A stretch of DNA of 64,000 bases, from assembly GCA_045539625.1 (NCBI GenBank), contig JAZQFS010000025.1, positions 18,626 to 82,625 of the forward strand, read 5' to 3'. Under the pieces are notes generated by a model. The model was not told the DNA's origin and did not search any database. It worked only from the letters and a program-made list of their open reading frames with translations. Below are positions 1 through 64,000 of this stretch, one piece after another (the first letter of the stretch is position 1; the number at the start of each line of letters is the position of its first letter). Made by a program: the position numbers and the translations under genes. The DNA comes from Eubacteriales bacterium (GTDB lineage Bacteria > Bacillota > Clostridia > Oscillospirales > CAG-382).

Positions 1-2295
1 ACCAAATCTGGATACAGCATTTGTTCCGGGTGTAAATGATGCTCTTTCTTCCATTGTTTCAGGGTCATAAACCTTACCGTTTAAAACAAGAATACTGTCA
101 ACAACATATACTCTTTCGCCGATACTTATATCATGCTTATTTGCCACCATATCGACGCCGGCATGAACATAAGCATTATACGTTACGGAGGCTACGTTTT
201 CCTGACCTGCAGGGATATAAACCTCGGATGCTGCGGTGTAAACACCGTCTGCAAGAGAACCGTAGTTATTTAAGAGAATGCCTATCTTTGGATAAACTTC
301 AGCACCGCTTGTCTTTGAAGCTGTTCTTACATATTCGTTATCAATATATTTTTCATCGTACAGGAACTTTGAAGTAGAATCACCGGCAATAGCTGAACCG
401 TCAAACCAAATTGCACCGCCGTTTACGGTAGCAATTTTCGGGAACGCATTAGCCGCATTAGATGCGTCTACATATTCGTTAACACCAAGAGTACCGTAAT
501 TATGAATTCTGGAGTTTGTGTTATCGGTATTTGCCTTGCCGTTAAAGTGAAGGTTGGCAAGAAGATAGCCAGCATCTGCTTCAGCAGCAGAAGGGTAAAA
601 ATTATCGTCCCATACAGCATAAAGAGTTGTATCTTCTGAATAAATCTTGCTTGCATCTGTGATAAGCTCGCCATTCTTTGTTTCCGACCAGCCTACAAAT
701 CGGCTTGTTCCGCAATCTTCAAGAGTATAGTTTGCAAAAGTAACTGTAGAGCTGACCTCTGCAGTATCGGGAACAACTACATCCTTGCCGTTTGCATCAA
801 GAGTAAGGTTGATTTTTTCAGGTGCATACCAGATTTTAACCCATTTATAGTAACGTTTTACAGAGGCTTTGTCTGCACCGTGACCGGAATAAAGACCGAT
901 ACCACAAAGTCCCTTATTAGCTTCTGTAAATGTTTGGGTTACAGTACCGTTAAGTTTTGAGACCTGCCTGCCTTTATATATAAATGATGCGGAGTATTCT
1001 TTAAATTCCGTACCAAAAGCTGAATTTGCTTGATACACCGGTGCACCACTAAGACTAGAATCATTGACAACAACGGAATTACCTAATGCAGCATCAGCTT
1101 TCGCTACATACTCAATAGTATAAACACCTTCGGGATATGTTGTCATTGCATTGTTTTCATCATACGCAACAAACCAAAATCTAGGCCAATTATGATTGGT
1201 TATGAGGCTGTCGCCATCTGTTTTATAATTGTTATAAGCTTTAAGTTTTGCAGACGGCATACCGCTTATTGCAGGTGCTGAATAGACACTGTGTTCGCTT
1301 ATCGCCAAATCAGTACTGTTTGATATTGTTTTTGCAGCGACATCAAAGTCAACAAAGTAAGCAAGTTTACCGTACTGACTTGTTGTAGCAATTTCTTTGG
1401 TACTGTACTTTGCATACAGTGTTGTATCAGTTGAAATCACAACAGGTTCGGTGAGAATTTCACCGTTTTCTGTGAGTGACCAGCCAAGAAATTCAGATGC
1501 TGTTTCGGGAAGGTATTTGGGTTCATATTCAGAAGGAACAAAGTAACCGTTCTTTACAACCCCAATAGCCGCAGGAACAGCACCCTTGACTGAGAATGTT
1601 ACTGTGCAAGATTCGGGAGTGTAGTAGATATTGATATTATCTACATACCATACGTTTTTTGCATTATTTTCATACGTCACAAAGCCGTTGTGTATATAAC
1701 TTGTTGAAGTAACACCGGATTCATAAACATAACTCTTTTCCTGAGTGCTGAAAGAGTCTGATGCAGTTATTGTATAGCCTTTAACAATATTATTGGTGTT
1801 AGATGCACAAATGGCAGCAGTAAAGCCCTGTGATTCCACATCAACTTTTATATCCTGCTGAATTCTGTAAGTTCCGTTCGGTAATTCATTAGAACCTGTC
1901 AACATCCATCTTGAATGGCTTGAAGTACCTTTAGAAGGGTCACCCTTTAGAATCATATCGGTGCTTCCTTCCGTCTTTGCTTCTACTGTTGCAGTAACTC
2001 CGCTTACAGCAAAAGTCAAAGTAGGAAACTGTGAAGTATAATTGCTTGCTGCAAGTTTCTGATTACTAAACGCCCCTGCACTGAGATTGTCAAAGTTTAT
2101 GCTGTAAACAAGCTTTTCCTCTACCAAATCCGTTGTAACCGCTGTTTCCTCAGCAACCTCTGCCTCGAAAACCTCTGCCGCATCGGCTGCGACTTCCTGT
2201 GTTGTTTCTACTGTTCCGACTGCCACGGGTGCAGCAAATGCCACGCTTGAGAGAACCATAAGGCAAGCCAGAACAAAGCTTAAATACTTTTTCAT
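1..2295 (-). CDS. Secreted repeat-containing surface protein (partial; 3' end lies beyond the window edge)
   Basis: ATG at 2295 (complement) follows an AAAGGAG RBS. The N-terminus MKKYLSFVLACLMVLSSVAFAAP looks like a signal peptide. I checked the frame as open at 2295, near 700 and at 1-60. It is absent from the ORF track because no stop lies inside the window. It contains repeated F(L/V)GWSxTxNGE...TLYA(K/V)(Y/W) motifs resembling Listeria-Bacteroides (Flg_new) repeats. Confidence 0.75.
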   Translation of the reverse strand, partial: MKKYLSFVLACLMVLSSVAFAAPVAVGTVETTQEVAADAAEVFEAEVAEETAVTTDLVEEKLVYSINFDNLSAGAFSNQKLAASNYTSQFPTLTFAVSGVTATVEAKTEGSTDMILKGDPSKGTSSHSRWMLTGSNELPNGTYRIQQDIKVDVESQGFTAAICASNTNNIVKGYTITASDSFSTQEKSYVYESGVTSTSYIHNGFVTYENNAKNVWYVDNINIYYTPESCTVTFSVKGAVPAAIGVVKNGYFVPSEYEPKYLPETASEFLGWSLTENGEILTEPVVISTDTTLYAKYSTKEIATTSQYGKLAYFVDFDVAAKTISNSTDLAISEHSVYSAPAISGMPSAKLKAYNNYKTDGDSLITNHNWPRFWFVAYDENNAMTTYPEGVYTIEYVAKADAALGNSVVVNDSSLSGAPVYQANSAFGTEFKEYSASFIYKGRQVSKLNGTVTQTFTEANKGLCGIGLYSGHGADKASVKRYYKWVKIWYAPEKINLTLDANGKDVVVPDTAEVSSTVTFANYTLEDCGTSRFVGWSETKNGELITDASKIYSEDTTLYAVWDDNFYPSAAEADAGYLLANLHFNGKANTDNTNSRIHNYGTLGVNEYVDASNAANAFPKIATVNGGAIWFDGSAIAGDSTSKFLYDEKYIDNEYVRTASKTSGAEVYPKIGILLNNYGSLADGVYTAASEVYIPAGQENVASVTYNAYVHAGVDMVANKHDISIGERVYVVDSILVLNGKVYDPETMEERASFTPGTNAVSRFG

Positions 2296-2371
2296 GTTCT
2301 TTTTCTCCTTTAATTATTGTTTAGCCGTGGTTGGGGTATTGCTTTTGGGATTTCGCCGTGGGGTATGCCGA

Positions 2372-2497
2372 TTATTCGCCTTGCGCTGTCTCGAAAAGTG
2401 ATGAGCCGTCAATGAGAACGTCGCTTCCGTTTAAAATGTCCTCAGTTGAAAGCTTTACGGTGTCCATTTCGGGACGGGTGTACTGCTTTTTGGTCAT
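2372..2497 (-). CDS. Small acidic peptide, 41 aa (MTKKQYTRPEMDTVKLSTEDILNGSDVLIDGSSLFETAQGE); paralog of the peptide at 47987-48130
   Basis: ATG is preceded by GGAGAGGAG. It has its own TTGACA-17-ATAATA promoter. It lies 77 nt upstream of, and co-directional with, the secreted protein gene. It shares the motif KKxYxxPE...(E/Q)DILN(G/A)S...LFE with a second small ORF in the window. It is below the ORF-track size cutoff. Confidence 0.6.
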   Translation of the reverse strand: MTKKQYTRPEMDTVKLSTEDILNGSDVLIDGSSLFETAQGE

Positions 2498-2528
2498 AAT
2501 TGAAAACTCCTCTCCATTTTCTTACATT

Positions 2529-2557
2529 TATTATGCAAGCGCCCGCTTTAATGTCAA
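2529..2557 (-). promoter_or_regulatory. Sigma-A type promoter for the small peptide / secreted protein unit
   Basis: Minus strand has TTGACA (2557-2552), a 17 nt spacer, then ATAATA (2534-2529). Confidence 0.55.
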
Positions 2558-2701
2558 TATTTTTTAATGAAATATCAAAAAAAACAATTTATTCATAAGC
2601 AAAAAAACACCCCGATTGTGTAACTTTGATGCATCTTTTTCCAAAAGTCCTCTCTTTTTCACCATTTTCAACAAAATTTATAAAATCCCCCTTCAAACGT
2701 C

Positions 2702-2730
2702 TTGACAACGCCGCAAAGCGGGTATATAAT
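2702..2730 (+). promoter_or_regulatory. Sigma-A type promoter of the metK leader
   Basis: TTGACA at 2702-2707, 17 nt spacer, TATAAT at 2725-2730. Confidence 0.75.
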
Positions 2731-2747
2731 ATGGTAGACAATTAAAA

Positions 2748-2848
2748 TCTTATCAAGAGCGGCTGAGGGAACAGGACCTTTGAAGCCCGGCAACCTGTAA
2801 GTTTACAAGGTGCTACTTCCTGCCGGCATTTTGCCGTGAAAGATGAGA
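2748..2848 (+). promoter_or_regulatory. SAM-I (S-box) riboswitch aptamer
   Basis: Sequence is TCTTATCAAGAGCGGCTGAGGGAACAGGACCTTTGAAGCCCGGCAACC...GGTGCTAC...GATGAGA. The P1 pairing is TCTTATC/GATGAGA. It contains the conserved AAGAG-GAGGGA, GCCCGGCAACC and GGTGCTA blocks. It lies directly upstream of metK. Confidence 0.9.
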
Positions 2849-2911
2849 AGTTATTCTTCATTGCTCTTGAACAAAAAAGGGCGTTTTTTTATGCCCGTGA
2901 AAGGACACAAA

Positions 2912-4096
2912 ATGAAAAAGATTCTTTTTACCTCAGAGTCCGTTACCGAAGGACACCCCGACAAAATATGCGACGCCATTTCAGATGCTGTGCTTGATGC
3001 TTATCTTTCACAGGATCCTATGTCAAGAGTTGCTTGTGAAACCATGGTTACAACAGGTCTTTGTATGATTTCGGGTGAAATCACCTCAAAGGGTACTGTT
3101 GATGTTCAGAAAATTGCAAGAGAAACCATCAGAAAAATCGGCTACGACAGAGCAAAATACGGTTTTGACTGCGACACCTGCGCCGTTATCAGTGCGATCC
3201 ACGAGCAGAGCCCCGACATTGCTTTGGGTGTTGACAAGTCTCTTGAAGCAAAAGAGGGCGACAGTGACAAGTACGACACAGGTGCAGGCGACCAGGGACT
3301 TATTTTCGGATATGCCTGCAACGAAACAGATGAGCTTATGCCGCTTCCCATTTCTCTTGCCCACAAGCTTGCAAAGCGTCTTACAGAGGTGAGAAAGAAC
3401 GGTACTCTTCCCTATCTTCGTCCCGACGGAAAAACACAGGTTACGGTTGAATACGTTGACGGCATGCCTTCAAGAATCGAAGCTGTTGTTGTTTCAAGCC
3501 AGCACGATGCAAAGGCAGAGTTAGGTGCAATCAGACGTGACGTTATAAGAGAGGTTATTCGCCCCATTATCCCCGATGAGCTGATGGACGAAAACACCAA
3601 GATATTCATCAATCCCACAGGACGTTTTGTGATTGGCGGCCCAAACGGTGACACAGGTCTTACAGGCAGAAAAATTATAGTTGACACCTACGGCGGTTAT
3701 TCAAGACACGGCGGCGGTGCTTTCTCGGGCAAGGATCCCACAAAGGTTGACAGAAGTGCGGCATATGCGGCACGTTACGTTGCAAAGAATGTAGTTGCGG
3801 CAGGACTTGCTGACAAGTGCGAGGTTCAGATTGCATATGCCATCGGCGTTGCAAGACCTGTATCCGTTCTTGTTGACACCTTCGGAACTTCTAAAGTTGA
3901 CGAAGAAAAGATTGCAAAGGCAGTTGAAAAGTGCTTTGACCTTCGCCCTGCGGCAATTATTGAAATGCTTGACCTTCGCCGTCCCATCTACAGTCCTGTT
4001 TCCTCCTACGGTCATATGGGCAGAGAAGACCTTGACGTAGTTTGGGAAAAGACTGACAAGGCAGAGGCACTCAAGGCGGCAGTTGCAGCTTTATAA
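2912..4096 (+). CDS. metK: S-adenosylmethionine synthase
   Basis: Begins [21 protein letters not shown]; also has GAGDQG and DTYGG motifs. The start was moved from the track ORF (2843) to the ATG at 2912, which follows AAAGGA; the longer ORF would overlap the riboswitch. Confidence 0.95.
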
Positions 4097-4123
4097 TATA
4101 AAGTTATTGAAGGGAAAGTTGAT

Positions 4124-5032
4124 ATGGCTATCACTGTAAGAGAAGAAAACTACGAAAACTTCGGAAAATGTCTTTACATTGCCAACGAAAAGCAGGAAAT
4201 GCGGGTAACTGTTGACATAGGTCCTCGAATCATCAGCTACAATCTTTGCGGTAAGGGCAACATGATGTTTGTCGATACAGACCGTCTTTCAATGCGTGAC
4301 AATGACGAATTCAAGGCTGTCTACGGCAAAGACAAGGCATGGTACATTTACGGCGGTCACCGCTTTTGGGTAAGCCCCGAGGAGTACCCCGTCACATATT
4401 ATCCCGACAATGACAAGGTTGATTACAAGATAGAGGGAAATGTATTTACCTTTACTCCGCCCGTTCAGGAAGTCACAGGCTGGCAGGAAGTTTTACAGAT
4501 TACCTTCCACGAAACCGAAGCAAAGGCAGATGTGCTTCACATACTCACAAACACCTCGGACAAAGAAAAATGCGGTTCAATATGGGCACTTTCCGTAACG
4601 GCGGCAGGCGGCAGAGTTTTCCAGAGAATGGCACAGGAGGACACAGGTCTTCTTTCCAACAGAAACCTCATTCTGTGGCCTTACAACAATATGACAGACA
4701 AGCGTTTTTATATGGACGACGAGTTCATCGCTTTGGCTCAGGACAGCAACGCCGAAAAGCCCTTTAAAATCGGAACCAACAACACGGACGGAAGTGTGCT
4801 TTGTTTAAACAACGGCACGGTATTTAAAAAGGAATTCACTTACCTTCACGGTGAACAGTACCCCGATTACGGCTGTTCAACAGAGGTGTTCACCAACGAC
4901 TTTATGCTTGAAATGGAAACCCTTTCTCCCCTTTACCGACTTAAAAGCGGTGAGAAAGCCGAGCACCTTGAAAAGTGGTCACTTACGCCCTGCAGCTCCG
5001 ACAAGCTTGAAGATGTTGTGAAATATCTGTAA
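4124..5032 (+). CDS. Hypothetical protein, 302 aa (possibly a mutarotase-like beta-sandwich; unverified)
   Basis: Clean ORF with a GAAGGGAAA RBS, 27 nt after metK. I recognise no diagnostic motif with certainty. Confidence 0.4.
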   Translation: MAITVREENYENFGKCLYIANEKQEMRVTVDIGPRIISYNLCGKGNMMFVDTDRLSMRDNDEFKAVYGKDKAWYIYGGHRFWVSPEEYPVTYYPDNDKVDYKIEGNVFTFTPPVQEVTGWQEVLQITFHETEAKADVLHILTNTSDKEKCGSIWALSVTAAGGRVFQRMAQEDTGLLSNRNLILWPYNNMTDKRFYMDDEFIALAQDSNAEKPFKIGTNNTDGSVLCLNNGTVFKKEFTYLHGEQYPDYGCSTEVFTNDFMLEMETLSPLYRLKSGEKAEHLEKWSLTPCSSDKLEDVVKYL

Positions 5033-5277
5033 TTATTTGTAAAAAAATGTAACATTAGGGTATTTTCAGCAAAAAGTTGTCTCGTGATTTCGCTATTATG
5101 CTCTCGTATTCTCTCGTTTTCGTGCTTTATTGTGAAATGTGCACAAGTCAGAGCGTAAATTTTTGGATAATAAACATCTTTTCTTTTTCATAAATATTTG
5201 TTATTATAGTATATGTTAAAATAAAAAGTGCGATAAATCGCAGTATATGTGTTTACTATTAGGAGGTTATAAACAAA

Positions 5278-6393
5278 ATGGCAAGTGTATCACTCAAGCA
5301 CATTTTCAAGAGATATCCCGGCGGCGTTACAGCTGTAAGCGATTTCTGCTTGGAAATCAAGGACAAAGAATTCATCATCCTCGTTGGTCCTTCCGGATGC
5401 GGTAAGTCCACAACTCTTCGTATGATCGCAGGTCTTGAAGAAATCACAGAGGGCGAGCTTTACATCGGCGACAGAATCGTTAATGACGTTGCTCCTAAGG
5501 ACAGAGATATTGCGATGGTTTTCCAGAACTACGCTCTTTATCCTCATATGTCCGTATTTGAAAACATGGCTTTCGGCTTAAAGCTCAGAAAGACTCCCAA
5601 GGAAGAAATCAAGAGAAGAGTTGAAGAAGCAGGACGTATTCTCGACATCAGCCACCTTCTCGACAGAAAGCCTAAGGCTCTTTCCGGTGGTCAGAGACAG
5701 AGAGTTGCTCTCGGTCGTGCCATCGTTCGTGAACCTAAGGTATTCCTTCTTGACGAACCTCTCTCAAACCTGGACGCAAAGCTTCGTGCTGCCATGAGAA
5801 CAGAGATTACAAAGCTTCACAAGAAGCTGGGTACAACATTTATCTACGTAACACATGACCAGGTAGAAGCTATGACAATGGCTTCCAGAATCGTTGTTAT
5901 GAAGGACGGTCTTATCCAGCAGGTTGATACTCCTCAGAACCTTTACGATCTGCCCTGCAATGTATTCGTAGCAGGCTTTATCGGAACTCCTCAGATGAAC
6001 TTCATCAATGCTGAAGTACTTAAGGAAGGAGACGACCTTTACGTTAAGTTTGAAAACTGCAAGTTCAAGCTTCCCTCCGAAAAGGCACAGAACGAAGACC
6101 TTCAGAACTACATCGGCAAGGAAGTTATCCTTGGTATCAGACCTGAATGTATCCACGACGAGCCTATGTACCTCTCTTCCCTTGAAGACTGGACAACAGA
6201 GGTTGCTGTTGACGTTACAGAACTTATGGGTGCTGAAATTTACCTCTACCTTACACTTGGCGAAGAAACCAACCTTATCGCAAGAGTTTCTTCCAGAAGC
6301 AAGGCTAAGAGCGGCGACAAGATTCAGGTTGCTTTCGATATTGCTCACGCACACATCTTCGACAAGGAAACTGAAAAGTGCATCGTTCACTAA
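5278..6393 (+). CDS. msmX: Sugar ABC importer ATP-binding protein, MsmX/MalK/UgpC type
   Basis: Walker A GPSGCGKST, LSGGQRQR signature, Walker B FLLDEPLSNLD, and a C-terminal MalK-like regulatory domain. No adjacent permease or binding-protein genes. Confidence 0.85.
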   Translation: MASVSLKHIFKRYPGGVTAVSDFCLEIKDKEFIILVGPSGCGKSTTLRMIAGLEEITEGELYIGDRIVNDVAPKDRDIAMVFQNYALYPHMSVFENMAFGLKLRKTPKEEIKRRVEEAGRILDISHLLDRKPKALSGGQRQRVALGRAIVREPKVFLLDEPLSNLDAKLRAAMRTEITKLHKKLGTTFIYVTHDQVEAMTMASRIVVMKDGLIQQVDTPQNLYDLPCNVFVAGFIGTPQMNFINAEVLKEGDDLYVKFENCKFKLPSEKAQNEDLQNYIGKEVILGIRPECIHDEPMYLSSLEDWTTEVAVDVTELMGAEIYLYLTLGEETNLIARVSSRSKAKSGDKIQVAFDIAHAHIFDKETEKCIVH

Positions 6394-6411
6394 TTTAGCA
6401 AGAACCTATTT

Positions 6412-6440
6412 CAGACCGCCTACACGGCGGTCTGTTTAAT
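6412..6440 (+). terminator. Rho-independent terminator after msmX
   Basis: CAGACCGCC-TACAC-GGCGGTCTG hairpin followed by TTTAATTATT. Confidence 0.7.
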
Positions 6441-6466
6441 TATTACAGCAATAAAAAGGAGATTAT

Positions 6467-6946
6467 ATGTTCAGAGAGCTTACAAGAAAAAACAAACAGC
6501 TTTACAGAGAAGACTGCATACGCATATTAAAGGAAGAAAAGCGCGGCGTGCTGTCTGTCAACGGCGATGACGGCTATCCTTACGGAAGTCCCATGAATCA
6601 CTTTTACAACAGCGAGGACGGCAACATTTACTTTCATTGCGGAAAACAACAGGGACACAGGCTCGATGCCCTTGCCAAAGACAGCAAGGTCTGTTTCTGC
6701 GTTACCGACAGCGGTACAAAAGAGGACGGCGATTGGGCACTTACCTTTAACAGTGTTATAGTTTTCGGCAAGGTAAGAATCATAGACGATGCAAAAAAGG
6801 TTGAGAATATTTCCGCAAAGCTGTGCCGCAAGTTTACACAGGACGAAAAGTACATCAAAGAAGAAATAGACAAGCACCTGAAAAACACTCTTCTTCTGCA
6901 GCTCAGTCCCGAACACATCTGCGGCAAGAAAGTGGTGGAATCGTAA
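6467..6946 (+). CDS. Pyridoxamine 5'-phosphate oxidase family (NimA-like FMN-binding) protein
   Basis: 159 aa with the typical N-terminus MFRELTRKNKQL...C..IL......GVLSV.GDDGYPYG.P. RBS is AAGGAG. Confidence 0.65.
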   Translation: MFRELTRKNKQLYREDCIRILKEEKRGVLSVNGDDGYPYGSPMNHFYNSEDGNIYFHCGKQQGHRLDALAKDSKVCFCVTDSGTKEDGDWALTFNSVIVFGKVRIIDDAKKVENISAKLCRKFTQDEKYIKEEIDKHLKNTLLLQLSPEHICGKKVVES

Positions 6947-7042
6947 TTTCAAGTATCCTGCCATTATTCACAAAATCTACTTGAATATGATTACATTATA
7001 TACTAAAATATTGCTGTAAATTTTATATCAAAGGTGAAGAAA

Positions 7043-8272
7043 ATGAAATACATAATCATCATAGGCGACGGAATGGCTGACTACAACATTCCCGAACTCG
7101 GAGGCAAAACTCCTCTCATGGTGGCAAAAAAGCCACGAATGGACTATATGGCATCCCACGGCGTTGTTGGCTACAGTGCAAATGTTCCCGAAGGAATGGT
7201 TCCCGAAAGCGACACGGCAAATCTCGCCATTATGGGTTACGATCCCAAGATTTATTCCAAGGGCCGTTCCCCGCTTGAGGCGCTGAGCATGGGCATCGAC
7301 ATGGCTGAAAACGAAACAGCTTACAGAATCAACACTGTTGCCCTTACAGAAAACGACTGTACTTATGAAGAGCAGGTTATTCTCGACCATTCGGCCGACG
7401 AAATCTCAACCGAGGAGTCCACAATTCTTGTAAATGCACTGCAGGAAGCTATGGGTGACGAATTCAAAACATATCACCCCGGCATCAGCTACAGACACTG
7501 TCTTATCTGGAAGGACGCACCCGAAACAATGGACTTTGCACGTCCCCACGACCACCTCGGCAAGGTCATCAAGGACTATCTTCCCTCAGGCGAGGTTGGT
7601 GCGCCTTACCTTGAAATCATGAAAAAAAGCTACGAAATTCTCAAGAATCACCCCGTTAACCTTAAGCGTAAGGCTGAAGGCAAAAAGCCTGCAAACTCTC
7701 TTTGGATATGGAGCCCGGGTAAAAAGCCGCAGCTCAGTTCATTTACCGAAAAGTACGGCAAAAAGGCGGCTGTTATCTCGGCGGTTGACCTTATTAAGGG
7801 TATAGGCAAGTGTGCAGGTATGGACGTAATTGACGTTGAAGGTGCAACAGGAAATGTTCACACAAACTTTGACGGCAAGGCTCAGGCGGCTGTTAAAGCT
7901 CTCAGAGACGGTGCTGATTTTGTGTATGTTCACGTTGAAGCTCCCGACGAATGCGGTCACAGAGCAGAGCTGGAAAACAAGGTGCTTTCCATCGAGCTTA
8001 TCGATAAAAAAATCATCGGTTACATTGAGGACGAGCTGAAGAAGGACGGCGAAGACTACCGCTTCCTCATTCTTCCCGACCACCCCACACCAATTGCTCT
8101 TCGTACACACACTATGGACCCTGTTCCGTACATCATGTACGACAGCACCAAGGAGGTCGACAACTCCGTTATTTCCTACGACGAAAAGTTCGGCTACGGA
8201 GACGGCGAAGTGAAGGCAAACCTCAAGTCTTATGACAAGGGTTACACAATGATTGACGATTTCTTTGCATAA
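7043..8272 (+). CDS. apgM: Cofactor-independent phosphoglycerate mutase, archaeal-type (ApgM family metalloenzyme)
   Basis: Begins MKYIIIIGDGMADYNIPELGGKTPL..A..P.MD; also has HVEAPDECGH and LPDHPTP motifs. The ATG at 7043 follows AAGGTG, whereas the track start at 7034 is a GTG inside that RBS. Confidence 0.8.
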   Translation: MKYIIIIGDGMADYNIPELGGKTPLMVAKKPRMDYMASHGVVGYSANVPEGMVPESDTANLAIMGYDPKIYSKGRSPLEALSMGIDMAENETAYRINTVALTENDCTYEEQVILDHSADEISTEESTILVNALQEAMGDEFKTYHPGISYRHCLIWKDAPETMDFARPHDHLGKVIKDYLPSGEVGAPYLEIMKKSYEILKNHPVNLKRKAEGKKPANSLWIWSPGKKPQLSSFTEKYGKKAAVISAVDLIKGIGKCAGMDVIDVEGATGNVHTNFDGKAQAAVKALRDGADFVYVHVEAPDECGHRAELENKVLSIELIDKKIIGYIEDELKKDGEDYRFLILPDHPTPIALRTHTMDPVPYIMYDSTKEVDNSVISYDEKFGYGDGEVKANLKSYDKGYTMIDDFFA

Positions 8273-8289
8273 TAACGTTGATATTTTTA

Positions 8290-8319
8290 CAGAGTTGCAG
8301 TTTGCAGCTCTGTTTTTTT
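8290..8319 (+). terminator. Rho-independent terminator after apgM
   Basis: CAGAGTTGCA-GTT-TGCAGCTCTG hairpin followed by T7. Confidence 0.8.
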
Positions 8320-8343
8320 ATAGCACTTTTATTATATTTTTAC

Positions 8344-8372
8344 TTGACAAAACACTTTTGATAATGTATAAT
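8344..8372 (+). promoter_or_regulatory. Sigma-A promoter of the 8414-15119 sugar cluster
   Basis: TTGACA at 8344-8349, 17 nt spacer, TATAAT at 8367-8372. The inverted repeat GTTAA-ccgaa-TTAAC lies immediately downstream and is a possible operator. Confidence 0.75.
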
Positions 8373-8413
8373 TAAGTTAACCGAATTAACAAATGATACA
8401 AGGAGGATTATAT

Positions 8414-9286
8414 ATGCTTTACACTTTAAAAAACGGTACACTCACTGTAGAAATATCTGACATGGGTGCCGAGATTATGTCTGTTAAAAAGGACGGAGTT
8501 GAATACATCTGGCAAAGAGACAAAAAGTACTGGGCAAGCTGCACTCCCATTATGTTTCCCGTATGCGGAAGACTTTTCGGCTTTAAATACACCTACAAGG
8601 GCAAGGAATATGCCATGGAAAACCACGGCTTTATCAGAAAAACCGTGATGGACGTCAAGGAAAAAACAGACGATTCCATTGTTTTCGCCTTCAGTGCAAA
8701 CGAGGACAGCTTAAAACAGTACCCCTTTATGTTTGACATTGAGATTTCCTACCGTCTTGACGAAAATAACCTTTATTCCGAAATTTACGTCAAGAACACA
8801 GGCAATGACATTCTCCCCTTTGCACCCGGTGCACATCCGGGCTTCTGCGTACCGATAGACGGCAAGGGTGAATTTTCCGACTACTACATTGAATTTGAAG
8901 AGGGCGTAAATCCCGACCATATGATTTTCACCCCAACCTGCTATCAGACAGGTCTCAAGAAGGCGTTGAAGCTGGAAAGCGGCTACAGGCTTCCCCTTCA
9001 CCACGATATGTTTGACAACGATGCCATTTTTATGTCAAGAGCAGGCAAAAAGGTGACACTCAAATCCGATATTACTGACAGATACGTAACACTTTACTGT
9101 GCAGATTTCCCTTATCTCGGACTTTGGCATATGCCCAAAACCGATGCACCCTACGTTTGCATTGAGCCATGGAGTGGTCTTCCCTCTTATGACGGCGTAA
9201 CAGACGATTTTTCCGACAGAAGCGATATGTTCCGTCTTGAAAAGGGCGGCAGCAAAACCGTTGGATATGCAATCTGCTTCGGTTAA
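8414..9286 (+). CDS. Aldose 1-epimerase (galactose mutarotase-like) family protein
   Basis: Begins MLYTLKNGTLTVEISDMGAEIMSVKKDGVEYIW; also has MFPVCGRL, HGF.R and GAHPGF motifs. The ATG at 8414 follows AAGGAGG. Confidence 0.75.
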   Translation: MLYTLKNGTLTVEISDMGAEIMSVKKDGVEYIWQRDKKYWASCTPIMFPVCGRLFGFKYTYKGKEYAMENHGFIRKTVMDVKEKTDDSIVFAFSANEDSLKQYPFMFDIEISYRLDENNLYSEIYVKNTGNDILPFAPGAHPGFCVPIDGKGEFSDYYIEFEEGVNPDHMIFTPTCYQTGLKKALKLESGYRLPLHHDMFDNDAIFMSRAGKKVTLKSDITDRYVTLYCADFPYLGLWHMPKTDAPYVCIEPWSGLPSYDGVTDDFSDRSDMFRLEKGGSKTVGYAICFG

Positions 9287-9316
9287 AACTAATATATACT
9301 GAAAGGGAACGATGAT

Positions 9317-10090
9317 ATGAAGATTTTATGCGAACATGAAAAGCTTGGCTCTCTTGATGCTGCGGTTTTTGATTTTGACGGAACACTTTCAAGCCTTAGA
9401 GCAGGTTGGGAAAAGGTTATGGAGCCTTTGATGGTTGAGCTTATCCCGGGCGACAAGGACGAGGTTACACAGCTTGTAAGAAAATACATAGACGAATCAA
9501 CAGGTATCCAGACCATCTTCCAGATGCGTTGGTTAAAGGAAGAGATTACCAAAAGAGGCGGCAACGCTCTTGACGAATGGGAATACAAGGACGAATACAA
9601 CCGCCGTCTTATGATAGAGGTAGGCAGACGCAGACAGGCAATTCTCAGTGGCGAAGAAAAAGCGGAGCATTATCTTGTTCCGGGAGGCAAGGAATTTCTG
9701 GAGGAGCTTAAGAAAATGGGCGTCACAATGTACGCAGCAAGCGGTACAGATACTGTCGATGTAAAGGCAGAAGCAGCGGTTCTCGGTCTTGACGGATATT
9801 TTTCGGAAATTGCAGGAGCTGAGAGAGGTACTGACGACTGCTCAAAAGAAGCAGTTCTCCGAAGACTTGTAAAGCCGGGCAAAAAGCTTCTTGTTGTAGG
9901 CGACGGCAAGGTTGAAATTGCACTTGGCAGAGAAGCAGGTGCACTTACTCTCGGCATTGCCAGCATGGACATTCCCGGTTGTGACAGCGACGAAATGAAT
10001 GCCGACAAGTACAGAAGACTTGAAAATGCAGGCGCACACGCAATTATTCCTCATTTCGCTAATGTAAAGGAGATTTTATCATGGATTTAA
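9317..10090 (+). CDS. HAD-superfamily hydrolase (probable sugar-phosphate phosphatase)
   Basis: HAD motif I AAVFDFDGTL, a later SGT motif, and VVGDGKVE (motif IV-like). Overlaps the next gene by 10 nt. Confidence 0.7.
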   Translation: MKILCEHEKLGSLDAAVFDFDGTLSSLRAGWEKVMEPLMVELIPGDKDEVTQLVRKYIDESTGIQTIFQMRWLKEEITKRGGNALDEWEYKDEYNRRLMIEVGRRRQAILSGEEKAEHYLVPGGKEFLEELKKMGVTMYAASGTDTVDVKAEAAVLGLDGYFSEIAGAERGTDDCSKEAVLRRLVKPGKKLLVVGDGKVEIALGREAGALTLGIASMDIPGCDSDEMNADKYRRLENAGAHAIIPHFANVKEILSWI

Positions 10091-11058
10091 GAAGAACTAA
10101 GGCTCTCGATTTTTCGGGACTTACACTTTATTCAGCCAAGGACAGACACAACCTTGTTACAACAGGCAATATTATGACTCCGGGTGTTACAAAGACGGAA
10201 GAATTTGTGCACGAAGGCTTTGACGAGCTTGTGGAAAAAATTGTAAAGGCAAGAGAAAACGGCAAGGAAGTAATTGTCAGCATAGGCGCACACGTTATCA
10301 AGTGCGGTCTTTCAAGATACCTCATTCAGCTTGCAAAGGACGGTTGGATTACTCACTTTGCAGGAAACGGTGCCTGCTCAATACACGACTTTGAGCTTGC
10401 AATGCTGGGCGGTACAAGTGAGCACGTACCTACTGCAATAGAGGACGGCTCCTTTGGTATGTGGCAGGAAACCCTTCACAATATGAATACCGCCATTAAC
10501 GAAGGTGCAAAGAAAGGCTACGGCTACGGCGAATCCCTTTACGAATATGTCAATGCTCACCCCGAGCTTTTCCCCCACAAGGAGGACTGTGTATTCTGGA
10601 ATATGCAAAAGCTTGACATTCCCGCAACATATCACATAGCTCTCGGCACTGACATTATTCACCAGTCCCCCGAATGTGAAATGGCAAACATCGGCTTCTG
10701 TTCAGGTGTGGACTTCAAGCGTTACTGCTACAGCATCTCCAAAATGGACGAGGGCGTATTCCTCAACTTTGGCTCGGCGGTTATCGGCGCTGAGGTATTC
10801 TTAAAGGCGCTTTCCATTGCAAGAAACCTCGGCAACTCCAATTTCAACATCACAACCGCAAACTTCGACTTAAAGCCCTTAGGCGATTTCAGAAAGAAAA
10901 TCGGCTACGAAGATCCCGACTACTACTACCGTCCCAGAAAGAACATTGTAAACCGCCCCGTATCCCGTGGCGGCTGGGGTATGCACTTTGTTGGTGACCA
11001 TCAGGTGACAATTCCCTCACTTTACGAAAAGCTTTCCAAAATGGGAGGAAAAAAATAA
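10081..11058 (+). CDS. Uncharacterized protein with weak deoxyhypusine-synthase-like (DHS-like NAD-binding fold) resemblance
   Basis: 325 aa. The segments VIVSIGAHVIKCGLSRYLIQLAKDGWITHFAGNGACSIHDFELAM and DIPATYHIALGTDIIHQ parallel the DHS blocks (..GlR..i..l......vd.ivTTaGg.eeD.. and ipv..Pa.tDgs.G). This is a by-eye resemblance only. Confidence 0.3.
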   Translation: MDLRRTKALDFSGLTLYSAKDRHNLVTTGNIMTPGVTKTEEFVHEGFDELVEKIVKARENGKEVIVSIGAHVIKCGLSRYLIQLAKDGWITHFAGNGACSIHDFELAMLGGTSEHVPTAIEDGSFGMWQETLHNMNTAINEGAKKGYGYGESLYEYVNAHPELFPHKEDCVFWNMQKLDIPATYHIALGTDIIHQSPECEMANIGFCSGVDFKRYCYSISKMDEGVFLNFGSAVIGAEVFLKALSIARNLGNSNFNITTANFDLKPLGDFRKKIGYEDPDYYYRPRKNIVNRPVSRGGWGMHFVGDHQVTIPSLYEKLSKMGGKK

Positions 11059-12047
11059 TGTTTGACCTTTCAAAGCTTGACGGCGTAAAAATCGCCATAA
11101 TCGGCGACCTTGCCCTTGACATTTACTGGTACGCCGATATGAAAAAGAGCGAGCTTTCCCGTGAAACTCCCCATTATCCCCTGCCTGTAGTCCGTGAGGT
11201 TATGAGCCTTGGCGCAGGCGGAAATGTTGTTGCAAACGTTGCGGCTCTGAAGCCAAAAGAATTATACGTATGCGGAGTTTGCGGTGACGACTGGAGAGGC
11301 GACATTCTCAAGAAAAAGCTGTGTGAAATAGGTGCGGACACAAGCGGACTTTTTGTTGAAGAAGGTACATTTTCCTATGCTTACTGCAAACCTATGAGAA
11401 TGGGTATATCCGACGTAATATACGAAGATCCAAGACTTGACTTTACAAGAACAGACAAAATAAGCGAAAAAAGTGAAGAAAAAATTCTTGGCTGGCTTGA
11501 CGAAATCAGCACAAAGGTTGACATTCTCTGCGTTGCCGACCAGTTTGTAAACGGTATTATTACCGAAAAGGTGCTTAAAAAGATTTGTACCCTTAACACA
11601 CGTGTTATTGTTGACAGCAGATACAGAGCAGGCTTTTACAATCTAAAGAACGGTATTCTAAAACCCAACGAGGACGAGTGCAGATATGCTCTTACAAAGC
11701 TTGGCATTGCCGTTCCCGACGGTGACGAAGAGCTTGGCAAGGCACTCTCGGCTGCAACAGGTGCAGACGTGCTTTTAACAAGAGGCGAAAAAGGCAGTAT
11801 GTACATTTCGGCAAAGGGTGAATCTACCGTCATCACGCCTGCACTCAAAATTGAAGGTCCCATTGACATCTGCGGTGCAGGAGACTCGTCAATATCCGCC
11901 TTTTCATGTTGTATTGCAGCAGGTGCAAAGCCTTTTGAGGCAGCCGAGATTGCAGGACTTGCGTCAGGTGTTACGATTCAGAAAATCGCAACAACAGGTA
12001 CTGCAACAAGAGAAGAAATTACAGAGCTATACAAAAAATTCTTTTAA
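11058..12047 (+). CDS. PfkB-family sugar kinase, HldE/RfaE domain-I-like
   Basis: The stretch IAIIGDLALDIYWYADM...SRETPHYPLPVV.....LGAGGNVVANVAAL matches the heptose-7-phosphate kinase pattern. The DICGAGDS PfkB signature is present. The start overlaps the upstream stop (TAATG). Confidence 0.7.
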   Translation: MFDLSKLDGVKIAIIGDLALDIYWYADMKKSELSRETPHYPLPVVREVMSLGAGGNVVANVAALKPKELYVCGVCGDDWRGDILKKKLCEIGADTSGLFVEEGTFSYAYCKPMRMGISDVIYEDPRLDFTRTDKISEKSEEKILGWLDEISTKVDILCVADQFVNGIITEKVLKKICTLNTRVIVDSRYRAGFYNLKNGILKPNEDECRYALTKLGIAVPDGDEELGKALSAATGADVLLTRGEKGSMYISAKGESTVITPALKIEGPIDICGAGDSSISAFSCCIAAGAKPFEAAEIAGLASGVTIQKIATTGTATREEITELYKKFF

Positions 12048-12077
12048 GTTTTATTATAACCGACGGAGGAAACCACC

Positions 12078-15000
12078 ATGGTACTTGCAACAATAACGCG
12101 AAACCTTGATATGTTCACTTCCCATGCGTTTGTCAAAAGCACAGATGCAGGAAAGTGGGAGTATAAAATAGGGAAATATGTAGAGCAGGACAAGTATGAA
12201 ATGCCCGACAACTGGCAGGAATACAAAAGCGGTATTATATTCAACACTGCAGATACATTTTTAGCAAGAATGACTTTTGTTCCCGAAGCTCCCAAGGAAG
12301 GTCAGTTTGCATACTTAAACATTGACACCGCAAATGGCTGTGAAGCTATCGTTAAAGTCAACGGTAAAAACTACGGCGGTATCAATTCAAGCGTGTTAAG
12401 AACAAGAATAGACCTTCCCGAAGAATGTTACGGCAAGGAAACAACCATTGAAATTGAAGTTTTTGCCAGCCATCATGCACGAGGCGATTTTGATACACGT
12501 CCTCTTCACAGTGCAAAATGGATAATTGCCGACAAGCTTATGTTTGACTTTCAGGAAAGCATAAAACTTATATGGGACATTTATAACTTTACAAAAAACC
12601 AGTATAAAAAGGATAAGCTCTACGACCTTATCGTTCATCTTATCAACGGCTGTGATCAGTCACTTACAGGCGAAGAATACCGTGACAACATTGCAGAGCT
12701 TTATGAAGAGCTGAAAGAAGGCTTAAAGAAAATCGGCTGCGACAACGATATGGGTCAGGTTGACCTTGTTGCATCAACTCACATTGATACTGCCTGGCTG
12801 TGGCAGTACAAAGATACCATTCGCAAGGCTTCAAGAAGTGCTCTTATCCAGATGCGTCTTATGGAAAGATATCCCGAATTCAAGTTCGGTTTGTCTCAGC
12901 CAAGCGTTTACAACTACATCAAGGAAAGCTATCCTGATGTTTTCGAGCAAATAAAGCAAAAGCACAAGGAAGGACAGTGGCTTCTTCTCGGTCCTATGTG
13001 GGTTGAAGGCGACCTTAACATATCGGGCGGTGAATCATTGGTAAGAGAATTCTTATACGGTCATCAGTTCTTCAACAAGGAATTCGGCACAACAAGCGAC
13101 GTTTGCTGGATTCCCGACTCCTTCGGCTTCCCTGCAAGTCTTCCGCAGATATTCAGAAAGTGCGGAACAAACAGCTTCTTTACCACAAAGGTTCGCTGGC
13201 AGGCAGCTATTGAATTTCCTTACAGTGTATTTGAATGGGAGGGCATTGACGGAACAAAAATCACCTCCTCCATTCCCGACCTCAAAGGCTACTACAACGG
13301 TCAGATTAAAGCAGAGCAGTTAATATACGCAAGTGAAAAGAACAAGCAAAAGGCGCTTCACGACAAGGTTCTTATGCCTTACGGCTTCGGTGACGGAGGC
13401 GGCGGAGCTTCCGAGTTTATGCTTTCTTCCTACAGAAAGCTAAAGGAAATTCCCGGTCTTCCCAAAATCAACCTGACTACCGTTCCCGAATACTATGCCG
13501 ACCTTGAAAAGAAGGCAGACAAGCTTCCCGTCTGGAAAGGCGAGTTATGTGTTGAAACCCATCAGGGTACATACACAACAATTGCAAAAAACAAGCGTGC
13601 AAACAGAATGGGTGAAATGGCTCTACGCCGTCTTGATCTTCTTGCCTGTATGGCGGGCATCAAAACAGACAGCGATGAATACAGAGAAATCGTTAAAAAC
13701 TGGAAGGATTTACTCCTTATGCAGTTCCATGACGTGCTTCCTGGCAGCTCCATCAATGCTGTTTATCAAGACACTGACAGAATGTACAAGGATTTGTTCG
13801 ACTTTATTGACAAAGAGCAGTCAGTGCTTATTGACAAGGCTCTTAAGACTGAAAAAGATGACGGCTGTGTTACGGTATTCAACCCCAATTCCTTTGCATC
13901 AACCTCTTATGTAAAAGTAGACAGCTCCTTCAAGGACTGTGTGCTGTCCGACGGTGTAAACACGAGCAAGGTAATCCCCGACGGCAAGGGCGGATATGTA
14001 TTCTATGCAGAAAACATTGACGGCTTTGGTACAAAGTCTTATTCAAAGGTAACCGCAGAATGTGACAGCAACGCTGACGGCATAAAGCTCACACAGGCAC
14101 TTGAAGGCTATCATGCAGAAACACCCTTCTTCAGCTTTGACATTCACGCAGACGGTACTTTACACAACTTCTTTGACAAATGTGAAAAAGTCACCTACTC
14201 ATCAGGCGACGGTCTTAACAGCTACAGAGTCTACCGTGACGGTCCCGAACGTGAGGACGCCTGGAACATTGACAGGGATTTTAAATTACGTCCCGTCAAT
14301 ATGAATTGGCAGAACAGTGCTGAAATAATAGAAAACAACGGTGAAAGAGCTGTTGTCCGCATCACAAAGAAGGGTGAAAGAACAACCGTCACACAGGATA
14401 TTGTGATTTATTCAAGGCTGAGAAAGGTTGACTTCTTATGTCACATCGACTGGCAGGAGAAGTACAGGCTCATGCAGGTAACCTTCCCTACAACGGTAAA
14501 TGCTTCTCAGGCTTCCTATGAAATTGCTTACGGTATCTGCAAGCGTACAACCCATCCCAACACTCCCGGTGAAAGATGGAAGCATGAATATGCCGCTCAC
14601 CGTTTTGTGGACTTATCCGACGAAAAGAGAGGTGCGGCAGTTATCAACGACTGCAAGTACGGTCACAATGCAATTGACGGCGAAATTACAATGACACTGT
14701 TCAGGAACACCGATTATCCTTCCAAGTTCCTTGATACAGGCGAACACGATTACGCCTACTCATTCCTTCCCCACTCAGGCGGCATTTACGGCGGAGATGT
14801 TGCAAAGCAAGCTTATCTTTTCAACTCTCCCGTGATTTGCGTAAACGGAAAAGCTGACATCAAGCCCATTATCACACTTTCCGATGACAGCTTATTCATT
14901 GACTGTGTAAAGCCCGCCGAGGACGGAAACGGAATAATTGTCCGAATGTATGAGCCTTACGGCACTAGCGGAAGTGTTAAGGCGGCACTTTCGGGAACAG

Positions 15001-15119
15001 CCAAAATTTCAGAGGTTTCACCTCTTGAAGAAACGGTTGCAGCGCTTGGCAAGGCTGACAGCTTTGATATAAGCTTTACTCCTTTTGAGATAAAGACATT
15101 CAGAATCGTTATAAAATAA
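12078..15119 (+). CDS. Glycoside hydrolase family 38 alpha-mannosidase
   Basis: 1013 aa with STHIDTAWLW, WIPDSFG and LLMQFHDVLPGSSI motifs typical of GH38. RBS is GGAGGAA. Confidence 0.85.
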   Translation: MVLATITRNLDMFTSHAFVKSTDAGKWEYKIGKYVEQDKYEMPDNWQEYKSGIIFNTADTFLARMTFVPEAPKEGQFAYLNIDTANGCEAIVKVNGKNYGGINSSVLRTRIDLPEECYGKETTIEIEVFASHHARGDFDTRPLHSAKWIIADKLMFDFQESIKLIWDIYNFTKNQYKKDKLYDLIVHLINGCDQSLTGEEYRDNIAELYEELKEGLKKIGCDNDMGQVDLVASTHIDTAWLWQYKDTIRKASRSALIQMRLMERYPEFKFGLSQPSVYNYIKESYPDVFEQIKQKHKEGQWLLLGPMWVEGDLNISGGESLVREFLYGHQFFNKEFGTTSDVCWIPDSFGFPASLPQIFRKCGTNSFFTTKVRWQAAIEFPYSVFEWEGIDGTKITSSIPDLKGYYNGQIKAEQLIYASEKNKQKALHDKVLMPYGFGDGGGGASEFMLSSYRKLKEIPGLPKINLTTVPEYYADLEKKADKLPVWKGELCVETHQGTYTTIAKNKRANRMGEMALRRLDLLACMAGIKTDSDEYREIVKNWKDLLLMQFHDVLPGSSINAVYQDTDRMYKDLFDFIDKEQSVLIDKALKTEKDDGCVTVFNPNSFASTSYVKVDSSFKDCVLSDGVNTSKVIPDGKGGYVFYAENIDGFGTKSYSKVTAECDSNADGIKLTQALEGYHAETPFFSFDIHADGTLHNFFDKCEKVTYSSGDGLNSYRVYRDGPEREDAWNIDRDFKLRPVNMNWQNSAEIIENNGERAVVRITKKGERTTVTQDIVIYSRLRKVDFLCHIDWQEKYRLMQVTFPTTVNASQASYEIAYGICKRTTHPNTPGERWKHEYAAHRFVDLSDEKRGAAVINDCKYGHNAIDGEITMTLFRNTDYPSKFLDTGEHDYAYSFLPHSGGIYGGDVAKQAYLFNSPVICVNGKADIKPIITLSDDSLFIDCVKPAEDGNGIIVRMYEPYGTSGSVKAALSGTAKISEVSPLEETVAALGKADSFDISFTPFEIKTFRIVIK

Positions 15120-15128
15120 ACCAAAACA

Positions 15129-15151
15129 GGGCATCTCATAAGAGATGTCCC
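15129..15151 (+). terminator. Terminator hairpin after the GH38 gene
   Basis: GGGCATCTC-ATAA-GAGATG(T)CCC followed by GTGTTTAT. Confidence 0.55.
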
Positions 15152-15163
15152 GTGTTTATACGC

Positions 15164-15194
15164 AAAAAAGGTACGGACAAGCCGTACCTTTCTT
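15164..15194. terminator. Bidirectional Rho-independent terminator
   Basis: AAAAAA-GGTACGG-ACAAG-CCGTACC-TTTCTTT. The T-run appears on both strands, and the hairpin lies between convergent genes. Confidence 0.8.
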
Positions 15195-15209
15195 TAATCT
15201 TTATTGGAA

Positions 15210-15527
15210 TTATTCTTCCTCTGCAAGCTTGCAACCTGCACAGTCTTCTGCATCGCAGTCGCCGCACTCTTCGTAGAAGCCTTCGTCATCATCGTAGTAA
15301 TCGTCGTCTTCAAAAAGCTCGCTTTCTACGTCGCCGAGGTCTGCGTCAAGCTCGTCACAGTATTCATAAAGTGCATCTACATCATCATAGATAAGCTCGA
15401 TTTCGTCTGCCATATCGTCAAGAATGTCAACGATTGCAGAGATAACCTTGCCTTCCTTTGTAGTTACATCAAATTCCATGCCTTCCATAAGGCCTTTGAG
15501 GTGAGCTACCTTATTCTTGATTTCCAT
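15210..15527 (-). CDS. Small highly acidic protein with a C-terminal CxxC-x5-CxxC motif (efp-adjacent, unknown function)
   Basis: 105 aa starting MEIKNKVAHLKGLMEGMEFD. Ends in a D/E-rich tail with ECGDCDAEDCAGCK. Lies directly downstream of efp on the same strand. Confidence 0.6.
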   Translation of the reverse strand: MEIKNKVAHLKGLMEGMEFDVTTKEGKVISAIVDILDDMADEIELIYDDVDALYEYCDELDADLGDVESELFEDDDYYDDDEGFYEECGDCDAEDCAGCKLAEEE

Positions 15528-15646
15528 AATTCTAACCTCTCTTTCAATAGTTAGTTTCTGTAAGGGGTTTCTGTTACTTTTCTTGAAAGAAAAGCAATGC
15601 TCTTAAGAGTACTCTGTTTTCTTTTCAGCAAAGAAAAAGCAAGAAG

Positions 15647-16204
15647 TTAAGCTCTTTCGAGATATTCGCCTGTTCTGGTATCGATCTTAAGAACGTCACC
15701 GATGTTGATGAAGAGGGGTACCTTGATTGTAGCGCCTGTTTCAAGAGTAGCGGGCTTTGTAGCACCCTGAGCTGTATCACCCTTGAAGCCGGGCTCTGTT
15801 TCGGCAACCTCGAGTTCAACGAACATAGGAGGTTCAACGGAAATAACTGTTCCCTTGTAGGAAACAACCTTACACATCATTTCTTCCTTAACGAACTTGA
15901 AAGCATCGCCGAGCTTATCGGAATCGATAGGAGTCTGTTCATAGCTTTCCATATCCATAAAGTAGTAAAGCTCGCCGTCAGTATAAAGATACTGCATATC
16001 CTTTCTTTCAACAACTGCAAGAGGATACTTGTCAGTGGGGTTGAAAGTCTTTTCAATAACTGAGCCTGTAACAACGTTTCTGAGCTTTGTTCTTACGAAA
16101 GCCGCACCCTTACCGGGCTTAACGTGCTGGAATTCAATTATCTGCATAACGCTGCCTTCCATGTCAAAGGTAACGCCGTTTCTGAAATCGCCTGCTGTAA
16201 CCAT
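15647..16204 (-). CDS. efp: Elongation factor P
   Basis: Begins [43 protein letters not shown]. The ATG at 16204 follows GGAGG, so the track ORF's N-terminal extension is rejected. Confidence 0.95.
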
Positions 16205-16329
16205 TTGTATTTTCCTCCAAATTTTCAAAAATTGCATTTCTGCATAAATTTACTATGTAATTATACCACACAAACATTTACATTTCAAGTGGTTTTAGCA
16301 AAAAAATGCACTCTTTCCTCACTTTTTTA

Positions 16330-17421
16330 TCAGATAATCATAAGCTCTTTTGGGCTTTCAGTGAGATTTTTGCATCCGTTATCTGTAAGATACACAATAT
16401 CTTCAATTCTTACGCCATACTGTCCTTCAAGGTAAATACCCGGCTCCACCGAAATTACAACACCCGACGGTACCACATTCTCTGCATTGGGCGAGAAATT
16501 TGGAGACTCGTGTATTTCAAGTCCCAGACTGTGTCCCAAAGAATGACCGAATGCCCCCTCAAAGCCTGCCGTATCGATAACATCTCTTGCCGCCTTATCT
16601 GCGTCACCTGATTTTATACCGCCGTGTACGGCAGAAAGTGCTGAAAGCTGTGCTTTAAGAGTGGTATTGTACACTTTCTTCATATCTTCATCGGGCTTAC
16701 CTATGCACACGGTTCTTGTCATATCCGAGCAGTAACCGTCAAATCTTGCACCGAAATCCATGGTGAGAAAACCCTTTGCCACGGGAATATTTTCGGGTAC
16801 GCCGTGTGGCAAAGAGGATTTGCTTCCCGACACGGCAATAGTGTTGAAGGCAAGACCGTCGGCACCGTTTTTCAGCATATAATAGTCCATTTCAAGCTGA
16901 AGTGCCTTTTCGGTAAAGTCCTTTTTACCTATATTATCGGCTATAAAATCTACAATATAGCTATAGGTTTTATCGGTGATGCTCTGAGCCTTTTTTATTT
17001 TTTCAAGCTCATCTTGTGTTTTGATAGCTCTGACACAAGCGAAAATATCCGAGCCTCCCGTTTTAAGGTCAGCAAAATCAAAGACCTTACAATAGTGCAG
17101 ATATCTGTCATAGCTTAAGCTTTTATCTTCAATCAGAATCTCACCACAGCCGTCAAGCATACTTTTAAGCTGAAGCATCGCCTTATGTGTCTGGCGTTCA
17201 ATAACAATTTCGCCGTCTATTATCCCCTGCTTTTGCTTGATGCACGCCGATTCATAGTAGCGTGAGTCTGTCATATAAGTGATTTTTCCGTCACGTATCA
17301 CAACAAAGCCGTCAGATGAATTGAAGCCTGTCACATATCTTCTGTTTACAGGCGAAGTAACAAGCATTGCATCTGCCTTTTGGCTGACAGCATCACAAAG
17401 CTTTTTTATATTATCCTTCAT
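16330..17421 (-). CDS. pepP: M24-family Xaa-Pro aminopeptidase/dipeptidase
   Basis: Creatinase-like N-domain plus M24 metal ligands (DFGARFDGYCSDMTRT, HSLGHSLGLEIHE, VISVEPG, RIED). Confidence 0.85.
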   Translation of the reverse strand: MKDNIKKLCDAVSQKADAMLVTSPVNRRYVTGFNSSDGFVVIRDGKITYMTDSRYYESACIKQKQGIIDGEIVIERQTHKAMLQLKSMLDGCGEILIEDKSLSYDRYLHYCKVFDFADLKTGGSDIFACVRAIKTQDELEKIKKAQSITDKTYSYIVDFIADNIGKKDFTEKALQLEMDYYMLKNGADGLAFNTIAVSGSKSSLPHGVPENIPVAKGFLTMDFGARFDGYCSDMTRTVCIGKPDEDMKKVYNTTLKAQLSALSAVHGGIKSGDADKAARDVIDTAGFEGAFGHSLGHSLGLEIHESPNFSPNAENVVPSGVVISVEPGIYLEGQYGVRIEDIVYLTDNGCKNLTESPKELMII

Positions 17422-17423
17422 TT

Positions 17424-18284
17424 CTACGCCTCCGTACTGTCATAATATTTTTTCATTGACAGTGCATCCTCTGCCTGTGTGCCGTCGGATTCGCAGATAA
17501 AGGTGGGGGCTACGCCCAAATCCTTCACCGCCTGCATAAGAGGCTGATATTCGGGACCAAACTGAGTATCCTCAAAGGTAAGGTGTCTCTTTTCGCCGCC
17601 CTGAGTATACTCTATCTTTGAAAAATGGCAATGGAGATTCTGTGCTGCCTCGGGACTTACGCCCTTTGCAATTCTGTCAAACACTCTCTTATAATCGTCT
17701 GCCGTCACAAACACACCGCCCATCTCACGTGCATTCATATGACCGAAGTCTACAACAGGCACAACCGTTTTATCAACAGAGCACATATCTATAACTTCAT
17801 CCAGCGTGCCAAACTGATTGACCTTACCCATAGTTTCGATTCCCAGATCAAAGCCGTAAAGTCCTGCCTCGTGAAGTCTGTCTATGGCATAGCGAAGTGC
17901 GTCCTTTGCGTAAACCGCAGCTGTTTCTCTTGGGATTTTCGCACAGGAGCCTGCATGGATAACAATTGTTTTACCGCCCATTAATTTAAGTGCCGCCGCA
18001 CTGTCAAGGATATACTTTGAGCTGTTCTTGCGCTTTTCTTCTTCAACAGAAGACAGAGAGATGAAGTAAGGTGCGTGGATTGACAGGCTGATACCCGCTT
18101 CCTTTGCATTTATTCCCAACGCCTCAAAGGTTTTAATGCTGCCGGGCACGCCTCTTCCCGCCTCATATTCATAAGCATCAAGTCCGAAATTCTTTACCCA
18201 CTGCGGAGCATCGGGTGTAGTTCTTTTTTTATCGGCGTTGAAGGAATCGCTGTTTCCTCCGGGGCCGAACAACGGTCTTGCCAT
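17424..18284 (-). CDS. Xylose-isomerase-like TIM-barrel protein (AP endonuclease family 2 / endonuclease IV-like)
   Basis: 286 aa with YEYEAGRGV, IHAPYFI, IVIHAG and FGH motifs of the family. Confidence 0.6.
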   Translation of the reverse strand: MARPLFGPGGNSDSFNADKKRTTPDAPQWVKNFGLDAYEYEAGRGVPGSIKTFEALGINAKEAGISLSIHAPYFISLSSVEEEKRKNSSKYILDSAAALKLMGGKTIVIHAGSCAKIPRETAAVYAKDALRYAIDRLHEAGLYGFDLGIETMGKVNQFGTLDEVIDMCSVDKTVVPVVDFGHMNAREMGGVFVTADDYKRVFDRIAKGVSPEAAQNLHCHFSKIEYTQGGEKRHLTFEDTQFGPEYQPLMQAVKDLGVAPTFICESDGTQAEDALSMKKYYDSTEA

Positions 18285-18313
18285 AATAGTTTACCGTTCC
18301 TTTCCTAAAAGTG

Positions 18314-18338
18314 CAAAAAAGGGCGGATTGCTCCGCCC
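18314..18338 (-). terminator. Rho-independent terminator of the cmk-plsC-ispH/rpsA operon
   Basis: Minus strand reads GGGCGGA-GCAA-TCCGCCC followed by TTTTTTG. Confidence 0.8.
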
Positions 18339-18356
18339 TCTTTATGTTATGTGCAA

Positions 18357-20468
18357 TTATTCTGCTGCTTCTTCGGTAGCTTCTGCTACTGCTTCTTCAG
18401 CGGCTTCTTCAACTACTGCTTCTTCTTCGGGTTCGAGAAGTGCACGCATTGAGAGGCTTACACGCTTTGCTTCGTAATCGATAGCTGTAATCTTAGCTGT
18501 TACAACATCACCTACGTTAAGCTCGTCAGCGGGCTTTGCGATCTTCTTGTTGGAGATCTGTGAAATGTGGATAAGACCGTCGATACCGGGGATGATTTCA
18601 GCAAATGCGCCGAAGGGTGTAAGACCTACAACCTTAGCTTCTACTACATCGCCTTCGTTATACTTTTCGGAAAGGATTACCCAAGGATTTTCTGCATCAA
18701 CCTTGTAGCCGAGAGAAATTCTCTTGTTTTCCTTATCGAGAGCCTTGATGAATACGTCGATTTCGTCGCCAACGCTTACAACTTCGGAAGGATTCTTGAT
18801 TCTCTTCCAGCTGAGTTCGCTTACGTGAACCATACCGTCAACACCGCCAAGGTCAACAAATGCACCGTAATTGGTGATGGACTTAACCTTACCTGTGAAC
18901 TTCTGGCCTTCGTATACGCCTTCCCAGAACTTAGCTTCTGCTGCTTCTCTTTCAACTCTTGCTGCAGCTCTCATCGAGCCTACAACACGCTTTCTTGCCT
19001 TCTCAACGCTGATAATCTTGAAGGAAACGGTCTGTCCCATGAATACCTGAAGATCCTTTTCTTCGTAAGGTGTTTCGCTTCTGGGAAGAGTTGTCTGTGA
19101 AATCGGGATAAATACTCTTACATTCTTTGCGAGAACTGCGATACCGCCCTTGGTGGTTTCTACAACCTTACCCTCAAGGATTTCGCCGTTTGCTTCGCAT
19201 TCTTCGATAACATCCCAATACTTAGCAGCGTCAATCTTTGTCTTGGAAAGAAGAACTGTGCCTTCTACGTCGTTGGACTTAACTACTACTGCTTCGATTT
19301 CATCGTCAACCTTAACGATGTCTTCGAGCTTTGCGGATGAGTCCATTGTCATTTCTGCGAAAGGAATGATACCTGTGTATTTTACACCGAGGTCAAGCTG
19401 TACCTCAGTAGGTGTAACTGCTGTTACAATACCCTTTACGGTTTCTCCTGTGCGAAGTCTTCTGAAGGACGCGTCAAGCATCTCCTCAAAGCTCATGCTG
19501 TCATTGATTTCTGTGTTCTGCATTTTGTTTGTTTCACCGGAATTAAGTATTTGCAATACTCCGGCTTTTACCTCCTCTAATATATCATCGGGTGTTGATG
19601 CACCCGCTGTTATCCCTACGGTGAAAAACTTGGATTGCTGCGAGTCTTTACTGTTATACAGCCTAAGCAGCCCGCTTTTGTCCAGCTCATCAGCCTTTTC
19701 CACAAGAAACGTACCCTCGCAGAAGCCTGACGCTATATCAAACAGCTTTTTCGTGTTTGAGCTTTTACGTCCGCCTACCACAAGCACACAGTCACTTTGT
19801 GAAGCAATGCTGACAACCTCATTTTGTCTTTTTTCCGTAACACTACATATTGTATCAAATATTTTTGAATTTGTATATAGTTTTTCCGCAACTTTCTGAC
19901 AATTTACATATTTTTCATTATTATATGTGGTTTGTGACGTCAGCACGAAACATTCTTCATTGTTTGTTAATTTTTCTTTTACAGTTTCAAGCAACTCATC
20001 ACTGTCTGAGCACACAACCGCCCGGCAGTGGGAGTAGCTTTTTGTTCCAATTACCTCAGGGTGAGCCTTATCACCCATTATTACACACAGCTTTGCATCG
20101 GCTGTGTTTTTATCCACGATATCATGTATTCTCAGAACATAGGGACAGGTAGCATCAACATATTCAAAGCCTGCTTTGTCAAGATATTCCACAAGCTCTT
20201 TTTTCACGCCGTGAGCACGTACAACAAGAATTACCTCGTCTTTATGTGCTTCAAGGCTTTGAAGCTCTTCTTCCTCAATGCAGAAAATATTGTCCTTTTC
20301 AAGGCGTTCAAGAAACACACCGTTATGTATAAGCTCGCCTATTGAGTAAATTCGTTTACCCGTCTTTTTTCTAAGTTCAAGTACCGTATCCACCGCACGT
20401 CTTACACCAAAGCAAAAGCCCGCATTTTCGGCACACAGCACTCTGACAGCACGTTTACTTTCTGCCAT
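18357..20468 (-). CDS. ispH: Bifunctional 4-hydroxy-3-methylbut-2-enyl diphosphate reductase / ribosomal protein S1
   Basis: The N-terminal LytB domain has AGFCFGVRRAV and three Cys regions. The C-terminus has four S1 repeats (G.V......GAFV(D/E)..G..G..H.S). This fusion is well known in Clostridia. Confidence 0.9.
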   Translation of the reverse strand: MAESKRAVRVLCAENAGFCFGVRRAVDTVLELRKKTGKRIYSIGELIHNGVFLERLEKDNIFCIEEEELQSLEAHKDEVILVVRAHGVKKELVEYLDKAGFEYVDATCPYVLRIHDIVDKNTADAKLCVIMGDKAHPEVIGTKSYSHCRAVVCSDSDELLETVKEKLTNNEECFVLTSQTTYNNEKYVNCQKVAEKLYTNSKIFDTICSVTEKRQNEVVSIASQSDCVLVVGGRKSSNTKKLFDIASGFCEGTFLVEKADELDKSGLLRLYNSKDSQQSKFFTVGITAGASTPDDILEEVKAGVLQILNSGETNKMQNTEINDSMSFEEMLDASFRRLRTGETVKGIVTAVTPTEVQLDLGVKYTGIIPFAEMTMDSSAKLEDIVKVDDEIEAVVVKSNDVEGTVLLSKTKIDAAKYWDVIEECEANGEILEGKVVETTKGGIAVLAKNVRVFIPISQTTLPRSETPYEEKDLQVFMGQTVSFKIISVEKARKRVVGSMRAAARVEREAAEAKFWEGVYEGQKFTGKVKSITNYGAFVDLGGVDGMVHVSELSWKRIKNPSEVVSVGDEIDVFIKALDKENKRISLGYKVDAENPWVILSEKYNEGDVVEAKVVGLTPFGAFAEIIPGIDGLIHISQISNKKIAKPADELNVGDVVTAKITAIDYEAKRVSLSMRALLEPEEEAVVEEAAEEAVAEATEEAAE

Positions 20469-21093
20469 TGCTCATATCCTCTGCCTTTTTACAGCCGTCA
20501 CATACTCGTGCAAAAACATCCGCCGCAACTCTTTCGTATTCTTCCCTTGATGAATCTGCGATATTCAGGCTGTCATAGCTCATCGGCTCGCCGATTACAA
20601 CATAAACCTTTCTGAAAAGCTTTACCGTATAATTCTTGGTGTATATGCTTATGGGAAGAACGGTTGCCTTTGTGTGCTTTGTTATCATTGAAATGCCGTT
20701 TTTAACCTCGGTATTTTCAGGCGATACGCCGGGATAACGTGTTCCTTGCGGGAACATAAAAATACTTCCTCCCGACTTTAAAATACTCAGAATTGTTCTC
20801 ATTGCCATAAGGTCGCTTGCTCCTCGGTCTATAGGCTGAGCACCCAGCGCTTTAAGCAAGCCTCTGAGCACGGGAACATCGAAAAGCTCCTTTTTCGCGA
20901 CAAAGGTAATAGGTCTTTTGGTGCTTACGGCAAGAATTACCGCATCCCAGTTTGACATATGGTTGGCACAGTAAATCGCAGGTCCGTCAAACTTTTCATT
21001 TTCCTTGCCTACAACCTTTACACGGAACAGCAGCTTAAACACACCGCCGAGAAGCCATGTAACAAAATTATAAAACCACATTGATTTTTTCAT
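20455..21093 (-). CDS. plsC: 1-acyl-sn-glycerol-3-phosphate acyltransferase
   Basis: NHMSNWD (HX4D) and FPQGTR motifs; an N-terminal TM helix. Confidence 0.85.
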   Translation of the reverse strand: MKKSMWFYNFVTWLLGGVFKLLFRVKVVGKENEKFDGPAIYCANHMSNWDAVILAVSTKRPITFVAKKELFDVPVLRGLLKALGAQPIDRGASDLMAMRTILSILKSGGSIFMFPQGTRYPGVSPENTEVKNGISMITKHTKATVLPISIYTKNYTVKLFRKVYVVIGEPMSYDSLNIADSSREEYERVAADVFARVCDGCKKAEDMSNGRK

Positions 21094-21742
21094 TTATTAT
21101 TTCTACCACCTTATCAACATTTGCTTCAATTCCAAGGTCGGAATTATCAAGCATAACCGCATCGTCTGCAGGCTTACAGGGAGCTGTTTCTCTTTCGGAA
21201 TCGTTTTTGTCTCTGACAATCATATCTTTTAAAACTTCCTCATAGGTTACGTCCTTACCCTTTTCGACAAGCTCTTTATATCTTCTCTTGGCACGACTTT
21301 CGGGTGAAGCAAACATAAAGATTTTAACATCAGCCTGAGGAAGCACCACAGTGCCTATATCTCTGCCGTCCATAATAACATTGTTCTTCTTTGCAAAATC
21401 TCTTTGCATATCAAGAAGAAATGCACGTACCTTGGGAAGTGCGGAAACAGCCGAAGCATACATACTCATTTCGGGAGTTCTTATGTCGTCCGACACATCG
21501 CACCCTGACAGAAAAACATGCTGTGTTCCGTCTACCCACTTAAGTTCTATGTCAATCTTCCCGAAATTTTCGGACAAGGTCTTTTCGTCCTTTGGATCGA
21601 TGGAGTTTTTCTTTGCGAAAAGTCCCACCGTTCTGTATATTGCTCCCGTATCAACATAAAGGAAGCCTATTTTTTTTGCAACAGCCTTTGCTATTGTGCT
21701 TTTACCTGCCCCTGAAGGACCGTCAATTGCTATACTGTACAT
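21068..21742 (-). CDS. cmk: Cytidylate kinase
   Basis: IAIDGPSGAGKSTIAK..A..L...Y.DTGA.YR. Confidence 0.95.
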   Translation of the reverse strand: MYSIAIDGPSGAGKSTIAKAVAKKIGFLYVDTGAIYRTVGLFAKKNSIDPKDEKTLSENFGKIDIELKWVDGTQHVFLSGCDVSDDIRTPEMSMYASAVSALPKVRAFLLDMQRDFAKKNNVIMDGRDIGTVVLPQADVKIFMFASPESRAKRRYKELVEKGKDVTYEEVLKDMIVRDKNDSERETAPCKPADDAVMLDNSDLGIEANVDKVVEIINEKINVVL

Positions 21743-21757
21743 ATTTCACATTACCTT

Positions 21758-23059
21758 TCAGTCATTTGTCTGTGAAGCACTTTTCCCCGCCGCATATCCC
21801 GTACAGAAGGCTATCTGCAAATTAAAGCCTCCCGTATAGGCATCAACATCAAGCACCTCGCCTGCAAAATAAAGATTTTTTACTATTTTTGATTCCATTG
21901 TGGACGGATTTACCTCTTTTACGCAAATCCCTCCGCTTGTTATGATTGCTTCCTCAACGGGACGGAAGCCCGATATTTCAACCTTAAAGCATTTAAGCGT
22001 TTCAAGAATTGTTCTTCTTTGCTCCCTGCTAAGAGAATTTGTTTTCTGTTCCTTTGGTATACCGCACTTACTCAGAAACGGCACTATCATCTTTGAAGGA
22101 AGCAGGTCGCTCATGGCATTATCCATATTTTTGTTGATGTGCTTTGCAAAGTCGGAAAGAAGTCTTGCATCAAGTGTTTTTTCATCAAGTGCAGGCTTTA
22201 AGTCTATCATAACGGTATAACGTCCGTCCTCCATATCACGCATATGGGACGATGCACTGAGTACAAGCGGTCCCGACACGCCGAAATGAGTAAAAAGCAT
22301 CTCGCCCATTTCCTTGAAAACAGGCTTTTTCTTTTTGCTGTCGGTTACGGTAAGCGTTACATTTCTCAAAGACAGCCCCATCATATCACGGCAGCATTTA
22401 TCCTTGCTTGTCAGCGGCACAAGTCCGGGCTTTATTTTCTTTACTGTATGTCCCGCTTTTTCTCCGAAGATATAGCCGTCGCCGTCTGAGCCTGTCACGG
22501 GATAGGACGCTCCGCCTGTGCAGATTATACATCTGTCAAAGCAAAGCTTTTCGTTATTTTCCGTCACCACGGCACAAAACGAGCCGTCCTCGGTTACTAT
22601 ATCCGTTACCTTTTTATTGACAACGTGAACATTATTTTCTCGAAGCTTATTTTTCAGTACCTTTAAAATATCAATTGCCCTGTCGGAAACGGGAAAAACT
22701 CTGTTTCCTCTTTCAACCTTTAACGGCGTTCCTCCGTTTTCAAAAAATTCCATAACCTTTTCCGACGGAAAACCATTATATGAAGCATACAGGAACTTGG
22801 AATTTACGGGAACGTTTGCCAAAAACTCTTCAAGGGTACAGGCGTTTGTCACATTACATCTACCCTTACCAGTTATAAGAAGCTTTTTGCCAAGGTATGC
22901 GTTATCAAAGAATTTCTCCTTATCCAGCACCTTTTCCGACTTATTCTTCTCAAACAGTGTTACCTCTGCTCCGTTCTCAGCCGCCGAAAATGCCGCCATC
23001 ATTCCTGCCGCACCGCCGCCGATTACAGCAACCTTTATACTATTTTCTGCTATTTTCAT
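21758..23059 (-). CDS. BaiN/RdsA (HI0933-like) NAD(P)/FAD-dependent oxidoreductase
   Basis: VAVIGGGAAGMMAA dinucleotide-binding motif, with GGASYP and ITSGG motifs. The start is uncertain: ATGs lie at 23059, 23068 and 23089, and I chose the one with least overlap with the upstream rpiR-family gene. Confidence 0.75.
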   Translation of the reverse strand: MKIAENSIKVAVIGGGAAGMMAAFSAAENGAEVTLFEKNKSEKVLDKEKFFDNAYLGKKLLITGKGRCNVTNACTLEEFLANVPVNSKFLYASYNGFPSEKVMEFFENGGTPLKVERGNRVFPVSDRAIDILKVLKNKLRENNVHVVNKKVTDIVTEDGSFCAVVTENNEKLCFDRCIICTGGASYPVTGSDGDGYIFGEKAGHTVKKIKPGLVPLTSKDKCCRDMMGLSLRNVTLTVTDSKKKKPVFKEMGEMLFTHFGVSGPLVLSASSHMRDMEDGRYTVMIDLKPALDEKTLDARLLSDFAKHINKNMDNAMSDLLPSKMIVPFLSKCGIPKEQKTNSLSREQRRTILETLKCFKVEISGFRPVEEAIITSGGICVKEVNPSTMESKIVKNLYFAGEVLDVDAYTGGFNLQIAFCTGYAAGKSASQTND

Positions 23060-23903
23060 ACACGTCATACTCTTCCCAGATTTTTTCAAGATCGTCGAAG
23101 GTTTCTTTAATTGTATCCTTTTTCTTACGTCCTATTGCCGCAATAAGTGCGTTTATAATGCTTAAAGGTGCAACGAGAGAGTCAACAAAGGAAGCCATAT
23201 CGCTTTTTGCATAAAGCTTTGCATCTGCATAAGATGCTATGGGTGAAGAATCGGAATCGGTAATGGCGATTACATCGGCGCCCTTTCTCTTGGCAAATTC
23301 AGCGGCAAGCTTTGTACGGCTGGAGTATCTCGGAAAAGATATTGCTATCAGCACGTCACCCTTGCTTATACGGAAAATCTGCTCAAACAGCTCGTTTGTA
23401 CTGTTGGAAAACAGCAGCTTTACATTGCCGAACATATAGCACAGATAATGATTTAAAAAGTCGGCAAGTGTACTCGATGAACGTATACCGATAATAAAAA
23501 TATTCTTTGCATTGCAGATAGTATCCACCGCCTGATTGAAGGAGGCTATATCAAGGTTAGCTAACGACTCCTTGATATTATTCATATCCGATGTCAGAAT
23601 ACCCGATGCAACATTACTGTCCGACATCATATTGTCGGCTACATCTATTCTCTGCACCGCCGTCAGCTTTGTACGAAGACTCTGCTGAAGCACGCTCTGA
23701 AATTCGGGATATCCCGAAAAACCAAGCTCCAGAGCAAATCTTACAACGGTAGATTCCGATACGCCTATAGCAGCACCCAGCTTTGTTGCCGTAAGGTATG
23801 CCGCAATCTCTCCCGAATTCTTTATATAGCCTGCAATAAGCTTATGGCTTTTCGACATTTCGGGAAGGCGTTCTTCCATAAGTTCAAACAAATCTTTACG
23901 CAT
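23040..23903 (-). CDS. MurR/RpiR-family transcriptional regulator (HTH + SIS domain)
   Basis: Contains LPEMSKSHKLIAGYI......A..LTATKLGAAIGVSESTVVRFA.ELGFSGYPEF, followed by a SIS domain. The ATG at 23903 follows GAGGTG, so the track ORF extension is rejected. Confidence 0.85.
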   Translation of the reverse strand: MRKDLFELMEERLPEMSKSHKLIAGYIKNSGEIAAYLTATKLGAAIGVSESTVVRFALELGFSGYPEFQSVLQQSLRTKLTAVQRIDVADNMMSDSNVASGILTSDMNNIKESLANLDIASFNQAVDTICNAKNIFIIGIRSSSTLADFLNHYLCYMFGNVKLLFSNSTNELFEQIFRISKGDVLIAISFPRYSSRTKLAAEFAKRKGADVIAITDSDSSPIASYADAKLYAKSDMASFVDSLVAPLSIINALIAAIGRKKKDTIKETFDDLEKIWEEYDVYENSRK

Positions 23904-23994
23904 TTTCCGCACCTCTGAATTTAAATAAGTACGCAATGGGACAAGATATATTATCTCACTATTTTTATTTTTTGTCAAGAGTTTTTGTATTTTC

Positions 23995-24023
23995 TTGACA
24001 CCTGCTTTTTTTTGATATATAAT
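23995..24023 (+). promoter_or_regulatory. Sigma-A promoter for 24051-26236, divergent from the rpiR-family gene
   Basis: TTGACA at 23995-24000, 17 nt spacer, TATAAT at 24018-24023. Confidence 0.75.
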
Positions 24024-24050
24024 GTAAAAAAACACTAAGGAGAGACGATA

Positions 24051-24860
24051 ATGTACACTTTGAAAATGGGTGCATCAAGTGCAGGCAGAGGAATGGAAAC
24101 AAAGGCTGTTTTTGACAGCTACGAAAATTCGGGCATCGACTATATGGAAGTGTCCTCACGCCCCCACGAATATGAAAAATATGACTGGGACGAAGTAAAA
24201 AAGGCGTGCGAGAGTTCAAAAACAAAAATATGGTCGCTCCACACCCCCTTTCACCCCGACACACACAACATTGCCAATATGAACAAGGAAATCCGTGACT
24301 TTACAACAGAGTGCTACAAGGATTTATTTCGCAAAGCCGCCCTGCTTGGTGCAAAGTATGTGATAATTCATCCCAGCAGTGAGCCTATAAGTGATGAGGA
24401 AAGACCTCTTGCAATACAGTATTCAAAGGAAAGCCTTAAAGCCCTTGCCGATGAAGCTGAAAAAGCAGGCGTTACAATTGCAGTGGAAAATCTTCCCAGA
24501 ACCTGTCTCGGCAACACCGTTGAAGAGCTTATGGACATCATTTCCGTTGACGACAGACTTGCAATCTGCTTTGATGTAAACCATCTTTTAAAGCAGACGC
24601 ACAAGCACTTCGTTTCTGTTGCGGGAAGCAGAATCAAGACCTTGCATATTTCAGACTACGATTTCATTGACGAAAGACATCTTCTTCCCGGAAAAGGCAA
24701 GATAGACTGGAAAGAAATTCTTGACCTTCTTGAAAGCATCGGCTACGACGGACCGTTTATGTACGAGGTAAGCCTGAAAGCTGTGGGCAGTGAAGAAAAT
24801 AAGCCCGATACAGACACAGCCAAAGACAATTATAACAAAGTAATGGAGAGAAAAATTTGA
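24051..24860 (+). CDS. Sugar phosphate isomerase/epimerase (xylose-isomerase-like TIM barrel)
   Basis: 269 aa with SLHTPF, YVIIHP, IAVENL, CFDVNH and HISDY family blocks. RBS is AAGGAGAG. Confidence 0.7.
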   Translation: MYTLKMGASSAGRGMETKAVFDSYENSGIDYMEVSSRPHEYEKYDWDEVKKACESSKTKIWSLHTPFHPDTHNIANMNKEIRDFTTECYKDLFRKAALLGAKYVIIHPSSEPISDEERPLAIQYSKESLKALADEAEKAGVTIAVENLPRTCLGNTVEELMDIISVDDRLAICFDVNHLLKQTHKHFVSVAGSRIKTLHISDYDFIDERHLLPGKGKIDWKEILDLLESIGYDGPFMYEVSLKAVGSEENKPDTDTAKDNYNKVMERKI

Positions 24861-26236
24861 AAAAGCTTACTCTTCCGTCAGTTTTCACTGACAGAATGAA
24901 AAACATCCTTGCCAAGGATTTTGACAGCTTCATAGATGAGCTTGAAAACGGTGAACCGTCAAAGGCTCTATTCTTTAACAAGACTGCCGTTATTTCAGAC
25001 AGCACAAAGAATGAGCTTTGTTTATCACCCGTTCCTTTTACCTCCAACGGCTTTTACTACGGGGCCGACAGCATCGGCAACACGCCCTTACACCACGCAG
25101 GTGCTTTTTACATACAGGACCCATCGGCAATGGCAACAATGTCGTCGGTAAGTCATCTTGAATTCAAAAACGTGCTTGACTGTTGTGCCTCACCCGGCGG
25201 CAAATCACTGTATGCTTCCGTTTGTGCCCAAAACGGCGGAGTGCTTGTTTCCAACGAATTCAATGTCACACGGTGCAAAACCCTTGTTGGAAATATTGAA
25301 CGCTTCGCCATAAAAAATGCCGTTGTCACAAACTTTGATATGACCGAGAAAAACGGTCTTTGCGATATTTACGAAGGATTTTTTGACCTGATAATCTGTG
25401 ATGCACCCTGCAGCGGCGAAGGAATGTTCCGAAAGTACCCGACCGAAGCCATCGGCGACTGGAGCGTGCAGAATGTTTTACTCTGTGCTGACAGGCAAAA
25501 GAAAATTTTAGATGTGGCATCGTCACTTGTAAAAGACGGAGGATATCTTCTTTATTCCACCTGCACTTTTTCTCTTGACGAAAACGAGCTTCAGATTGAC
25601 GCATTTTTAAAGTCACATACCGATTTTTCTCTTATTCCCGTAAGCGATGAGGTACAAAAAGTCACAGCTTTCGGTGTGATTTGCGACGGCTGTGACGAAA
25701 GCATAAGTCTTTGCAGGCGGTTTTATCCCCACGTATCAAAGGGAGAGGGACAGTTTATTGCACTTATGCAGAAAAAGAGCTGTGACTCACCTAAAAAAAT
25801 CAAGTACACATCACCCCTGTCAAAGCCTTCGGAGTCCGATATAAAGGCTTTGAAGGAATTCACCTCAAAAGCGTTATCGGAATTTGATATTTCAAAGGTA
25901 TTCAAGTACAACGAAAACTTAATTTACATTGACTTTGATGCAAAAATACCGCAAAAGAAGGTGTTCTCCTGCGGTGTGAAGTTGGGAAGTATTGAAAAGA
26001 ACAGGTTTATTCCTCATCATCAGCTTTTCAAATGCTTCGGCGGTGATTTTAAAAATGTACTTGATTTAACCGACGACCTTGACGCTTGTACCAAATATTT
26101 ACACGGTGAGGTAATCGGTGCAGACATTTCCAACGGCTGGTGTGCCGTGACATACGGCGGTTTTGTTCTCGGCGGAGGAAAGGCTGTTGACGGGGTTGTT
26201 AAAAATCATTATCCGAAAGGACTAAGAATCTTATAA
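24857..26236 (+). CDS. rsmF: RsmB/RsmF-family RNA cytosine-C5 methyltransferase
   Basis: Motifs DCCASPGGKS, DAPCSGEGMFRK and YSTCTFS..ENE. TTG start at 24857 overlaps the upstream TGA. Confidence 0.85.
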   Translation: MKKLTLPSVFTDRMKNILAKDFDSFIDELENGEPSKALFFNKTAVISDSTKNELCLSPVPFTSNGFYYGADSIGNTPLHHAGAFYIQDPSAMATMSSVSHLEFKNVLDCCASPGGKSLYASVCAQNGGVLVSNEFNVTRCKTLVGNIERFAIKNAVVTNFDMTEKNGLCDIYEGFFDLIICDAPCSGEGMFRKYPTEAIGDWSVQNVLLCADRQKKILDVASSLVKDGGYLLYSTCTFSLDENELQIDAFLKSHTDFSLIPVSDEVQKVTAFGVICDGCDESISLCRRFYPHVSKGEGQFIALMQKKSCDSPKKIKYTSPLSKPSESDIKALKEFTSKALSEFDISKVFKYNENLIYIDFDAKIPQKKVFSCGVKLGSIEKNRFIPHHQLFKCFGGDFKNVLDLTDDLDACTKYLHGEVIGADISNGWCAVTYGGFVLGGGKAVDGVVKNHYPKGLRIL

Positions 26237-26244
26237 ATCAAAAA

Positions 26245-26283
26245 GGCTTGTACCAATTACTTTGATACAAGCCATATTTTTTA
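26245..26283. terminator. Bidirectional terminator between convergent genes
   Basis: GGCTTGTA...TACAAGCC stem flanked by AAAA on one side and ATATTTTTT on the other. Confidence 0.7.
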
Positions 26284-26294
26284 CTTTTTTCACT

Positions 26295-27029
26295 TCAACA
26301 AAACCACCCGCCGTTAACCGACAGTGTTTCGCCCGTGATATATGCCGCATCCTCATGTGCAAGAAATGCAACAGCGTGAGCAACCTCATTTGGTTTTCCC
26401 ATTCGTCCTGCAGGGATTTCCTCGCAGATTGCCCTCAGCTCATCTTGCGACAGGTGTGAGTTCATTTTTGTGTCAATAATACCGGGGCACACGCAATTTA
26501 CGGTAATTCCGCTTGGTGCAAGCTCCTTTGCAAGAGCCTTGGTAAAGCCGATAAGAGCAGCCTTTGATGAGGAATATGCCACCTCGCAGGACGCACCAAC
26601 CTGTCCCCACACAGAAGAAATATTGATAATCCTGCCCCACTTATTATGTACCATATGCTCCGATGCTTTTTTTGAGCACAGAAATGCACTTTTCAGGTTT
26701 ATGTCATGTACTCTATCCCATTCTTTTTCACTTGTATCGCACAGCATCATAACGGAAGATATCCCTGCATTGTTTACAAGTATATCAATTCCTCCGAAGG
26801 TTTTATCAAGGGTGCGGAACATTTCGTCTGCCTCTGCTTCAACAGTAAGGTCAGCCTGTACGTATGCCGTCTTTACACCATAGGTTTCTGACAGCACCTT
26901 GGCAAGCTTTTGTGCCTGCTCGGGCTTTGAATTTGTGTGCAAAGCCGTATTATATCCGCTTTGAGCAAGCTTTACTGCCATTGCTTCGCCTATTGTGCCT
27001 GTTGCACCTGTTACAAGTACATTTTTCAT
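26295..27029 (-). CDS. SDR-family oxidoreductase (FabG-like)
   Basis: Begins MKNVLVTGATGTIGEA; has NNAG and the YSSSK catalytic motif. The ATG at 27029 follows AAGAGGTG; the track start is a GTG inside that RBS. Confidence 0.8.
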   Translation of the reverse strand: MKNVLVTGATGTIGEAMAVKLAQSGYNTALHTNSKPEQAQKLAKVLSETYGVKTAYVQADLTVEAEADEMFRTLDKTFGGIDILVNNAGISSVMMLCDTSEKEWDRVHDINLKSAFLCSKKASEHMVHNKWGRIINISSVWGQVGASCEVAYSSSKAALIGFTKALAKELAPSGITVNCVCPGIIDTKMNSHLSQDELRAICEEIPAGRMGKPNEVAHAVAFLAHEDAAYITGETLSVNGGWFC

Positions 27030-27041
27030 TGCCGTCACCTC

Positions 27042-27731
27042 TTACTTTGCCGAAAACAGCACAAATCCCACCGTATTTATTGCAAAATTTGCAAACATAT
27101 GGGTAAACCACGAGCTGTAGATGTTTCCGTTCTTTTCATTGAGAAAATTAAAGATTATTCCGCCGCACACAAGTCCCGCCATTACTATCACCATCAAAAG
27201 CACATCAAACATTCCCAAAGTCATACCTGCATGGTAAAACGCAAAAAGAACGGGGCTGAATATGTATGCAAAAGTACGTGATGTGTACTTTTTCATAATG
27301 ATAAAGCCAAAGCCTCTGAAGAAAAATTCTTCAAGGAAGGAATTCATCACCGAAATATACAGTGCCACATACAGGAAATTGTCTTTTGTTATTCCCATAC
27401 CTGCTTCAAGCGTGCCCGTTACTGCGGAAAAATCAAAAAAGGAGCGAGTCAGAAAATATCCGCCCGTTATAACGGCATATATTCCAAGCCCCAGCAGCAG
27501 AGAAAGACCAAGCCCCTTACGTTTCGGTCTGAACAACGCTTTAAAATCAGCAAAGGCTTGCTTATTGAGCACAAAATAAAACAACGGAAGCACAAGGAAA
27601 AACAGTATTTTTATGGGTATTTTTGAAAAATAAGGCGGATGCACAAAGGCATCAACATATGTAATCGCCGCTGAAAAAACAAAGAGCGCAAATATGATGT
27701 AAAAGCTGCTTTTGTTAAAAATCTTTCTCAT
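27042..27731 (-). CDS. CPBP-family intramembrane glutamic endopeptidase (CAAX protease-like)
   Basis: Multi-pass membrane protein with EEFFFRG, FAFYH and H(M)FAN motifs. Confidence 0.8.
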   Translation of the reverse strand: MRKIFNKSSFYIIFALFVFSAAITYVDAFVHPPYFSKIPIKILFFLVLPLFYFVLNKQAFADFKALFRPKRKGLGLSLLLGLGIYAVITGGYFLTRSFFDFSAVTGTLEAGMGITKDNFLYVALYISVMNSFLEEFFFRGFGFIIMKKYTSRTFAYIFSPVLFAFYHAGMTLGMFDVLLMVIVMAGLVCGGIIFNFLNEKNGNIYSSWFTHMFANFAINTVGFVLFSAK

Positions 27732-27749
27732 ACTTACACTCCTTATATT

Positions 27750-28541
27750 CTATTTGATTGAGTAAAACCGACAGGCATTATTATACGTTATTGAGCAAAA
27801 TTCCTCTGCACTTATTCCAAGAAGCTCACCGCATTTTTCTGCGGTAAACTTAATGTAGTCAGATCTGTTCATCTCGCCTCTGTGAGGAACAGGTGTAAGA
27901 TAGGGACAGTCGGTTTCGACAAGCAGCCTGTTAATTCCGTCGGGGTGAAGCTGACGGATTGACTCCACTATTTCCACAATCTTACGTGCGTTTTTGAAGG
28001 TGGTAACGCCGTTGACTGAAATATAATATCCCATCTTCAGCACTTCCTTCGCCATCTCAACCGAGCCCGAAAAGCTATGGACAACTCCTATCACATCGGG
28101 GAATTCCTTCATTATTTCAAGCACATCACCGTGAGCCTCTCTGTCATGTATTATGACAGGTGCACCCAATTTTTGTGCAAGAGCCATCTGTGCTCTGAAG
28201 CACACCTTCTGTTCTTCCTTTTCTTCGGGAGTCCAGTAGTAGTCAAGTCCGATTTCGCCGATAGCACGCACCTTGTCATTTTGGGTGTACATTCTTTCAA
28301 GCTCATTCAACCAATCGAGGTTTTCCATATCCTTTACCGCATCGGAAGGATGAACGCCCACACTCGCATATACAAAGTCATACTTCTGCGACAATTCCAC
28401 ACTTTTTCTGCTTGAAGCAAGGCTTGCACCGATATTACAGATTTTTTCTACACCTGCATTATGAACTTCTCTGAGTATCTCATCACGACTGCCGTCGAAT
28501 TTTTCATCATCGTAATGGGCGTGTGAATCAAATATTGTCAT
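27750..28541 (-). CDS. tatD: TatD-family metal-dependent hydrolase
   Basis: Begins MTIFDSHAHYD; also has GEIGLDY, IHDREAH, HSFSG and ETDCPY. Confidence 0.9.
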   Translation of the reverse strand: MTIFDSHAHYDDEKFDGSRDEILREVHNAGVEKICNIGASLASSRKSVELSQKYDFVYASVGVHPSDAVKDMENLDWLNELERMYTQNDKVRAIGEIGLDYYWTPEEKEEQKVCFRAQMALAQKLGAPVIIHDREAHGDVLEIMKEFPDVIGVVHSFSGSVEMAKEVLKMGYYISVNGVTTFKNARKIVEIVESIRQLHPDGINRLLVETDCPYLTPVPHRGEMNRSDYIKFTAEKCGELLGISAEEFCSITYNNACRFYSIK

Positions 28542-30538
28542 CTTATTTCAGAACCTGCCGGAATTTCGTCATCAAGGAAGTTAACGAAAAGCTTATCTCC
28601 TGCGCTTGCCGCAAGAATCATACCGAAGGATTCAACACCACGAAGCTTTACGGGCTTAAGATTTGCAACAAGTGCAACCTTCTTACCGATAAGCTGTTCG
28701 GGAGTATATGCCTTGGCGATGCCCGAGACTACCTGTCTCTTGTTTCCGCTGCCGTCATCAAGCTGCAAGCAAAGAAGCTTGTCGGACTTGGGAACCGGCT
28801 CACATTCAAGAACCTTTGCACAGATAAGCTTAACCTTGCAGAAATCATCAATGGTAATCTCCTGCACTTCCTCTGCTTTTTCTTCAGCCTTTTCTTCGGA
28901 CTTTGCCTTTGCCTTTTCTTCTTTAGCCGCCGCCTTTTCTGCCGCAAGTCTGTCTGCTTCAAGACGTGCATTAAATTCCTTTTCGTCTATTCTCATAAAC
29001 AAAGGTGTGGGAGTAGCGGTTACCTTTGCACCGTCCTCGTATTCAAAGCCAAACTTTTCTGCATCTGACCAGCTTTCAATTTTAAGCTGTGTCTTATTAT
29101 CGGCTGAGCAAATCTGAGTCATAATTGTATCGGCTGCCACAGGGATAAAGGGTGAGAGCATTATGGCACAAATTCTGATACCTTCAACAAGGTTATAAAG
29201 AACGGTGGAAAGTCTGTCCTTCTTGGTTTCGTCCTTACCGAGAACCCACGGTGCAGTTTCGTCTACATACTTATTAAGTCTTCTGAGAACTGCCATAATT
29301 TCGTCTGTAGCATCTGCAATGTGAAGTGTTTCGATAGCTTCTGTTACCTTCTTATATCCGTTTTCAACGGTAGAAATAAGGTCGTTGTCAAGCTCTGCGT
29401 CAACCTCGCCTGTTTTGGGAATTACGCCGCCGAAATACTTATTGACCATGGCAACTGTTCTGTTAACAAGGTTTCCGAGAGTATTAACAAGGTCGGCATT
29501 AAACTTATTTACAAGCATTTCATAGGTAATTGAGCCGTCATTGAGGAAAGGCATTTCAGCAAGAGTATAGTATCTTACGCCGTCTGTACCGATAAGGTCT
29601 GCAAGATAGTCGGCATACATTACATTGCCTCTTGATTTTGACATCTTGTCCATTCCCGAAAGAAGCCAGGGGTGACCTAAAATCTTCTTGGGCATAGGCT
29701 CACCCAAAGCCATAAGGATAACAGGCCAGTAAATGGTATGGAATCTTAAAATATCCTTACCGATAATCTGAAGGTCTGCAGGCCAGTTCTTCTTATACAA
29801 ATCGCTGCTTTCATCTACATCATAGCCGATAGCCGTTATGTAGTTGATAAGTGCATCCATCCACACATAAATAACGTGACCTGGGTCAAATTCTATGGGC
29901 ACGCCCCACTTGAAGGTGGAACGGGATACGCAAAGATCCTGTACACCGGGCTTTATAAAGTTATTTATCATTTCCTTCTTTCTTGCTTCGGGAACAACAA
30001 AGTCGGGGTGTGAATCAAGGTATTCTTCAAGGGGTTTCTGATACTTTGAAAGCTTGAGAAAATATGCCGATTCCTTTGCACGTGTAACTTCTCTTCCGCA
30101 GTCGGGGCACTTGCAATCCTTTGCCTGTGTGTCCGTCCAGAAGCTTTCACAGGGAGTACAGTACCAGCCTTCATACTCACCCTTATAGATATCGCCCTTA
30201 TCGTACAGCTTTTTGAAAATTTTCTGTACCGCCTTAACGTGATAATCGTCTGTGGTACGGATAAATCTGTCATAGCTGATATTCATTTTTTCCCAGATTT
30301 TCTTCATTTCGCCCGTGATGTTATCAACATACTGCTGAGGTGAAATTCCGCTTTCTGCCGCCGCATTTTCAATCTTCTGACCGTGTTCGTCAGCTCCCGT
30401 AAGGAACAGAACATCATAACCGCAAAGTCTCTTGTAGCGTGCTATGCAGTCGGTGAGAATCATTTCATAGGTGTTACCTATGTGAGGCTTTCCCGAGGTA
30501 TAGGGAATGGCGGTGGTGATATAATACTTTTCTTTCAT
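28538..30538 (-). CDS. metG: Methionine--tRNA ligase with a C-terminal tRNA-binding (EMAP/Trbp111-like) domain
   Basis: YTSGKPHIGN (HIGH), KMSKS, a CPDCG zinc knuckle, and a C-terminal domain with GIAK.Y.PE.L.GK.V..V.NLKP.KLRG..S.GM. Confidence 0.95.
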   Translation of the reverse strand: MKEKYYITTAIPYTSGKPHIGNTYEMILTDCIARYKRLCGYDVLFLTGADEHGQKIENAAAESGISPQQYVDNITGEMKKIWEKMNISYDRFIRTTDDYHVKAVQKIFKKLYDKGDIYKGEYEGWYCTPCESFWTDTQAKDCKCPDCGREVTRAKESAYFLKLSKYQKPLEEYLDSHPDFVVPEARKKEMINNFIKPGVQDLCVSRSTFKWGVPIEFDPGHVIYVWMDALINYITAIGYDVDESSDLYKKNWPADLQIIGKDILRFHTIYWPVILMALGEPMPKKILGHPWLLSGMDKMSKSRGNVMYADYLADLIGTDGVRYYTLAEMPFLNDGSITYEMLVNKFNADLVNTLGNLVNRTVAMVNKYFGGVIPKTGEVDAELDNDLISTVENGYKKVTEAIETLHIADATDEIMAVLRRLNKYVDETAPWVLGKDETKKDRLSTVLYNLVEGIRICAIMLSPFIPVAADTIMTQICSADNKTQLKIESWSDAEKFGFEYEDGAKVTATPTPLFMRIDEKEFNARLEADRLAAEKAAAKEEKAKAKSEEKAEEKAEEVQEITIDDFCKVKLICAKVLECEPVPKSDKLLCLQLDDGSGNKRQVVSGIAKAYTPEQLIGKKVALVANLKPVKLRGVESFGMILAASAGDKLFVNFLDDEIPAGSEIR

Positions 30539-30558
30539 TTTATCTACTTCCTTTCGGA

Positions 30559-31410
30559 TTATTCTACATTATTCTGTGCCGTATACAGCACCTTTGATAT
30601 ATCCTTTGATACCATTTCCTTGGTATACAAATACTTTGAAAACATCGTTATGCACAAAAACACGTATGGAATTGTGTACAAAACAAACAAAAATCCAAGT
30701 GTAAACAGTGACAGCACAAAAAGAGGCATAAAGCTGAAAACAAGCTTAGTCATTTCTCTTTTTGAAGATGCACAGCAAACATTTGCCGTGAAAAAGCAAT
30801 TGGTTATGCTTTCCTCAGGTCTTTCAACGGTAACATAAATTCCAACAAAAACTTTTGATGAAAGAATTACGCCAACAGCCAAAAGCACCACATATGCCGT
30901 TTCCAGCAAAAGAAAAATTGCATCATATCCGAAAACCGACACAGTTCTGCCGAACATTCCCTGAGTATAATATGTGCCGTTGAAAATGCCAAGCGCTATT
31001 GCAGGAAGAAAATTCAGTATGCTTTTCCACACGGCATACAATGCTGTTTTATAGCTTCGCACCAGCATTTTCGGGCTTTCAAAAGCGAAAAACATATGGG
31101 AAAGCCTTGAGTTTTCGTTTTTCAACGCATTTACCTCAAAATTAAATATGCCGTACCCGATAGGTACCATCACATAAAATGAGATGACATAAAACAGCGA
31201 AAACCACAGCACCGTAAGATACCTGTTATCTGTCAGAGTATAAAAAGCCGATGCAACGCCTGCACCGAACTGCATAAGTCCGAAATACACAGCACCTGCA
31301 ATAAGAAAGGCAAACATATGGCTGATCCAATCACGGTACAAAAGCTTTCTTGCAGTTCGTTTGAAAAATCTGCGGCGTTTTCCGCAGGATTCGTAATACT
31401 GTTCAGTCAA
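30559..31410 (-). CDS. Multi-pass membrane protein of unknown function
   Basis: 283 aa with about 6 hydrophobic segments. Lies 20 nt upstream of metG on the same strand. Confidence 0.45.
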   Translation of the reverse strand: MTEQYYESCGKRRRFFKRTARKLLYRDWISHMFAFLIAGAVYFGLMQFGAGVASAFYTLTDNRYLTVLWFSLFYVISFYVMVPIGYGIFNFEVNALKNENSRLSHMFFAFESPKMLVRSYKTALYAVWKSILNFLPAIALGIFNGTYYTQGMFGRTVSVFGYDAIFLLLETAYVVLLAVGVILSSKVFVGIYVTVERPEESITNCFFTANVCCASSKREMTKLVFSFMPLFVLSLFTLGFLFVLYTIPYVFLCITMFSKYLYTKEMVSKDISKVLYTAQNNVE

Positions 31411-31459
31411 GCATTTCCCTCCTTCGGCATTTTTTCTATTATTTGGATTTTTTCGGCAT

Positions 31460-32608
31460 TTATGCCTTATATACCGTATTTCCTTTGAAAAGCGTCATTT
31501 TTAAATTTCCGTCTTTATCAAAAATTACGGCATTTGCATCGTTGCCCGCTTTTACAAGGCGTTTTTCGGTATCAAGTCCCACGCAATTCATGGGATTTAT
31601 ACTTGCACACTTTACCGCCTCATCAAGGCTGACGAGAGCAAAATTCATATAATTCTTAACGCCGTTGCAAAGACTGAGACTGCTTCCTGCAAGGCAGTTA
31701 TATTCAACATTCATAATTTTGCCGTCTACAACCTGCTCCTTCATACCGCTTGAGCTTAACACCGTTGTGCCCTCTTCACAGCCGCAAAGAAGAACGGAGT
31801 CTGTGATAAGCACCGCCTTGTCAGCACCCTTTGCCTTTGAAAACAGCTTTACCACCGTTTTATCAACGTGCACGCCGTCGCAGATTATTTCCGCATAAAT
31901 GTCCTCTGCAAGCGCCGTTCCCAGAACGCCCGGTTCTCTGTGATGAAGAGGATTCATACCGTTAAAGGTATGGGTTACACAGTTTGCGCCCTTTTCAATT
32001 GCCCCGTGACAAACCTCACTGCTTGCAACAGAGTGTCCCATTGTCACCTCAATGCCGTTTTGGGTGCAGAACTCAATAAATTCCATTGCACCTTCAAGCT
32101 CGGGAGCAACGGTAAATCTTACTTTAAGGTCGCCTGCTTCACGCAGTACAGCCTTTGCAAGACCTATATCGGGATTTCTGAGAAGTGCCTCATTATGTGC
32201 TCCTTTTCTTGCGGCACTTAGAAAAGGTCCTTCAATGTGAACACCCGATATTTCAAGCTTTGCCACCATTTCGCTTGCTTTCTTTATGTTCTTAACCGCC
32301 TCGATAACCCCTTCAAAGCTCATTGTTGCCGTTGTGGGAAACAGATAGTTTACACCGCAGGAAGAATACCAATCCTGCATTGATGCAATCTCTTGTGCTG
32401 TTGCCTGCGAGGAGTCAACAAGCTTTGCACCGTGGGTATGAATATCGCAAAGACCGCCGTAAAGTATGCCTCCGTCGGCATCTATAACTTCATCGGCGCA
32501 GCAAGGAATATTCTTTGTTATTTCCTTGAATTTTCCGTTTTCAATTACAACAACACTGTCTGCACTTGTATCATTGCAGCTGAGTTTCACATTTTTTATT
32601 ACTGTCAT
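31460..32608 (-). CDS. nagA: N-acetylglucosamine-6-phosphate deacetylase
   Basis: Motifs GLCDIHTHG, GVHIEGPF, MGHS and THTFNGMNPLHHREPG. Confidence 0.9.
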   Translation of the reverse strand: MTVIKNVKLSCNDTSADSVVVIENGKFKEITKNIPCCADEVIDADGGILYGGLCDIHTHGAKLVDSSQATAQEIASMQDWYSSCGVNYLFPTTATMSFEGVIEAVKNIKKASEMVAKLEISGVHIEGPFLSAARKGAHNEALLRNPDIGLAKAVLREAGDLKVRFTVAPELEGAMEFIEFCTQNGIEVTMGHSVASSEVCHGAIEKGANCVTHTFNGMNPLHHREPGVLGTALAEDIYAEIICDGVHVDKTVVKLFSKAKGADKAVLITDSVLLCGCEEGTTVLSSSGMKEQVVDGKIMNVEYNCLAGSSLSLCNGVKNYMNFALVSLDEAVKCASINPMNCVGLDTEKRLVKAGNDANAVIFDKDGNLKMTLFKGNTVYKA

Positions 32609-32620
32609 AATTACACCGCC

Positions 32621-33244
32621 TTAGCTGTTAAAGCTGTTCATTGCCTTGTCCGTTTCGCCCTTATTCATGAGTATGAGAGCCTCACAGACATCGTCAAATC
32701 TTGCCGTAAGTGCTTTCATTTCGTCATCGGTAAAATGAGACAGCACCCAATCGGCAAGCACCATTTCAGGATGAGGCTTTTTACCTACACCCATTTTAAT
32801 TCTCTTGAATTCTTCCGTACCGAGGCACTCGATAATGGATTTTATCCCGTTATGACCGCCTGCACTTCCCTTTTTCTTAATTTTGAAGGTGCCCGGCTCA
32901 AAAGAAGTATCGTCAAAAACCACCGTAATATTTTCCACGGGAATTTTATAAAACTTTGCCGCCTTTGCAACCGCCGTTCCCGACAAATTCATAAAGGTCT
33001 GCGGAAGCATAAGGAGTGTTCTGTTACCGCCGACCACCGCTTCTCCCACAAGGGCATCGAATTTGGAGGTTGTAATGCTGCAATTCCACTTTTTCGATGC
33101 ATAATCAAGGGTGAGAAAACCTGCGTTATGGCGGGTTGTCTTGTACTTATCACCGGGATTGCCCAGTCCCACAATCATATGGGTTATGGGAGTTTTGGTA
33201 TCCTCTTTTTTTTCAATTTTCTTAAAAAGGTCAAATATATCCAT
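32621..33244 (-). CDS. pth: Peptidyl-tRNA hydrolase
   Basis: Motifs IVGLGNPG..Y..TRHNAGF and GHNG.KS. There is a 22-aa N-terminal extension relative to the usual start, and the internal ATG has no RBS. Confidence 0.9.
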   Translation of the reverse strand: MDIFDLFKKIEKKEDTKTPITHMIVGLGNPGDKYKTTRHNAGFLTLDYASKKWNCSITTSKFDALVGEAVVGGNRTLLMLPQTFMNLSGTAVAKAAKFYKIPVENITVVFDDTSFEPGTFKIKKKGSAGGHNGIKSIIECLGTEEFKRIKMGVGKKPHPEMVLADWVLSHFTDDEMKALTARFDDVCEALILMNKGETDKAMNSFNS

Positions 33245-33262
33245 GTTTTTTCTTTCTTAGAT

Positions 33263-33721
33263 TTAGAGTTTTTCATAGCCTTCCCCTTGAGGGGAAGCCT
33301 TTTGGGTACAAAACGCCATTTCAAACAGCTCTTTTGCTCTCAATATGTTACCCGAAACATACAGATATCCCATAAGAGCCTCAAAGCCCGTGGCACGTCT
33401 GTATTGAATAAGCTCGCCGTGTTTGGGAGTAAAATGCGTCTTGGCATTACGCCCTCTCTTGAAAACACTCATTTCCTTTTCCGTCAGCTTGTCGAGAATA
33501 CGTTCAATGCCGTCGCTCTGAGCTTCACAGGTAATAATCGCCTTTGAGGCACGTACAAGTGCCCCCGGCTTTACTTCTCCGCTGAAATTCAACACATAGT
33601 CTCTTGCAAAAAGCTCCATCACGGCATCGCCCATATACGCAAGTGCAAGTATGGGAAAGGTGTCGGGGTTTTTATCTTCTGCGAAAAAGCCTATCTGCGT
33701 TTTACTTACACTCTCTTCCAT
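33263..33721 (-). CDS. mrnC: Mini-ribonuclease 3
   Basis: LALAYMGDAVMELFARDY motif. In the usual position directly after cysS, overlapping it by 16 nt. Confidence 0.85.
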   Translation of the reverse strand: MEESVSKTQIGFFAEDKNPDTFPILALAYMGDAVMELFARDYVLNFSGEVKPGALVRASKAIITCEAQSDGIERILDKLTEKEMSVFKRGRNAKTHFTPKHGELIQYRRATGFEALMGYLYVSGNILRAKELFEMAFCTQKASPQGEGYEKL

Positions 33722-35154
33722 TTAGCACCCTGAGGAGTATCCTCAATAACAATACCTCTTGCTTTTAAGTCGTCTCTGATTTTATCGGCTGTTGCCCAAT
33801 CCTTTGCCTTCTTTGCTTCGGCACGCTTGGCAACAAGTGCATCAATCTCGGCGTCCTCGTCGCTGTTTTCGCTCTCTTTAATTTCAAAGCCGAAGAGAGT
33901 GATAAGCTCCATATAGATTTCCTTAGCCTTTTCAAGGAACTCAAGGGAAAGGTTTTCATTTGCAAGAGCCTTGTTTATATCACGTGTAAGCTCAAAGATT
34001 GCCGCAATACCGTCGGCTGTATTGAAGTCATAGTCAAGAGCTTCGCACATCTGTGTTCTTCTGCCCTCAAAGCCTTCAAGCAGTTTCTTTTCTTCCTCGG
34101 TAATTGCACCTGCACCGTTTTCCTTTGCAACCTTTATTCTGAAGGTGAGGTTTTCTTCACAAGTATGGAATCTTTCAACGCTGGTTTTCGCCTGATTCAT
34201 AGCTTCAACGCAGTAGTTGACAGGGCTTCTGTAATGAGCAGAGATAATGAAGAAGCGGATAGCTTCGTAGCCGTAAACCTTTGCAACGTCTCTTACCTTA
34301 AAGGAAATGCCGCTCTTTGACATCTTCTGACCGTCGGTAAGAATGTATGCGTTATGAAGCCACATTTTTGTAAATGTAGTATCTGCGCAGCCCTTACAGT
34401 CATTGTAGCTTTCGGACTGAGCAATTTCGTTTTCGTGATGAGGGAATGCAAGGTCTTCTCCGCCTGCATGAATATCAATGTTATTGCCGAGATACTTTTT
34501 GCTCATCGCAGAACATTCGATATGCCAGCCCGGTCTTCCGTTACCCCAGGGAGATGCCCAATAAGGCTCGCCCGGCTTTGTTGCCTTCCATACAGCAAAG
34601 TCAAGGGGATCTTCCTTGATATCTGCAACGTCAATTCTTGCACCGCTGATAAGGTCATCAATATCCTTATGAGAAAGCTTGCCGTAGCCCTTGAACTTTC
34701 TTGTTCTGAAGTACACGTCATAATCTTCCTTTTCGGGATAGGGCTTTACTGCATAAGCATAGCCGTTATCAACAAGAGTCTTTACGATGTCAATGATTTC
34801 ATCGATATTTTCTGTTGCTCTCGGGTGATTTGTTGCAGGCTTTACACCAAGTCCCTTGGCATCGGTAAAGTATTCTGCAATGTACTTTTCCGCCACTTCC
34901 TTTACTGTTGTGCCTTCCTCGTTGGCACGCTTAATCATCTTGTCGTCGATGTCGGTAAAGTTCTGTGTAAAGTTTACCTTATAGCCTCTGTATTCAAGGT
35001 AACGTCTGAGAAAATCAAACACTACAAAGCATCTTGCGTTACCTACGTGGAAAAAGTCGTAAACGGTAGGTCCGCAGGCATACATCTTTACAGTTTCGCC
35101 GTCAAGGGGTTTGAGCTCTTCGTACTGTTTTGTCATTGTGTTGTATAATTTCAT
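33706..35154 (-). CDS. cysS: Cysteine--tRNA ligase
   Basis: Begins [12 protein letters not shown], then [15 protein letters not shown] (HIGH) and KMSKS. The ATG at 35154 follows GGAGAG, so the track extension is rejected. Confidence 0.95.
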
Positions 35155-35213
35155 ATTATCTTCACTCTCCGTATTAATTCCACGTGTCGATGGGGGCATC
35201 GACACCTGCGATT

Positions 35214-35891
35214 TTATTGTTTATTCTCATTATCCTTCTCTGCCAGTTTTTTTTCAAGTGCCTCAATACGCATATAAAGCTTGCAAAGCTCCTGAGAAAC
35301 AGGGTCGGGAATGTGAATCTGGTCAAGGTCGTTTTTAGCGGGACAGTCGGGATTCTGCTTTTTGCTTTTGCCCGTAAAAATCATTCTTGCGGGAACACCC
35401 ACTGCCGTTGCTCCTTCGGGAACTGTATCAAGCACCACCGCACCTGCCGCAATTTTTGCGTTATCGCCAACAGTAAAAGGACCAAGCACCTTTGCACCTG
35501 AGCCTACCATTACGTTATTGCCCAAAGTCGGGTGACGCTTTCCCGTATCCTTACCTGTACCGCCGAGGGTAACTCCCTGATAGATAGTGCAGTTATCACC
35601 CACAACCGCCGTTTCGCCGATAACAACGCCGCTTCCGTGGTCAATGAGAAGTCCCTTGCCTATAGTTGCTCCGGGGTGAATCTCAACGCCTGTCATAAAA
35701 CGTGCAAACTGGCTTATCCAGCGTGCTATAAATTTCCTGTTATGCTTATAAAACCAATGGGCAAATCTATGGTAAATTACAGCATGAAGTCCCGAATAAA
35801 GAAAGAATATTTCCGCACCGCTTCTTGCAGCAGGGTCTCTTTCTTTAATGGAACGGATATCATATCTCAGTCTATCAAACACAGACAGCAC
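35214..35891 (-). CDS. cysE: Serine O-acetyltransferase
   Basis: IKERDPAARS....F.LYSGLHA...HR.AH motif, followed by hexapeptide repeats (IHPGA.IG....IDHG.GVVIGETA). Confidence 0.9.
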   Translation of the reverse strand: MLSVFDRLRYDIRSIKERDPAARSGAEIFFLYSGLHAVIYHRFAHWFYKHNRKFIARWISQFARFMTGVEIHPGATIGKGLLIDHGSGVVIGETAVVGDNCTIYQGVTLGGTGKDTGKRHPTLGNNVMVGSGAKVLGPFTVGDNAKIAAGAVVLDTVPEGATAVGVPARMIFTGKSKKQNPDCPAKNDLDQIHIPDPVSQELCKLYMRIEALEKKLAEKDNENKQ

Positions 35892-35895
35892 CTCT

Positions 35896-36510
35896 TTAAA
35901 TTGTAATGTATTTTTTGTATGCCATAATATACTGCATACCCGAATAAATGGTAAAGAATACCATTACCGCCATACAGACATATGTAAGAGGTGTACACGC
36001 CGCAAAGTTTTCAAGTCCCAGAGCCGAGAAGATTACAGGCTCCAAAATAAGAAGCTCAACAAATATGCACTGAGAAAATGTCTTGATTTTACCCGGCATT
36101 GCCGCCGCAATAACAACCTTTTCGCCTGTTACCGCAATAAGTCTTATACCGCTTACAGCAAGCTCTCTGAAAATAGTTATTGCAGTAGCAAGAACAAGCC
36201 ACAGTCTCATATTATCATAAACATAAATGCCCGCCATAAGTGCGCCGATAACCATAAACTTATCTGCAAGAGGATCCATAAATTTACCGAAGCTTGTTAC
36301 AAGGTTATTCTTTCTTGCTATTTTGCCGTCAACAAAGTCTGTTATTGCAGCACCCAAGAAAAGCACGGCAGATACTATGTAAAGTGCAAGTCTTACTCCA
36401 TCGCTTTCCGTATTTTTGGTAAGCATCATACTTACCATAAACAGCGGTACCATAACGATTCTGATTATCGTAAGCTTATTGGGAAGATTCATATTTTTAA
36501 AAGCATTCAT
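35896..36510 (-). CDS. pgsA: CDP-diacylglycerol--glycerol-3-phosphate 3-phosphatidyltransferase
   Basis: PNKLTIIRI and DG.IAR......FGKFMDPLADK motifs. The ATG at 36510 follows AAGGACGG. Confidence 0.9.
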   Translation of the reverse strand: MNAFKNMNLPNKLTIIRIVMVPLFMVSMMLTKNTESDGVRLALYIVSAVLFLGAAITDFVDGKIARKNNLVTSFGKFMDPLADKFMVIGALMAGIYVYDNMRLWLVLATAITIFRELAVSGIRLIAVTGEKVVIAAAMPGKIKTFSQCIFVELLILEPVIFSALGLENFAACTPLTYVCMAVMVFFTIYSGMQYIMAYKKYITI

Positions 36511-36526
36511 TTTCAAAGCCGTCCTT

Positions 36527-37879
36527 TCACACAATTACTTCGCCAAGAAGGTCATAGTCCAAAACCTCTGTGATTTTTACGTTTACAAACTCACCCTCGC
36601 CGATTTTTCTGGCTTTGGATGAAAAATAAACCTTGCCGTCAATTTCCGGGCTGTCATATTTACTTCTGCCGAAATACACGCCCGATGCCTTGTCATAGCC
36701 CTCGCAAAGCACCTCAAGCACCTTGCCTACCTGCTTTTGGTTGAATTTTTCGTGAATATCAAACTGATTCTGCATCAAAGAATCGTATCTTCTCTGCTTT
36801 GTCTTTTCCGAAACTATTCCTTCCTTGATGTTCGCCGCAGGTGTTCCCTCCTCGCAGGAAAATTGGAAAACGCCAAGACGTTCAAACTTTACTTCCTTTA
36901 AAAACTCCGCAATTTCCGCAAACTCCTTGTTGCCTTCACCCGGAAAGCCCACTATTACCGTTGAACGTATTGCAATTCCCGGAACATTGTCACGAAGCAG
37001 CTTTATTCTTTCTCTTATTAGCTCGCCGTTTCCTCTGCGGTTCATAAGCTTTAAAACCTTATCGGAAATATGCTGAATGGGAAGGTCAACGTATTTTACG
37101 ATTTTGTCTTCCTCGGCAATGGTCTTTACAAGCTCTTGTGTAATCTCTTCGGGATAACAGTAAAGAATTCTAATCCACTTGATACCGTCAATCTTACAAA
37201 GCTCACGAAGAAGCTTATCAAGGCTGTAGGTGCCGTACAAATCAAGACCGTAACGTGTGGTATCCTGCGAAACAAGAATAATTTCCTTTGCCCCCAGCGA
37301 CACCATTTCCTTTGCTTCCGCAATTATATCCTCCATAGGTCTGCTTCTGAATTTACCTCGAAGATACGGAATGATACAGTAGGTACATCTGTTATCACAG
37401 CCCTCGGATATTTTAATATATACGGAATACTCGGGAGTTGTCACAACTCTGTCGCCGCCCATGGGTGAGTTCTCGGGAAGTGTTACGCAGCTGTACTTTG
37501 GCTTTTCTCTGTTTCCGCCGTTTTCGTATGCGTACTTTACCGCTTCTGCGATTTTTTCTATATCGCCCACACCGACTATTGCGTCAACCTCAGGCATAAG
37601 CTCGAAAATCTCTTCTTTATATCTCTGAGCAAGACAGCCTGTTACAACTATTCCCTTCAGATGTCTGTTTTCTCTCAGCCATGCAACGTCAAGAATTGTT
37701 TCAATTGCTTCCTGCTTTGCACTTTCGATAAAAGCACAGGTGTTGACAACCACGACGTCTGCATGAATATCTTCTTCAACAATCTCTATATCGTTTTTCA
37801 ACAGCACTGCCAGCATCACTTCGGAGTCAAGCAAGTTCTTTGGACAGCCCAGTGACACAAATGCACACTTTATGCTCAT
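36527..37879 (-). CDS. rimO: Ribosomal protein S12 methylthiotransferase
   Basis: Begins MSIKCAFVSLGCPKN. Has the radical-SAM CDNRCTYCIIP motif and a C-terminal TRAM domain. The ATG at 37879 follows AAAGGAAA; the 70-aa track extension is rejected. Confidence 0.9.
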   Translation of the reverse strand: MSIKCAFVSLGCPKNLLDSEVMLAVLLKNDIEIVEEDIHADVVVVNTCAFIESAKQEAIETILDVAWLRENRHLKGIVVTGCLAQRYKEEIFELMPEVDAIVGVGDIEKIAEAVKYAYENGGNREKPKYSCVTLPENSPMGGDRVVTTPEYSVYIKISEGCDNRCTYCIIPYLRGKFRSRPMEDIIAEAKEMVSLGAKEIILVSQDTTRYGLDLYGTYSLDKLLRELCKIDGIKWIRILYCYPEEITQELVKTIAEEDKIVKYVDLPIQHISDKVLKLMNRRGNGELIRERIKLLRDNVPGIAIRSTVIVGFPGEGNKEFAEIAEFLKEVKFERLGVFQFSCEEGTPAANIKEGIVSEKTKQRRYDSLMQNQFDIHEKFNQKQVGKVLEVLCEGYDKASGVYFGRSKYDSPEIDGKVYFSSKARKIGEGEFVNVKITEVLDYDLLGEVIV

Positions 37880-38124
37880 GTTTATTTCCTTTCTGTAAAC
37901 ATAATTACCCTTTTTAAAACTTTTCATTATATCATACCACAATTCAAAGAAAAATTCAAGTACAAAATAAATATATTTGAATATTTTTGAAAAATAAAGC
38001 TTTTGCAAAATCGTTGTAACCGTCAACAATTTTTGCGGTATTAACTTTACAGAAACAAAAAACAAGCTCTTTTCAAAGAAAAACATCATACAATCATTCC
38101 AAAAGTAAGAAAGGAAGATATATT

Positions 38125-38667
38125 ATGAGCATAAAGAACAGACGCATATACATACTGTTAACAAGCTTCCGTGACACAGGCTCAAGGCTTCTGCGTGCCT
38201 TTACAGGCTGCCGTCACACACATGCTTCAATAGGTCTTGAAGAGGATATGAACACCTTTTACAGCTTTGTATACAGAGGCTTTATAGTTGAAAAGCTGGG
38301 AAGATACTTAAAGCCCGACTCCAAGCCCTACAAATGCCGTCTTTACGAGCTTAAGGTTACGGAAAAGGTTTACAATGCGGTAAAGGACGTAATCGAGGGG
38401 TTTAAAAATCTGAAAAGCAGACTGTCATATTCAAAGCTGGGTGTTGCCATGTGCTTATTTAAAATCCCTTACAGAAAAAAATTCAGCTACTTCTGTTCCC
38501 AGTTTGTTGCAGAAACCCTCAGACGCTCAAAAGCTGCAAAGCTGAGCCGTGACAGCTCGCTGTATTTTCCCGAGGATTTACCTGCAATATCGGGACTCCG
38601 ACTTTTATTTTCAGGCAATCACAGGGAACTGTTCAACAAATACTGTGTAAGTCTGAGTATTGTGTAA
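38125..38667 (+). CDS. Hypothetical protein; possibly a permuted papain-like (YiiX-type) hydrolase
   Basis: 180 aa. A His (THASIGL) precedes a Cys (FCSQFVAE), as in permuted NlpC/P60 folds. This is by-eye inference only. Confidence 0.3.
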   Translation: MSIKNRRIYILLTSFRDTGSRLLRAFTGCRHTHASIGLEEDMNTFYSFVYRGFIVEKLGRYLKPDSKPYKCRLYELKVTEKVYNAVKDVIEGFKNLKSRLSYSKLGVAMCLFKIPYRKKFSYFCSQFVAETLRRSKAAKLSRDSSLYFPEDLPAISGLRLLFSGNHRELFNKYCVSLSIV

Positions 38668-38702
38668 AAACTCTTCATTTGCAATACCCCTTTATCTGGG
38701 AC

Positions 38703-38729
38703 AGCCGCCATGGTGCGGCTTCTTTTTTT
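38703..38729 (+). terminator. Rho-independent terminator
   Basis: AGCCGC-CATGGT-GCGGCT followed by TCTTTTTTT. Confidence 0.8.
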
Positions 38730-38769
38730 ATCCTATATGTAAACAATAGCCGCACAAGCAAATTAATAC

Positions 38770-38798
38770 TTGAAATTGTCTTAAATTTGTGATATAAT
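38770..38798 (+). promoter_or_regulatory. Sigma-A promoter (extended -10)
   Basis: TTGAAA at 38770-38775, 17 nt spacer ending TGa, TATAAT at 38793-38798. Confidence 0.7.
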
Positions 38799-38832
38799 TG
38801 CTGTGTATCAATGAAAATAAGGATGTGATTCT

Positions 38833-39324
38833 TTGAAGAAAACACGTTTAATTGCTGTTTTTTCAAGCGTTTTACTTGGCACGGCGCTCTGCTTTGCTGC
38901 AGGAAGTGCCATTGCCTCTACCGACACAGACCCGTTAATTACATTGAGCTATCTTGAAAAGGTGGCATTTCCAAAATTTAAAGAGGATGTTCTTGCCTCA
39001 GTTCCAAAGCCCGAAACGCCTGCACCTGCAGTTACCGAAAATGCAAGTGCTTCATACAAGGTTATCGAGGTGCTTAAGGATCAGACAGTGCTTGCAGGCT
39101 CTGTATGCGAAATTATTGTTCGTCCCGGAAGCAATGCCGTATGTGTATCTCCCTTTGAGGATCAGGGTATTGCGGACATAACCTTAGGCAACGAAATACT
39201 GAACGGTGTGGAAATTCCCGTCAACTCCTACTGTGTAATTCCAAGAGGCGGCGACGGAAGAGGCATCAAGGTTTTAAGCGAAAAAGCATATATAATGATT
39301 AGAGGTGACTATACAATTGGCTAA
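38833..39324 (+). CDS. Secreted protein of unknown function
   Basis: TTG start; signal peptide MKKTRLIAVFSSVLLGTALCFAAGSAIA; 163 aa. Confidence 0.55.
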   Translation: MKKTRLIAVFSSVLLGTALCFAAGSAIASTDTDPLITLSYLEKVAFPKFKEDVLASVPKPETPAPAVTENASASYKVIEVLKDQTVLAGSVCEIIVRPGSNAVCVSPFEDQGIADITLGNEILNGVEIPVNSYCVIPRGGDGRGIKVLSEKAYIMIRGDYTIG

Positions 39325-39346
39325 CAAGAAGAAGGACTCAAAGAAA

Positions 39347-39424
39347 ATGGCTGTAAGAGTAATTGCAATAGTTCTTGCCGCTTTGTTTGTACTTGGCGGT
39401 ATAGCTGCAATTCTCCCCTACTAA
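39347..39424 (+). CDS. Possible 25-aa single-pass membrane peptide (MAVRVIAIVLAALFVLGGIAAILPY)
   Basis: A short ORF between the secreted protein gene and the SpoIID-like gene. It could extend upstream to the TTG at 39317. There is no strong RBS. Confidence 0.3.
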   Translation: MAVRVIAIVLAALFVLGGIAAILPY

Positions 39425-39491
39425 GCTGCATACTATTTACGGCGCATGGTCTTAAATCAAGGTTATGCGCCGAAAAATTCAAGGAGATTAT

Positions 39492-40835
39492 ATGAAAAAA
39501 ACAAAGCTTTTCCTGCTTTTGCTTATGATGCTTATGTTTTCTTTATGCTGCAGTGCCAAGGAAGACTATGTGCGTGTCGGTCTGAGCTTTGGAAAGAGTG
39601 CCGCAAAAAGTGCTTCATTTTCCTTTAGTTCAGGATTTCAGGCAGGCTACATCAATGAGCAAGGTTCTTTTACGCCTGCTATGTTTTTCGCATCAAACGC
39701 AGTGCGTGCAGAAAGCACAAGTGCAGGAACATTTAAAATATTTGACAGTGAAAGCGGCGGTGCTCTTTTTGAGTGGCAAAAGGGCAAGGAAGCGGTTATC
39801 TGCCCAAGCGGCTCCGACAGAGTCTCGGCTTACACCGTTTACAGCGGCATAAAATACCCGTATTACATAATTCTTTCATCAAATTCGGACGGCAGCTTCA
39901 ATGTTATAAACTATGTTGAAACAGAGCAGTACATAAAGGGCGTACTTCCGGGTGAGGTTTACCCCAGCTGGCATGAGGAGGCGCTTAAAGCTGCCGCTGT
40001 TGCAACAAGAACATTCACCTATCAGAGCCGAGGCGGAAAGCACAAGGCAAACGGAGTGGACCTTTGCAAATCTACCTGCTGTCAGGTTTACAGCGGTATA
40101 TCAAAGTGTACTGCCACCACAAACAAAGCAACCGACGACACCAAAGGTCAGGTGCTTCTTTACAACGGCAAGCTCATTACCGCCGTGTACCACGCAATAA
40201 GCGGCGGCATCACCGAAAGCGCCGCAGGTGCCTGGGGCTCAAGTGCCGCACTTTATCCCTATCTTACGGTAGTTGAAACGCCCTTTGAGGATTATTCAAG
40301 TCTGTCAAACGGCAAGTGGAGCAAGTTTATTACCGACAAGGAGCTTTCTGCTCTTGTTGCTTCATCTTCATACAAAAACAAAATTTCAACAAGCATAAAA
40401 TCCATAACAGTAAACGATTCCACCCCGGGATATCTTAACAACGTAACACTCACCGACACATCGGGAGCAAGCGTTGAGCTTAAAACATCCAGTCAGGTAC
40501 GCTCATTCTTTTCAAAATATGCCATCAGTGCAAATTTCACCTTAGAGCGTAAATATCTTCCCACAGACAGCGGTCAGACAACCGCCGTTATAAGTGCCGA
40601 CGGTGCCTACACAACAAGCCCCGACAAAGCTGTTTACTATCTGACAGCCGACGGCAAAAAATCAGCAGCAGGAGCTTCAGGCGGATATCTGCTTGACGGC
40701 AAGGGCTACGGACACGGCGTGGGACTGAGCCAGTACGGAAGTCAGTTTGCGGCAAAAGCGGGCTACACCTACACCGAGATTTTAGGCATCTACTACCCCG
40801 GAACGGTTATTGCAGACTACTCGGCATTAAACTAA
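39492..40835 (+). CDS. spoIID: SpoIID/LytB-domain protein (sporulation/peptidoglycan remodelling)
   Basis: Signal peptide, then EQYIKGVLPGEV...W..EALKAAAVA.RT, CQVY.G, AVYHAISGG.TE and G.GYGHGVGLSQYG motifs. The ATG at 39492 follows AAGGAG. Confidence 0.8.
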   Translation: MKKTKLFLLLLMMLMFSLCCSAKEDYVRVGLSFGKSAAKSASFSFSSGFQAGYINEQGSFTPAMFFASNAVRAESTSAGTFKIFDSESGGALFEWQKGKEAVICPSGSDRVSAYTVYSGIKYPYYIILSSNSDGSFNVINYVETEQYIKGVLPGEVYPSWHEEALKAAAVATRTFTYQSRGGKHKANGVDLCKSTCCQVYSGISKCTATTNKATDDTKGQVLLYNGKLITAVYHAISGGITESAAGAWGSSAALYPYLTVVETPFEDYSSLSNGKWSKFITDKELSALVASSSYKNKISTSIKSITVNDSTPGYLNNVTLTDTSGASVELKTSSQVRSFFSKYAISANFTLERKYLPTDSGQTTAVISADGAYTTSPDKAVYYLTADGKKSAAGASGGYLLDGKGYGHGVGLSQYGSQFAAKAGYTYTEILGIYYPGTVIADYSALN

Positions 40836-40858
40836 AATAACAAAGGAATGAATTTAAT

Positions 40859-41512
40859 TTGAGAATAAACATTGTATCGGGCGAAGCTATGGCAAGCTAT
40901 GACAAGGAGCTTGGCTTCAAGGCGTGTATTCCTTTTTCCGAATCCATGATAAGCGGAGTTGTAACGGAAAAAGAGCCTTTCAGTCAGGGATTTATGGCAG
41001 AAAGAAGCCGTGTGCTATCTGTTCCCCTTGACAAGTACAGAAAGAGATTTGCTCAGCAGCTTCTTAAAATGCGTTCCACAGACGAGGTGCACGTATACTT
41101 CGGCGAGGACTTATTCTGTCAGCTCAATCTCATTACACTTCTTGCCTATCTTGAAAGAATCGGCATCTCAAAGGTAACCTACCACGTTATTTTTGAAGAC
41201 GAGATGAAGGAAACGGCGTTAATTGAAAATGTGGAAACACAGGGCTTTGGAGAAATATACAAAAAAGTTCTAATAGACCGTGAAACAACAGGAACCTGCC
41301 TTGAGATTACCAACAAAGCAATTATGCTTTACAGCGATTACCTTGACAACAACGGTGCTCTTGCAGCCTTCATCAAGTCAAATCCCGAGGACACAGTGCT
41401 TCAGCTTACCTTCAAGATTATAAAGCAGTATGCTCAGTACGGTCTTAGCGATGTGCAGTGTGCCGAGGTTATTACAAGAGTAAGAGACTCGGTCGGTCAG
41501 CAAGCTGAATAA
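40859..41512 (+). CDS. Hypothetical protein (possibly DUF1835-like)
   Basis: 217 aa. The N-terminus, MRINIVSGEAMA..., resembles the DUF1835 start. Low certainty. Confidence 0.3.
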   Translation: MRINIVSGEAMASYDKELGFKACIPFSESMISGVVTEKEPFSQGFMAERSRVLSVPLDKYRKRFAQQLLKMRSTDEVHVYFGEDLFCQLNLITLLAYLERIGISKVTYHVIFEDEMKETALIENVETQGFGEIYKKVLIDRETTGTCLEITNKAIMLYSDYLDNNGALAAFIKSNPEDTVLQLTFKIIKQYAQYGLSDVQCAEVITRVRDSVGQQAE

Positions 41513-41537
41513 ACTGTAAAAAACGCCATAACACAAA

Positions 41538-41564
41538 AATCCCCAAGTCAACGACTTGGGGATT
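41538..41564. terminator. Bidirectional terminator between convergent genes
   Basis: AATCCCCAAGTC-AAC-GACTTGGGGATT, a perfect 12 bp stem. Confidence 0.8.
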
Positions 41565-41577
41565 CTCATTTCACGTA

Positions 41578-43122
41578 TTACTTTGCGTAATCAACCTTGC
41601 GGTTTTCTCTGATAATCATAACCTTAATCTGTCCGGGATATTCAAGTTCATTTTCAATCTTCTTGGCAATATCACGTGCAAGGAAGGTCATTTCATCGTC
41701 TCTTACCTCATCGGGCTTAACCATAACTCTGATTTCTCTGCCCGCCTGAATTGCAAAGCACTTTTCTACGCCGTTAAACTCGGTTGCAATTTCTTCAAGT
41801 CTCTGAAGTCTCTTGATGTAAGACTCGAGGTTTTCACGTCTTGCACCGGGACGTGCCGCAGATACTGCGTCAGCCGCCTGAACAAGCATTGCAATAACGG
41901 TGTTTGCTTCAACATCGCCGTGGTGTGCTTCGATGGCGTGTACGATTTCCTTATTTTCATGGTACTTCTTGGCAAGCTCAACACCAATCTGGATATGTGA
42001 GCCGTCAACGTCGTGGTCAACCGCCTTACCGATATCGTGAAGAAGACCTGCACGCTTCGCCAGCATGGTATCAACGCCAAGCTCGCTTGCCATCATACCT
42101 GCAATGTGAGATACTTCAATGGAGTGGATAAGTACGTTCTGACCGTAGCTTGTACGGAATCTGAGACGTCCGAGAATCTTGATAAGCTCGGGATTAAGTC
42201 CGTGAACTCCTGTTTCAAAGGTAGCCTGTTCGCCTGACTGCTTGATAACAAGGTCAACCTCTTTACGGCTCTTTTCCACCATCTCTTCAATTCTTGCAGG
42301 ATGGATTCTGCCGTCGGATACAAGCTTTTCAAGTGACATTCTTGCCACTTCTCTTCTAACGGGATCAAAGCTTGAAACGGTAATTGCTTCAGGTGTATCG
42401 TCAATAATAAGGTCAACACCTGTAAGGGTTTCGATTGTTCTGATGTTTCTTCCTTCTCTACCGATGATTCTTCCCTTCATTTCATCGTTGGGAAGTGCAA
42501 CGGTGGAAACGGTTGCTTCGCTTACATAGTCGGAAGCACAGCGCTGAATTGCAAGAGAAATTATGTTTCTTGCCTTATTGTCTGCTTCTTCCTTGTATTC
42601 CTGCTCAATTTCCGCAATCTTCATTGCAGCCTCGTGTCTGACTTCAGACTCGATCTTATTAAGCAGGTATTCCTTTGCCTGCTCGCTGGTAAAGCCGGAT
42701 ATCTGCTCAAGCTTTTCAATTTCCTTTGCAATAATATCTTCAAGCTCTGCCTCACGGGCATCGATTTTCTTTCCTCTTTCAAGAAGAGCCTCTTCCTTCT
42801 TTTCGTAAAGCTCAATTTTCTTGTCTAAGGATTCTTCCTTCTGCTGTGCGTGCTTTTCAAGACGTGAAACTTCGTTTCTTCTCTCCTTAAGCTCGCTTTC
42901 CATTTCGTTTTTGCTCTTGAGAATTTCTTCTTTGGCTTCGATTAAAGCCTCTTTCTTTTTGGTTTCGGCTGTTTTCTTGGCTTCTTCAACTATGCGTTTT
43001 GCTTCCTGCTCGGCACTGTTGATTTTGGCTTCGGCGATATGCTTTCTCATTACGATACCCACAATTACGCCTATAACCAGTCCAAGAAGTGCGCCTATAA
43101 CCGCTGTGATTATAGGATTCAA
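41578..43122 (-). CDS. rny: Ribonuclease Y
   Basis: N-terminal TM helix, coiled coil, KH domain ([12 protein letters not shown]) and HD domain (LLHDIGKA). The TTG at 43122 lies 7 nt after GAAGGAGGTG, so the track extension is rejected. Confidence 0.95.
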
Positions 43123-43372
43123 AATAAAAGCACCTCCTTCGTCGTACATAATAACAAAACAGGTGCAATACAATATCAAACATATAACACTCCATCATAA
43201 AACGTGCATGGAGCTTTTTAAAAAATACAACAACCTCGGGGGCTTATATCCCGAACAATTGCCAGCAAATCTATTTAAGCCTTAAACGGCAGATGTATAT
43301 TAAAAAATATATGTCAACACTGTAAAGCACACAAAAATAATAAATGTTATTTTGTAACCCTACAATGTTGAC

Positions 43373-43401
43373 ATTATACATCATTTTCATCAAATTGTCA
43401 A
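43373..43401 (-). promoter_or_regulatory. Sigma-A promoter upstream of rny (implies a ~250 nt leader)
   Basis: Minus strand has TTGACA (43401-43396), a 17 nt spacer, then TATAAT (43378-43373). Confidence 0.6.
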
Positions 43402-43465
43402 TAGCACTTTGTCAATTTTAACACAAAATATGATATTTTAAATAGGTATAATATACAATATATCC

Positions 43466-44413
43466 TTATTCAAGTATATAAACCTGCATTTGGCGTCTGC
43501 CGAACTGAATACATTCATCATATGACATATATGCAAGGTCTACAATATTTCCCTTTATCGCCCCGCCCGTATCCTCGGCAATGCCGTAGCCATATTCCAC
43601 AGAGCCTGTAATAAACATTTTCGTATGAAGAGGTATTACCTTTGGATCTACTGCAACAATTCCCTTACGGAGTGTCTGTCCCGTTGCCGTTGTCATTGTG
43701 GTATATGGAGGAAGATAAGTATAAGCTGTTGCTTCCATCTGCTTTCTGTAGGAATAGTGATAAACGGTGCCGTCCTTTGCAGTTACCGTTCCGCCAACAC
43801 CCACATTCACAAGCTCATCAACAGGCTTTACAAGAATGTTTTCTGTATAAACAGCTTCCTCTGCTTTTTTTCCGTTAACATACTTTACAAGATATGTTCT
43901 TGTAGCAGAGCCGTTTTTGCCTTGGCTGACAATTTCTCGTGTGCCCTTTGGAATAGTGTCAATTCCGTTTTCTACAGTACCGAAGGGAACAACCTCCGTT
44001 CTGATTTCCGTCTTATATTCCACTCTGTCAACGCTGATATGAGCCTTTTCGTCAAGCAGTGTATCCGAATCAAGGTTTACAATATCGCAATGCTCAAGGT
44101 CAATACCTGCATTATCAAGAAAGCTTCCGCAGTCGCTTTCGTCCGTAAGATACAGCTTTTCCGTGCCCATATGATAAAGCTCAACGCACACAGGTTTTTC
44201 AGCACATTCTGTCTCTGATGCTTCGCTCATTCTTACAAGCATCATATTTTCACCTTCCGAGCCGCACACAAGTGACTCGTCAAAATCATTTCTCTGCAAT
44301 ATATCTGTTTCTACTGCCTGTACGTAAAACGGCATTAACACCGACATCATAAGCGTAATACAGCATATTACAGCGATTATTACGGCAGGTGTTTTCATTT
44401 TGTTAATAATCAA
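43466..44413 (-). CDS. G5 + 3D domain cell-wall protein (YabE/Rpf-like)
   Basis: TM/signal anchor MKTPAVIIAVICCITLMM. G5-like block (PKGTREIVSQGKNGSATRTYLVKYVNGK). C-terminal 3D domain (EATAYT...G...R.GIVAVDP.VIPL......I.G.G...AEDTGGAIKGN.VD). Start is either the TTG at 44413, which follows GGAGAA, or the ATG at 44398. Confidence 0.75.
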   Translation of the reverse strand: MIINKMKTPAVIIAVICCITLMMSVLMPFYVQAVETDILQRNDFDESLVCGSEGENMMLVRMSEASETECAEKPVCVELYHMGTEKLYLTDESDCGSFLDNAGIDLEHCDIVNLDSDTLLDEKAHISVDRVEYKTEIRTEVVPFGTVENGIDTIPKGTREIVSQGKNGSATRTYLVKYVNGKKAEEAVYTENILVKPVDELVNVGVGGTVTAKDGTVYHYSYRKQMEATAYTYLPPYTTMTTATGQTLRKGIVAVDPKVIPLHTKMFITGSVEYGYGIAEDTGGAIKGNIVDLAYMSYDECIQFGRRQMQVYILE

Positions 44414-44645
44414 AGCCGTTCTCCTTTCAAAGCATTTTTTGAAAAATCGGTCTTTTTCCGACCGGCTGAGTATCTTAACACAAAGGAATTGTGCTGTCAA
44501 GCCTTTTAACAAAATGTTCACGACTTTTTACTATTATATTATCTGTTTCGGCGATTTATGAACGTTATTTCGTCGATTTTTCGCAAAAAAGAGACCTGAA
44601 GCGAAAACCGTTCTCTTCAAGTCCCAAAATCCATCTGATTTACAA

Positions 44646-45815
44646 CTATTTAATAATTCCGGATTTTCCTATAATGTCAACAATTTTTTCAAGCTCCTCT
44701 GCTTCTTTTACAAGGGCAAAGCGCACAAATCCTTCGCCGTTTTCTCCGAAAGCAGCACCGGGAGTACATATAACCCCTGTCTTTTCCATAAGCAAATTAC
44801 AGAAATCAACGCTGTTTGTGTAACCGTCGGGAAGCGGCGCCCATACAAACATTGTACCCTTGGAATCAGGCACATTCCAGCCGATTTTTCTGAAAGAGCC
44901 GCAAAGAGCATCACGTCTTCTCTGATACTCAAGTCTCTGATTTTCAACAACGCTTCTGTCAAGCTTCATTGCGGCAATTGCGCCGTACTGAACAGGCTTG
45001 AACACGCCGAAATCGTACTGTGAACGAAGCAGTTTGAAGGCATCGATAACCTCCTTATTACCTACGGCAAAGGAAATTCTCGCACCTGTAATATTAAAGG
45101 ACTTGGACAGCGAATAAAATTCAATACCCACATCCTTTGCTCCTTCAAGAGAAAGGAAGGAAAAGCTTTCGTTACCGTCAAAAATAATATCGGAATATGC
45201 GTTATCGTTGATAATTATAAAGCCGTACTTCTTTGCAAGCTCTATAACTTCCATATACATTTCCTTTGTTGCAACCGCACCTACGGGATTTGACGGATAA
45301 GAGAGAATGATAAACTTTGTTCTTTTAAGAATATCCTCGTCAAGCTCCTTAAGCTTTGGCAGATAATTATTTTTTGCAAGAAGAGGATAAAACTGCATAT
45401 CCGCTTCGCCGAAATATGCTCCAACTTCAAAAATGGGATAACCGGGATCGGGAAGCAGCACCACATCGTCTTTATCGCAAAGAGCAAGCCCGATATGTCC
45501 TATTCCCTCCTGAGAGCCGTGAACTGCCGTTATTTCATCGGGTGCAATATCAACGCCAAAGCGTTTCTGATAGTATTCAACAAAGGTTTCCACAAGCTCG
45601 GGAAGCTCGGTCAGGGCATATTTGTAGTTTTCGGGAAGAGTACAAGCCTGTGACACAGCCTTCATAACATCTTCGTGAGGCTTGAAATCGGGAGTGCCGA
45701 TGGAAAGGTTATAAATTGTTCTGCCTTCATCAAGAAGCTGCTGTTTTTTCTCATCAAGGCTTGCAAATATTCCTGTCTGAAAATGGTTTAATCTTTTTGC
45801 TTTTGCTGTTTTCAT
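44646..45815 (-). CDS. Class I/II PLP-dependent aminotransferase
   Basis: 389 aa with SIGTPDF, NP.G and YSLSKSFN.TG.R (the PLP lysine). Confidence 0.8.
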   Translation of the reverse strand: MKTAKAKRLNHFQTGIFASLDEKKQQLLDEGRTIYNLSIGTPDFKPHEDVMKAVSQACTLPENYKYALTELPELVETFVEYYQKRFGVDIAPDEITAVHGSQEGIGHIGLALCDKDDVVLLPDPGYPIFEVGAYFGEADMQFYPLLAKNNYLPKLKELDEDILKRTKFIILSYPSNPVGAVATKEMYMEVIELAKKYGFIIINDNAYSDIIFDGNESFSFLSLEGAKDVGIEFYSLSKSFNITGARISFAVGNKEVIDAFKLLRSQYDFGVFKPVQYGAIAAMKLDRSVVENQRLEYQRRRDALCGSFRKIGWNVPDSKGTMFVWAPLPDGYTNSVDFCNLLMEKTGVICTPGAAFGENGEGFVRFALVKEAEELEKIVDIIGKSGIIK

Positions 45816-46023
45816 TTTTAATTCCTCTTATGTATAATTATCATTATTCTACATATATATAATGCTGTTACTTTTTATATACCCGTATATTATACGCCCT
45901 GCAAGCTCTGTTGTCAAGTAAAATTACCCAAGCAATATAACAAAATGTTTTCAAAAATTACATACACCGTTACAGCACTTCTGCTAAATTATATAGTATA
46001 AAGAAAAAATGGAGGTTATCACT

Positions 46024-46638
46024 ATGTCAATTGATATGTCCGCACTCAACAAGGTTTCCTACGGTCTGTTTGTTCTCACCTCAAAGCTTGGTGACAGGCA
46101 CGGCGGCTGTATAATAAACACGGCAATGCAGTTAACTGCAGATCCAATAACCTTTTCTGTTGCTGTCAACAAGCAAAACTTCACTCACGATATGCTAATG
46201 AAAAGCGGAAAGCTGAATATTTCGGTTATATCTCAGTCTGCGCCCTTTGATTTATTCAAGCACTTCGGCTTCCAAAGCTCAAGAGATGTTGACAAATTTG
46301 CAGACTTCAAAGATGCCAAATTAAGCGAAAACGGACTTTATTATCTCACAAAGCACTGCAGTGCCGTAATATGTGCAAAGGTAGTGCATACCATTGACTG
46401 TCAGACTCACACGCTGTTTATCGTAAGTCTTACAGATGCCTTTACGGTATCCGAGGAAGAGCCTGCCACATATGCTTATTATCACAAGCACATAAAGCAA
46501 GCGGCAAAGCCCTCCGAAGAAAAGAAAAAGGGATATGTCTGCAAAATCTGCGGATACGTTTACGAAGGCGATCCCTTGCCCGAGGACTTTATCTGTCCGT
46601 GGTGCAAGCATCCCGCATCGGATTTTGAAAAGCTGTAA
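46024..46638 (+). CDS. Flavin reductase-like domain fused to rubredoxin (high-molecular-weight rubredoxin type)
   Basis: The N-terminal domain has a flavin-reductase pattern (YGLFVLTS......GCIINT). The C-terminus, YVCKICGYVYEG...PEDF.CPWCKH, is a rubredoxin with CxxC...CPxC. The ATG at 46024 follows GGAGG. Confidence 0.75.
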   Translation: MSIDMSALNKVSYGLFVLTSKLGDRHGGCIINTAMQLTADPITFSVAVNKQNFTHDMLMKSGKLNISVISQSAPFDLFKHFGFQSSRDVDKFADFKDAKLSENGLYYLTKHCSAVICAKVVHTIDCQTHTLFIVSLTDAFTVSEEEPATYAYYHKHIKQAAKPSEEKKKGYVCKICGYVYEGDPLPEDFICPWCKHPASDFEKL

Positions 46639-46707
46639 TCTGCTTTACGCACCCATTTACACCGATGTACAAAATGCCCTGTCAGATTTTTTTGACATTT
46701 AACTGAT

Positions 46708-46746
46708 AAAAAACGGAGTGTTCATATTGAGTGCTCCGTTTTTTGG
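46708..46746. terminator. Rho-independent terminator (A-run/T-run on both sides)
   Basis: AAAAAACGGAG...CTCCGTTTTTTGG. Confidence 0.75.
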
Positions 46747-46768
46747 TTAAATACAGTTTTCGGATTAG

Positions 46769-47120
46769 TATGGCAAAAATGATATACTGCTTTGCCGTAT
46801 GACATAATATCCGTTCCTCCATATGCCGAAGGCATATATCATCGCACTTAAGTGCGATATCATACCGTAGGTATATCACCTGTTCCGAAAGGAACGGATA
46901 TCATCTCAAAAATTTTGCTTTTTTGCGTATAATCTTTAACCTTTGAAGAATCACGGCAACGCCGTGTATATCATCAAGACGAAGTCTTGCATATCATCAA
47001 CTCCGTAGGAGTTGTATATCATCATTGCGAAAGATAATACAGCTTGACAGCTGATGAGATACACGCTTACGCGTGATGATATGCGCCTGCGGCGATGATA
47101 TACCATTGCTTTCGCAATGG
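46769..47120. repeat. Array of at least 11 sequence-divergent short hairpins, each with the conserved flank ATATCATC (or GATGATAT on the other strand), in two inverted arms
   Basis: ATATCAT(C) occurs at 46836, 46857, 46873 (ATATCAC), 46898, 46968, 46991 and 47016. The inverted GATGAGAT/GATGATAT occurs at 47053, 47075 and 47093. Each motif abuts a different 4-7 bp hairpin. No credible ORF is present. See findings. Confidence 0.7.
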
Positions 47121-47121
47121 A

Positions 47122-47150
47122 TAAAAAAACGACAGGATGAAACCTGTCGT
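47122..47150 (-). terminator. Rho-independent terminator of tRNA-Glu
   Basis: Minus strand reads CGACAGG-TTTCAT-CCTGTCG followed by T7. Confidence 0.85.
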
Positions 47151-47154
47151 TTTT

Positions 47155-47229
47155 TGGTGACCCGTACGGGAATCGAACCCATGTTTTCGCCGTGAGAGGG
47201 CGATGTCTTAACCGCTTGACCAACGGGCC
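47155..47229 (-). tRNA. tRNA-Glu (anticodon CUC), CCA encoded
   Basis: The reverse complement is GGCCCGTTGGTCAAGCGGTTAAGACATCGCCCTCTCACGGCGAAAACATGGGTTCGATTCCCGTACGGGTCACCA. The cloverleaf folds, with anticodon loop CT-CTC-AC. Confidence 0.9.
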
Positions 47230-47246
47230 TTAATTGGTACTTGCAT

Positions 47247-47275
47247 ATTGTAGCACAACAAAAAGATTTTGTCAA
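47247..47275 (-). promoter_or_regulatory. Sigma-A promoter of tRNA-Glu
   Basis: Minus strand has TTGACA (47275-47270), a 17 nt spacer, then TACAAT (47252-47247). Confidence 0.75.
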
Positions 47276-47329
47276 GATGTTTTCACAAAAAACAAAGCCA
47301 AAAAATTATTATTTTTTTCAAAAAAGGTA

Positions 47330-47358
47330 TTGACAAACTAGAATTAATGTGATAAAAT
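47330..47358 (+). promoter_or_regulatory. Sigma-A promoter of tRNA-Gln (extended -10)
   Basis: TTGACA at 47330-47335, 17 nt spacer ending TGa, TAAAAT at 47353-47358. Confidence 0.7.
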
Positions 47359-47400
47359 AATTGACGTTGTGAGCGAGGAAGCTTGCAGACAGCCCAATAT

Positions 47401-47475
47401 AGCGGAATTGTGTAACGGTTAGCACGACAGACTCTGACTCTGTTTGTCTGGGTTCAAATCCTAGTTCCGCTGCCA
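47401..47475 (+). tRNA. tRNA-Gln (anticodon CUG), CCA encoded
   Basis: AGCGGAATTGTGTAACGGTTAGCACGACAGACTCTGACTCTGTTTGTCTGGGTTCAAATCCTAGTTCCGCTGCCA. Anticodon stem is ACAGA/TCTGT with loop CT-CTG-AC. Confidence 0.9.
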
Positions 47476-47478
47476 AAA

Positions 47479-47506
47479 ATCCAACTCTTATGAGTTGGAT
47501 TTTTTA
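47479..47506. terminator. Rho-independent terminator after tRNA-Gln (usable on both strands)
   Basis: ATCCAACTC-TTAT-GAGTTGGAT flanked by AAAA on one side and TTTTT on the other. Confidence 0.85.
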
Positions 47507-47601
47507 TTTGTGTCCGCAAGGTCACAACATCGTTTGCCCGCAGTGCAACACCGATTGAAGCAAAGCGAGATCATTAATGTATCATTCGGACACAACAGCA
47601 A

Positions 47602-47633
47602 CGGAGCACCCGTTTGGGGTGCTCCGATTTTTG
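47602..47633. terminator. Strong GC-rich terminator-like hairpin with no associated gene
   Basis: CGGAGCACCC-GTTTG-GGGTGCTCCG, followed by ATTTTTG on the plus strand and TTGCTGTTGTGT on the minus strand. Confidence 0.6.
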
Positions 47634-47893
47634 TTACTGTGCTTTAGGGACGTCTGCAATCCTTGTCAGAACAGTATTATCAATACGGTAAGCAAGCTTT
47701 ATACCGGTCAAAGCTCCGTCAACCGCTGTTTTGAAGGGCTGTGATATAAATTTTTCTGCTTTTTACATATACTATATTATACCCTTTTAATACACTTGTC
47801 AAATTTATTACATGAAAAACATAAAAATCCGAACAATTTTAATAAAATTTCCCATAATCGGATGTTCAATTTTTACATTTTTTTGCGATTGAT

Positions 47894-47986
47894 GAAAAAA
47901 AGCCCCATAAAATGAAATAACGCACCGAATCGGTGCGTCTGCAATCATGTAAAACAAGCTGCTATTTCATTCAAATGCCTAGGGGA
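47894..47986 (-). terminator. Compound terminator of the small-peptide gene
   Basis: On the minus strand, an outer stem CCCC..ATGAAATA / TATTTCAT..GGGG encloses an inner CGCACCG/CGGTGCG hairpin and ends in GGGGC-TTTTTTT. Confidence 0.6.
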
Positions 47987-48130
47987 TTAAAGTCCAAGTG
48001 AAGCCAAGCTTTCAAAAAGAACCTCTGCATTGATGAGAGCTTCGTTTTCTGCTTCTCCACTTGCGTTGAGGATATCCTGAGCCGAAACCGCGGACACTTC
48101 AACTTCGGGTGTTGCGTAAGTCTTCTTCAT
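47987..48130 (-). CDS. Small acidic peptide, 47 aa (MKKTYATPEVEVSAVSAQDILNASGEAENEALINAEVLFESLASLGL); paralog of 2372-2497
   Basis: ATG follows GGGAGGA. It has its own TTGACA-17-TACAAT promoter and its own terminator. It shares the N-terminal motif with the first peptide. It is below the ORF-track cutoff. Confidence 0.6.
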   Translation of the reverse strand: MKKTYATPEVEVSAVSAQDILNASGEAENEALINAEVLFESLASLGL

Positions 48131-48162
48131 AAGAAAAATCCTCCCACCTAATTGTTGCCTTC

Positions 48163-48191
48163 ATTGTACACCCGTCAAAGAAAAATGTCAA
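48163..48191 (-). promoter_or_regulatory. Sigma-A promoter of the small-peptide gene
   Basis: Minus strand has TTGACA (48191-48186), a 17 nt spacer, then TACAAT (48168-48163). Confidence 0.7.
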
Positions 48192-48294
48192 CTGTTATTT
48201 TTAACAAAATATCATTTTCGTTTTATGGTATATTGCACAAACAGCATAGCTTTAAACTTTTTTGGGATAACTTTGTTAAAAAACTGTAATCTCA

Positions 48295-48323
48295 TTGACA
48301 TTTGAGAGCTATGTGAATATAAT
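48295..48323 (+). promoter_or_regulatory. Sigma-A promoter of the marR-ABC operon
   Basis: TTGACA at 48295-48300, 17 nt spacer, TATAAT at 48318-48323. Confidence 0.75.
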
Positions 48324-48357
48324 AATTAACGTGTTAACAGTTAGCGTGTTAATTAAT
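48324..48357 (+). promoter_or_regulatory. Probable MarR operator
   Basis: AATTAACGTGTTAAC-AG-TTAGCGTGTTAATTAA is two copies of TTA(A/G)CGTGTTAA, each nearly palindromic. They lie between the -10 element and the RBS. Confidence 0.5.
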
Positions 48358-48375
48358 TTACAGGGAGTTGATAAG

Positions 48376-48849
48376 TTGTCACAAGTATTTGACAAAGAAC
48401 GTGCACACGATACCTTTTTCGGTATGCTTCAAACCGACAGGCTGCACAGAAGCGTGGTTGAGGATTTTCTGTCGGTGCTGGGAATACACAGAAGCCAGCA
48501 TCTTACACTGCTGTATCTGTCAAAATCCGAAAACTGTCCGTCGCAAAAGGCTATTGCAGAGCATTTTAAAATAAGTCCTGCCGCAGTTACGGTAACCTTG
48601 AAAAAGCTTGAAGAGGGCGGCTATATACTGCGCAGCAGCGTAGAAAAGGATTCAAGATACAACAGCATTGCCCTTTCCGAGAAAGGAAAAGAAGTTGTTG
48701 CACAGTCAAGAAAGCTTTTTGAGGAAACAGACATTGCAATGTTCAGCGAATTTACCGATGAGGAATACGAGCTGTTCAACAGATGCATAAACAAAATGAT
48801 GGACGGTCTTACCAAATTCAGGCAAAACCGCAACACAAATCAATTGTAG
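48376..48849 (+). CDS. MarR-family transcriptional regulator
   Basis: Winged-helix region (LTLLYL......SQKAIAEHF.ISPAAVTVTLKKLE..GYI.R......D.R.N.I.LSEKG). The TTG at 48376 lies 8 nt after GGGAG, whereas the track ORF start sits inside the promoter. Confidence 0.8.
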   Translation: MSQVFDKERAHDTFFGMLQTDRLHRSVVEDFLSVLGIHRSQHLTLLYLSKSENCPSQKAIAEHFKISPAAVTVTLKKLEEGGYILRSSVEKDSRYNSIALSEKGKEVVAQSRKLFEETDIAMFSEFTDEEYELFNRCINKMMDGLTKFRQNRNTNQL

Positions 48850-48865
48850 AAAGGAAGAATGTAAC

Positions 48866-50611
48866 TTGAATCGTTGGTTTAAATACATAAAGCCCTACCT
48901 GCCCTATTTCATACTTGGACCGTTATGTATGATTATCGAGGTGCTGGGCGAGGTTTTTATGCCCCGTCTTATGGCAAAAATCATTGACACGGCGGTAGTT
49001 GAAAACGTGGCAACAGGCAATTGGAAAGGCGTACTTATAATTGCGGCAGGTATGATTGTACTTGCACTTATAATGATGCTGGGAGGCGTTGGAGGCGCAT
49101 ACTTCGGTGCAAGAGCCTCTGTCAACTTCGGTGCAGACCTTCGTCTTGACGTCTACAGAAAAATACAGAAGTTTTCCTTTGCAAACATTGACAAATTCAA
49201 CACAGGCTCACTTGTTACACGTCTGACAAATGACGTAACACAGCTGCAGAACTTTGTCAATATGCTGCTTCGTATGTTTCTGCGCTCACCCGGTATGCTT
49301 ATCGGTGCCGTTATTATGGCAATACGCATAAATCCGAAGCTCGCTCTCATTCTTGCAATCACCATTCCCATAATGCTGTGCTTTATCGGCATTATCATTA
49401 AGGTAGGCTTTCCACGTTTCGGCAGAATGCAGACCAAAATCGATGCTCTCAACTCAACGGTACAGGAAAATCTTACCAACATCCGTGTTGTAAAGAGCTT
49501 TGTACGTGAAGAGCACGAGCAGGACAAATTTGAAACTGCAAACCGCAACCTTAAGCAAGCGGGTATTCACGCCATAAGCGTTATGATTTTTATGTCCCCT
49601 CTTATGATGCTTCTTATGCACCTGACCTCAATTGCCGTTATATGGTTTGGCGGCGGTCAGGTAATTGTGGGCACAATGAGTGTTGCGGATTTATCTTCCT
49701 TTATTACATATATCACACAGATTCTTATGTCCCTTATGATGTTCTCAATGCTGTTTATGAGCACCAGCCGTGCTTTTGCTTCTGGCAAGAGAATATGTGA
49801 GGTTATGGATGAAAAAATCGACCTTGATGATGCACTTGCTTCTCGGAAGGACAAGGAAGTTACCGAAGGTACAGTTGAATTCAAGGACGTATCCTTCCGT
49901 TACTACAAGGACAGCGAGGAAAAGGTGCTTAACAACATCAACCTTGTCATTCCCGCAGGAAAAACAGTGGGCATTATCGGCTCAACGGGAAGCGGTAAGA
50001 CAACACTTGTTTCTCTTATTCCAAGACTTTACGATGCCGACGATGGCGAGGTGCTTGTTGACGGTGTAAATGTAAAGGAATACTCCCTTAAAAACTTAAG
50101 AAACGGCGTAGGTATGGTGCTTCAGAAGAACGTGCTGTTTTCGGGAAGCATCAGGGACAATCTTCTCTGGGGTGACGAAAACGCAGACGACGAAACAATC
50201 ATAAACGCCGCAGAAAGTGCACAGGCACACACCTTCATTTCCTCCTTCAAGGACGGATATGACACCGAGCTTGAGCAGGGCGGAAGCAACGTTTCGGGCG
50301 GTCAGAAGCAAAGACTTTGTATTGCAAGAGCACTGCTGAAAAAGCCCAAGATTCTCATTCTTGACGACTCCACAAGTGCCGTTGACACAGCAACCGAAGC
50401 AAGAATAAGACACGCCTTTGCAAATGAGCTGCGTGACTCTACCAAAATCATCATTGCACAGCGTATCGGCTCTGTAAGGGATGCGGATATGATTATCGTT
50501 GTAAACGAAGGCGAAATCACAGGCATCGGAAGCCATGCACAGCTTCTTGAAAACAACAAGGAATATCAGGAAATATACTACTCACAGGTTGACGGAAAGG
50601 AGGACAAGTAA
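48866..50611 (+). CDS. ABC exporter, fused permease/ATPase (heterodimer half 1)
   Basis: Six-TM exporter domain followed by GSTGSGKTT, LSGGQKQR and ILILDDSTSAVD. TTG start follows GAAAGGAAG. Confidence 0.85.
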   Translation: MNRWFKYIKPYLPYFILGPLCMIIEVLGEVFMPRLMAKIIDTAVVENVATGNWKGVLIIAAGMIVLALIMMLGGVGGAYFGARASVNFGADLRLDVYRKIQKFSFANIDKFNTGSLVTRLTNDVTQLQNFVNMLLRMFLRSPGMLIGAVIMAIRINPKLALILAITIPIMLCFIGIIIKVGFPRFGRMQTKIDALNSTVQENLTNIRVVKSFVREEHEQDKFETANRNLKQAGIHAISVMIFMSPLMMLLMHLTSIAVIWFGGGQVIVGTMSVADLSSFITYITQILMSLMMFSMLFMSTSRAFASGKRICEVMDEKIDLDDALASRKDKEVTEGTVEFKDVSFRYYKDSEEKVLNNINLVIPAGKTVGIIGSTGSGKTTLVSLIPRLYDADDGEVLVDGVNVKEYSLKNLRNGVGMVLQKNVLFSGSIRDNLLWGDENADDETIINAAESAQAHTFISSFKDGYDTELEQGGSNVSGGQKQRLCIARALLKKPKILILDDSTSAVDTATEARIRHAFANELRDSTKIIIAQRIGSVRDADMIIVVNEGEITGIGSHAQLLENNKEYQEIYYSQVDGKEDK

Positions 50612-52501
50612 ATGGCAGGAAGAAATTTACAGGAGCTTAAAAGCCGTTACAACAGCTCCTCCTCAAAATTCGGCGGTTCGGGCGGTCCGGGCGGTCCGGG
50701 CGGCGGTCCGAGAGGACCGGGGGGTGCTGCAATGCGCGGTGCATCAAAGCCCAAAAACGTAATGCCAACCATAAAACGTCTTTTCGGATACATTTCACAG
50801 TACAAGGCAAAGCTGATTTTCGTTATGTTCTGCATGGCATTCAGCACAGGCTCTACACTTATTTCAGGCTATATGTTAAGACCTGTCATCAACAACATTG
50901 CAGACCTTAGCACCTCTGCTTCCGACAGAATCAAATATCTGATTGTAATGCTCGGCGTTTTGCTTGCCGTTTACTTTATCGGCGTTGCCTCCACCTACAT
51001 ACAGAGCAGAACCATGCTGAGAATATCACAAAGTGCCATTGAAACCTTAAGAAACGATTTATTCAGAAAGGTACAGCGTCTTCCTCTTCGTTTCCACGAC
51101 AACGAAAACACAGGCGAAATTATGAGCCGTTTTACCAACGACGTTGACAACATCGGTATGATGCTTGACTCAACAATTGTAAGCCTTGTTTCAGGCACCG
51201 TCACGCTTATCGGCACACTTTGCATGATGCTCTACACCAACGTATGGCTTTCAATTATCATTCTTGTGTGCACTCCCCTGTTTCTCAAGGCAGGCGGAAA
51301 GATTGCTTCTTCAAGCAGAAAATTCTATTCTGCACAGCAGGCGTCCTTAGGTGCTGTGAACGGCTACATTGAAGAGTCGGTTACGGGACAGAAGGTTGTA
51401 AAGGTATTCAACCACGAACAGGCTTGTATTGACGAGTTTGCACTTCTCAACGATGACCTGAGACGCACCCAGATAAACGCCAACTTCTTCGGCGGCATTA
51501 TGGGCCCCGTAATAGGAAATATGAGCCAGGTGAGCTACAGCATAACGGCAGGTGTGGGCGGTATTCTGTGTGCTCTGGGCAAATTCGACATCGGCGGTCT
51601 TACGGTTTTTGTAAACTACGCAAGACAGTTTTCACGTCCCATTAACGAAATATCAATGCAAATGACAACGGTTTTCTCGGCTCTTGCAGGTGCTGAACGT
51701 GTTTTTGCCGTAATGGACAAGGAACCTGAACAGCCCGACAGTGAAAATTCCGTTGCAATGCCCGATATGAAGGGACACGTAATCTTAGACAATGTATCCT
51801 TCGGCTATGTTCCAGAAAAGACGGTTCTTAAAAACATTTCGCTGTACGCAAAGCCGGGGCAAAAAATAGCTTTTGTCGGCTCGACAGGTGCAGGTAAAAC
51901 CACTGTTACAAACCTTCTCAACCGCTTTTATGATATTGACGAGGGCACAATAACCATTGACGGCGTAAACATCAAGGACATAAAGCGTGAGGATTTGCGA
52001 AAGAACATCACCATGGTGCTTCAGGACACCCACCTGTTCACAGGTACGGTTATGGAAAACATCCGTTACGGCAGACTTGATGCTACAGACGAGGAAGTCA
52101 TTGCCGCCGCAAAAACAGCAAGTGCACATTCCTTCATCATGCGACTTTCCGACGGCTACAATACAGTGCTTGAGGGAGACGGTGCAAACCTTTCTCAGGG
52201 ACAAAGACAGCTTTTAAACATTGCACGTGCGGCTCTCAGCAAAGCACCCATACTTGTTCTTGACGAAGCTACAAGCTCTGTTGACACAAGAACAGAACGT
52301 CACATTGAGCACGGCATGGACAGACTTATGAAGGACAGAACAACCTTTGTTATAGCTCACAGACTCTCCACGGTACGCAATTCAAACGCCATTATGGTGC
52401 TTGAAAACGGCGTGATAGTCGAAAGAGGCGACCACGATGACCTGCTGCGTCAGAAAGGCAGATACTACGAGCTTTACACAGGCAAAAAAGAGCTTGACTG
52501 A
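50612..52501 (+). CDS. ABC exporter, fused permease/ATPase (heterodimer half 2)
   Basis: Gly/Pro-rich N-terminus, then a TM domain and GSTGAGKTT, LSQGQRQL and LVLDEATSSVD. The ATG is adjacent to the upstream stop. Confidence 0.85.
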   Translation: MAGRNLQELKSRYNSSSSKFGGSGGPGGPGGGPRGPGGAAMRGASKPKNVMPTIKRLFGYISQYKAKLIFVMFCMAFSTGSTLISGYMLRPVINNIADLSTSASDRIKYLIVMLGVLLAVYFIGVASTYIQSRTMLRISQSAIETLRNDLFRKVQRLPLRFHDNENTGEIMSRFTNDVDNIGMMLDSTIVSLVSGTVTLIGTLCMMLYTNVWLSIIILVCTPLFLKAGGKIASSSRKFYSAQQASLGAVNGYIEESVTGQKVVKVFNHEQACIDEFALLNDDLRRTQINANFFGGIMGPVIGNMSQVSYSITAGVGGILCALGKFDIGGLTVFVNYARQFSRPINEISMQMTTVFSALAGAERVFAVMDKEPEQPDSENSVAMPDMKGHVILDNVSFGYVPEKTVLKNISLYAKPGQKIAFVGSTGAGKTTVTNLLNRFYDIDEGTITIDGVNIKDIKREDLRKNITMVLQDTHLFTGTVMENIRYGRLDATDEEVIAAAKTASAHSFIMRLSDGYNTVLEGDGANLSQGQRQLLNIARAALSKAPILVLDEATSSVDTRTERHIEHGMDRLMKDRTTFVIAHRLSTVRNSNAIMVLENGVIVERGDHDDLLRQKGRYYELYTGKKELD

Positions 52502-52532
52502 TTGTAAAAACAAAAAAACACTGACATATTAA

Positions 52533-52568
52533 ACGGGCACTCCCAAATCGGAGTGCCCGTTGCTTTTC
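52533..52568. terminator. Bidirectional terminator between convergent genes
   Basis: ACGGGCACTCC-CAAATC-GGAGTGCCCGT followed by TGCTTTTC. Confidence 0.8.
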
Positions 52569-52576
52569 ATTATCAA

Positions 52577-53290
52577 TTATTTTTCAAGCATTATGCTTAC
52601 TGCTTTATACGCTATTGCAAGTCCTGCCGCAGGCGGTACAAAGGCACTGCTTGCAGGGGTGCTTCTTGTTGCTTCACCTTCGTCATCAGGCTGAAACAGA
52701 GGTGATTTCGGCTCTTCCTCCGAATAAACCACCGTCAACTTTTTTATGCCGTTTTTCTTGCACAGCCCTCTCATAACCCTTGCAAGAGGGCAGGTCTTTG
52801 TCTTATAAATATCGGTAACGACAATTTTTGTGGGATCAAGCTTATTGCCCGTTCCCATTGAGCTGATTACGGGAATATCAAGCCGGCAGCAACGCTTTAC
52901 AATATCAATTTTTGCACTTACCGTATCAACGGCATCGATTACAAAATCATATTGGGAAAGGTCTATTTTCTCGGCGTTTTCGGGAAGATAAAACATATTG
53001 AAGGTTGTACACTCAATACAGGGATTTATCTGCTTAAGCCTTTGCCTCATAACCTCTGTTTTATACTGTCCGACAGTATCTTCAAGTGCAATAATCTGCC
53101 TGTTTCTGTTGGAAACGCTGACTTTATCGTTGTCCACAAGGTCAATTCTCCCCACACCGCTTCTTGCCAGTGCCTCGCACACATATCCGCCAACGCCTCC
53201 AACGCCGAAAACAATAACCTTTTTGCAGGACAGGCGTTGTACTGCATCATTTCCCACAAGCATCTCGAAGCGAAGAAATTTTTCACTCAT
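52577..53290 (-). CDS. tcdA: tRNA threonylcarbamoyladenosine dehydratase (ThiF/TcdA family)
   Basis: Contains VIVFGVGGVGGYV.EALARSGVG.I.LVD.D.V..SN.NRQ. Confidence 0.8.
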   Translation of the reverse strand: MSEKFLRFEMLVGNDAVQRLSCKKVIVFGVGGVGGYVCEALARSGVGRIDLVDNDKVSVSNRNRQIIALEDTVGQYKTEVMRQRLKQINPCIECTTFNMFYLPENAEKIDLSQYDFVIDAVDTVSAKIDIVKRCCRLDIPVISSMGTGNKLDPTKIVVTDIYKTKTCPLARVMRGLCKKNGIKKLTVVYSEEEPKSPLFQPDDEGEATRSTPASSAFVPPAAGLAIAYKAVSIMLEK

Positions 53291-54257
53291 TTGTGTTTTC
53301 CTCCTTTACGGGAGAGGTGCTTTTTCTCTTTTTTCTGCTTGTACGCCGCCTTGAAGGACGTCTTGTACCTGCCTTTTCAAAATACTCACGTGTTTTTTCA
53401 TCAAGTATGTAAATCTGCTGGCTGACGGAAAAGGTTTTCTGAGGCGTTTCGCAAATCTTTATAACCGCCATAAACGAGCCGTCCTTTTCACAGCAGCCTT
53501 CGATGTGATACTTGCTGTTGCCGATGCGTTTTGGCTTTTCAAGCTTCATTTTTTCTCCGCAGCAGGGACAGGCAGGACGTGTTATAAACTTATTTGCCCA
53601 TATATCGTCACGGTTTTTGATGTGCCTGAATTTTCTCTTTACAAGAACAGGACTTGTCTTATCCCCTTTTGCCTCGTGCGACGGCATATACTTGAGGTTT
53701 TCTATGCCCTTTTTGAGGTCAAGATGCTTGCACACCGCCGCCGTGTATTCTGCATCGTTAAGGGCATCGTGAAGCTGTTCGTCAACCGTTATGTCAAAGT
53801 AATCAAGAGCATAGGACAGTGCATACTGTCTTTTTTCAAGCCCCATCTGAGCGCAGAAAATCATCTGCAGATTATAATGGTTGGGTATCCATCTGTCATC
53901 CAGTCCGTGAAAGGCGTGGTTGTTGCGTAGTATTCTCACATCATCGTAGCCCCATATGAGAAGCACAAATTCTTCACCGCACCATTGTCTGAAGCTTTCC
54001 ATTGCTCCTTGAAAGCTGTCGCCCATATCAAGCATTTCATCTGTTATGCCCGTAAGCTGCTTTATGACCTTATTCATTGATGTCAGGCTTACGGGCTTTA
54101 TTATTTTTCTGAAGGACGAAAGGCGCAGAGCGTCTTCTGACAGCTTCACTGCACCTATCTGTATTATTTCGTTTTTCATACAAACGCCGTTTTTACACAG
54201 CACCGCCTCACCGTAGCCCGGCTGATTCCATTCCATGTCAAGAACTATATAATTCAT
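53283..54257 (-). CDS. DEDDh-type 3'-5' exonuclease with a C-terminal Cys-rich domain and basic tail
   Basis: Begins MNYIVLDMEWNQ (Exo I); also has IIQIGAVK and HDALNDAEYTA (Exo III). The C-terminus has CPCCG...CC and RRPSRRRTSRKKRK. The ATG at 54257 follows AGGAG. Confidence 0.7.
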   Translation of the reverse strand: MNYIVLDMEWNQPGYGEAVLCKNGVCMKNEIIQIGAVKLSEDALRLSSFRKIIKPVSLTSMNKVIKQLTGITDEMLDMGDSFQGAMESFRQWCGEEFVLLIWGYDDVRILRNNHAFHGLDDRWIPNHYNLQMIFCAQMGLEKRQYALSYALDYFDITVDEQLHDALNDAEYTAAVCKHLDLKKGIENLKYMPSHEAKGDKTSPVLVKRKFRHIKNRDDIWANKFITRPACPCCGEKMKLEKPKRIGNSKYHIEGCCEKDGSFMAVIKICETPQKTFSVSQQIYILDEKTREYFEKAGTRRPSRRRTSRKKRKSTSPVKEENTNE

Positions 54258-54348
54258 TTTACGCTCCTGCATTTTTATCATTGGAAACAGTATAACACAT
54301 TTTATCCGCCGTTTCAACGGTTTTTTCTGTTTTATTTTACTTATTTTT

Positions 54349-56631
54349 CTATTCCTCGAAGTTTTCCGACACCACAGCCTTTCCCATTCTGTCGCAAAGC
54401 TCCTTTGCCGCCTCAAAGTTCGCCGCCTCGCTGATGATTTTAAACCCTCTTACTCTTCCGGGTATTACCGTCACCGTCCCCGAGGAGGTTTTCACCGACA
54501 CTCCGTTTTCTCGGCGCTCTGCACTGCCGTAAAGACTGCAAAGCCTTTCCATGGAGTGTGCCCTGCTCTTTTCTCCGTAATAGGTATCGGTATATATTTC
54601 AAAAGCCGAAAGACCTTCCTTTATTTCCTTAATTCTTTTTCCGCTTACCGCCATAAGGCAAAGCAATGCGCAAAGACAAAAGCCCGCTTCCCTGCATACA
54701 AGAAAATCAAGAAGCTTTGCTTCAAGAAGCGCACTTGTAACGGAAAATATATTTTTGCAGTCTGCACCCGTTTTCTTGGCTTCTCTTTCAAATGAAAAGG
54801 GCTGGTTTTCATTTATATATGCTTGGGAAAGACCTATGTCCACCGTTTGCGGTGAATACAATGCACAAAGGCTGTGGTGAAAATCCATTTGGGAGCTGTT
54901 GTCCTTTACAGTAAAGCCTTCATTGTCAAATTTTACCGTAAGCTTATTGTTCCTGCTGTTATCGCTGTGGGTACAGAATTGGGAAATCACCGCCGAAAGT
55001 GCCTTTTTTCTCTCATTATCCTCACCGTCAAAGGAAACATCAAAATCAAAGCAAGGAAGTCCGCACAGCATATTTTTTATGCCCTGCTTTGCTGCAAGTG
55101 CATATATTTGTGAAGCTCCCTCAATCTTCAGAACACGGCATTTTTCGGACTCTTCACTTTCCTTTATGCGGCAGGATACGCTGTACTGTTTTGATATTTT
55201 TCTCTCGAGGCTGTCGGAGATTTTTTCGCCGCTTGGAGTGAAAAGTACAATTTCAGCCTTTTCTCCCATTCTTTCAACAACAGCCGTTACATCGGCAGGA
55301 TAATATACCGAAGCGAAAGCGGCGAGAGACGAATCGGCATCGGAAAGCTCAAGAACGGTAACATTGCCGCCGCAGCCTTCAATAAAGCTCTGTCTCAGTT
55401 TGCAATCTTCACATATGAGACATATGCTTATTTGCTTTTTGCCGTCTTCAATCGACAGGCACAGACTTCTTGCAAAATTTCCTACATCATCTTCACGGCA
55501 CACCGCCGTTCCGTCATCAACAAACATACTTTCGCCGTCCTTGGTAAAATTGTTTTTTATCATTCTTCCGTCACAGTACACAGAGGTGTTTTTTTCAAGC
55601 ACCGTTCCTTCCTTTATGACACAGCCGTCGGCTATAACGCAACCTTTTTCAAGTATGCAGTTTTCGCCAACCTTTACTCCGTCACCTATAATCACACCGC
55701 TTAAAGAGCTTCCTTTACCAATATACACTCCGTCTCCCAAAACACTGCCCGACACCGTGCAGTCTTTTTCCACCGTACAGTCATCACCGCACACAAAGCC
55801 GTCATCAAATACAACATTGCTTCCGATAACGGCGTTTTCGCCGATATATACGCTGTCCCTTGCATCGATGCCCACTTTTTTCAGCTTTTCCGAGAAAATT
55901 TCATCGGGTTTTACCGACAGCACCTGTCCTCTGCAGGCGTCTATATTACAACCAAGGTAATCGTCAAAGCTTCCTATATCGCACCAGTAGCCGTCGCAGA
56001 CTAACGTTCTCACATCATACCCCTCTTTTATAAGCCTCGGGAACAAATCCTTTGAAAAATCATATACTTTGTCTTTGGGTATTGCATCAACCGCACGCTT
56101 TGACAAAACATAAATTCCCGTATTCACCGTATCCGACACCACCTTTTTCCACGGCGGCTTTTCATCAAGCCCGTATACCTTTCCCTTTTCATCACACAAA
56201 ACAACGCCGAAGGATGTGGGATTGTCCCATCGTCTGCTGACTATTGTGACATCTGCTTTGCTGACGTTATGGAATAAGAGAATTTTTTCAAGGTCAAAGT
56301 CAAAAATTCCGTCTCCCGACAGCACAAGGACGGTTTCCCCGATGTTTTCACAGCATTTTTTCACTCCTCCTGCCGTACCCATAGGCGTTTCTTCAAGTAC
56401 AAGGCGGGCGTTTTTGTATTTGCTTATACACCGTTCCACACTCTGCCACTTATAGTGTGCCGATACCGAAATATCGCTCACCCCAAGGTTTTCAAGCTTT
56501 TCCATTGCTATGTCAAGTACGCTTTTGCCCAAGATTTTCATTAACGGCTTCGGGCGGCTGTCGGTAAGAGGTGCAAGTCTTGTGCCGAAGCCACCGGCAA
56601 GCACTACGGCGCTTATTTTTTTCGACTCCAT
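54349..56631 (-). CDS. Sugar-1-phosphate nucleotidyltransferase fused to a left-handed beta-helix and a phosphomannomutase-like C-terminal region
   Basis: AVVLAGGFGTRL.PLT...PKP motif, then hexapeptide repeats. The C-terminal ~400 aa has FDGEDNER (compare DGDGDR) and GTVTVIPGRVRGFKIISEA (compare the PGM domain 4 loop). I found no TASHNP-type phosphoserine motif. The ATG at 56631 was chosen as start. Confidence 0.65.
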   Translation of the reverse strand: MESKKISAVVLAGGFGTRLAPLTDSRPKPLMKILGKSVLDIAMEKLENLGVSDISVSAHYKWQSVERCISKYKNARLVLEETPMGTAGGVKKCCENIGETVLVLSGDGIFDFDLEKILLFHNVSKADVTIVSRRWDNPTSFGVVLCDEKGKVYGLDEKPPWKKVVSDTVNTGIYVLSKRAVDAIPKDKVYDFSKDLFPRLIKEGYDVRTLVCDGYWCDIGSFDDYLGCNIDACRGQVLSVKPDEIFSEKLKKVGIDARDSVYIGENAVIGSNVVFDDGFVCGDDCTVEKDCTVSGSVLGDGVYIGKGSSLSGVIIGDGVKVGENCILEKGCVIADGCVIKEGTVLEKNTSVYCDGRMIKNNFTKDGESMFVDDGTAVCREDDVGNFARSLCLSIEDGKKQISICLICEDCKLRQSFIEGCGGNVTVLELSDADSSLAAFASVYYPADVTAVVERMGEKAEIVLFTPSGEKISDSLERKISKQYSVSCRIKESEESEKCRVLKIEGASQIYALAAKQGIKNMLCGLPCFDFDVSFDGEDNERKKALSAVISQFCTHSDNSRNNKLTVKFDNEGFTVKDNSSQMDFHHSLCALYSPQTVDIGLSQAYINENQPFSFEREAKKTGADCKNIFSVTSALLEAKLLDFLVCREAGFCLCALLCLMAVSGKRIKEIKEGLSAFEIYTDTYYGEKSRAHSMERLCSLYGSAERRENGVSVKTSSGTVTVIPGRVRGFKIISEAANFEAAKELCDRMGKAVVSENFEE

Positions 56632-56743
56632 ATTGCTCAGTTCCTTCCAGAATGTACTGCCTGTATGATTTGCACTTTTTTCCCGTCTATTCATTTTTGC
56701 AACAATGTTTACAAATTTATGTAATGTAAGGACTAAAAAACTA

Positions 56744-56772
56744 TTGAAAAATCACTTGTATTATAGTACAAT
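56744..56772 (+). promoter_or_regulatory. Sigma-A promoter of the SLH-protein gene
   Basis: TTGAAA at 56744-56749, 17 nt spacer, TACAAT at 56767-56772. Confidence 0.65.
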
Positions 56773-56825
56773 ATAATCGGAATAAAAAAAGTGCGCCTAC
56801 AGTCGCCGAAAGGATGGTCAAACGT

Positions 56826-58949
56826 ATGAAAAACAGAAAATCAAGGTTGCTTTTTGCCGCTTGCTTAATTGTACTTTTTGTGTGCAGTCTTATGTGCTTT
56901 GCAGAGCAAGCTGTGTTTACCCAGCACAAGGTAATTCTCAGCTATGACAAGCAGGCAAACACCGTTGATGCCGACATTTACATTTCAAAGGGTACGGCAA
57001 TAGTCGGCTATTGCAGCTTTACCTATGACAGCAGTGTGCTTCAGCTTACCGATGTCAACGGAAATGCAGTAAATGCAGGAAATGTTCCATCCTTCAGCCA
57101 AGACGGAAGTATATTTCTTGACGATGTTATCACAGCCCACAACGGCGTTGTGATTACCGATATAGGCAAGGGAACGCCTAACCTTGTCAACCCCGAAGAA
57201 GGCTACTTTATGTTTGCGTGGTTTCTCCCGGGAAGTATTCCCTGCTTAAGTGCAAACGAAGGTGTCGATGTGCTTATTGCAAGTGTAAAATTTGAGCTTA
57301 TAGACGACATAACCTATGAAGAGTTTGACAAGGATACCTTCTGGGTTGCCGACAGCGAAGTTACCGACAAGGTCAAGGGCTGGTATCCCGGCATTGTTGT
57401 TATGAACGACAAGCAGCAGCAGTTCAACTTTGACGGCACTGTTGAAGACGGCGATCTGTTCCTGCTGGAATATGAATTTGAAGACCTTGAAGGTTATTTT
57501 AAGCCTTCAGAAAAGCCTGAAAACGAGCCCGACACTGAGCCCGATAATGAGCCTGATACTGAACCCGACGTTGAGCCCGATGCAGAACCCGATGTTGAGC
57601 CTGATACTGAACCCGATGCAGAACCCGATGTTGAGCCTGATACAGAGCCCGATACCGAGCCCGATACTGAGCCCGACACTGAGCCTGATACCGAGCCTGA
57701 TACAGAGCCCGATACTGAGCCTGACACTGAGCCTGACACTGAGCCCGATACCGAGCCTGATACAGAGCCTGATACAGAGCCCGATGACACACAGGACAAG
57801 GACACAACAACAGTTCTTGCAGAAAACACGGCTTTCAAAGCAGACTTCAGACTTGAAATAACAAAGACAGACTCCACCGTACATATATCCTGGGAAAAGC
57901 CATCGGACATAGATAAGCTTGAAAATTATGTTGCCGTACTTTGCGACGGTGATTACAATGTAATAAAGGAAGTTGTTATTTTCAACTCCAGCACCTCCTA
58001 CACCTTCAAGAATTTAAAGGACGATTTTACATACAAGCTTTACTTCTACGGTGCAGACGGCAATAACACCTACTGTTCGGACATATACACAGTAAAAACC
58101 CCTGCTGCACAGAACAAAGAGCCCATAATTTTCAACGTCACATACGATGCAGGCAAAGGCAGGCTTTACGGTCTTGAAGCCGAGGACGTGCTCTTCGGTG
58201 AGCTTCTTACCAAAGTTCCCGCAGTAACTGCTCCCGACGGCAAGTATTTTGCAGGCTGGACAAAGGACGGAAAAAGCTTATACAATGTATCTCTTCCCGT
58301 TTACTCTTCTGTAAAGCTCAAGGCTTTGTATACCGATGTTTCTCCCGTCACAGCCTCTTCATACATAACAGGCTACACCGACGGCACCTTCAAGCCTGAC
58401 GGGCTTATTACACGTGCGGAAGCGGCTTCGCTTATAGCAAGGCTTTCGCCTGAATTTGATTCCGTTCAAAGCTTTTTCCACGGCTTTTCCGACTGTACGG
58501 AGGGTGCATGGTACGAAAAGGCAGTTGCCTTCTGCAGCTCAAAGGGATACATTACAGGCTACCTTGACGGCACCTTCAATCCTTCGGGCAACATTTCAAG
58601 AGCGGAATTTGCAACAATTCTTGTAAGAGTATTCTCATTTGATGTTCAGAACAAAACAGATGTATTTTCCGATATGAGCGGTCATTGGGCTTGTCCCTAT
58701 GTTTCACAGCTTTTCGGTGCAAGTATTGTTACTCCCGATGAAAACGGCAAGTTCAGACCGTCTGAAAAGCTTACCCGTAAAGATGCCGTTGTGATGCTCA
58801 ACAAGTGTCTGGGTATTACCCCCGACAAGGCTGCCATTGACAGCTATCTTGACAGTAACGGCTACAAATTCACCGACGTTGAACAGTACAAGGACTGCTT
58901 CTATCCCATTATGGCGGCAACCCTTAAAGACGAGGACTACAACAGATAA
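56826..58949 (+). CDS. Cell-surface protein: signal peptide, cohesin-like domain, EPDx linker, Listeria-Bacteroides repeat, three SLH domains
   Basis: Signal peptide MKNRKSRLLFAACLIVLFVCSLMCFA. Cohesin-like block CSFTYDSSVLQLTDV...IASVKFELIDD. 22 EPDx repeats. The motif YFAGWTKDG...LKALY. SLH motifs: YITGYTDGTFKPDGLITRAEAA, YITGYLDGTFNPSGNISRAEFA and FRPSEKLTRKDAV. Confidence 0.75.
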   Translation: MKNRKSRLLFAACLIVLFVCSLMCFAEQAVFTQHKVILSYDKQANTVDADIYISKGTAIVGYCSFTYDSSVLQLTDVNGNAVNAGNVPSFSQDGSIFLDDVITAHNGVVITDIGKGTPNLVNPEEGYFMFAWFLPGSIPCLSANEGVDVLIASVKFELIDDITYEEFDKDTFWVADSEVTDKVKGWYPGIVVMNDKQQQFNFDGTVEDGDLFLLEYEFEDLEGYFKPSEKPENEPDTEPDNEPDTEPDVEPDAEPDVEPDTEPDAEPDVEPDTEPDTEPDTEPDTEPDTEPDTEPDTEPDTEPDTEPDTEPDTEPDTEPDDTQDKDTTTVLAENTAFKADFRLEITKTDSTVHISWEKPSDIDKLENYVAVLCDGDYNVIKEVVIFNSSTSYTFKNLKDDFTYKLYFYGADGNNTYCSDIYTVKTPAAQNKEPIIFNVTYDAGKGRLYGLEAEDVLFGELLTKVPAVTAPDGKYFAGWTKDGKSLYNVSLPVYSSVKLKALYTDVSPVTASSYITGYTDGTFKPDGLITRAEAASLIARLSPEFDSVQSFFHGFSDCTEGAWYEKAVAFCSSKGYITGYLDGTFNPSGNISRAEFATILVRVFSFDVQNKTDVFSDMSGHWACPYVSQLFGASIVTPDENGKFRPSEKLTRKDAVVMLNKCLGITPDKAAIDSYLDSNGYKFTDVEQYKDCFYPIMAATLKDEDYNR
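57525..57788 (+). repeat. In-frame 12-nt tandem repeat, 22 units (GAGCC(C/T)GA(T/C)ACN encoding EPDT/N/V/A/D)
   Basis: I counted the units directly in the sequence. Synonymous variation (GAG/GAA, CCC/CCT, GAT/GAC, ACT/ACA/ACC) separates the units. Confidence 0.95.
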
Positions 58950-58952
58950 CTT

Positions 58953-60668
58953 ATGATAAAACGTTTCTTAAAGTATTACACATTTCACAAAAAGCTGTTT
59001 ATTCTTGACATGGCAGCCTCCCTTCTTGTGTCGCTTGTGGGCATTGTTTACCCCATTATCACAAGAACACTGCTCAATGATTTATTTCCCAATAAGAATT
59101 ACAAAATGATAGCTGTTTTCGGAAGCCTTTTGCTTTTGCTTTACATTGTCAAAATGCTGCTCAACTACTTTATCCAGTACAAAGGGCACGTTATGGGCGT
59201 AGAAATGCAGGCACAGATGAGAAGCGATATGTTCGCCCATCTTGAAAAGCTCCCCTTCAGCTTTTACGACAGCGAGGAAACAGGCAAAATCATGTCACGT
59301 ATGACCAACGACCTTATGAACGTGACAGAGCTTGCCCACCACGGTCCCGAAAATCTTATCATTTCGTCTATTACCATCATTGTTTCCTTTATTTATCTGT
59401 CCACCATCAACATTTATCTTACACTTATAATTTTCGCCTGTGTTCCCTTTCTTGTTATCACGGCAGCGGTGCTTAGAAAAAAGATGACAGCCGCTTTTCT
59501 TGCAAGCAGAAAGGCTGTAGCGGAAATAAATGCTTCACTTGAAAGCAGCATTTCAGGCATACGTGTGACAAAGGCATTTACAAATGCACAAGAAGAGCAG
59601 AAGAAGTTTGAGCAAGGCAATGAAATGTTCGTTTCTGCACGAAGCGAAGCTTATGATGCAATGGGACGCTTCCACAGTGCAACGGCATTTATCAATGACA
59701 TCTTCAACGTAATTGTTCTTGTGGCAGGCGGCTTCTTCCTCTTTAACGGAAGCATTGATTTCGGCGATTACTCCGCCTTTGTGGTATCGGTAACGCTGTT
59801 TACCTCTCCCGTTATGACTCTCATCACCTTCACAGAACAGTTTCAGGACGGCTTCACGGGCTTCAGACGTTTCCTTGAAATCATCGACAAGGAGCCTGAA
59901 AAGGATGCACCCGATGCCGAGGAATTATCGTCTGTTGAGGGGCACATCCGCTTTGAAGGAGTAACATACGGCTATGATGACAGCAAGGAGGTTCTCAAAG
60001 ACGTTTCCATTGACATCAAAAAGGGACAGACCTTTGCTCTTGTAGGTCCTTCGGGCGGCGGAAAAACAACAATCTGCCATCTTATCCCCCGTTTTTATCC
60101 TGTTGAAAGCGGAAGCATTTTAATTGACGGCAAGGACATTTCAAAGGTTACTGCAAAGTCACTTCGTCAAAATATAGGTATTGTTCAGCAGGACATATAC
60201 CTGTTCAACGCAAGCATAAAGGAAAACATTCTTTACGGAAGGCTTGGTGCAAGCGACGAAGAAGTAATTGAGGCGGCAAAGCGTGCCAACATTCACGATT
60301 ACATTATGACGCTTCCCGACGGCTATGAAACACAAATAGGAGAACGCGGCGTTAAGCTGTCGGGCGGTCAGAAACAGAGGCTGTCAATTGCAAGAGTATT
60401 CCTCAAAAACCCCGCCATTCTCATTCTTGACGAGGCGACGAGTGCTCTTGACAACACAACGGAAATTCTTATCCAAAAGGCTCTTGACGAGCTTTGCCGG
60501 GGCAGAACAACAATAGTTGTTGCCCACAGGTTATCCACCATCAAAAATGCAGACGAAATTGCAGTCATTGAGGACGGTATAATAACCGAAAAAGGCTCTC
60601 ACGAGGCTCTTATGGAAAAGGGCGGCACTTATGCCACTCTTTACAGCCAGCAGTTCAGAGAGGATTAA
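58953..60668 (+). CDS. ABC exporter, fused permease/ATPase (MsbA-like, probably a homodimer)
   Basis: Six-TM domain followed by GPSGGGKTT, LSGGQKQR and ILILDEATSALD. Starts 3 nt after the SLH-protein stop. Confidence 0.85.
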   Translation: MIKRFLKYYTFHKKLFILDMAASLLVSLVGIVYPIITRTLLNDLFPNKNYKMIAVFGSLLLLLYIVKMLLNYFIQYKGHVMGVEMQAQMRSDMFAHLEKLPFSFYDSEETGKIMSRMTNDLMNVTELAHHGPENLIISSITIIVSFIYLSTINIYLTLIIFACVPFLVITAAVLRKKMTAAFLASRKAVAEINASLESSISGIRVTKAFTNAQEEQKKFEQGNEMFVSARSEAYDAMGRFHSATAFINDIFNVIVLVAGGFFLFNGSIDFGDYSAFVVSVTLFTSPVMTLITFTEQFQDGFTGFRRFLEIIDKEPEKDAPDAEELSSVEGHIRFEGVTYGYDDSKEVLKDVSIDIKKGQTFALVGPSGGGKTTICHLIPRFYPVESGSILIDGKDISKVTAKSLRQNIGIVQQDIYLFNASIKENILYGRLGASDEEVIEAAKRANIHDYIMTLPDGYETQIGERGVKLSGGQKQRLSIARVFLKNPAILILDEATSALDNTTEILIQKALDELCRGRTTIVVAHRLSTIKNADEIAVIEDGIITEKGSHEALMEKGGTYATLYSQQFRED

Positions 60669-60681
60669 CTGATACAAAACG

Positions 60682-60713
60682 GAACGGCTCACAAAATGTG
60701 AGCCGTTCTTTTT
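60682..60713. terminator. Bidirectional terminator between the ABC gene and spoIIID
   Basis: GAACGGCTCAC-AAAAT-GTGAGCCGTTC with T-runs on both strands. Confidence 0.85.
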
Positions 60714-60987
60714 ATGCACTTTTACTCTTTTTCTTCAATTCCGAATACTTTTCCTTTGTCGCCTGTCCGCCTCTCAGATGACGCTCCGACTTATTCTTGT
60801 CAAGCACTCCCGTAACTTTTTTGTATAAACCTTTGTTTATGTCGGGAAGTCTTGTTCTGACGTCTTTATGTACCGTGCTTTTACTTACGTTGAAATGCTT
60901 TGCGGTCTGTCTTACGGTTGCGCTGTTTTCTATTATGTACCTTGCAAGAATTTCCGCACGTTCTTCTATATATTCCTTCAAAAGCAT
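60712..60987 (-). CDS. spoIIID: Sporulation transcriptional regulator SpoIIID
   Basis: Close match to the B. subtilis SpoIIID pattern: Y(I)(E/K)ER....(A/G).YI.E...TVR..AK.F.VSKSTVHKD...RLP.IN...........K..RHLRGG.ATK.KY. 91 aa. Confidence 0.9.
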   Translation of the reverse strand: MLLKEYIEERAEILARYIIENSATVRQTAKHFNVSKSTVHKDVRTRLPDINKGLYKKVTGVLDKNKSERHLRGGQATKEKYSELKKKSKSA

Positions 60988-61033
60988 TTGCTCCTTTCGC
61001 TTTTTGTTACATTAATATGCTTTACGGTGCGGT

Positions 61034-61057
61034 TGTATGCTTTGCATCAAGGAATAT
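61034..61057 (-). promoter_or_regulatory. Sigma-E-like promoter of spoIIID
   Basis: Minus strand has aaATATTc (61057-61053), a 13 nt spacer, then CATACAAC (from 61039). This fits the B. subtilis sigma-E consensus of ATATT, 13-14 nt, CATACA-T. Confidence 0.5.
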
Positions 61058-61282
61058 TTTATCAACTTTTGCTAACAATACACCCGAGGACCAAATATCA
61101 CACCTTCATTTTTCCCTTTATAAAAACAAAGGTTGAACATTTTGATAAATATTTACCAAAGGTGTTGCAATTGACAAAAAATCTGTTATAATCTATTGTG
61201 GTATGGGAGGAAGAATTTTCCTTTTATGCCCTGAATAAGTGAAAAAATAAAAATATATGCTAAACTTTAGGAGGTTTACACC

Positions 61283-63064
61283 ATGACAAACAACAAGTAT
61301 GTTAACCAGTGGGTTGACGAAATGGCTGCCCTCACCTGTCCTGACAAAATTGTCTGGATTACAGGCGACGAAGCACAGACAGAGGCTCTCAGAGCAGAAG
61401 CTTGTGCAACAGGCGAAATCGAAAAGCTCAACGAAGAAAAGCTCCCCAACTGCTATCTTCACAGAACAGCCGTAAATGACGTAGCAAGAGTTGAAGGCAG
61501 AACATTTATCTGCACAAAGGAAAAGGACAATGCAGGTCCTACAAACAACTGGATGGGACTTGAAGAAGCAAAGGAAAAGCTCACTCCCCTCTACAAGGGT
61601 GCAATGAAGGGAAGAACAATGTACGTTATTCCTTACTCCATGGGTGTTGTTGGCTCTGACTTCTCAAAGATCGGTCTTGAAGTTACAGACTCTATCTACG
61701 TTGTACTCAACATGCTTATTATGACAAGAGCAGGTCAGCATGTTCTTGATGCACTTGGCGACAGCCCTGACTTCATCAGAGGTCTTCATGCAAAGGCTGA
61801 CATCGACGAAGAAAACAGATACATCTGCCACTTTCCCGAATACAACTACATTGCTTCCGTAAACAGCGGTTACGGCGGAAACGTTCTTCTCGGTAAGAAG
61901 TGCTTCGCTCTCAGAATCGCTTCCTATCTCGGACGTAAGGAAGGCTGGATGGCTGAACACATGCTCATTCTCGGCGTTGAATATCCCGACGGCGAAACAA
62001 AGTATGTTGCAGCTGCATTCCCCTCTGCTTGCGGTAAAACAAACCTTGCAATGCTTATTCCTCCGGAATTCCTCAAGAAGAAGGGCTACAAGGTATGGTG
62101 CGTAGGTGACGACATCGCTTGGATCAGAGTAGGCAAGGACGGCAGACTCTACGCTGTTAACCCTGAAAACGGCTTCTTCGGCGTTGCTCCCGGTACCAAC
62201 GAAAAGTCCAACCCCAATGCTCTTGCAACAACAATGAGAGACACTATCTTCACAAACGTTGTTCATAACCTTGATGACAACACAGTTTGGTGGGAAGGTC
62301 TTGACAACAATCCTCCCGTTAACGCAATTGACTGGAGAGGCAACAAGTGGGATTACAAGACATATGACAAGACAAGAAAGCTTGAAACAAGCGGTGCTCA
62401 TCCCAACTCAAGATTTACTGCTCTTGCTAAGAACTGTCCTTGTATTTCAAGCGAGTTCAACTCCACAACAGGTGTGCCCCTTTCAGCTATCATCTTCGGC
62501 GGCAGACGTGCTAAGACTGCTCCCCTGGTATATCAGTCCAGAAACTGGCAGCACGGTACCTTCGTTGGTTCCATCATGGCTTCCGAAACAACAGCTGCTG
62601 CTGCAGGTGCTCTCGGCGTAGTTCGCCGCGATCCTATGGCTATGCTTCCCTTCTGCGGCTACAATATGGGTGAATACTTCGCTCACTGGCTCGCTATGGG
62701 ACTCAAGGCTGAAAACGCTCCCAAGATTTTCCACGTTAACTGGTTCAGAACAAACGCTGAAGGCGAATTCATCTGGCCCGGCTTCGGTGACAACCTCAGA
62801 GTTCTCCTCTGGATCCTCGCAAGATGCGAAGGCAAGGTTGACGCTGTTGAATGTGAAATCGGTTATCTTCCCAAGCCCGAAGACATTGACACGGAAGGTC
62901 TTGACATTTCAATGGATACAATGAAGGAGCTTCTTTCCGTTGACAAGGCAAGCTGGATTGAAGACCTCGATTCCATCAAGGCATTCTACGCTAAGATCGG
63001 CAACACAATGCCCAAGGAATTACTTGACGAGCTTGCTACTCTTGAGAAGAATCTTACGGCGTAA
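61283..63064 (+). CDS. pckG: Phosphoenolpyruvate carboxykinase (GTP)
   Basis: 593 aa with FPSACGKTNLAML (kinase-1a), WVGDDIAW-like CVGDDIAWIR, GFFGVAPGT and NWFR motifs. RBS is AGGAGG. Confidence 0.9.
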   Translation: MTNNKYVNQWVDEMAALTCPDKIVWITGDEAQTEALRAEACATGEIEKLNEEKLPNCYLHRTAVNDVARVEGRTFICTKEKDNAGPTNNWMGLEEAKEKLTPLYKGAMKGRTMYVIPYSMGVVGSDFSKIGLEVTDSIYVVLNMLIMTRAGQHVLDALGDSPDFIRGLHAKADIDEENRYICHFPEYNYIASVNSGYGGNVLLGKKCFALRIASYLGRKEGWMAEHMLILGVEYPDGETKYVAAAFPSACGKTNLAMLIPPEFLKKKGYKVWCVGDDIAWIRVGKDGRLYAVNPENGFFGVAPGTNEKSNPNALATTMRDTIFTNVVHNLDDNTVWWEGLDNNPPVNAIDWRGNKWDYKTYDKTRKLETSGAHPNSRFTALAKNCPCISSEFNSTTGVPLSAIIFGGRRAKTAPLVYQSRNWQHGTFVGSIMASETTAAAAGALGVVRRDPMAMLPFCGYNMGEYFAHWLAMGLKAENAPKIFHVNWFRTNAEGEFIWPGFGDNLRVLLWILARCEGKVDAVECEIGYLPKPEDIDTEGLDISMDTMKELLSVDKASWIEDLDSIKAFYAKIGNTMPKELLDELATLEKNLTA

Positions 63065-63102
63065 GTTTAATATTTCTTTCTCTTAAATAAAAAGATAAAG
63101 CA

Positions 63103-63135
63103 ATCCCCCGATGTCAATAAAAAACATCGGGGGAT
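63103..63135. terminator. Terminator between convergent genes
   Basis: ATCCCCCGATGT-CAATAAAAA-ACATCGGGGGAT, a 12 bp stem. Confidence 0.75.
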
Positions 63136-63160
63136 ATGTATATTTATATTACTAAAAAAA

Positions 63161-63964
63161 TCAAGCCGCTTCACTTATTTCAGGAAGAATTACCGTAGTT
63201 GTACCGATTTCGGAAACTTCAATTGTTGCTTCAACAACGATGCCGTTGCTTATGACATTTAATTTCCAAATATATTTATCATCTTCAATTGTGAGAGTTA
63301 TATCTTTTGTGTTTTCTATTTCCACATCACCGATATATTCATATATACCTTCGCCTGTCTTAACATAATTATCCGCATTATACAATGCTTCATTCTGCGC
63401 TTCATCTGTTTCTTCCGCCTGTGTCACATTCTTTATCCAATTACCGTTTTCATCTTGTGTGTACAAATACATTTCTCCATCAACAATTTCGGTATATGTG
63501 TCGCCTGCACCAAGAACACCGGATGTAAATGTTTTGTTTCCGTCTGTTTTAATTGTCATGATAACATTACCGAACAAAGGCAGATTTTTCATAACGGTTA
63601 CCGTTTGATAGTTATCTGCCTCATGATATTTTCTGAAAAGTTCTTCAAGCCCATCAGCTTCGGCTTCTGTGTTTTTCTTCCCAAGATAAACTGTACTTGT
63701 TTCACCGTCCCATTCAACATCTTTACCAAATGCGTTTGCAACCGCTCTTACAGGTAAATATGTTGTACCGTCCATGATAAAAGGCTCAACCGCATTACCG
63801 TCAGCATCTTTGGGCTCTATATACGTGCCGTCTACACATATTTTAATATTTTTATAAAAAATATCAACGTTTTTCTTTATGCTTTCACCTGCTGCTATAA
63901 CAGTAATGCACACTACCAACGCACATAGCAAAACAACCACTGCCAAATTTCTTACTTTTTTCAT
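63161..63964 (-). CDS. Membrane-anchored/secreted protein with a copper-amine-oxidase N-terminal-like (stalk) domain
   Basis: Signal/anchor MKKVRNLAVVVLLCALVVCITVIAAG, followed by I.VDG........DGNAVEPFI.DGTTYLPVRAVANAFGK.V.WDGET.TVYL. Confidence 0.65.
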   Translation of the reverse strand: MKKVRNLAVVVLLCALVVCITVIAAGESIKKNVDIFYKNIKICVDGTYIEPKDADGNAVEPFIMDGTTYLPVRAVANAFGKDVEWDGETSTVYLGKKNTEAEADGLEELFRKYHEADNYQTVTVMKNLPLFGNVIMTIKTDGNKTFTSGVLGAGDTYTEIVDGEMYLYTQDENGNWIKNVTQAEETDEAQNEALYNADNYVKTGEGIYEYIGDVEIENTKDITLTIEDDKYIWKLNVISNGIVVEATIEVSEIGTTTVILPEISEAA

Positions 63965-64000
63965 TTGTTATACCTCCATAGCATTTATAGTATTATTTTA

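Follow-up and report, generated by a model that had tools for sequence, protein, structure and literature searches.

Small acidic peptide genes of gut and rumen Clostridia with a putative lasso-like leader

Two short open reading frames lying 45 kb apart on the same 64-kb stretch of DNA (the whole stretch analysed, hereafter the window) encode similar acidic peptides, and the first-pass annotation proposed that they represent a real peptide family with a leader-plus-core or signalling-type layout and no maturation enzyme nearby. This raises the question of whether such small ORFs are genes at all and, if so, what kind of product they specify. To answer this, we examined the expression signals of both ORFs, collected their homologues from public protein and genome data, and compared the gene neighbourhoods of family members. 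All three points of the proposal were supported, although several details required correction.

The two genes and their expression signals

Both ORFs were confirmed and were found to lie on the minus strand, which had not been stated previously; each is preceded by a strong sigma-70-like promoter and an RBS (Table 1). The copy 1 promoter is the same site that was first read as TTGACA-17-ATAATA, and the gap between this gene and the ATG of the next gene is 76 nt rather than 77 nt. The downstream gene encodes a protein with a signal peptide and a Listeria-Bacteroides repeat (PF09479, 8e-7), and no minus-strand terminator was found in the gap; copy 1 is probably co-transcribed with its large neighbour. 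In contrast, copy 2 has its own terminator and is monocistronic; the window and the corresponding locus of another strain (L007) are 98.6% identical down to 47753 and then diverge, and the large neighbour of copy 2 has been lost in this strain.

Table 1. Positions of the two peptide genes, their putative parts and neighbouring features in the window.
Feature	Position	Strand	Description
Large secreted Listeria-Bacteroides-repeat protein gene	1..2295	-	Cut by the window end (765 aa visible)
Copy 1 peptide gene	2372..2497	-	41 aa plus stop; MTKKQYTRPEMDTVKLSTEDILNGSDVLIDGSSLFETAQGE
Copy 1 putative core	2372..2422	-	DVLIDGSSLFETAQGE; 16 aa, net charge -4, plus stop
Copy 1 putative leader	2423..2497	-	Residues 1-25; MTKKQYTRPEMDTVKLSTEDILNGS
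Copy 1 RBS	2507..2515	-	GGAGAGGAG; 9 nt before the ATG
Copy 1 promoter-like site	2530..2557	-	TTGACA-16-CATAAT; 11/12
Orphan promoter-like site	47774..47802	-	TTGACA-17-TAATAT; in strain L007 precedes a large secreted-protein gene, absent here
Intrinsic-terminator-like hairpin plus T-run	47919..47939	-	After copy 2
Copy 2 peptide gene	47987..48130	-	47 aa plus stop; MKKTYATPEVEVSAVSAQDILNASGEAENEALINAEVLFESLASLGL
Copy 2 putative core	47987..48058	-	GEAENEALINAEVLFESLASLGL; 23 aa, net charge -5, plus stop
Copy 2 putative leader	48059..48130	-	Residues 1-24; MKKTYATPEVEVSAVSAQDILNAS
Copy 2 RBS	48140..48148	-	GGTGGGAGG; 9 nt before the ATG
Copy 2 promoter-like site	48163..48191	-	TTGACA-17-TACAAT; 11/12
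MarR regulator and two ABC exporter half-transporter genes	48376..52501	+	MarR 48376-48849; ABC 48866-50611 and 50612-52501; divergent from copy 2

The similarity of the two peptides is far above chance (BLASTP E=1e-9, 16/40 identities; Smith-Waterman score 68 against 19.4 ± 3.9 in 20,000 shuffles, none of which reached it; z=12.5). Neither peptide contains Cys, and their net charges are -4 and -6. No further copy exists among the 1382 ORFs of the window. Likewise, no maturation enzyme was found in the window by BLAST with the proteins of the gene clusters described below and by a Pfam scan of ten of the large ORFs not otherwise identified, all of which are housekeeping; the only radical SAM protein is a MiaB-type methylthiotransferase.

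The peptide family and its putative leader

Homologues of each copy exist in public data (P0001-P0006 for copy 1 and P0007-P0015 for copy 2). The exact copy 2 protein is already present in NCBI-derived protein sets (P0007), so that only copy 1 is truly unrecorded, with a best match of 98% identity (P0001). A profile built from these homologues found 234 cluster representatives at 50% identity (E<=1e-3), almost all 35-60 aa long; the family has at least this many clusters and more than 119 genome loci, almost all from gut or rumen Clostridia. Scans of Pfam and NCBIfam with both window peptides and eight diverse relatives found no family, the only hits being weak ones to the N-terminus of the lasso-peptide model lasso_cyano. 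A metagenome scan with the alignment of subfamily 1 returned only one locus, and our literature searches found no paper describing these peptides.

Across the family the first ~25 residues are conserved, MKKxYxxPE(I/L/V/M)...(D/E)DI(I/L)xxS, and are followed by a variable acidic tail; in the putative leader of copy 1 the K, Y, P, D-I-L and S columns are invariant. Substitutions in this conserved half are mostly synonymous or at third codon positions; the copy 2 module is near-identical in P0007-P0015 and in the related genome loci L013, L042, L136 and L137. We infer a boundary between leader and core after the invariant Ser. The C-terminal halves, which had been described as divergent, are not simply so: both copies belong to a branch with a second conserved motif, (V/I/L)(L/I)(I/V)(D/N)(G/A)xx(L)(F/W), represented by SDVLIDGSSLF in P0001-P0006 and by ALI(N/D)AxxLF at the end of the variable region of copy 2 and its homologues. 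The AlphaFold2 model of copy 1 has no compact fold (pLDDT 68.8, pTM 0.19).

Two profile comparisons bear on the function of the conserved module. First, a profile built only from 13 peptides lying next to PqqD clusters picked exactly the two window ORFs out of 1382 (E=2.3e-7 for copy 1 and 1.7e-8 for copy 2; next best 4.6). Second, an hhalign comparison with published Firmicutes lasso-peptide leaders (PMC7533575), to which the presumed sequence of the paeninodin leader was added, gave a probability of 87% and E=4e-6 over K.Y..P.(hydrophobic)E.

Gene neighbourhoods of family members

In 19 loci a family member lies beside an HPr-kinase-like P-loop protein with a conserved SGtGKSTH motif, a PqqD-type recognition protein (PF05402 at 1e-11, closest to lasso B1 chaperone models), an S26B signal-peptidase-like protease with conserved GxSMxP, HR and GDN motifs, an ABC exporter without a peptidase domain and an NTP_transf_5 nucleotidyltransferase (2e-42), in a fixed order after the peptide gene; in 13 loci a PqqD gene lies in an operon with the peptide gene. 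In addition, one Cys-rich member (locus L044) is followed directly by a radical SAM enzyme. However, only 11 of 67 genome loci with at least 3 kb of downstream sequence carry an enzyme, and no PqqD, HprK-like, S26 or NTP_transf_5 gene lies beside roughly 15 distinct loci of the two window-type branches, the only LIDG-like member found with all four enzymes being that of locus L020.

The link to a large secreted protein proved to be a family-wide rule rather than a local accident. Of 108 peptides, 85 have a same-strand ORF of at least 300 aa ending within 300 nt upstream, and 64 of 108 within 30 nt; copy 1, in contrast, precedes its large gene, as do 30 of 100 members. What these large proteins share is a C-terminal domain, and the tail motifs of the peptides segregate by domain type (P=0.001 and P=0.0006). 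A strain variant of the copy 1 locus (L143) has a complete 757-aa protein with the cluster-1 C-terminal domain. A search with this domain gave only six hits and no informative names, a sequence search of the Protein Data Bank with two types of the C-terminal domain gave nothing below E=0.4, and the AlphaFold2 model of the BIG C-terminal domain fragment was unusable (pLDDT 36.6).

Interpretation and comparison with known systems

Both ORFs are real, separately promoted protein-coding genes and dispersed paralogues of a large family that no curated database holds. The interpretation that we consider somewhat more likely than not is that they are orphan precursors of leader-guided, processed and exported linear peptides, although every step of this mechanism is inferred. 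In this model, a PqqD-type RiPP recognition protein binds the leader, the peptide may be tailored by the HPr-kinase-like P-loop enzyme and the NTP_transf_5 nucleotidyltransferase, the leader is removed near the invariant Ser, possibly by the S26B signal-peptidase-like protease, and an ABC exporter secretes the linear core, resembling a lasso pathway without the cyclase. There is precedent for such tailoring, as related kinases and nucleotidyltransferases act on Firmicutes lasso precursors (PMC7533575). Because these enzymes lie beside relatives but not in the window, the two genes would depend on a cluster elsewhere in the genome. The conserved tail motif of the window branches is unusual for a hypervariable RiPP core; furthermore, the -3 position before the invariant Ser is often not small, so the classical S26 AxA rule is not met, and the S26 enzyme may instead process the large secreted protein. 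The covariation of core type with the C-terminal domain of the adjacent protein suggests that the mature peptide probably acts together with that protein.

If this reading is right, hundreds of species of gut and rumen Clostridia make a class of leader-guided, exported linear peptides that no database models. The class appears to come from a lasso-type recognition, tailoring and export toolkit that has lost the cyclase and gained a signal-peptidase-like protease, a protease type not mentioned in a 2023 review of RiPP leader proteases (PMC10885120), and the pairing with C-terminal domains of large secreted glycoside hydrolases and repeat proteins suggests a new layer in how these bacteria build or regulate their cell surface and fibre-degrading apparatus. 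A more far-reaching and distinctly speculative possibility is that each large secreted enzyme or adhesin carries a C-terminal domain that specifically recognises, or is modified or anchored through, the short acidic peptide encoded next to it, with one cyclase-less, lasso-derived machine maturing and exporting the peptides of many dispersed peptide-protein pairs in a genome, including the two in the window.

The strongest alternative, though unlikely, is that the peptides are unprocessed small cytoplasmic proteins serving the neighbouring secreted protein as a dedicated chaperone, secretion adaptor or folding partner of its C-terminal domain, with no RiPP-type maturation in this branch. The tight gene linkage, the covariation of tail and domain type, the conservation of the LIDGxxLF tail motif across species and the lack of enzymes near the window-type loci examined are consistent with this view. 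However, the universally conserved part is the N-terminal module rather than the tail, and it is shared with members in PqqD/protease/exporter operons and before a radical SAM enzyme; the large proteins carry Sec signal peptides whereas the peptide has none, so that the two would meet only briefly unless the peptide is exported, and the predicted model shows no fold.

It is less likely that the peptides are secreted quorum-sensing-type signals, with copy 2 exported by the divergently encoded MarR-controlled ABC pair and the signal controlling nearby surface-protein genes. Copy 2 and all its relatives examined lie head-to-head with MarR and the two ABC exporter genes, subfamily 1 relatives lie before an AraC regulator and a giant SLH protein, and the genes can be read as small, strongly expressed and monocistronic. 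Nevertheless, this synteny extends to unrelated flanking genes (ThiF, RNase T and a sugar nucleotidyltransferase) and may be simple gene-order conservation. No RRNPP, Rgg or Agr-type receptor or AgrB lies nearby, the neighbours being the MarR and ABC genes, a SAM riboswitch with metK, and a large secreted protein; the polar and charged N-terminus lacks the hydrophobic signal sequence or amphipathic character of known Gram-positive pheromone precursors, and copy 1 has no exporter nearby.

Genuine lasso-peptide precursors are very unlikely despite the lasso-like front of the leader and the lasso-like enzymes beside relatives. Neither an asparagine-synthetase-like cyclase nor a transglutaminase-like B2 protease was found in the enzyme-bearing loci whose cluster and flanking genes were scanned, or in the window. 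Cleavage after Asn would give G1...D7 in copy 1 and A1...E8 in copy 2, but the residue that would be core position 1 varies across the family (G, A, T, N, K, Q, L and others), no acidic residue is fixed at positions 7-9, and the window copies, whose putative leaders end in LNGS and LNAS, have no Thr at position -2. A double-glycine leader was rejected as position -2 is variable and the ~570-aa cluster exporters, whose membrane domain starts at residue 32, have no C39 domain, and a graspetide or an N-glycosylation sequon (N-x-S) was rejected as the Asn is not conserved across the family. A cis-acting upstream ORF (attenuation-type leader peptide) is also very unlikely: although copy 1 precedes the large gene without an intervening terminator, most members lie downstream of the large gene, copy 2 has its own terminator and no downstream gene, and the amino-acid sequence is conserved across unrelated contexts with synonymous drift. 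Finally, chance ORFs, suggested only by the small size, are refuted by conservation and the codon-position pattern.

Among known systems, the Firmicutes lasso-peptide clusters with tailoring enzymes (paeninodin and pseudomycoidin type) share a short precursor with a leader beginning MKK-(W/Y)-x-x-P-x-(hydrophobic)-E and, in relatives of the window peptides, a PqqD protein closest to lasso B1 models, a D-type ABC exporter without a peptidase domain, an HprK-like P-loop protein and an NTP_transf_5 protein. They differ in that here an S26B signal-peptidase-like protein sits in the B2 position, the leader is about 5 residues longer and ends in DI(I/L)xxS instead of T-x, no ring-forming residue pair is conserved, and the peptide gene is coupled to a large secreted-protein gene. 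RRE-dependent radical SAM RiPPs (sactipeptide and ranthipeptide type) are approached only by the Cys-rich member in L044, whose 482-aa radical SAM enzyme has a radical SAM domain starting at about residue 140, leaving an N-terminal extension. The presence of several unlinked copies per genome sharing a leader but differing in core (two in the window, at least four peptides at three loci in MAG CAKSEL01, and tandem pairs in many loci) may be compared with the prochlorosin, Nif11 and NHLP sets, but the leader family is different, there is no double-glycine cleavage motif and no LanM or cyclodehydratase is present. An ER/archaeal-type S26 peptidase (best NCBIfam match sigpep_I_arch) encoded in an operon with a large secreted protein is possibly reminiscent of tapA-sipW-tasA type operons, in which a dedicated S26B peptidase would process specific secreted proteins; however, no TasA or TapA homologues are present, and the operon also holds a PqqD protein, a kinase-like protein, a nucleotidyltransferase, an ABC exporter and a small leader-bearing peptide. 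Lastly, the same trio of protein types occurs in the HprK-related kinase/PqqD/nucleotidyltransferase cassettes defined only by comparative genomics (PqqD_rel_X TIGR04353 'HPr-rel-A system', HprK_rel_B TIGR04355 and SynChlorMet ScmC TIGR04249), to which the cluster proteins give weak hits far below the curated cut-offs (14.9, 19.6 and 24.5 bits against 35, 200 and 125, respectively), indicating distinct subfamilies; these widespread cassettes appear to have no assigned substrate peptide, whereas here a candidate substrate family is adjacent.

Two small peptide genes and their family

Both small ORFs were found to be present on the minus strand (see table), with copy 1 encoding MTKKQYTRPEMDTVKLSTEDILNGSDVLIDGSSLFETAQGE and copy 2 encoding MKKTYATPEVEVSAVSAQDILNASGEAENEALINAEVLFESLASLGL. 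Copy 1 is preceded by a promoter-like site and by a GGAGAGGAG RBS located 9 nt before the ATG, and it lies 76 nt upstream of a gene, cut by the window edge, for a signal-peptide-bearing protein with a Listeria-Bacteroides repeat, with no terminator between them. Copy 2 has a TTGACA-17-TACAAT site, a GGTGGGAGG RBS and its own terminator. The two peptides align with a BLASTP E-value of 1e-9, and their local alignment score of 68 was not reached by any of 20,000 shuffles (19.4 +/- 3.9). Motif and HMM scans of all 1382 window ORFs revealed no third copy. A third family member, MKKKYTAPEITTTALTNADILNGSDVLIDGSSLFDDAQ, which lies between a large protein and AraC plus a 1767-aa SLH protein, occurs in the same metagenome samples as exact or near-exact copies of both window peptides (fetched loci L001-L006 (P0002) and L007-L012 / L142-L145); the window organism or a close relative may therefore carry at least three copies.

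Each copy has close homologues in public protein sets. Subfamily 1 (homologues P0001-P0006) keeps ...ADILNGSDVLIDGSSLF, whereas subfamily 2 (P0007-P0015) keeps MKKTYxxPEVEVSAVSAQDILNxS, followed by a variable stretch ending in ALI(N/D)AxxLF. A profile of both subfamilies, run against 1.84 billion representative proteins, identified 234 clusters at E<=1e-3, nearly all of which are 35-60 aa in length. These are overwhelmingly from MAGs of Lachnospiraceae, Oscillospiraceae, Ruminococcus and other Clostridia from human gut, rumen and other animal guts. A few family loci (L068, L059, L061, L085, L100 and L127) are in MAGs labelled Alistipes, Bacteroidales or Prevotella; L068 has the typical Clostridia-type cluster, so this may reflect a binning error or horizontal transfer. 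Two loci (L013 and L014) sit on IMG/VR contigs classified as viral, although L013 is the MarR-ABC-peptide locus syntenic with the window, which makes the viral call doubtful. Among orthologues of copy 2, differences within the first 25 codons are mostly third-position or synonymous (for example 8 of 12, 13 of 19 and 7 of 9), while the upstream DNA diverges more freely; selection therefore acts on the protein. Neither Pfam nor NCBIfam has a model for any of the ten members tested.

Coordinates of features in the window and at related loci
Sequence	Coordinates	Strand	Feature
window	1-2295		Large protein gene next to copy 1; compared with L143:4117-6390
window	2372-2497	-	Copy 1 peptide gene
window	2557..2530		Copy 1 promoter-like site, TTGACA-16-CATAAT (11/12)
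window	2747-2849	+	SAM-I riboswitch (RF00162, 73.7 bits)
window	2862-2883		Terminator-like hairpin of the riboswitch
window	2912-4096	+	metK
window	39465-40835		SpoIID
window	46009-46638		Flavin reductase-rubredoxin gene
window	47158-47229	-	tRNA gene
window	47401-47472	+	tRNA gene
window	47600-47802		Region downstream of copy 2; compared with L007:4590-6603
window	47626..47602		Strong terminator
window	47753		Position at which identity to L007 stops
window	47802..47774		Promoter-like site retained downstream of copy 2
window	47987-48130	-	Copy 2 peptide gene
window	56814-58949	+	711-aa protein with three C-terminal SLH domains
L033	156-629		Pro/Thr-rich protein
L067	385-984		Pro/Thr-rich protein
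L068	4228-4722		Pro/Thr-rich protein
L082	4851-5357		Pro/Thr-rich protein
L044	2832-4441	-	Cys-rich family member followed by radical SAM enzyme

The conserved N-terminal module and the neighbourhoods of relatives

Across the family, the first ~25 residues are conserved as M-K-(K/E)-x-Y-x-x-P-E-(hydrophobic)-x-(hydrophobic)...(D/E)-D-I-(I/L)-x-x-S, in which K, Y, P, D-I and S are essentially invariant, whereas the rest is short, acidic and variable. The window copies belong to a branch whose tails also share (V/I/L)(L/I)(I/V)(D/N)(G/A)xxL(F/W). AlphaFold2 gave no compact fold for copy 1 (pTM 0.19), as expected for a peptide that becomes ordered only on a partner. The K-x-(Y/W)-x-x-P-x-(hydrophobic)-E start is the pattern of Firmicutes lasso-peptide leaders such as MKKDWTIPTLEVLDINMTMA and MKAWNTPVIETLEINETAA (PMC7533575, Table 3). 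A profile-profile comparison of the family leader with those published leaders, to which a presumed paeninodin leader was added without reference to a source, gave a probability of 87% and E=4e-6 over 14 columns. The only signal from curated models is a weak match to the first 9-13 residues of a lasso-peptide model.

Next, we clustered all neighbours in the fetched loci. In 19 loci the peptide gene is followed, in a fixed order, by genes for a ~160-200-aa Pro/Thr-rich protein that is probably membrane-bound and has no family assignment; a ~255-aa HPr-kinase-like P-loop protein with a conserved SGtGKSTH motif and weak hits to ScmC and HprK-related kinase B; a ~92-aa PqqD-family protein (PF05402, 1e-11), closest to lasso B1 chaperone models but below their cut-offs; a ~150-aa S26B signal-peptidase-like protein with conserved GxSMxP, HR and GDN motifs, whose best match is archaeal/ER-type signal peptidase I; a ~570-aa ABC exporter without a peptidase domain; and a ~390-aa NTP_transf_5 nucleotidyltransferase (2e-42). 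No asparagine-synthetase-like cyclase or transglutaminase-like B2 protease was found in these clusters or their flanks, among the proteins scanned. One Cys-rich member, MKEAYETPELEIILIDEEDIIFSSGGTCSDVCTDGECSLE, at locus L044, is instead followed directly by a 482-aa radical SAM enzyme (PF04055) and a TupA-like ATP-grasp protein, a second and different maturation context for the same leader. A leader HMM built only from the 13 peptides adjacent to PqqD clusters, which contains no window-type sequence, still retrieved exactly the two window ORFs (E=1.7e-8 and 2.3e-7; next best 4.6). The same N-terminal module is therefore used by peptides that sit with two different kinds of RRE-type peptide-maturation machinery, and this is the strongest evidence that it is a RiPP-type leader.

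Association with large secreted proteins

The link with a large secreted protein, noted for copy 1 in the first-pass annotation, turned out to be a family rule. Of 108 family genes with enough upstream sequence, 85 have a same-strand ORF of at least 300 aa ending within 300 nt upstream, and 64 have one ending within 30 nt; 30 of 100 have such an ORF starting just downstream, and 71 of 78 have one on at least one side. These large proteins have diverse N-terminal parts, including GH5 cellulase and Listeria-Bacteroides or InlB-type repeats, and what they share is a C-terminal domain of ~200-350 aa, which comes in several types with no Pfam model or PDB relative. In the C-terminal ~300 aa of the large proteins at loci L025, L066, L082 and L089, domain type 0 starts with a Cys-containing acidic motif (D-x-D-G-x-C-D-x-C); type 1 (SGIRFKASVS...EYGFIV...RPY...YG) is also unmodelled, and both are uncharacterised domains of many large Clostridia surface proteins. 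Peptide tail type follows domain type: xLP-type Pro-rich tails occur in 9 of 17 peptides next to domain type 0 and in 0 of 15 next to type 1, whereas LIDGxxLF-like tails show the reverse, 0 of 17 against 8 of 15 (p=0.001 and 0.0006; counts not corrected for phylogeny). Where the enzyme cassette is present, the large gene heads the same gene string.

The large secreted protein next to copy 1 differs between strains. At the copy 1 locus, the variant L143 shares 97% DNA identity through the peptide gene and the first ~110 nt (~35 codons) of the large gene, beyond which the proteins share only 49% identity over ~350 aa and then diverge; L143 has a complete 757-aa neighbour with the type-1 C-terminal domain but a different middle region. 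The large-protein genes therefore look like recombination hot spots beside a conserved peptide gene. At the copy 2 locus, a 98.6%-identical strain (L007/L008) carries a large secreted-protein gene after the terminator, whereas in the window the promoter-like site and a strong terminator remain and the gene is gone, which looks like a strain-specific deletion or replacement.

Interpretation of the window genes and comparison with known systems

BLAST with all cluster proteins found no PqqD, HprK-like, S26 or NTP_transf_5 gene in the window, and a Pfam scan of ten of the large window ORFs not otherwise identified found none of these either, and no lasso cyclase or RiPP radical SAM. The surroundings are housekeeping (a SAM riboswitch with metK, in an ordinary arrangement divergent from copy 1, GH38, IspH-S1, CysRS, MiaB-type, RNase Y and SpoIID), and the same is true of about 15 distinct loci of the two window-type branches. 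Two tRNA genes on opposite strands lie between the copy 2 locus and the flavin reductase-rubredoxin gene. The SLH-domain protein shows that the organism has an S-layer-type cell envelope, and SpoIID indicates a spore former. Only one locus, L020, combines a LIDG-like tail and a type-1 neighbour with all four enzymes. Family copies are typically multiple and dispersed within a genome; MAG CAKSEL01 has at least four peptides at three loci, and many loci hold tandem pairs.

Taken together, the two ORFs are genes of a family with a leader and core layout, whose leader is homologous to those of peptides encoded beside PqqD/protease/exporter or radical SAM genes, and they are most likely orphan precursor genes of a leader-guided, processed and exported linear peptide class. 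In this model, we infer that PqqD binds the leader, that the kinase-like and nucleotidyltransferase proteins tailor the peptide, by analogy with the tailoring of Firmicutes lasso precursors summarised in PMC7533575, that cleavage happens at the invariant Ser with the S26 enzyme as the leader protease, that the peptide is exported, and that a cassette exists elsewhere in this genome. The main alternative, that this branch works unprocessed as a partner of the neighbouring protein, cannot be excluded.

In the literature and databases searched, the peptide family itself, a cyclase-less cassette with an S26-type peptidase, and the systematic pairing with co-varying C-terminal domains of secreted proteins appear to be undescribed; it is possible, although the less likely reading, that the peptide-protein pairing is a new kind of system. 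The protein types themselves are known from lasso clusters and from Haft-type 'HPr-rel' cassettes.

Follow-up and report, generated by a model that had tools for sequence, protein, structure and literature searches.

A tRNA-docked hairpin-linker array in a gut clostridial genome appears to be a variant of the Gut-1 RNA motif

The array of short hairpins that lies beside a tRNA-Glu gene in the window (here the whole 64-kb stretch of DNA analysed) is, judging from its sequence, a variant of the Gut-1 RNA motif, which was catalogued in 2010 and is held in Rfam as RF01706 (Weinberg et al. 2010, PMC2864571). The preliminary description of this DNA had stated that no described element with this architecture was known, which is wrong. 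The published account of Gut-1 presents one arm only, gives no organism, context or function, and records the motif as known solely from human gut metagenomes (PMC2864571), and we found no paper on Gut-1 after the 2010 catalogue. The flanks of the 2010 alignment already contain a second inverted arm and an adjacent tRNA (PMC2864571), and a T-loop motif was matched 14 times in the flanks of the Gut-1 seed alignment. It is well supported that the window holds one standard unit, E2 (46949-47155), together with a half-degenerate second copy, E1 (46769-46905), and equally that E2 represents the standard form of unit in a large family found in Oscillospirales and Christensenellales of the gut.

The flanks proved to be as first reported, namely the terminator of the rubredoxin gene on one side and that of tRNA-Glu on the other, and the array region holds no credible ORF, the minus-strand ORFs of 90-92 aa extending through the tRNA. 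The features of the locus are as follows.

46708-46744, no strand assigned: A-run/hairpin/T-run terminator of the flavin-reductase/rubredoxin gene (46009-46638), from inverted repeat and sequence
46769-46905, minus strand: E1, second, half-degenerate Gut-1-type unit with classical Gut-1 topology, from Rfam match and MFE fold
46821-46837: hairpin ATATGCC/GGCATAT
46844-46855: hairpin GCAC/GTGC
46862-46874: hairpin ATACC/GGTAT
46880-46897: hairpin CTGTTCC/GGAACGG, terminal hairpin of E1
46906-46948, plus strand: spacer, diverged copy of a distal extension (...tttttgcgtatgaattcgaactcttacatAAATCA) conserved in one subfamily, from upstream alignment
46949-47023, plus strand: distal (left) arm of E2, aligning position by position with 51 other elements
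46952-46966: hairpin CACGGC/GCCGTG
46975-46989: hairpin CAAGAC/GTCTTG
46999-47013: hairpin AACTCC/GGAGTT
47023-47040, plus strand: centre of E2, with segment X = CATTGCGAAAG (47023-47033) and then the degenerate linker GATAATAC, from inverted repeat
47040-47123, plus strand: tRNA-proximal (right) arm of E2, ending in GGAT, from sequence and a weak Gut-1 match
47040-47053: hairpin CAGCT/AGCTG
47062-47075: hairpin CACGC/GCGTG
47084-47094: hairpin CGCC/GGCG
47103-47120: hairpin CCATTGC/GCAATGG, terminal hairpin (hpX) of E2
47124-47155, no strand assigned: bidirectional terminator AAAAAACGACAGG-ATGAAA-CCTGTCGTTTTTT, from inverted repeat; the unit's own, touching the tRNA CCA end
47155-47229, minus strand: tRNA-Glu(CUC), the docking partner, from ARAGORN and Rfam tRNA (63.6 bits)

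The CCA end of the tRNA-Glu continues directly into the A-run of the terminator at 47124-47155, which is common to the array and tRNA-Glu(CUC). Being symmetric, the terminator at 46708-46744 could in addition halt transcripts that leave the array on the minus strand. The A-run/T-run symmetry was rejected as a sign of convergent transcription, since tRNA terminators without arrays are symmetric too. In the same locus, the annotated start of the 209-aa ORF lies 5 codons further downstream.

Throughout the array (46769-47155) the hairpin stems all differ, and the linkers between them are ATATCATC in the left part and GATGATAT in the right. All 11 hairpins first reported were recovered at their positions, and the general picture of two inverted arms, an invariant 8-mer and stems free to vary was borne out. 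The uniformity of the linkers had been somewhat overstated: the tail said to follow every left hairpin follows five of the seven, the other two carrying the variants ATATCAT-A and ATATCAC-C, and the first of the right-arm hairpins, all said to be preceded by the invariant linker, is preceded by the degenerate GATAATAC instead. The suggested comparison with background revealed nine copies of ATATCATC/GATGATAT in 64 kb against 1.61 expected, a count reached in 0 of 100 shuffles, and seven of the nine lie within 46836-47101. The density of ATGATAT/ATATCAT is 24.6 per kb in the array versus 0.16 per kb elsewhere in the window, and no second cluster was detected elsewhere in the 64 kb. Both 11-nt long-range complements (46807-46817 with 46891-46901, and 47023-47033 with 47109-47119) are present and are conserved across the family.

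In E2, the distal arm opens with a degenerate linker, AATCA (46949-46953), and carries ATATCATC at 46968, 46991 and 47016; the proximal arm carries GATGAGAT at 47053 and GATGATAT at 47075 and 47094, and X has its complement at 47109-47119, in the loop and 3' half of the terminal hairpin. The spacer in front of E2 contains TTTGcgTATAAT (TATAAT at 46928-46933), 15 nt upstream of the unit, which is a plausible candidate for a plus-strand promoter of E2 and was missed by a simple promoter scan because it has no -35; tttgcgtataatct is retained in locus L004, which lacks the array. E1, read 5' to 3' on the minus strand, begins with its terminal hairpin and continues through the other three in descending order of coordinate, these being joined by GATGATAT, GGTGATAT and TATGATAT. 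Its segment 46800-46818 pairs with 46890-46908 (an inverted repeat of 19 nt, 89% complementary), and the MFE fold places a closing helix around the three hairpins (z = -6.3). The second arm of E1 has decayed to a hairpin (46772-46797) with ATGATAT in its loop.

Rfam Gut-1 matches E1 at 46831-46906 on the minus strand over the full model (47.2 bits, E=1.2e-7) and, weakly, E2 at 47030-47106 on the plus strand (25.1 bits), both below the gathering cut-off of 50 bits. The topology agrees with Gut-1 in the three or four short variable-stem hairpins separated by a constant linker of 7-8 nt (E1 and both arms of E2 each have three such consecutive hairpins), in the terminal hairpin, half of which also pairs with a segment past the third hairpin, and in the second inverted arm, the occurrence in gut Clostridia and the position just after a tRNA terminator; niche and lineage are the same, and the hairpins covary across 52 window-type elements. 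However, the linker is GAUGAUAU/AUAUCAUC rather than (G)UGAAAU/GUGAUAU, and E2 has the complementary linker in its tRNA-proximal arm, so that polarity is swapped. The Gut-1 linker consensus is the purine-rich GUGAAAU, and the Weinberg seeds already hold GUGAUAU (PMC2864571). Related loci carry classical Gut-1 arrays of 50.5-74 bits, and arrays passing the cut-off (74, 68.8, 63.7 and 59.5 bits) share loci with window-type units, both linker types occurring together in L151, L171, L202 and L241. At the syntenic flavin-reductase/tRNA-Glu site, L005 has a bona fide UGAAAU-type Gut-1 array (48.7 and 43.1 bits). The Rfam model did not detect the window-type units in L133 and L159.

A genome scan identified more than 120 loci, nearly all in MAGs of gut Clostridia, the hosts belonging to Acutalibacteraceae, Oscillospiraceae, Christensenellaceae and other gut Clostridia. 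In BLASTN searches 46949-47160 is the only part that aligns, with 72-90% identity to sequences from at least 25 other species; overall, the unit is conserved in more than 100 species, with an 8-mer that is invariant across bacterial families while the stems drift. Most of the parsed arrays (n=128) have 3+3 linkers and share one plan, in which four hairpins with ATATCATC between them are followed by the centre segment X, then by four hairpins with GATGATAT between them, the last of which is complementary to X, and finally by an A-run/hairpin/T-run terminator touching a convergent tRNA gene at its CCA end. Neighbouring linkers are spaced 21-30 bp apart. The linkers fall into at least three types (GATGATAT, RTGAAAT and GTGATAT), which coexist in single genomes.

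The link to tRNA genes, which the preliminary description mentioned merely as a neighbour, is the defining context of these units. Intact adjacent tRNAs with 22 different anticodons were found at 46 of 92 testable loci, with a tRNA 3' fragment at most of the others; all 46 show the convergent arrangement at the CCA end, and about 80% of units lie directly against the 3' end of a tRNA or a fragment of one. Units that lack an intact tRNA beside them are just as well preserved as the others, implying that tRNA read-through is not required. The left-hand neighbouring genes fall into 65 singleton families and offer no dedicated protein partner, PF05635 (16 loci) and an ABC ATPase (13 loci) being the only recurrent neighbours. 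That the unit is non-coding, dispensable, chromosomal, multi-copy per genome and equipped with its own bidirectional terminator is well supported.

The suggestion that structure is maintained over stem sequence was upheld: 211 distinct hairpin sequences are 97% Watson-Crick paired, and RNAalifold reveals compensatory changes in 19 of 41 pairs among the 52 window-type elements. The complementary run between X and its partner X' averages 9.3 nt family-wide versus 4.2 in controls; all 312 cells of this helix are paired, 78 with changes on both sides, which none of 500 shuffles matched, and the loop covaries as well. Folding energy is 6-7 sd better than that of shuffles on either strand. The proposal that the two arms zip into a ladder fared less well, as it corresponds to the thermodynamic optimum of the MFE fold but receives no covariation support. 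Complementarity of the flanking bases is the same in nested as in non-nested pairs, C variants of the flank are never found with G variants, and the frequent GATGAGAT variant is uncompensated, the commonest arm state being GATGAGAT facing an unchanged ATATCATC. Ladder pairing of the linkers is retained as no more than a possibility.

With regard to strand, wobble pairs in the proximal arm favour the tRNA (minus) strand by 10 to 1 across the family, suggesting that one strand matters there rather than a symmetric duplex, and the distal arm so far shows a bias of about 1:1. Strand choice from folding energies was discarded as uninformative because it tracks the loop bonuses built into the RNA energy model and runs against the wobble counts. 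Loop polarity (GNA versus TNC) and linker polarity switch together, both between arms and between linker types, and GNA triloops closed by C-G predominate. Such C-G-closed GNA triloops are the signature of very stable mini-hairpins in DNA, not of hairpins in RNA. A plus-strand promoter for a small RNA is not conserved, being present in only 14 of 80 elements at scattered positions. The conserved boundary AAATCA is a degenerate linker whose complement is often used as the -35 element of an outward promoter; this promoter (-35 TTGATT, the reverse complement of AAATCAA, a 17-nt spacer and TATAAT) occupies a fixed position at 19-22 of about 80 loci.

The explanation that we favour, though we would stop just short of calling it probable, is that the docked unit of the Gut-1 class works in folded, single-stranded form, probably as RNA, and displays repeated 8-mers. 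The variable hairpins would serve as spacers keeping the invariant 8-nt linkers single-stranded, one arm offering three or four identical linker copies and the other arm their complements. The linkers would then be the recognised parts, either read by a sequence-specific factor (a multivalent scaffold or sponge) or paired with the opposite arm (self-zipping), the latter being at odds with the missing covariation between arms. The X helix may turn the tRNA-proximal arm into a closed domain of three hairpins, competing with the terminal hairpin. The RNA might be read from the tRNA strand, which fits the wobble data and the Rfam orientation, or from the opposite strand, which has the terminator and, in this window, the TATAAT box. 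An intrinsic terminator in each unit, TTTGcgTATAAT before E2 and fold z-scores of -6 to -7 support an RNA. However, the terminator-bearing strand has no conserved promoter, the tRNA strand has a strong terminator before the unit and none after it, and the flip of polarity between arms is not explained by an RNA read from one strand.

Known RNAs offer partial parallels. CsrB and RsmZ are multi-site sponge RNAs, and 3'ETS-leuZ, a tRNA-trailer sponge, is a functional RNA from the 3' flank of a tRNA gene. In these, too, hairpins display repeated short single-stranded motifs; however, the present units lack GGA motifs, are separated from the tRNA by a terminator and are intact without a tRNA. ROOL and GOLLD, which had been singled out for comparison, are likewise non-coding, structured and often adjacent to tRNAs, but no Rfam match to them was found in 46000-48000 at E values up to 10, and the element described here is much smaller, has a modular repetitive plan and shows no association with prophages.

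A serious rival to the RNA reading, which we regard as possible but clearly short of likely, is that the unit is a non-autonomous mobile or recombining element acting as folded single-stranded DNA, with hairpins and 8-mer as its recognition units; perhaps, and with similar reserve, an HUH/RAYT-like or integrase-like enzyme encoded elsewhere places it at the CCA end of tRNAs. Element similarity is independent of tRNA identity (0.627 vs 0.636), and the nearest neighbour sits at the same tRNA in only 2 of 37 cases, which rules out vertical inheritance with a given tRNA and agrees with mobility, as do identical terminator hairpins beside different tRNAs in different species. At the syntenic locus of relatives the unit may be present, absent or replaced by another type, with an X-like scar in L249, and arrays grow by tandem duplication of units. 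The mirrored polarity of the inverted arms in both loop type and linker, the intactness of units without a tRNA neighbour and the lack of a conserved promoter are also in line with mobile DNA, and the three discrete coexisting linker types resemble separate specificities. The sense strand of a co-directional gene is the lagging-strand template, and the strand bias of the proximal arm is that of the tRNA sense strand. On the other hand, transposases, HUH enzymes and integrases are not enriched within 8 kb of about 115 loci, and neither a target-site duplication nor a tRNA-derived direct repeat was found at the distal end, where an att-like repeat was rejected as a general feature because, of 94 flanks, just 5 show any similarity to a tRNA. 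Within a genome the copies have diverged and are not near-identical (L136 vs L201; L186), and a phage or plasmid origin was rejected, since BLASTN against phages and plasmids returned nothing and the IMG/VR scan gave tandem coding repeats only. Old diverged copies keep their structure, which points to host-level selection.

Two systems of folded single-stranded DNA are instructive here. The REP/BIME sequences of Enterobacteria and Pseudomonas, which are associated with RAYT transposases, are extragenic palindromes thought to act as folded single strands. The present units resemble them in combining short extragenic palindromes with a conserved non-palindromic tail, in forming clusters of alternating orientation after terminators, and in their variable unit number and many copies per genome. 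They differ in that stems vary within an array and the linker alone is constant, and in their specific placement at tRNA 3' ends; a REP family has one conserved palindrome sequence, scattered across many intergenic regions, and a RAYT (Y1 transposase) gene flanked by REPs, and near about 115 loci of the present units no RAYT-like or transposase-like gene was detected. Integron attC sites are single imperfect palindromes of 57-141 nt with inverse core sites, gene cassettes between them and an adjacent integrase. Like the present units they conserve structure while their sequence varies, and they are read as folded single-stranded DNA with strand bias, but none of the features of palindrome size, core site, cassette or integrase occurs here. 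It is also conceivable, though we are doubtful, that the Gut-1 class comprises tRNA-end-docking units whose two DNA strands are both recognised in folded single-stranded form, with at least three orthogonal linker specificities, each served by a putative dedicated enzyme or binding protein, and that they are perhaps not conventional small RNAs.

Improbable in our view is a cis-acting buffer, whose hairpin-linker repeats would pause, terminate or process read-through and so keep the strongly transcribed tRNA and the following gene insulated from each other. Without exception the unit has a tRNA terminator on one side and the next gene on the other, the promoter of that gene often begins at the unit edge, the symmetric design of the unit presents the same hairpin-linker series from either side, and its terminator is bidirectional; however, the linkers are not U-rich, the terminators are strong already, related species lack the unit at the same locus, and neither the exact invariance of the 8-mer nor the three linker types would be explained. 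More improbable still is an array of duplex-DNA sites (TGATAT, in two inverted sets) through which a transcription factor or nucleoid protein would control the outward promoter. Six to eight oriented copies of the 8-mer upstream of a promoter whose -35 overlaps the unit edge might be so interpreted, as might the inversion of the two site sets. However, the spacing of 21-30 bp is neither fixed nor helically phased, which argues against phased binding to duplex DNA, and duplex recognition requires neither inter-site palindromes kept by compensatory change nor strand-asymmetric wobble; moreover, the downstream genes are unrelated (the 65 singleton families), and no such downstream gene accompanies the unit in this window. 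We can practically dismiss chance, low complexity, a decayed gene or a CRISPR-like array given the 8-mer enrichment, the conservation in more than 100 species, the covariation and the lack of an ORF or cas context, the only hint of the last being a sub-threshold CRISPR-DR60 match (21.6 bits) on the terminator. In particular, the repeat is 8 nt long as against identical CRISPR repeats of 24-48 nt, the "spacers" are palindromic and no cas-like family is found among the neighbours. ToxI-like repeats of type III toxin-antitoxin systems (identical, about 36 nt, with a toxin endoribonuclease gene) were rejected as well, because the units are non-identical, the arms inverted and the neighbours unrelated.

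Gut-1, an orphan since 2010, gains hosts among gut Clostridia and a full anatomy, in which a conserved long-range helix and a terminator of its own accompany two complementary arms. It also gains a strict genomic rule, namely docking at the CCA end of a tRNA gene, whatever the identity of that tRNA. Its linkers are now divided into at least three coexisting types, and there is evidence of turnover between related species. Taken together, the hosts, the anatomy, the docking rule and the linker types make the question of Gut-1 function testable. If the unit is a structure-coded mobile element or a multivalent RNA scaffold tied to tRNAs, it would represent a new principle in abundant uncultured gut bacteria; if docking units are recognised on both strands, they would constitute either a new structure-coded mobile or recombining element or a new system of protein-nucleic acid recognition at tRNA ends.

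When the region 46400-47500 was re-read with each feature printed, all hairpins and tails listed in the preliminary description were present, together with both 11-nt long-range complements; of the left-arm tails, described as invariant, most are so and two are variants (ATATCAT-A and ATATCAC-C), and a degenerate GATAATAC precedes the first right-arm hairpin. As described, the array contains no credible ORF and is flanked on the left by a flavin-reductase/rubredoxin fusion gene with its terminator and on the right by a minus-strand tRNA-Glu(CUC), with a terminator shared between the array and this tRNA. The 8-mer ATATCATC/GATGATAT is enriched in the 64-kb window (9 observed vs 1.61 expected; 0 of 100 shuffles reached 9), and seven of the nine copies fall within 46836-47101. 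The density of its 7-mer core in the array is approximately 150-fold that elsewhere in the window, where no second cluster of this core was detected.

The architecture had been thought to match no described element; however, the array proved to be a relative of Gut-1 RNA (RF01706). A permissive Rfam scan yielded a match to the full model at 46831-46906 (minus strand, 47.2 bits, E = 1.2e-7) and a second one at 47030-47106 (plus strand, 25.1 bits), both below the Gut-1 cut-off of 50 bits, and the suggested candidates ROOL and GOLLD gave no match even at E = 10. The motif comes from the catalogue of Weinberg et al. 2010 (PMC2864571). Their Stockholm file, which includes flanking sequence, already displays GUGAAAU and GUGAUAU as linker variants, together with a second arm that is inverted and carries AUAUCAC, a terminal hairpin of which one half recurs at the centre, and one member immediately past a tRNA and its terminator. 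We detected 14 tRNA T-loop motif matches within this file and found no literature on Gut-1 after the 2010 catalogue. The array is a rediscovery of this orphan class, as a linker-swapped variant missed by the Rfam model, and comprises two units:

E1, window 46769-46905, minus strand: second copy with classical Gut-1 topology, partner arm decayed
E2, window 46949-47155: one standard family unit

In BLASTN, the E2 stretch alone, without its surroundings, has matches in 25 or more other species (72-90% identity). Upstream of E2, TTTGcgTATAAT (plus strand, 46921-46933) is located inside a conserved distal extension, here in diverged form, beyond which lies E1 and not a gene; the window locus is unlike other loci on its distal side (away from the tRNA). 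This extension of ~55 nt (ctatgggctacaaaaaagat.tttttgcgtatgaattcgaactct.acat; window 46906-46948) was also observed in L133, L139, L172, L202, L215, and L241 and marks an array subfamily in which both linker types occur; L004, a locus in which the array is absent, has kept part of it. Two independent metagenome contigs of the same species (L002 and L003) terminate within the first hairpin of E2 (window 46952-46960), implying that the array breaks short-read assemblies.

Scanning one genome per species with the pattern ATATCATC-N-ATATCATC-N-GATGAKAT revealed more than 120 stretches. Among the matches listed, the hosts are nearly all gut Clostridia MAGs from human and ruminant guts (Acutalibacteraceae, Oscillospiraceae, Christensenellaceae, and 'Eubacteriales'), and 128 arrays could be parsed from these matches, the most common pattern being three exact linkers on the left and then three on the right. 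A canonical Clostridia-type unit was also present in a 2.6-kb contig labelled Spirochaetales (L150), a label that is probably a binning error. Printed and aligned elements show the unit to be built as follows on the strand that converges on the tRNA:

1: AAATCA, a degenerate linker
2: three hairpins, each followed by ATATCATC
3: the centre segment X, then a degenerate linker with ATAC at its end
4: a hairpin, then GATGAKAT
5: two hairpins, each followed by GATGATAT
6: the terminal hairpin hpX
7: GGAT, an A-run, a terminator hairpin, and a T-run

Tandem duplication of units can enlarge arrays (13+4 in L227 and 6+3 in L238). RTGAAAT-type and GTGATAT-type arrays were also found in loci with window-type arrays, past tRNA terminators; in L151 (1647-3700), three linker types (UGAAAU, GAUGAUAU, and GUGAUAU) lie inside ~2 kb beside a tRNA cluster. 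Classical-type arrays clear the Rfam Gut-1 cut-off (up to 74 bits), each arm matching the model on its own strand, with the top score for the tRNA-proximal arm on the tRNA strand. There, this arm carries RUGAWAU in classical types vs its complement AUAUCAUC in the window type, and the linkers of an element's two arms are always complementary.

The hairpins between linkers comprise 211 distinct sequences with 97% Watson-Crick pairing, and of the 41 pairs that RNAalifold predicted in 52 elements, 19 show compensatory changes. The complement of X is found in the loop and the 3' half of hpX (mean exact run 9.3 nt vs 4.2 nt in cross-element controls) in at least seven independent sequence types, the loop covarying too. 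All six X stem pairs are 100% paired on the alignment, 78 cells being changed on both sides (matched by 0 of 500 shuffles), and E1 is closed by an X-type helix as well. The proposed "ladder" of linker-linker helices is the MFE fold of E2 on both strands (z = -6.1 and -7.1) but shows no covariation; non-nested pairs of linker flanks are equally complementary, and the commonest linker configuration has GATGAGAT facing an unchanged ATATCATC. The hairpins, the X helix, and the exact linker 8-mer are under selection.

ARAGORN placed a tRNA at most 80 nt from the hpX/terminator end in 46 of the 92 oriented elements with enough flank. All 46 are convergent with the tRNA, with 54-67 nt between the last linker and the tRNA, and 22 different anticodons are represented. 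In most elements without an adjoining tRNA, the T-run is followed by GG and a tRNA 3' fragment, the pattern expected if another element had integrated into the tRNA. The A of CCA opens the A-run. Terminator hairpins beside units can be identical between species even where the adjoining tRNAs differ, and the terminator is therefore part of the unit, which is modular, non-coding, and specifically placed at tRNA 3' ends. The distal side is variable (left neighbours form 65 singleton families); within 8-kb windows, recurrent genes are limited to those for a PF05635 four-helix-bundle protein (16 loci) and an ABC ATPase (13 loci), and no transposase or integrase was detected in such windows around the arrays. 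The boundary AAATCAA corresponds to TTGATTT on the tRNA strand, and in 19-22 of ~80 loci a 17-nt spacer and then TATAAT come next, making up a predicted outward promoter for the next gene (TTGATT-17-TATAAT); no conserved promoter directed into the unit was found in the ~80 loci. PF05635 '23S rRNA intervening sequence protein' genes abut the distal array edge in L159 (1455-1814), L183 (63-413), and ~14 other loci; they are 77-100% identical across species, and their predicted TTGATT-17-TATAAT promoter is formed with the array boundary.

Element similarity is independent of the adjacent tRNA (mean 0.627 for same-tRNA and 0.636 for different-tRNA pairs), and the nearest-neighbour element has the same tRNA in only 2 of 37 cases. 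Related loci differ at the syntenic site:

Syntenic flavin-reductase/tRNA-Glu site (locus; protein identity of the neighbouring flavin-reductase gene; state)
Window and L001; 99%; two GATGATAT-type units
L004; 83%; no array
L249; 81%; none but a 10-nt X-like scar AAGCCGCAGG ahead of the terminator
L005; 71%; UGAAAU-type array
L245; 69%; no array

These variable states show that a given locus can do without the unit and that, over time, the unit is exchanged or moves elsewhere. Three linker types coexist, units turn over between relatives, and structure is retained in old, diverged copies. Strain-level changes between the window and L001 affect loops, one linker base, and one T·G to C-G change. 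In the array-less species of L249 (2160-2215), the exact X-core 10-mer lies between two terminators beside tRNA-Glu, possibly as a scar left by a deletion. Both L004 (3925-4235) and L245 (2160-2470), which lack arrays, have the tRNA-Gln/tRNA-Glu pair in the opposite orientation to that in the window.

Elsewhere in the window, a SAM-I riboswitch (2747-2849, plus strand, 73.7 bits) exceeds the Rfam cut-off. A conserved ORF of 46-47 aa (MKKTYATPEVEVSAVSAQDILNAS...; window 47987-48130 and L004 4664-4804, both minus strand), just upstream of a MarR-family regulator (48295-48849) and an ABC exporter (48866-50611), had no match in NCBIfam; its product could be a leader-type or secreted peptide.

Wobble pairs differ between the arms:

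Wobble pairs (unique internal hairpins, plus-strand reading)
tRNA-proximal (right) arm: G·T 1, A·C 10
Distal (left) arm, internal hairpins only: G·T 5, A·C 3
Distal (left) arm, outermost hairpin and looser linkers included, by eye: G·T ~4-7, A·C ~8

The 1 vs 10 ratio implies that the proximal arm folds better on the tRNA strand, whereas the distal-arm ratio is close to 1:1. When elements are read so that ATATCATC follows the hairpin, loops are GNA or GNNA, a polarity that reverses from one arm to the other and from one linker type to another. Five cells of hpX are broken on the plus strand, where the X helix is perfect; units are equally intact with and without an intact neighbouring tRNA. Taken together, these results lend no support to simple read-through from the tRNA, and folding-energy comparisons mirror only loop bonuses and were discarded for strand choice. 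Selection acts on a folded single strand, either RNA or DNA.

We tentatively favour, at somewhat less than even confidence, a unit that would work as a folded single strand, with RNA the likeliest form, whose hairpins would present the invariant linkers as a series of sites recognised by a factor or by the opposite arm. A mobile or recombining unit at the single-stranded-DNA level, loosely like REP/BIME or attC, is the main rival and somewhat less likely: it would agree with the turnover, the mirrored polarity of units, and the lack of a conserved promoter, but no enzyme lies nearby, and target duplications and near-identical copies are lacking. A bidirectional transcription buffer is improbable, and a duplex-DNA binding array serving the adjacent promoter even more so. 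The finding itself is real and structurally striking. What it adds to the Gut-1 class is the full two-arm anatomy, the conserved X helix, and the tRNA-end docking rule, as well as multiple linker types, host range, and turnover.

Follow-up and report, generated by a model that had tools for sequence, protein, structure and literature searches.

A small acidic peptide gene with its own promoter and terminator in gut Clostridia, and its possible kinship with linear polyphosphorylated peptide precursors

The window, by which we mean the whole 64-kb stretch of Clostridial DNA analysed here, carries two short genes for related peptides, referred to as copy 1 and copy 2 (Table 1). Copy 2, our main subject, encodes a peptide with eight acidic and two basic residues, and a protein identical to it (P0001) was read on nine metagenome contigs. 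The first-pass annotation had described a 47-aa ORF with its own promoter, ribosome-binding site (RBS) and terminator, and each of these was located at the positions claimed. A MarR-family regulator gene, whose true start probably lies downstream of 48330, and two ABC exporter genes run divergently from it. On its other side, homology to sibling strains stops at 47753, beyond which one of them (L001) has an RBS and an ORF of at least 582 aa with a signal peptide. Sibling strains that are 98% identical carry a large secreted-protein gene behind copy 2; here this gene is absent and its promoter is left over.

Table 1. Coordinates of the features of the copy-2 and copy-1 regions, in window positions
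Feature	Position	Strand	Remarks
Copy-2 ORF, including stop	47987..48130	(-)	ATG start, 47 aa, MKKTYATPEVEVSAVSAQDILNASGEAENEALINAEVLFESLASLGL
Leader-like part, codons 1-24	48059..48130	(-)	MKKTYATPEVEVSAVSAQDILNAS; Y5-x-x-P8, D19-I20-L21, S24
Core-like part, codons 25-47	47990..48058	(-)	GEAENEALINAEVLFESLASLGL; acidic, fast-evolving, L-I-x-A-x-x-L-F motif retained
Sigma-70-type promoter of peptide gene	48163..48191	(-)	TTGACA-17-TACAAT, 11/12 consensus positions
RBS	48139..48145	(-)	GGGAGGA, 8 nt upstream of ATG
3′ UTR, nested fold	47895..47986	(-)	Intrinsic-terminator hairpin, T-rich tail and GGGGC-T7
Inner terminator hairpin	47919..47939	(-)	GACGCACCGATTCGGTGCGTT; T-rich tail behind, inside larger nested fold
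GGGGC-T7	47895..47906	(-)	3′ end of copy-2 UTR
Conserved block	between peptide promoter and MarR promoter		TTAACAAAGTTATCTCAAAAAAGTTTAA; from orthologue comparison
MarR-gene promoter, divergent	48295..48323	(+)	12/12 consensus; ~100 bp from peptide promoter
MarR-family regulator and two ABC exporter genes	48295..52501	(+)	ABC genes at 48866-50611 and 50612-52501
Leftover promoter	47774..47802	(-)	TTGACA-17-TAATAT; drives large secreted-protein gene in siblings, gene absent here
Copy 1	2372..2497	(-)	41 aa, MTKKQYTRPEMDTVKLSTEDILNGSDVLIDGSSLFETAQGE; own promoter at 2530-2557 (-), no terminator
Large secreted-protein gene	1..2295	(-)	>=765 aa, signal peptide, Listeria-Bacteroides repeat; start 76 nt past copy-1 stop

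The copy-2 region has six promoter-like sites against 2.8 expected; conservation is the stronger argument for the promoter call. Across five orthologous loci, TTGAC in the -35 element and TAnAAT in the -10 element are invariant, as is the RBS region (AGGAGGATT) in copy-2 orthologues. The 3′ fold reaches -28.4 kcal/mol (z = -2.3). Its inner terminator hairpin is kept in orthologues, with compensatory pairing (GCACCG/CGGTGC vs GCACTC/GAGTGC) in L041 and L008; the final T7 run shows no conservation among them. Rfam gave no relevant match, whether at gathering thresholds or with the limit set at E <= 1. The earlier proposal of a gene for a small acidic peptide with its own signals is borne out; it is genuine and monocistronic. 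Its description as 'fully autonomous' holds for the promoter and terminator, but this makes copy 2 exceptional in its family, most members of which are cistrons after a large secreted protein.

The copy-2 gene is real, protein-coding and under selection. Among orthologues, codons 1-24 have a pN/pS of 0.04-0.16, with variable sites distributed 5/2/13 by codon position, and a serine codon switches TCC->AGT. The low pN/pS and the third-position bias settle as coding a choice between peptide and RNA that the first-pass annotation had left to be checked. In the C-terminal part pN/pS is 0.36-1.0 and indels occur; over nine orthologue clusters residues 1-24 are nearly invariant and the C-terminus is variable. 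Constrained codons 1-24 followed by a fast-evolving C-terminus point to a leader/core layout. Disruption of the ORF in close relatives with conserved flanking DNA had been named as a sign of RNA function, and one MAG (L008) does have CAG->TAG at codon 18 between conserved flanks. The remaining ORF in L008 is undecayed, however, and in its close relative L041 the gene is intact, with one synonymous and one non-synonymous difference over codons 1-24. AlphaFold modelling of the copy-2 peptide alone gave residues 1-16 as extended and no confident fold (pLDDT 71, pTM 0.25), which would fit a peptide that folds upon binding.

Copy 2 was confirmed as one of two paralogues in the window. It shares 16 of 40 residues with copy 1 (BLASTP E = 1e-9), and an HMM built only from homologues that adjoin modifying enzymes has two matches among the 1,773 six-frame ORFs of the window, copy 2 (E = 3e-12) and copy 1 (E = 6e-7). 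The N-terminal half does match the copy-1 peptide, as had been noticed, but it is not simply a shared family domain and reads rather as a YxxP-type leader. The copy-2 peptide is part of a large family, lacking annotation, from gut and rumen Clostridia. Homologous peptides with 30-50% identity occur in many genera, and a 50%-identity representative library contains 245 such proteins at E <= 0.001, almost all of 34-70 aa. Among 131 family members Y5 is invariant, and P8, D19, I20 and S24 are conserved in at least 90%; S24, at the leader/core boundary, is invariant in A1 and at least 90% conserved in A5. No family was found above threshold by Pfam and NCBIfam searches with both window peptides, or by NCBIfam searches with the 131 members, the commonest sub-threshold library matches being lasso precursor leaders. 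Both window peptides are of a DILxGS...LF subtype, which 17 genome loci carry. Most subtype members have a further conserved motif at the C-terminus, hh-I-D-G-S-D-L-F, which in copy 2 reads L-I-x-A-x-x-L-F. Its absence from enzyme-linked family members suggests an additional or different constraint in the subtype. A metagenome scan for the SDVLIDGS-type core gave zero confirmed matches.

The copy-2 peptide is homologous to peptides whose genes adjoin a set of four enzymes: an HprK/ScmC-like kinase, a PqqD protein, an archaeal-type signal-peptidase-like (SpI-like) protease and an NTP transferase (NTase). All four stand beside a family peptide at 8 of 25 genome loci (L016, L017, L019-22, L025 and L027), in called genes at L042-L046, and at 18 metagenome loci. 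The last are part of 80 metagenome loci seeded with the kinase, 62 of which have no family peptide nearby; a motif search for small ORFs upstream of the kinase gene, over 1.5 kb, at peptide-less enzyme loci found nothing convincing. The PqqD protein matches PF05402 at 5e-19 and lasso_PqqD at 7.5e-11, and the NTase (NTP_transf_5) matches PF14907 at 8e-42. The kinase matches TIGR04249 at 1e-6 and has a precomputed PF27840 assignment; in gut metagenomes its family is very large, with no fewer than 6,615 clusters at 90% identity. The protease matches TIGR02228 at 1.6e-5, with GxSMxP, HR and GDN invariant. Searches of the PDB gave no match for the peptidase and only weak matches to HPr kinase, around the P-loop, for the kinase (E ~ 0.3). 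Most enzyme-linked loci also have an ABC exporter, missing from L025, which is a minimal operon of peptide, kinase, PqqD, peptidase and NTase. The window core SGEAENE...LFE is similar to enzyme-linked ones, SGETEEIEEGGFDNF (L093) for example.

Precursor-like genes in this family are often unlinked from the modifying enzymes. None of the 17 genome loci of the DILxGS...LF subtype has an enzyme cluster within 10 kb, and in the CAKSEL and UMGS1387 genomes, with three to four subtype copies each, no copy was found beside an enzyme cluster in the scan. Pfam recorded housekeeping genes only among nearly all of the ~50 candidate genes of the window, and a six-frame hmmsearch of its 64 kb found none of the four enzyme families, which makes copy 2 an orphan precursor-like gene. 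The adjacent ABC pair was considered as a cluster-type exporter and rejected, as its 24-27% identity to the exporters of the LPP-like clusters described below is generic; the similarity of a third ABC gene (58953-60668) to those exporters is likewise generic.

The nearest known system is that of the linear polyphosphorylated peptide (LPP) RiPPs, which were described in 2026, mainly from Bacilli, and whose biological role is unknown (Popov et al., Nat Commun 2026, PMC13381572). In the LPP system of Bacilli, characterised in Paenibacillus, the precursor LppA is accompanied by LppK/B/S/D/N, and the serine that follows the leader, S3 of the LppA core, is polyphosphorylated by an HprK-like kinase (PMC13381572). 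The Clostridial peptides share with it a short precursor, a conserved N-terminal leader starting with MKKxYxxP, a hypervariable C-terminus and a serine at the leader/core junction, and the window peptide contains the YxxP RRE-binding motif (Y5-A-T-P8). Among homologues only, the likeness extends to operons with an SpI-like Ser/His/Asp peptidase, a discrete PqqD RRE and an HprK-like kinase, together with an NTP transferase (PF14907) and an ABC exporter resembling MsbA. As in that system, the Clostridial clusters have no lasso cyclase, judged by the flanking genes scanned at seven of the eight enzyme-linked genome loci. Their protease, with Ser/His/Asp conserved, shares 27-33% identity with cluster-1 LppS-type enzymes (E = 5e-9 to 1e-7) and 42% identical (7e-39) to a Ruminococcus SpI from the dataset of the LPP paper, and their PqqD/RRE is 28-30% identical to LppB (2e-10 to 4e-7). 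Both peptidase and RRE are closer to SSN clusters 4 and 9 of that paper than to LppS/LppB. The matching SSN clusters were left there as 'other RRE, precursor not determined', no precursors were determined for its Clostridial peptidase/RRE clusters, and its table lists precursors and RREs at other places in the genome (PMC13381572).

The leaders differ in consensus. The published extended pattern YxxPxVLxHQxIxFETxxS and the search motif Px9Fx[T/A] are absent from the window peptide, in which the tenth residue after P8 is Q18 and not F; the pattern here, YxxPEhEhxxhSxxDIhxxS, is longer by one or two residues. When the 1,773 window ORFs were searched with an HMM of ten Bacilli LPP precursors, it gave E = 1.2 for copy 2 and 0.68 for copy 1, and matched only MxKKxYxxP. 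The hosts are gut Clostridia and not Bacilli, the neighbours are large secreted proteins and not capsule loci, and the window gene is an orphan with no enzymes nearby. The branch in Clostridia stands apart from the LPP branch of Bacilli.

Other systems share fewer elements. Phosphorylated lasso peptides of Firmicutes (paeninodin and its kinase PadeK; pseudomycoidin and its nucleotidyltransferase PsmN; review, PMC8498205) likewise combine an HprK-like kinase acting on Ser and a PF14907-type transferase with a PqqD-type B1 protein and a [Y/W]xxP leader motif. In contrast to these, no macrolactam cyclase or transglutaminase-like B2 protease was seen among the scanned genes of the Clostridial loci, the leader has no Thr at -2, and the product would be linear. 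In the SynChlorMet/HPr-rel-A systems (TIGR04248/04249, TIGR04352/04353), ScmC is the best curated match of the kinase, as it is in the precomputed Pfam assignment (PF27840), and ScmD and PqqD_rel_X are weak matches of the PqqD protein. However, scores fall far below cut-off (28 bits vs 125 for TIGR04249; 21.6 vs 100 for TIGR04248), and the radical-SAM partners ScmE/F are absent from the loci examined. There are also RiPP systems, such as the prochlorosins, with dispersed precursor genes whose products are processed in trans by one enzyme set. The Clostridial family resembles these in having several paralogues per genome away from the enzymes, with conserved leaders and variable cores; it differs in that processing in trans is, for the Clostridial peptides, presumed by analogy.

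We propose that copy 2 is a leader-plus-core precursor-type peptide of a Clostridial sister branch of the LPP RiPPs, a reading to which we give somewhat better than even odds (about 0.55). A PqqD-type recognition protein would bind the leader through Y5-x-x-P8 and the following beta-strand. An HprK/ScmC-like kinase would then phosphorylate the serine at the leader/core junction, for which the near-invariant S24 is the candidate. The leader would be removed by the cytoplasmic archaeal-type signal-peptidase-like Ser/His/Asp protease, and an ABC exporter would release an acidic core of ~25 residues, starting near A23/S24. The gene has a promoter and a terminator to itself, and the 64 kb contain none of these enzymes, so any processing would need to be done in trans. 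We infer the binding, the phosphorylation site, the cleavage and the export, as well as their occurrence in this organism, by analogy with the characterised systems.

The most general neighbour of the family is a large protein with a signal peptide. Such a gene adjoins a family peptide at 23-26 of 33 loci, typically ending 11-24 nt before the peptide start, and 15 of 20 peptides at metagenome loci show the same arrangement. In the window the order is reversed for copy 1, whose 76-nt spacing from the following secreted-protein gene suggests that the two probably form one operon. The neighbouring secreted proteins carry Big_2, BspA-type LRR, Flg_new or none, with no domain in common. Mimicry by the peptide of part of these proteins was considered and rejected, no similarity having been found. 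In L009, L037 and L041, and in the window, the copy-2 gene is kept without a large secreted-protein neighbour.

This neighbourhood is the basis of the most serious alternative, in which the peptide would be an enzyme-independent small acidic protein of LPP-like descent that acts unmodified as a dedicated partner of the large secreted surface proteins (a holdase in the cytoplasm, say, a cofactor in export, or a ligand outside the cell), with its conserved N-terminus kept for some other partner. We regard this as possible but rather doubtful. Secreted proteins are indeed more general neighbours than the enzyme set, copy 1 lies just upstream of such a gene, the siblings have one after copy 2, and the subtype with its own C-terminal motif is free of enzymes within 10 kb at 17 loci. 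Yet a specific protein-protein partnership is hard to picture with neighbours that have no common domain and to which the peptide is dissimilar, the gene persists in the copy-2 lineage without such a neighbour, and the Y and P that RREs of LPP and lasso systems recognise remain invariant. The other neighbours suggest a peptide of signalling or pheromone type, with the adjacent MarR-controlled ABC pair as its exporter and the two regulated together from the shared divergent promoter region. All copy-2 orthologues, down to 60-65% peptide identity, preserve the divergent peptide / MarR-ABC-ABC order, and L010 and L012 (58%) retain MarR and the ABC2 orthologue beside the peptide despite rearrangement; conserved blocks also lie between the two promoters. 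However, at 81-83% DNA identity the orthologues are closely related, and a common gene order is to be expected in any case; the exporters are ordinary heterodimeric ABC_membrane+ABC_tran proteins with no peptidase domain and only generic identity to the cluster exporters. MarR regulators, moreover, usually sense small molecules, and copy 1 and most family members have no MarR/ABC neighbours. We think this role improbable.

Two further readings seem very improbable. A lasso-peptide precursor is suggested by the first ~10 residues (MKKxYxxPE), which are like lasso leaders, by weak NCBIfam matches to lasso_cyano (copy 2 E = 0.26; 16 of 131 members, best 0.045) and the paeninodin family, and by S24...E30, which formally allows a seven-residue ring. 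It was rejected: no macrolactam cyclase or B2 protease (Asn-synthase-like, transglutaminase-like) occurs among the scanned window genes, or in the flanking genes scanned at 7 of the 8 enzyme-linked genome loci, and the penultimate leader Thr is absent, the window peptides reading DILNAS and DILNGS. Further, copy 1 and most family members have no Asp/Glu at core positions 7-9 from S24. The remaining reading is that the ORF is a non-coding RNA or a chance ORF, its conservation arising from RNA structure or regulatory DNA. The in-frame TAG of L008 within conserved flanks and the structured, conserved 3′ UTR would suit it, but the codon-position bias (5/2/13), the serine codon switch and the low pN/pS of codons 1-24, the conserved RBS and ATG, and homologous peptides in many genera at 30-50% identity speak against it, as does the lack of an Rfam match even at E <= 1.

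The family supplies candidate precursors for the Clostridial LPP-like branch (the 245 proteins at E <= 0.001). For genome annotation, it provides hundreds of tiny ORFs, now unannotated or uncalled, with a name and a model. The position of the peptide gene, usually directly behind and occasionally before a large adhesin-like secreted-protein gene, is a previously unreported regularity, and it turns 'function unknown' into a testable hypothesis on the cell-surface biology of abundant gut anaerobes.

We speculate, tentatively, that in gut and rumen Clostridia the LPP-like peptides may be committed to large secreted surface proteins as their companions, with the pair of genes, one for a signal-peptide protein and one for a leader-bearing acidic peptide, as the functional unit. 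If so, a RiPP class of unknown role would gain its first clue to function. Such modules, often in tandem and dispersed around the genome, would share a single PqqD/kinase/peptidase/NTase/exporter set. Once exported, the (phospho)peptide would work on the co-expressed surface protein, together with it or on its behalf, for example in anchoring, matrix assembly or reporting its expression, and orphan genes like copy 2 would be remnants or free-standing versions of modules.

Copy 2 is a genuine small protein-coding gene, and an interesting one. The reading frame, promoter, ribosome-binding site and nested terminator described by the first-pass annotation were all found as claimed (see table), the nested fold scoring -28.4 kcal/mol (z = -2.3). 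An exhaustive word-indexed search read the identical protein on nine contigs and recovered eight related clusters at 60-93% identity. Across five orthologous loci the promoter hexamers, ribosome-binding site, ATG and terminator hairpin are all kept, the hairpin with compensatory pair changes. In codons 1-24, the leader-like part, variable sites number 5, 2 and 13 at first, second and third codon positions, a serine codon has switched from TCC to AGT, and pairwise pN/pS is 0.04-0.16 with pS at 0.3-0.7; the C-terminal part has pN/pS of 0.36-1.0 and several indels. The annotation had held that disruption of the frame in close relatives, with flanking DNA conserved, would point to an RNA function. 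A single orthologue is disrupted, by CAG to TAG at codon 18 (L008, 3950-4090 in MAG JAZNIM010000078.1). We do not count this towards an RNA gene: the frame is intact in L041, a close relative of L008, and the rest of the L008 frame is undecayed; the signals there are intact, and Rfam has no match at the copy-2 locus. The TAG more probably reflects a lesion or variant at strain level, a recent pseudogene or an assembly error.

Coordinates and assignments of copy 2, other window features and the enzymes encoded beside family members
Feature	Coordinates	Strand	Remarks
Copy-2 ORF	48130-47987	-	47 codons, ATG start; product MKKTYATPEVEVSAVSAQDILNASGEAENEALINAEVLFESLASLGL
Copy-2 promoter	48191-48163	-	TTGACA-17-TACAAT, 11/12 match
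Copy-2 RBS	48145-48139	-	GGGAGGA, 8 nt 5' of ATG
Copy-2 terminator	47939-47919	-	G+C-rich hairpin, then T-rich tail, within larger nested fold ending GGGGC-T7
Promoter-like remnant	47802-47774	-	TTGACA-17-TAATAT, 3' of copy-2 terminator; no obvious target gene in window
Copy 1 ORF	2497-2372	-	paralogue of copy 2
SAM synthetase promoter	2702-2730		12/12, back-to-back with copy-1 promoter
SAM riboswitch	2747-2849	+	73.7 bits, 5' of SAM synthetase gene
SAM synthetase gene	2843-4096	+	
tRNA-Glu(CTC)/tRNA-Gln(CTG) block	47155-47479		
MarR gene promoter	48295-48323	+	perfect 12/12 sigma-70
Imperfect 21-nt palindrome	48318-48338 / 48340-48360		3' of MarR promoter
SLH-domain protein (711 aa), then ABC exporter (571 aa)	56814-60668	+	
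PqqD protein, 90 aa			PF05402, 5e-19; lasso B1-type models, 7.5e-11
Kinase-like P-loop protein, ~235 aa			best matches ScmC and HprK-related kinases: TIGR04249, 1e-6; precomputed PF27840
Peptidase, ~150 aa			archaeal-type signal peptidase I, TIGR02228, 1.6e-5; GxSMxP, HR, GDN invariant
Nucleotidyltransferase (NTase), ~360 aa			PF14907, 8e-42

The proposed relatedness of copies 1 and 2 was borne out (40% identity across 40 residues, E = 1e-9), and a motif scan, and afterwards an HMM search, each pick out these two family copies and no others in the window. Neither peptide has a model in Pfam or NCBIfam, where the sole match, below threshold, pairs residues 1-9 with a model of lasso precursors. 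A 16-sequence profile run against 1.84 billion representative proteins gave 245 matches at E<=0.001, nearly all of 34-70 aa. The family consensus opens with MKKxYxxPEhEhxxhSxxDILxGS; a stretch of 0-10 residues, mostly acidic, separates this from hhIDGsDLF, and the tail is acidic. Among 131 aligned members Y5 never varies, and P8, D19, I20 and S24 are conserved at >=90%. Scanning one genome per species yielded 25 loci. These come from gut and rumen Clostridia whose MAGs are labelled Eubacteriales, Oscillospiraceae or Ruminococcus, and one MAG in the scan has the label Bacteroidales; a genome has up to four copies. Tandem peptides occur at L024 (6933-7061 and 10001-10120), L032 (9513-9641 and 10001-10108), L045 (9747-9911 and 13267-13443), L076 and L087. 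A 38-aa peptide of copy-1 type (P0011, L033-L036) is found in four metagenome samples that also contain the copy-2 protein (P0001), and may be a further, third copy in the window organism; its gene lies 18 nt 3' of a truncated ORF and 5' of genes encoding an AraC regulator and an SLH protein of 1,767 aa.

Neighbour clustering revealed four enzyme families (see table) adjoining the peptide at eight loci (L016, L017, L019-22, L025, L027), most of which also carry an ABC exporter. The kinase-like protein additionally has weak PDB matches to HPr kinase. L025 is a minimal operon of peptide, kinase, PqqD, peptidase and NTase genes. Housekeeping genes (rpoBC, glnA, FTHFS, adhE) flank the enzyme-linked loci, and a scan of flanking genes at seven of the eight revealed neither a lasso cyclase nor a B2 protease nor a radical-SAM enzyme. 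Looking up kinase homologues, which form at least 6,615 clusters at 90% identity, returned the same architecture at L042-46. A kinase-seeded metagenome scan added 80 loci; the kinase-PqqD-peptidase triad is present in 20 of the 32 that are fully flanked, and a recognisable family peptide in 18 of the 80. At L042, a 131-aa lipoprotein-like ORF (9606-10001) lies between the peptide and kinase genes, its C-terminus …EQGWGALM echoing the adjoining peptide's …GGWGDIL.

The gene set adjoining these Clostridial peptides is the core set of the linear polyphosphorylated peptides (LPPs), RiPPs with no known biological role that were defined by Popov et al. (Nat Commun 2026; PMC13381572). The set comprises LppS (SpI-like leader peptidase), LppB (discrete RRE), LppK (HprK-like kinase), LppN (NTP transferase) and LppD (MsbA-like exporter). 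LPP precursors, of 35-200 aa, share the leader YxxPxVLxHQxIxFETxxS and vary at their C-termini; LppK places several phosphates on core Ser3, and LppS (Ser/His/Asp) cuts after T-1 only when LppB presents the leader (PMC13381572). In comparisons with sequences from Supplementary Data 1 of that paper, the Clostridial peptidase shares 27-33% identity with the LppS-type enzymes of LPP proper (E = 5e-9 to 1e-7) and 42% with a Ruminococcus SpI of SSN cluster 9 (7e-39); the PqqD protein shares 28-30% with LppB and 42-49% with RREs from clusters 4 and 9. Those Clostridial entries have their RRE given as 'other' and their precursor as not determined, and Clostridia are absent from the main text. At the peptide level, only MKKxYxxP recalls Bacilli LppA; an HMM trained on ten published LPP precursors leaves the window peptides undetected (E ~ 1), and these peptides lack the LPP search motif Px9Fx[T/A]. 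We therefore place the Clostridial family beside LPP proper, as its sister branch. The copy-1 C-terminus (2372-2400, minus strand) reads LFETAQGE, like the FET|AQS leader/core junction (…VRFETAQSW…) of a published Bacillus LPP precursor; this is probably coincidence, yet it falls within the family's conserved LF motif.

Copy 2 is very probably homologous to the Clostridial LPP-like precursors. An HMM trained on enzyme-linked peptides alone detects residues 1-30 of copy 2 at E = 3e-12 (copy 1 at 6e-7), and the core of copy 2, SGEAENE...LFE, is similar to enzyme-linked cores, for example SGETEEIEEGGFDNF. As a variant copy 2 is new in its divergent leader, its host clade and its orphan position, though not in kind, because the enzymology in question was published in 2026. 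A six-frame hmmsearch found no PqqD, ScmC-like, SpI-like or PF14907 gene in the 64-kb window, making copy 2 an orphan within that span. Annotated with Pfam for nearly all ~50 candidate genes, the window proves to be a Clostridial housekeeping region (EF-P, MetRS, CysRS, RNase Y, SpoIID, a MiaB-like rSAM enzyme, PEPCK, and MetK preceded by a SAM riboswitch); ORFs 53283-54416 and 54349-56694 were annotated purely from synteny with L007.

By analogy with LPPs, a PqqD-type protein would bind the leader via Y5 and P8, a kinase would phosphorylate a boundary serine (candidate S24), an SpI-like protease would remove the leader, and an ABC exporter would release an acidic core of about 25 residues. 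We give this full reading, including processing of copy 2 in trans, a probability of about 0.55. The two-part selection and the absence of a confident autonomous fold (AlphaFold pLDDT 71, pTM 0.25) suit a substrate peptide. Against processing here, the 64 kb contains no enzymes, and at the 17 loci with this subtype (DILxGS...LF) none lies within 10 kb; most of the subtype is also marked by a distinct conserved motif at the C-terminus. Most kinase-seeded loci have no family peptide nearby, and PMC13381572 tabulates LPP precursors located elsewhere in the genome, so separation of precursor and enzymes is plausible.

Because the function of LPP-type peptides is still unknown, the most valuable lead is a consistent, previously unreported coupling of the family to genes for large secreted surface proteins. 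A large signal-peptide protein is encoded by the adjacent same-strand gene at 23-26 of 33 peptide loci, and for 15 of 20 peptides in metagenome loci. This gene usually stops 11-24 nt 5' of the peptide start and sometimes starts just 3' of the peptide. The proteins have Big_2, BspA-type LRR or Listeria-Bacteroides repeats, or nothing known, without one common domain. Modules of secreted protein and peptide are sometimes tandem (L024, L032, L045); at L024 and L045 every tandem peptide lies 3' of its own large secreted protein, and at L045 two modules stand on either side of a ScmC-like kinase gene. Copy 1 has its own promoter without a terminator, and 76 nt 3' of its stop begins a signal-peptide protein gene (at least 765 aa). 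In 98%-identical sibling contigs (L001, 4810-6601), a secreted-protein gene (at least 582 aa, signal peptide) lies 3' of copy 2. Its promoter is retained in the window as the promoter-like remnant, and homology ends at 47753; the surface-protein slot 3' of copy 2 thus differs among strains.

Every copy-2 orthologue is transcribed away from a neighbouring MarR gene and a pair of ABC exporter genes. These exporters share only 24-27% identity with those of the enzyme clusters and the orthologues are closely related, so the link may be mere synteny. The 184-aa MarR ORF is listed with a TTG start that the MarR promoter overlaps, so the true start is probably further downstream; the palindrome and a direct repeat, TAAnAnTTAnCGTGT, both 3' of this promoter, are candidate MarR operators. 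Elsewhere, a 72%-identical orthologue of the 571-aa exporter adjoins a secreted-protein and peptide module at L010 and L012, suggesting that a single ancestral neighbourhood was rearranged. In the 83%-identical relative L007 (8565-8887), the tRNA block has the opposite orientation with respect to its flanks.
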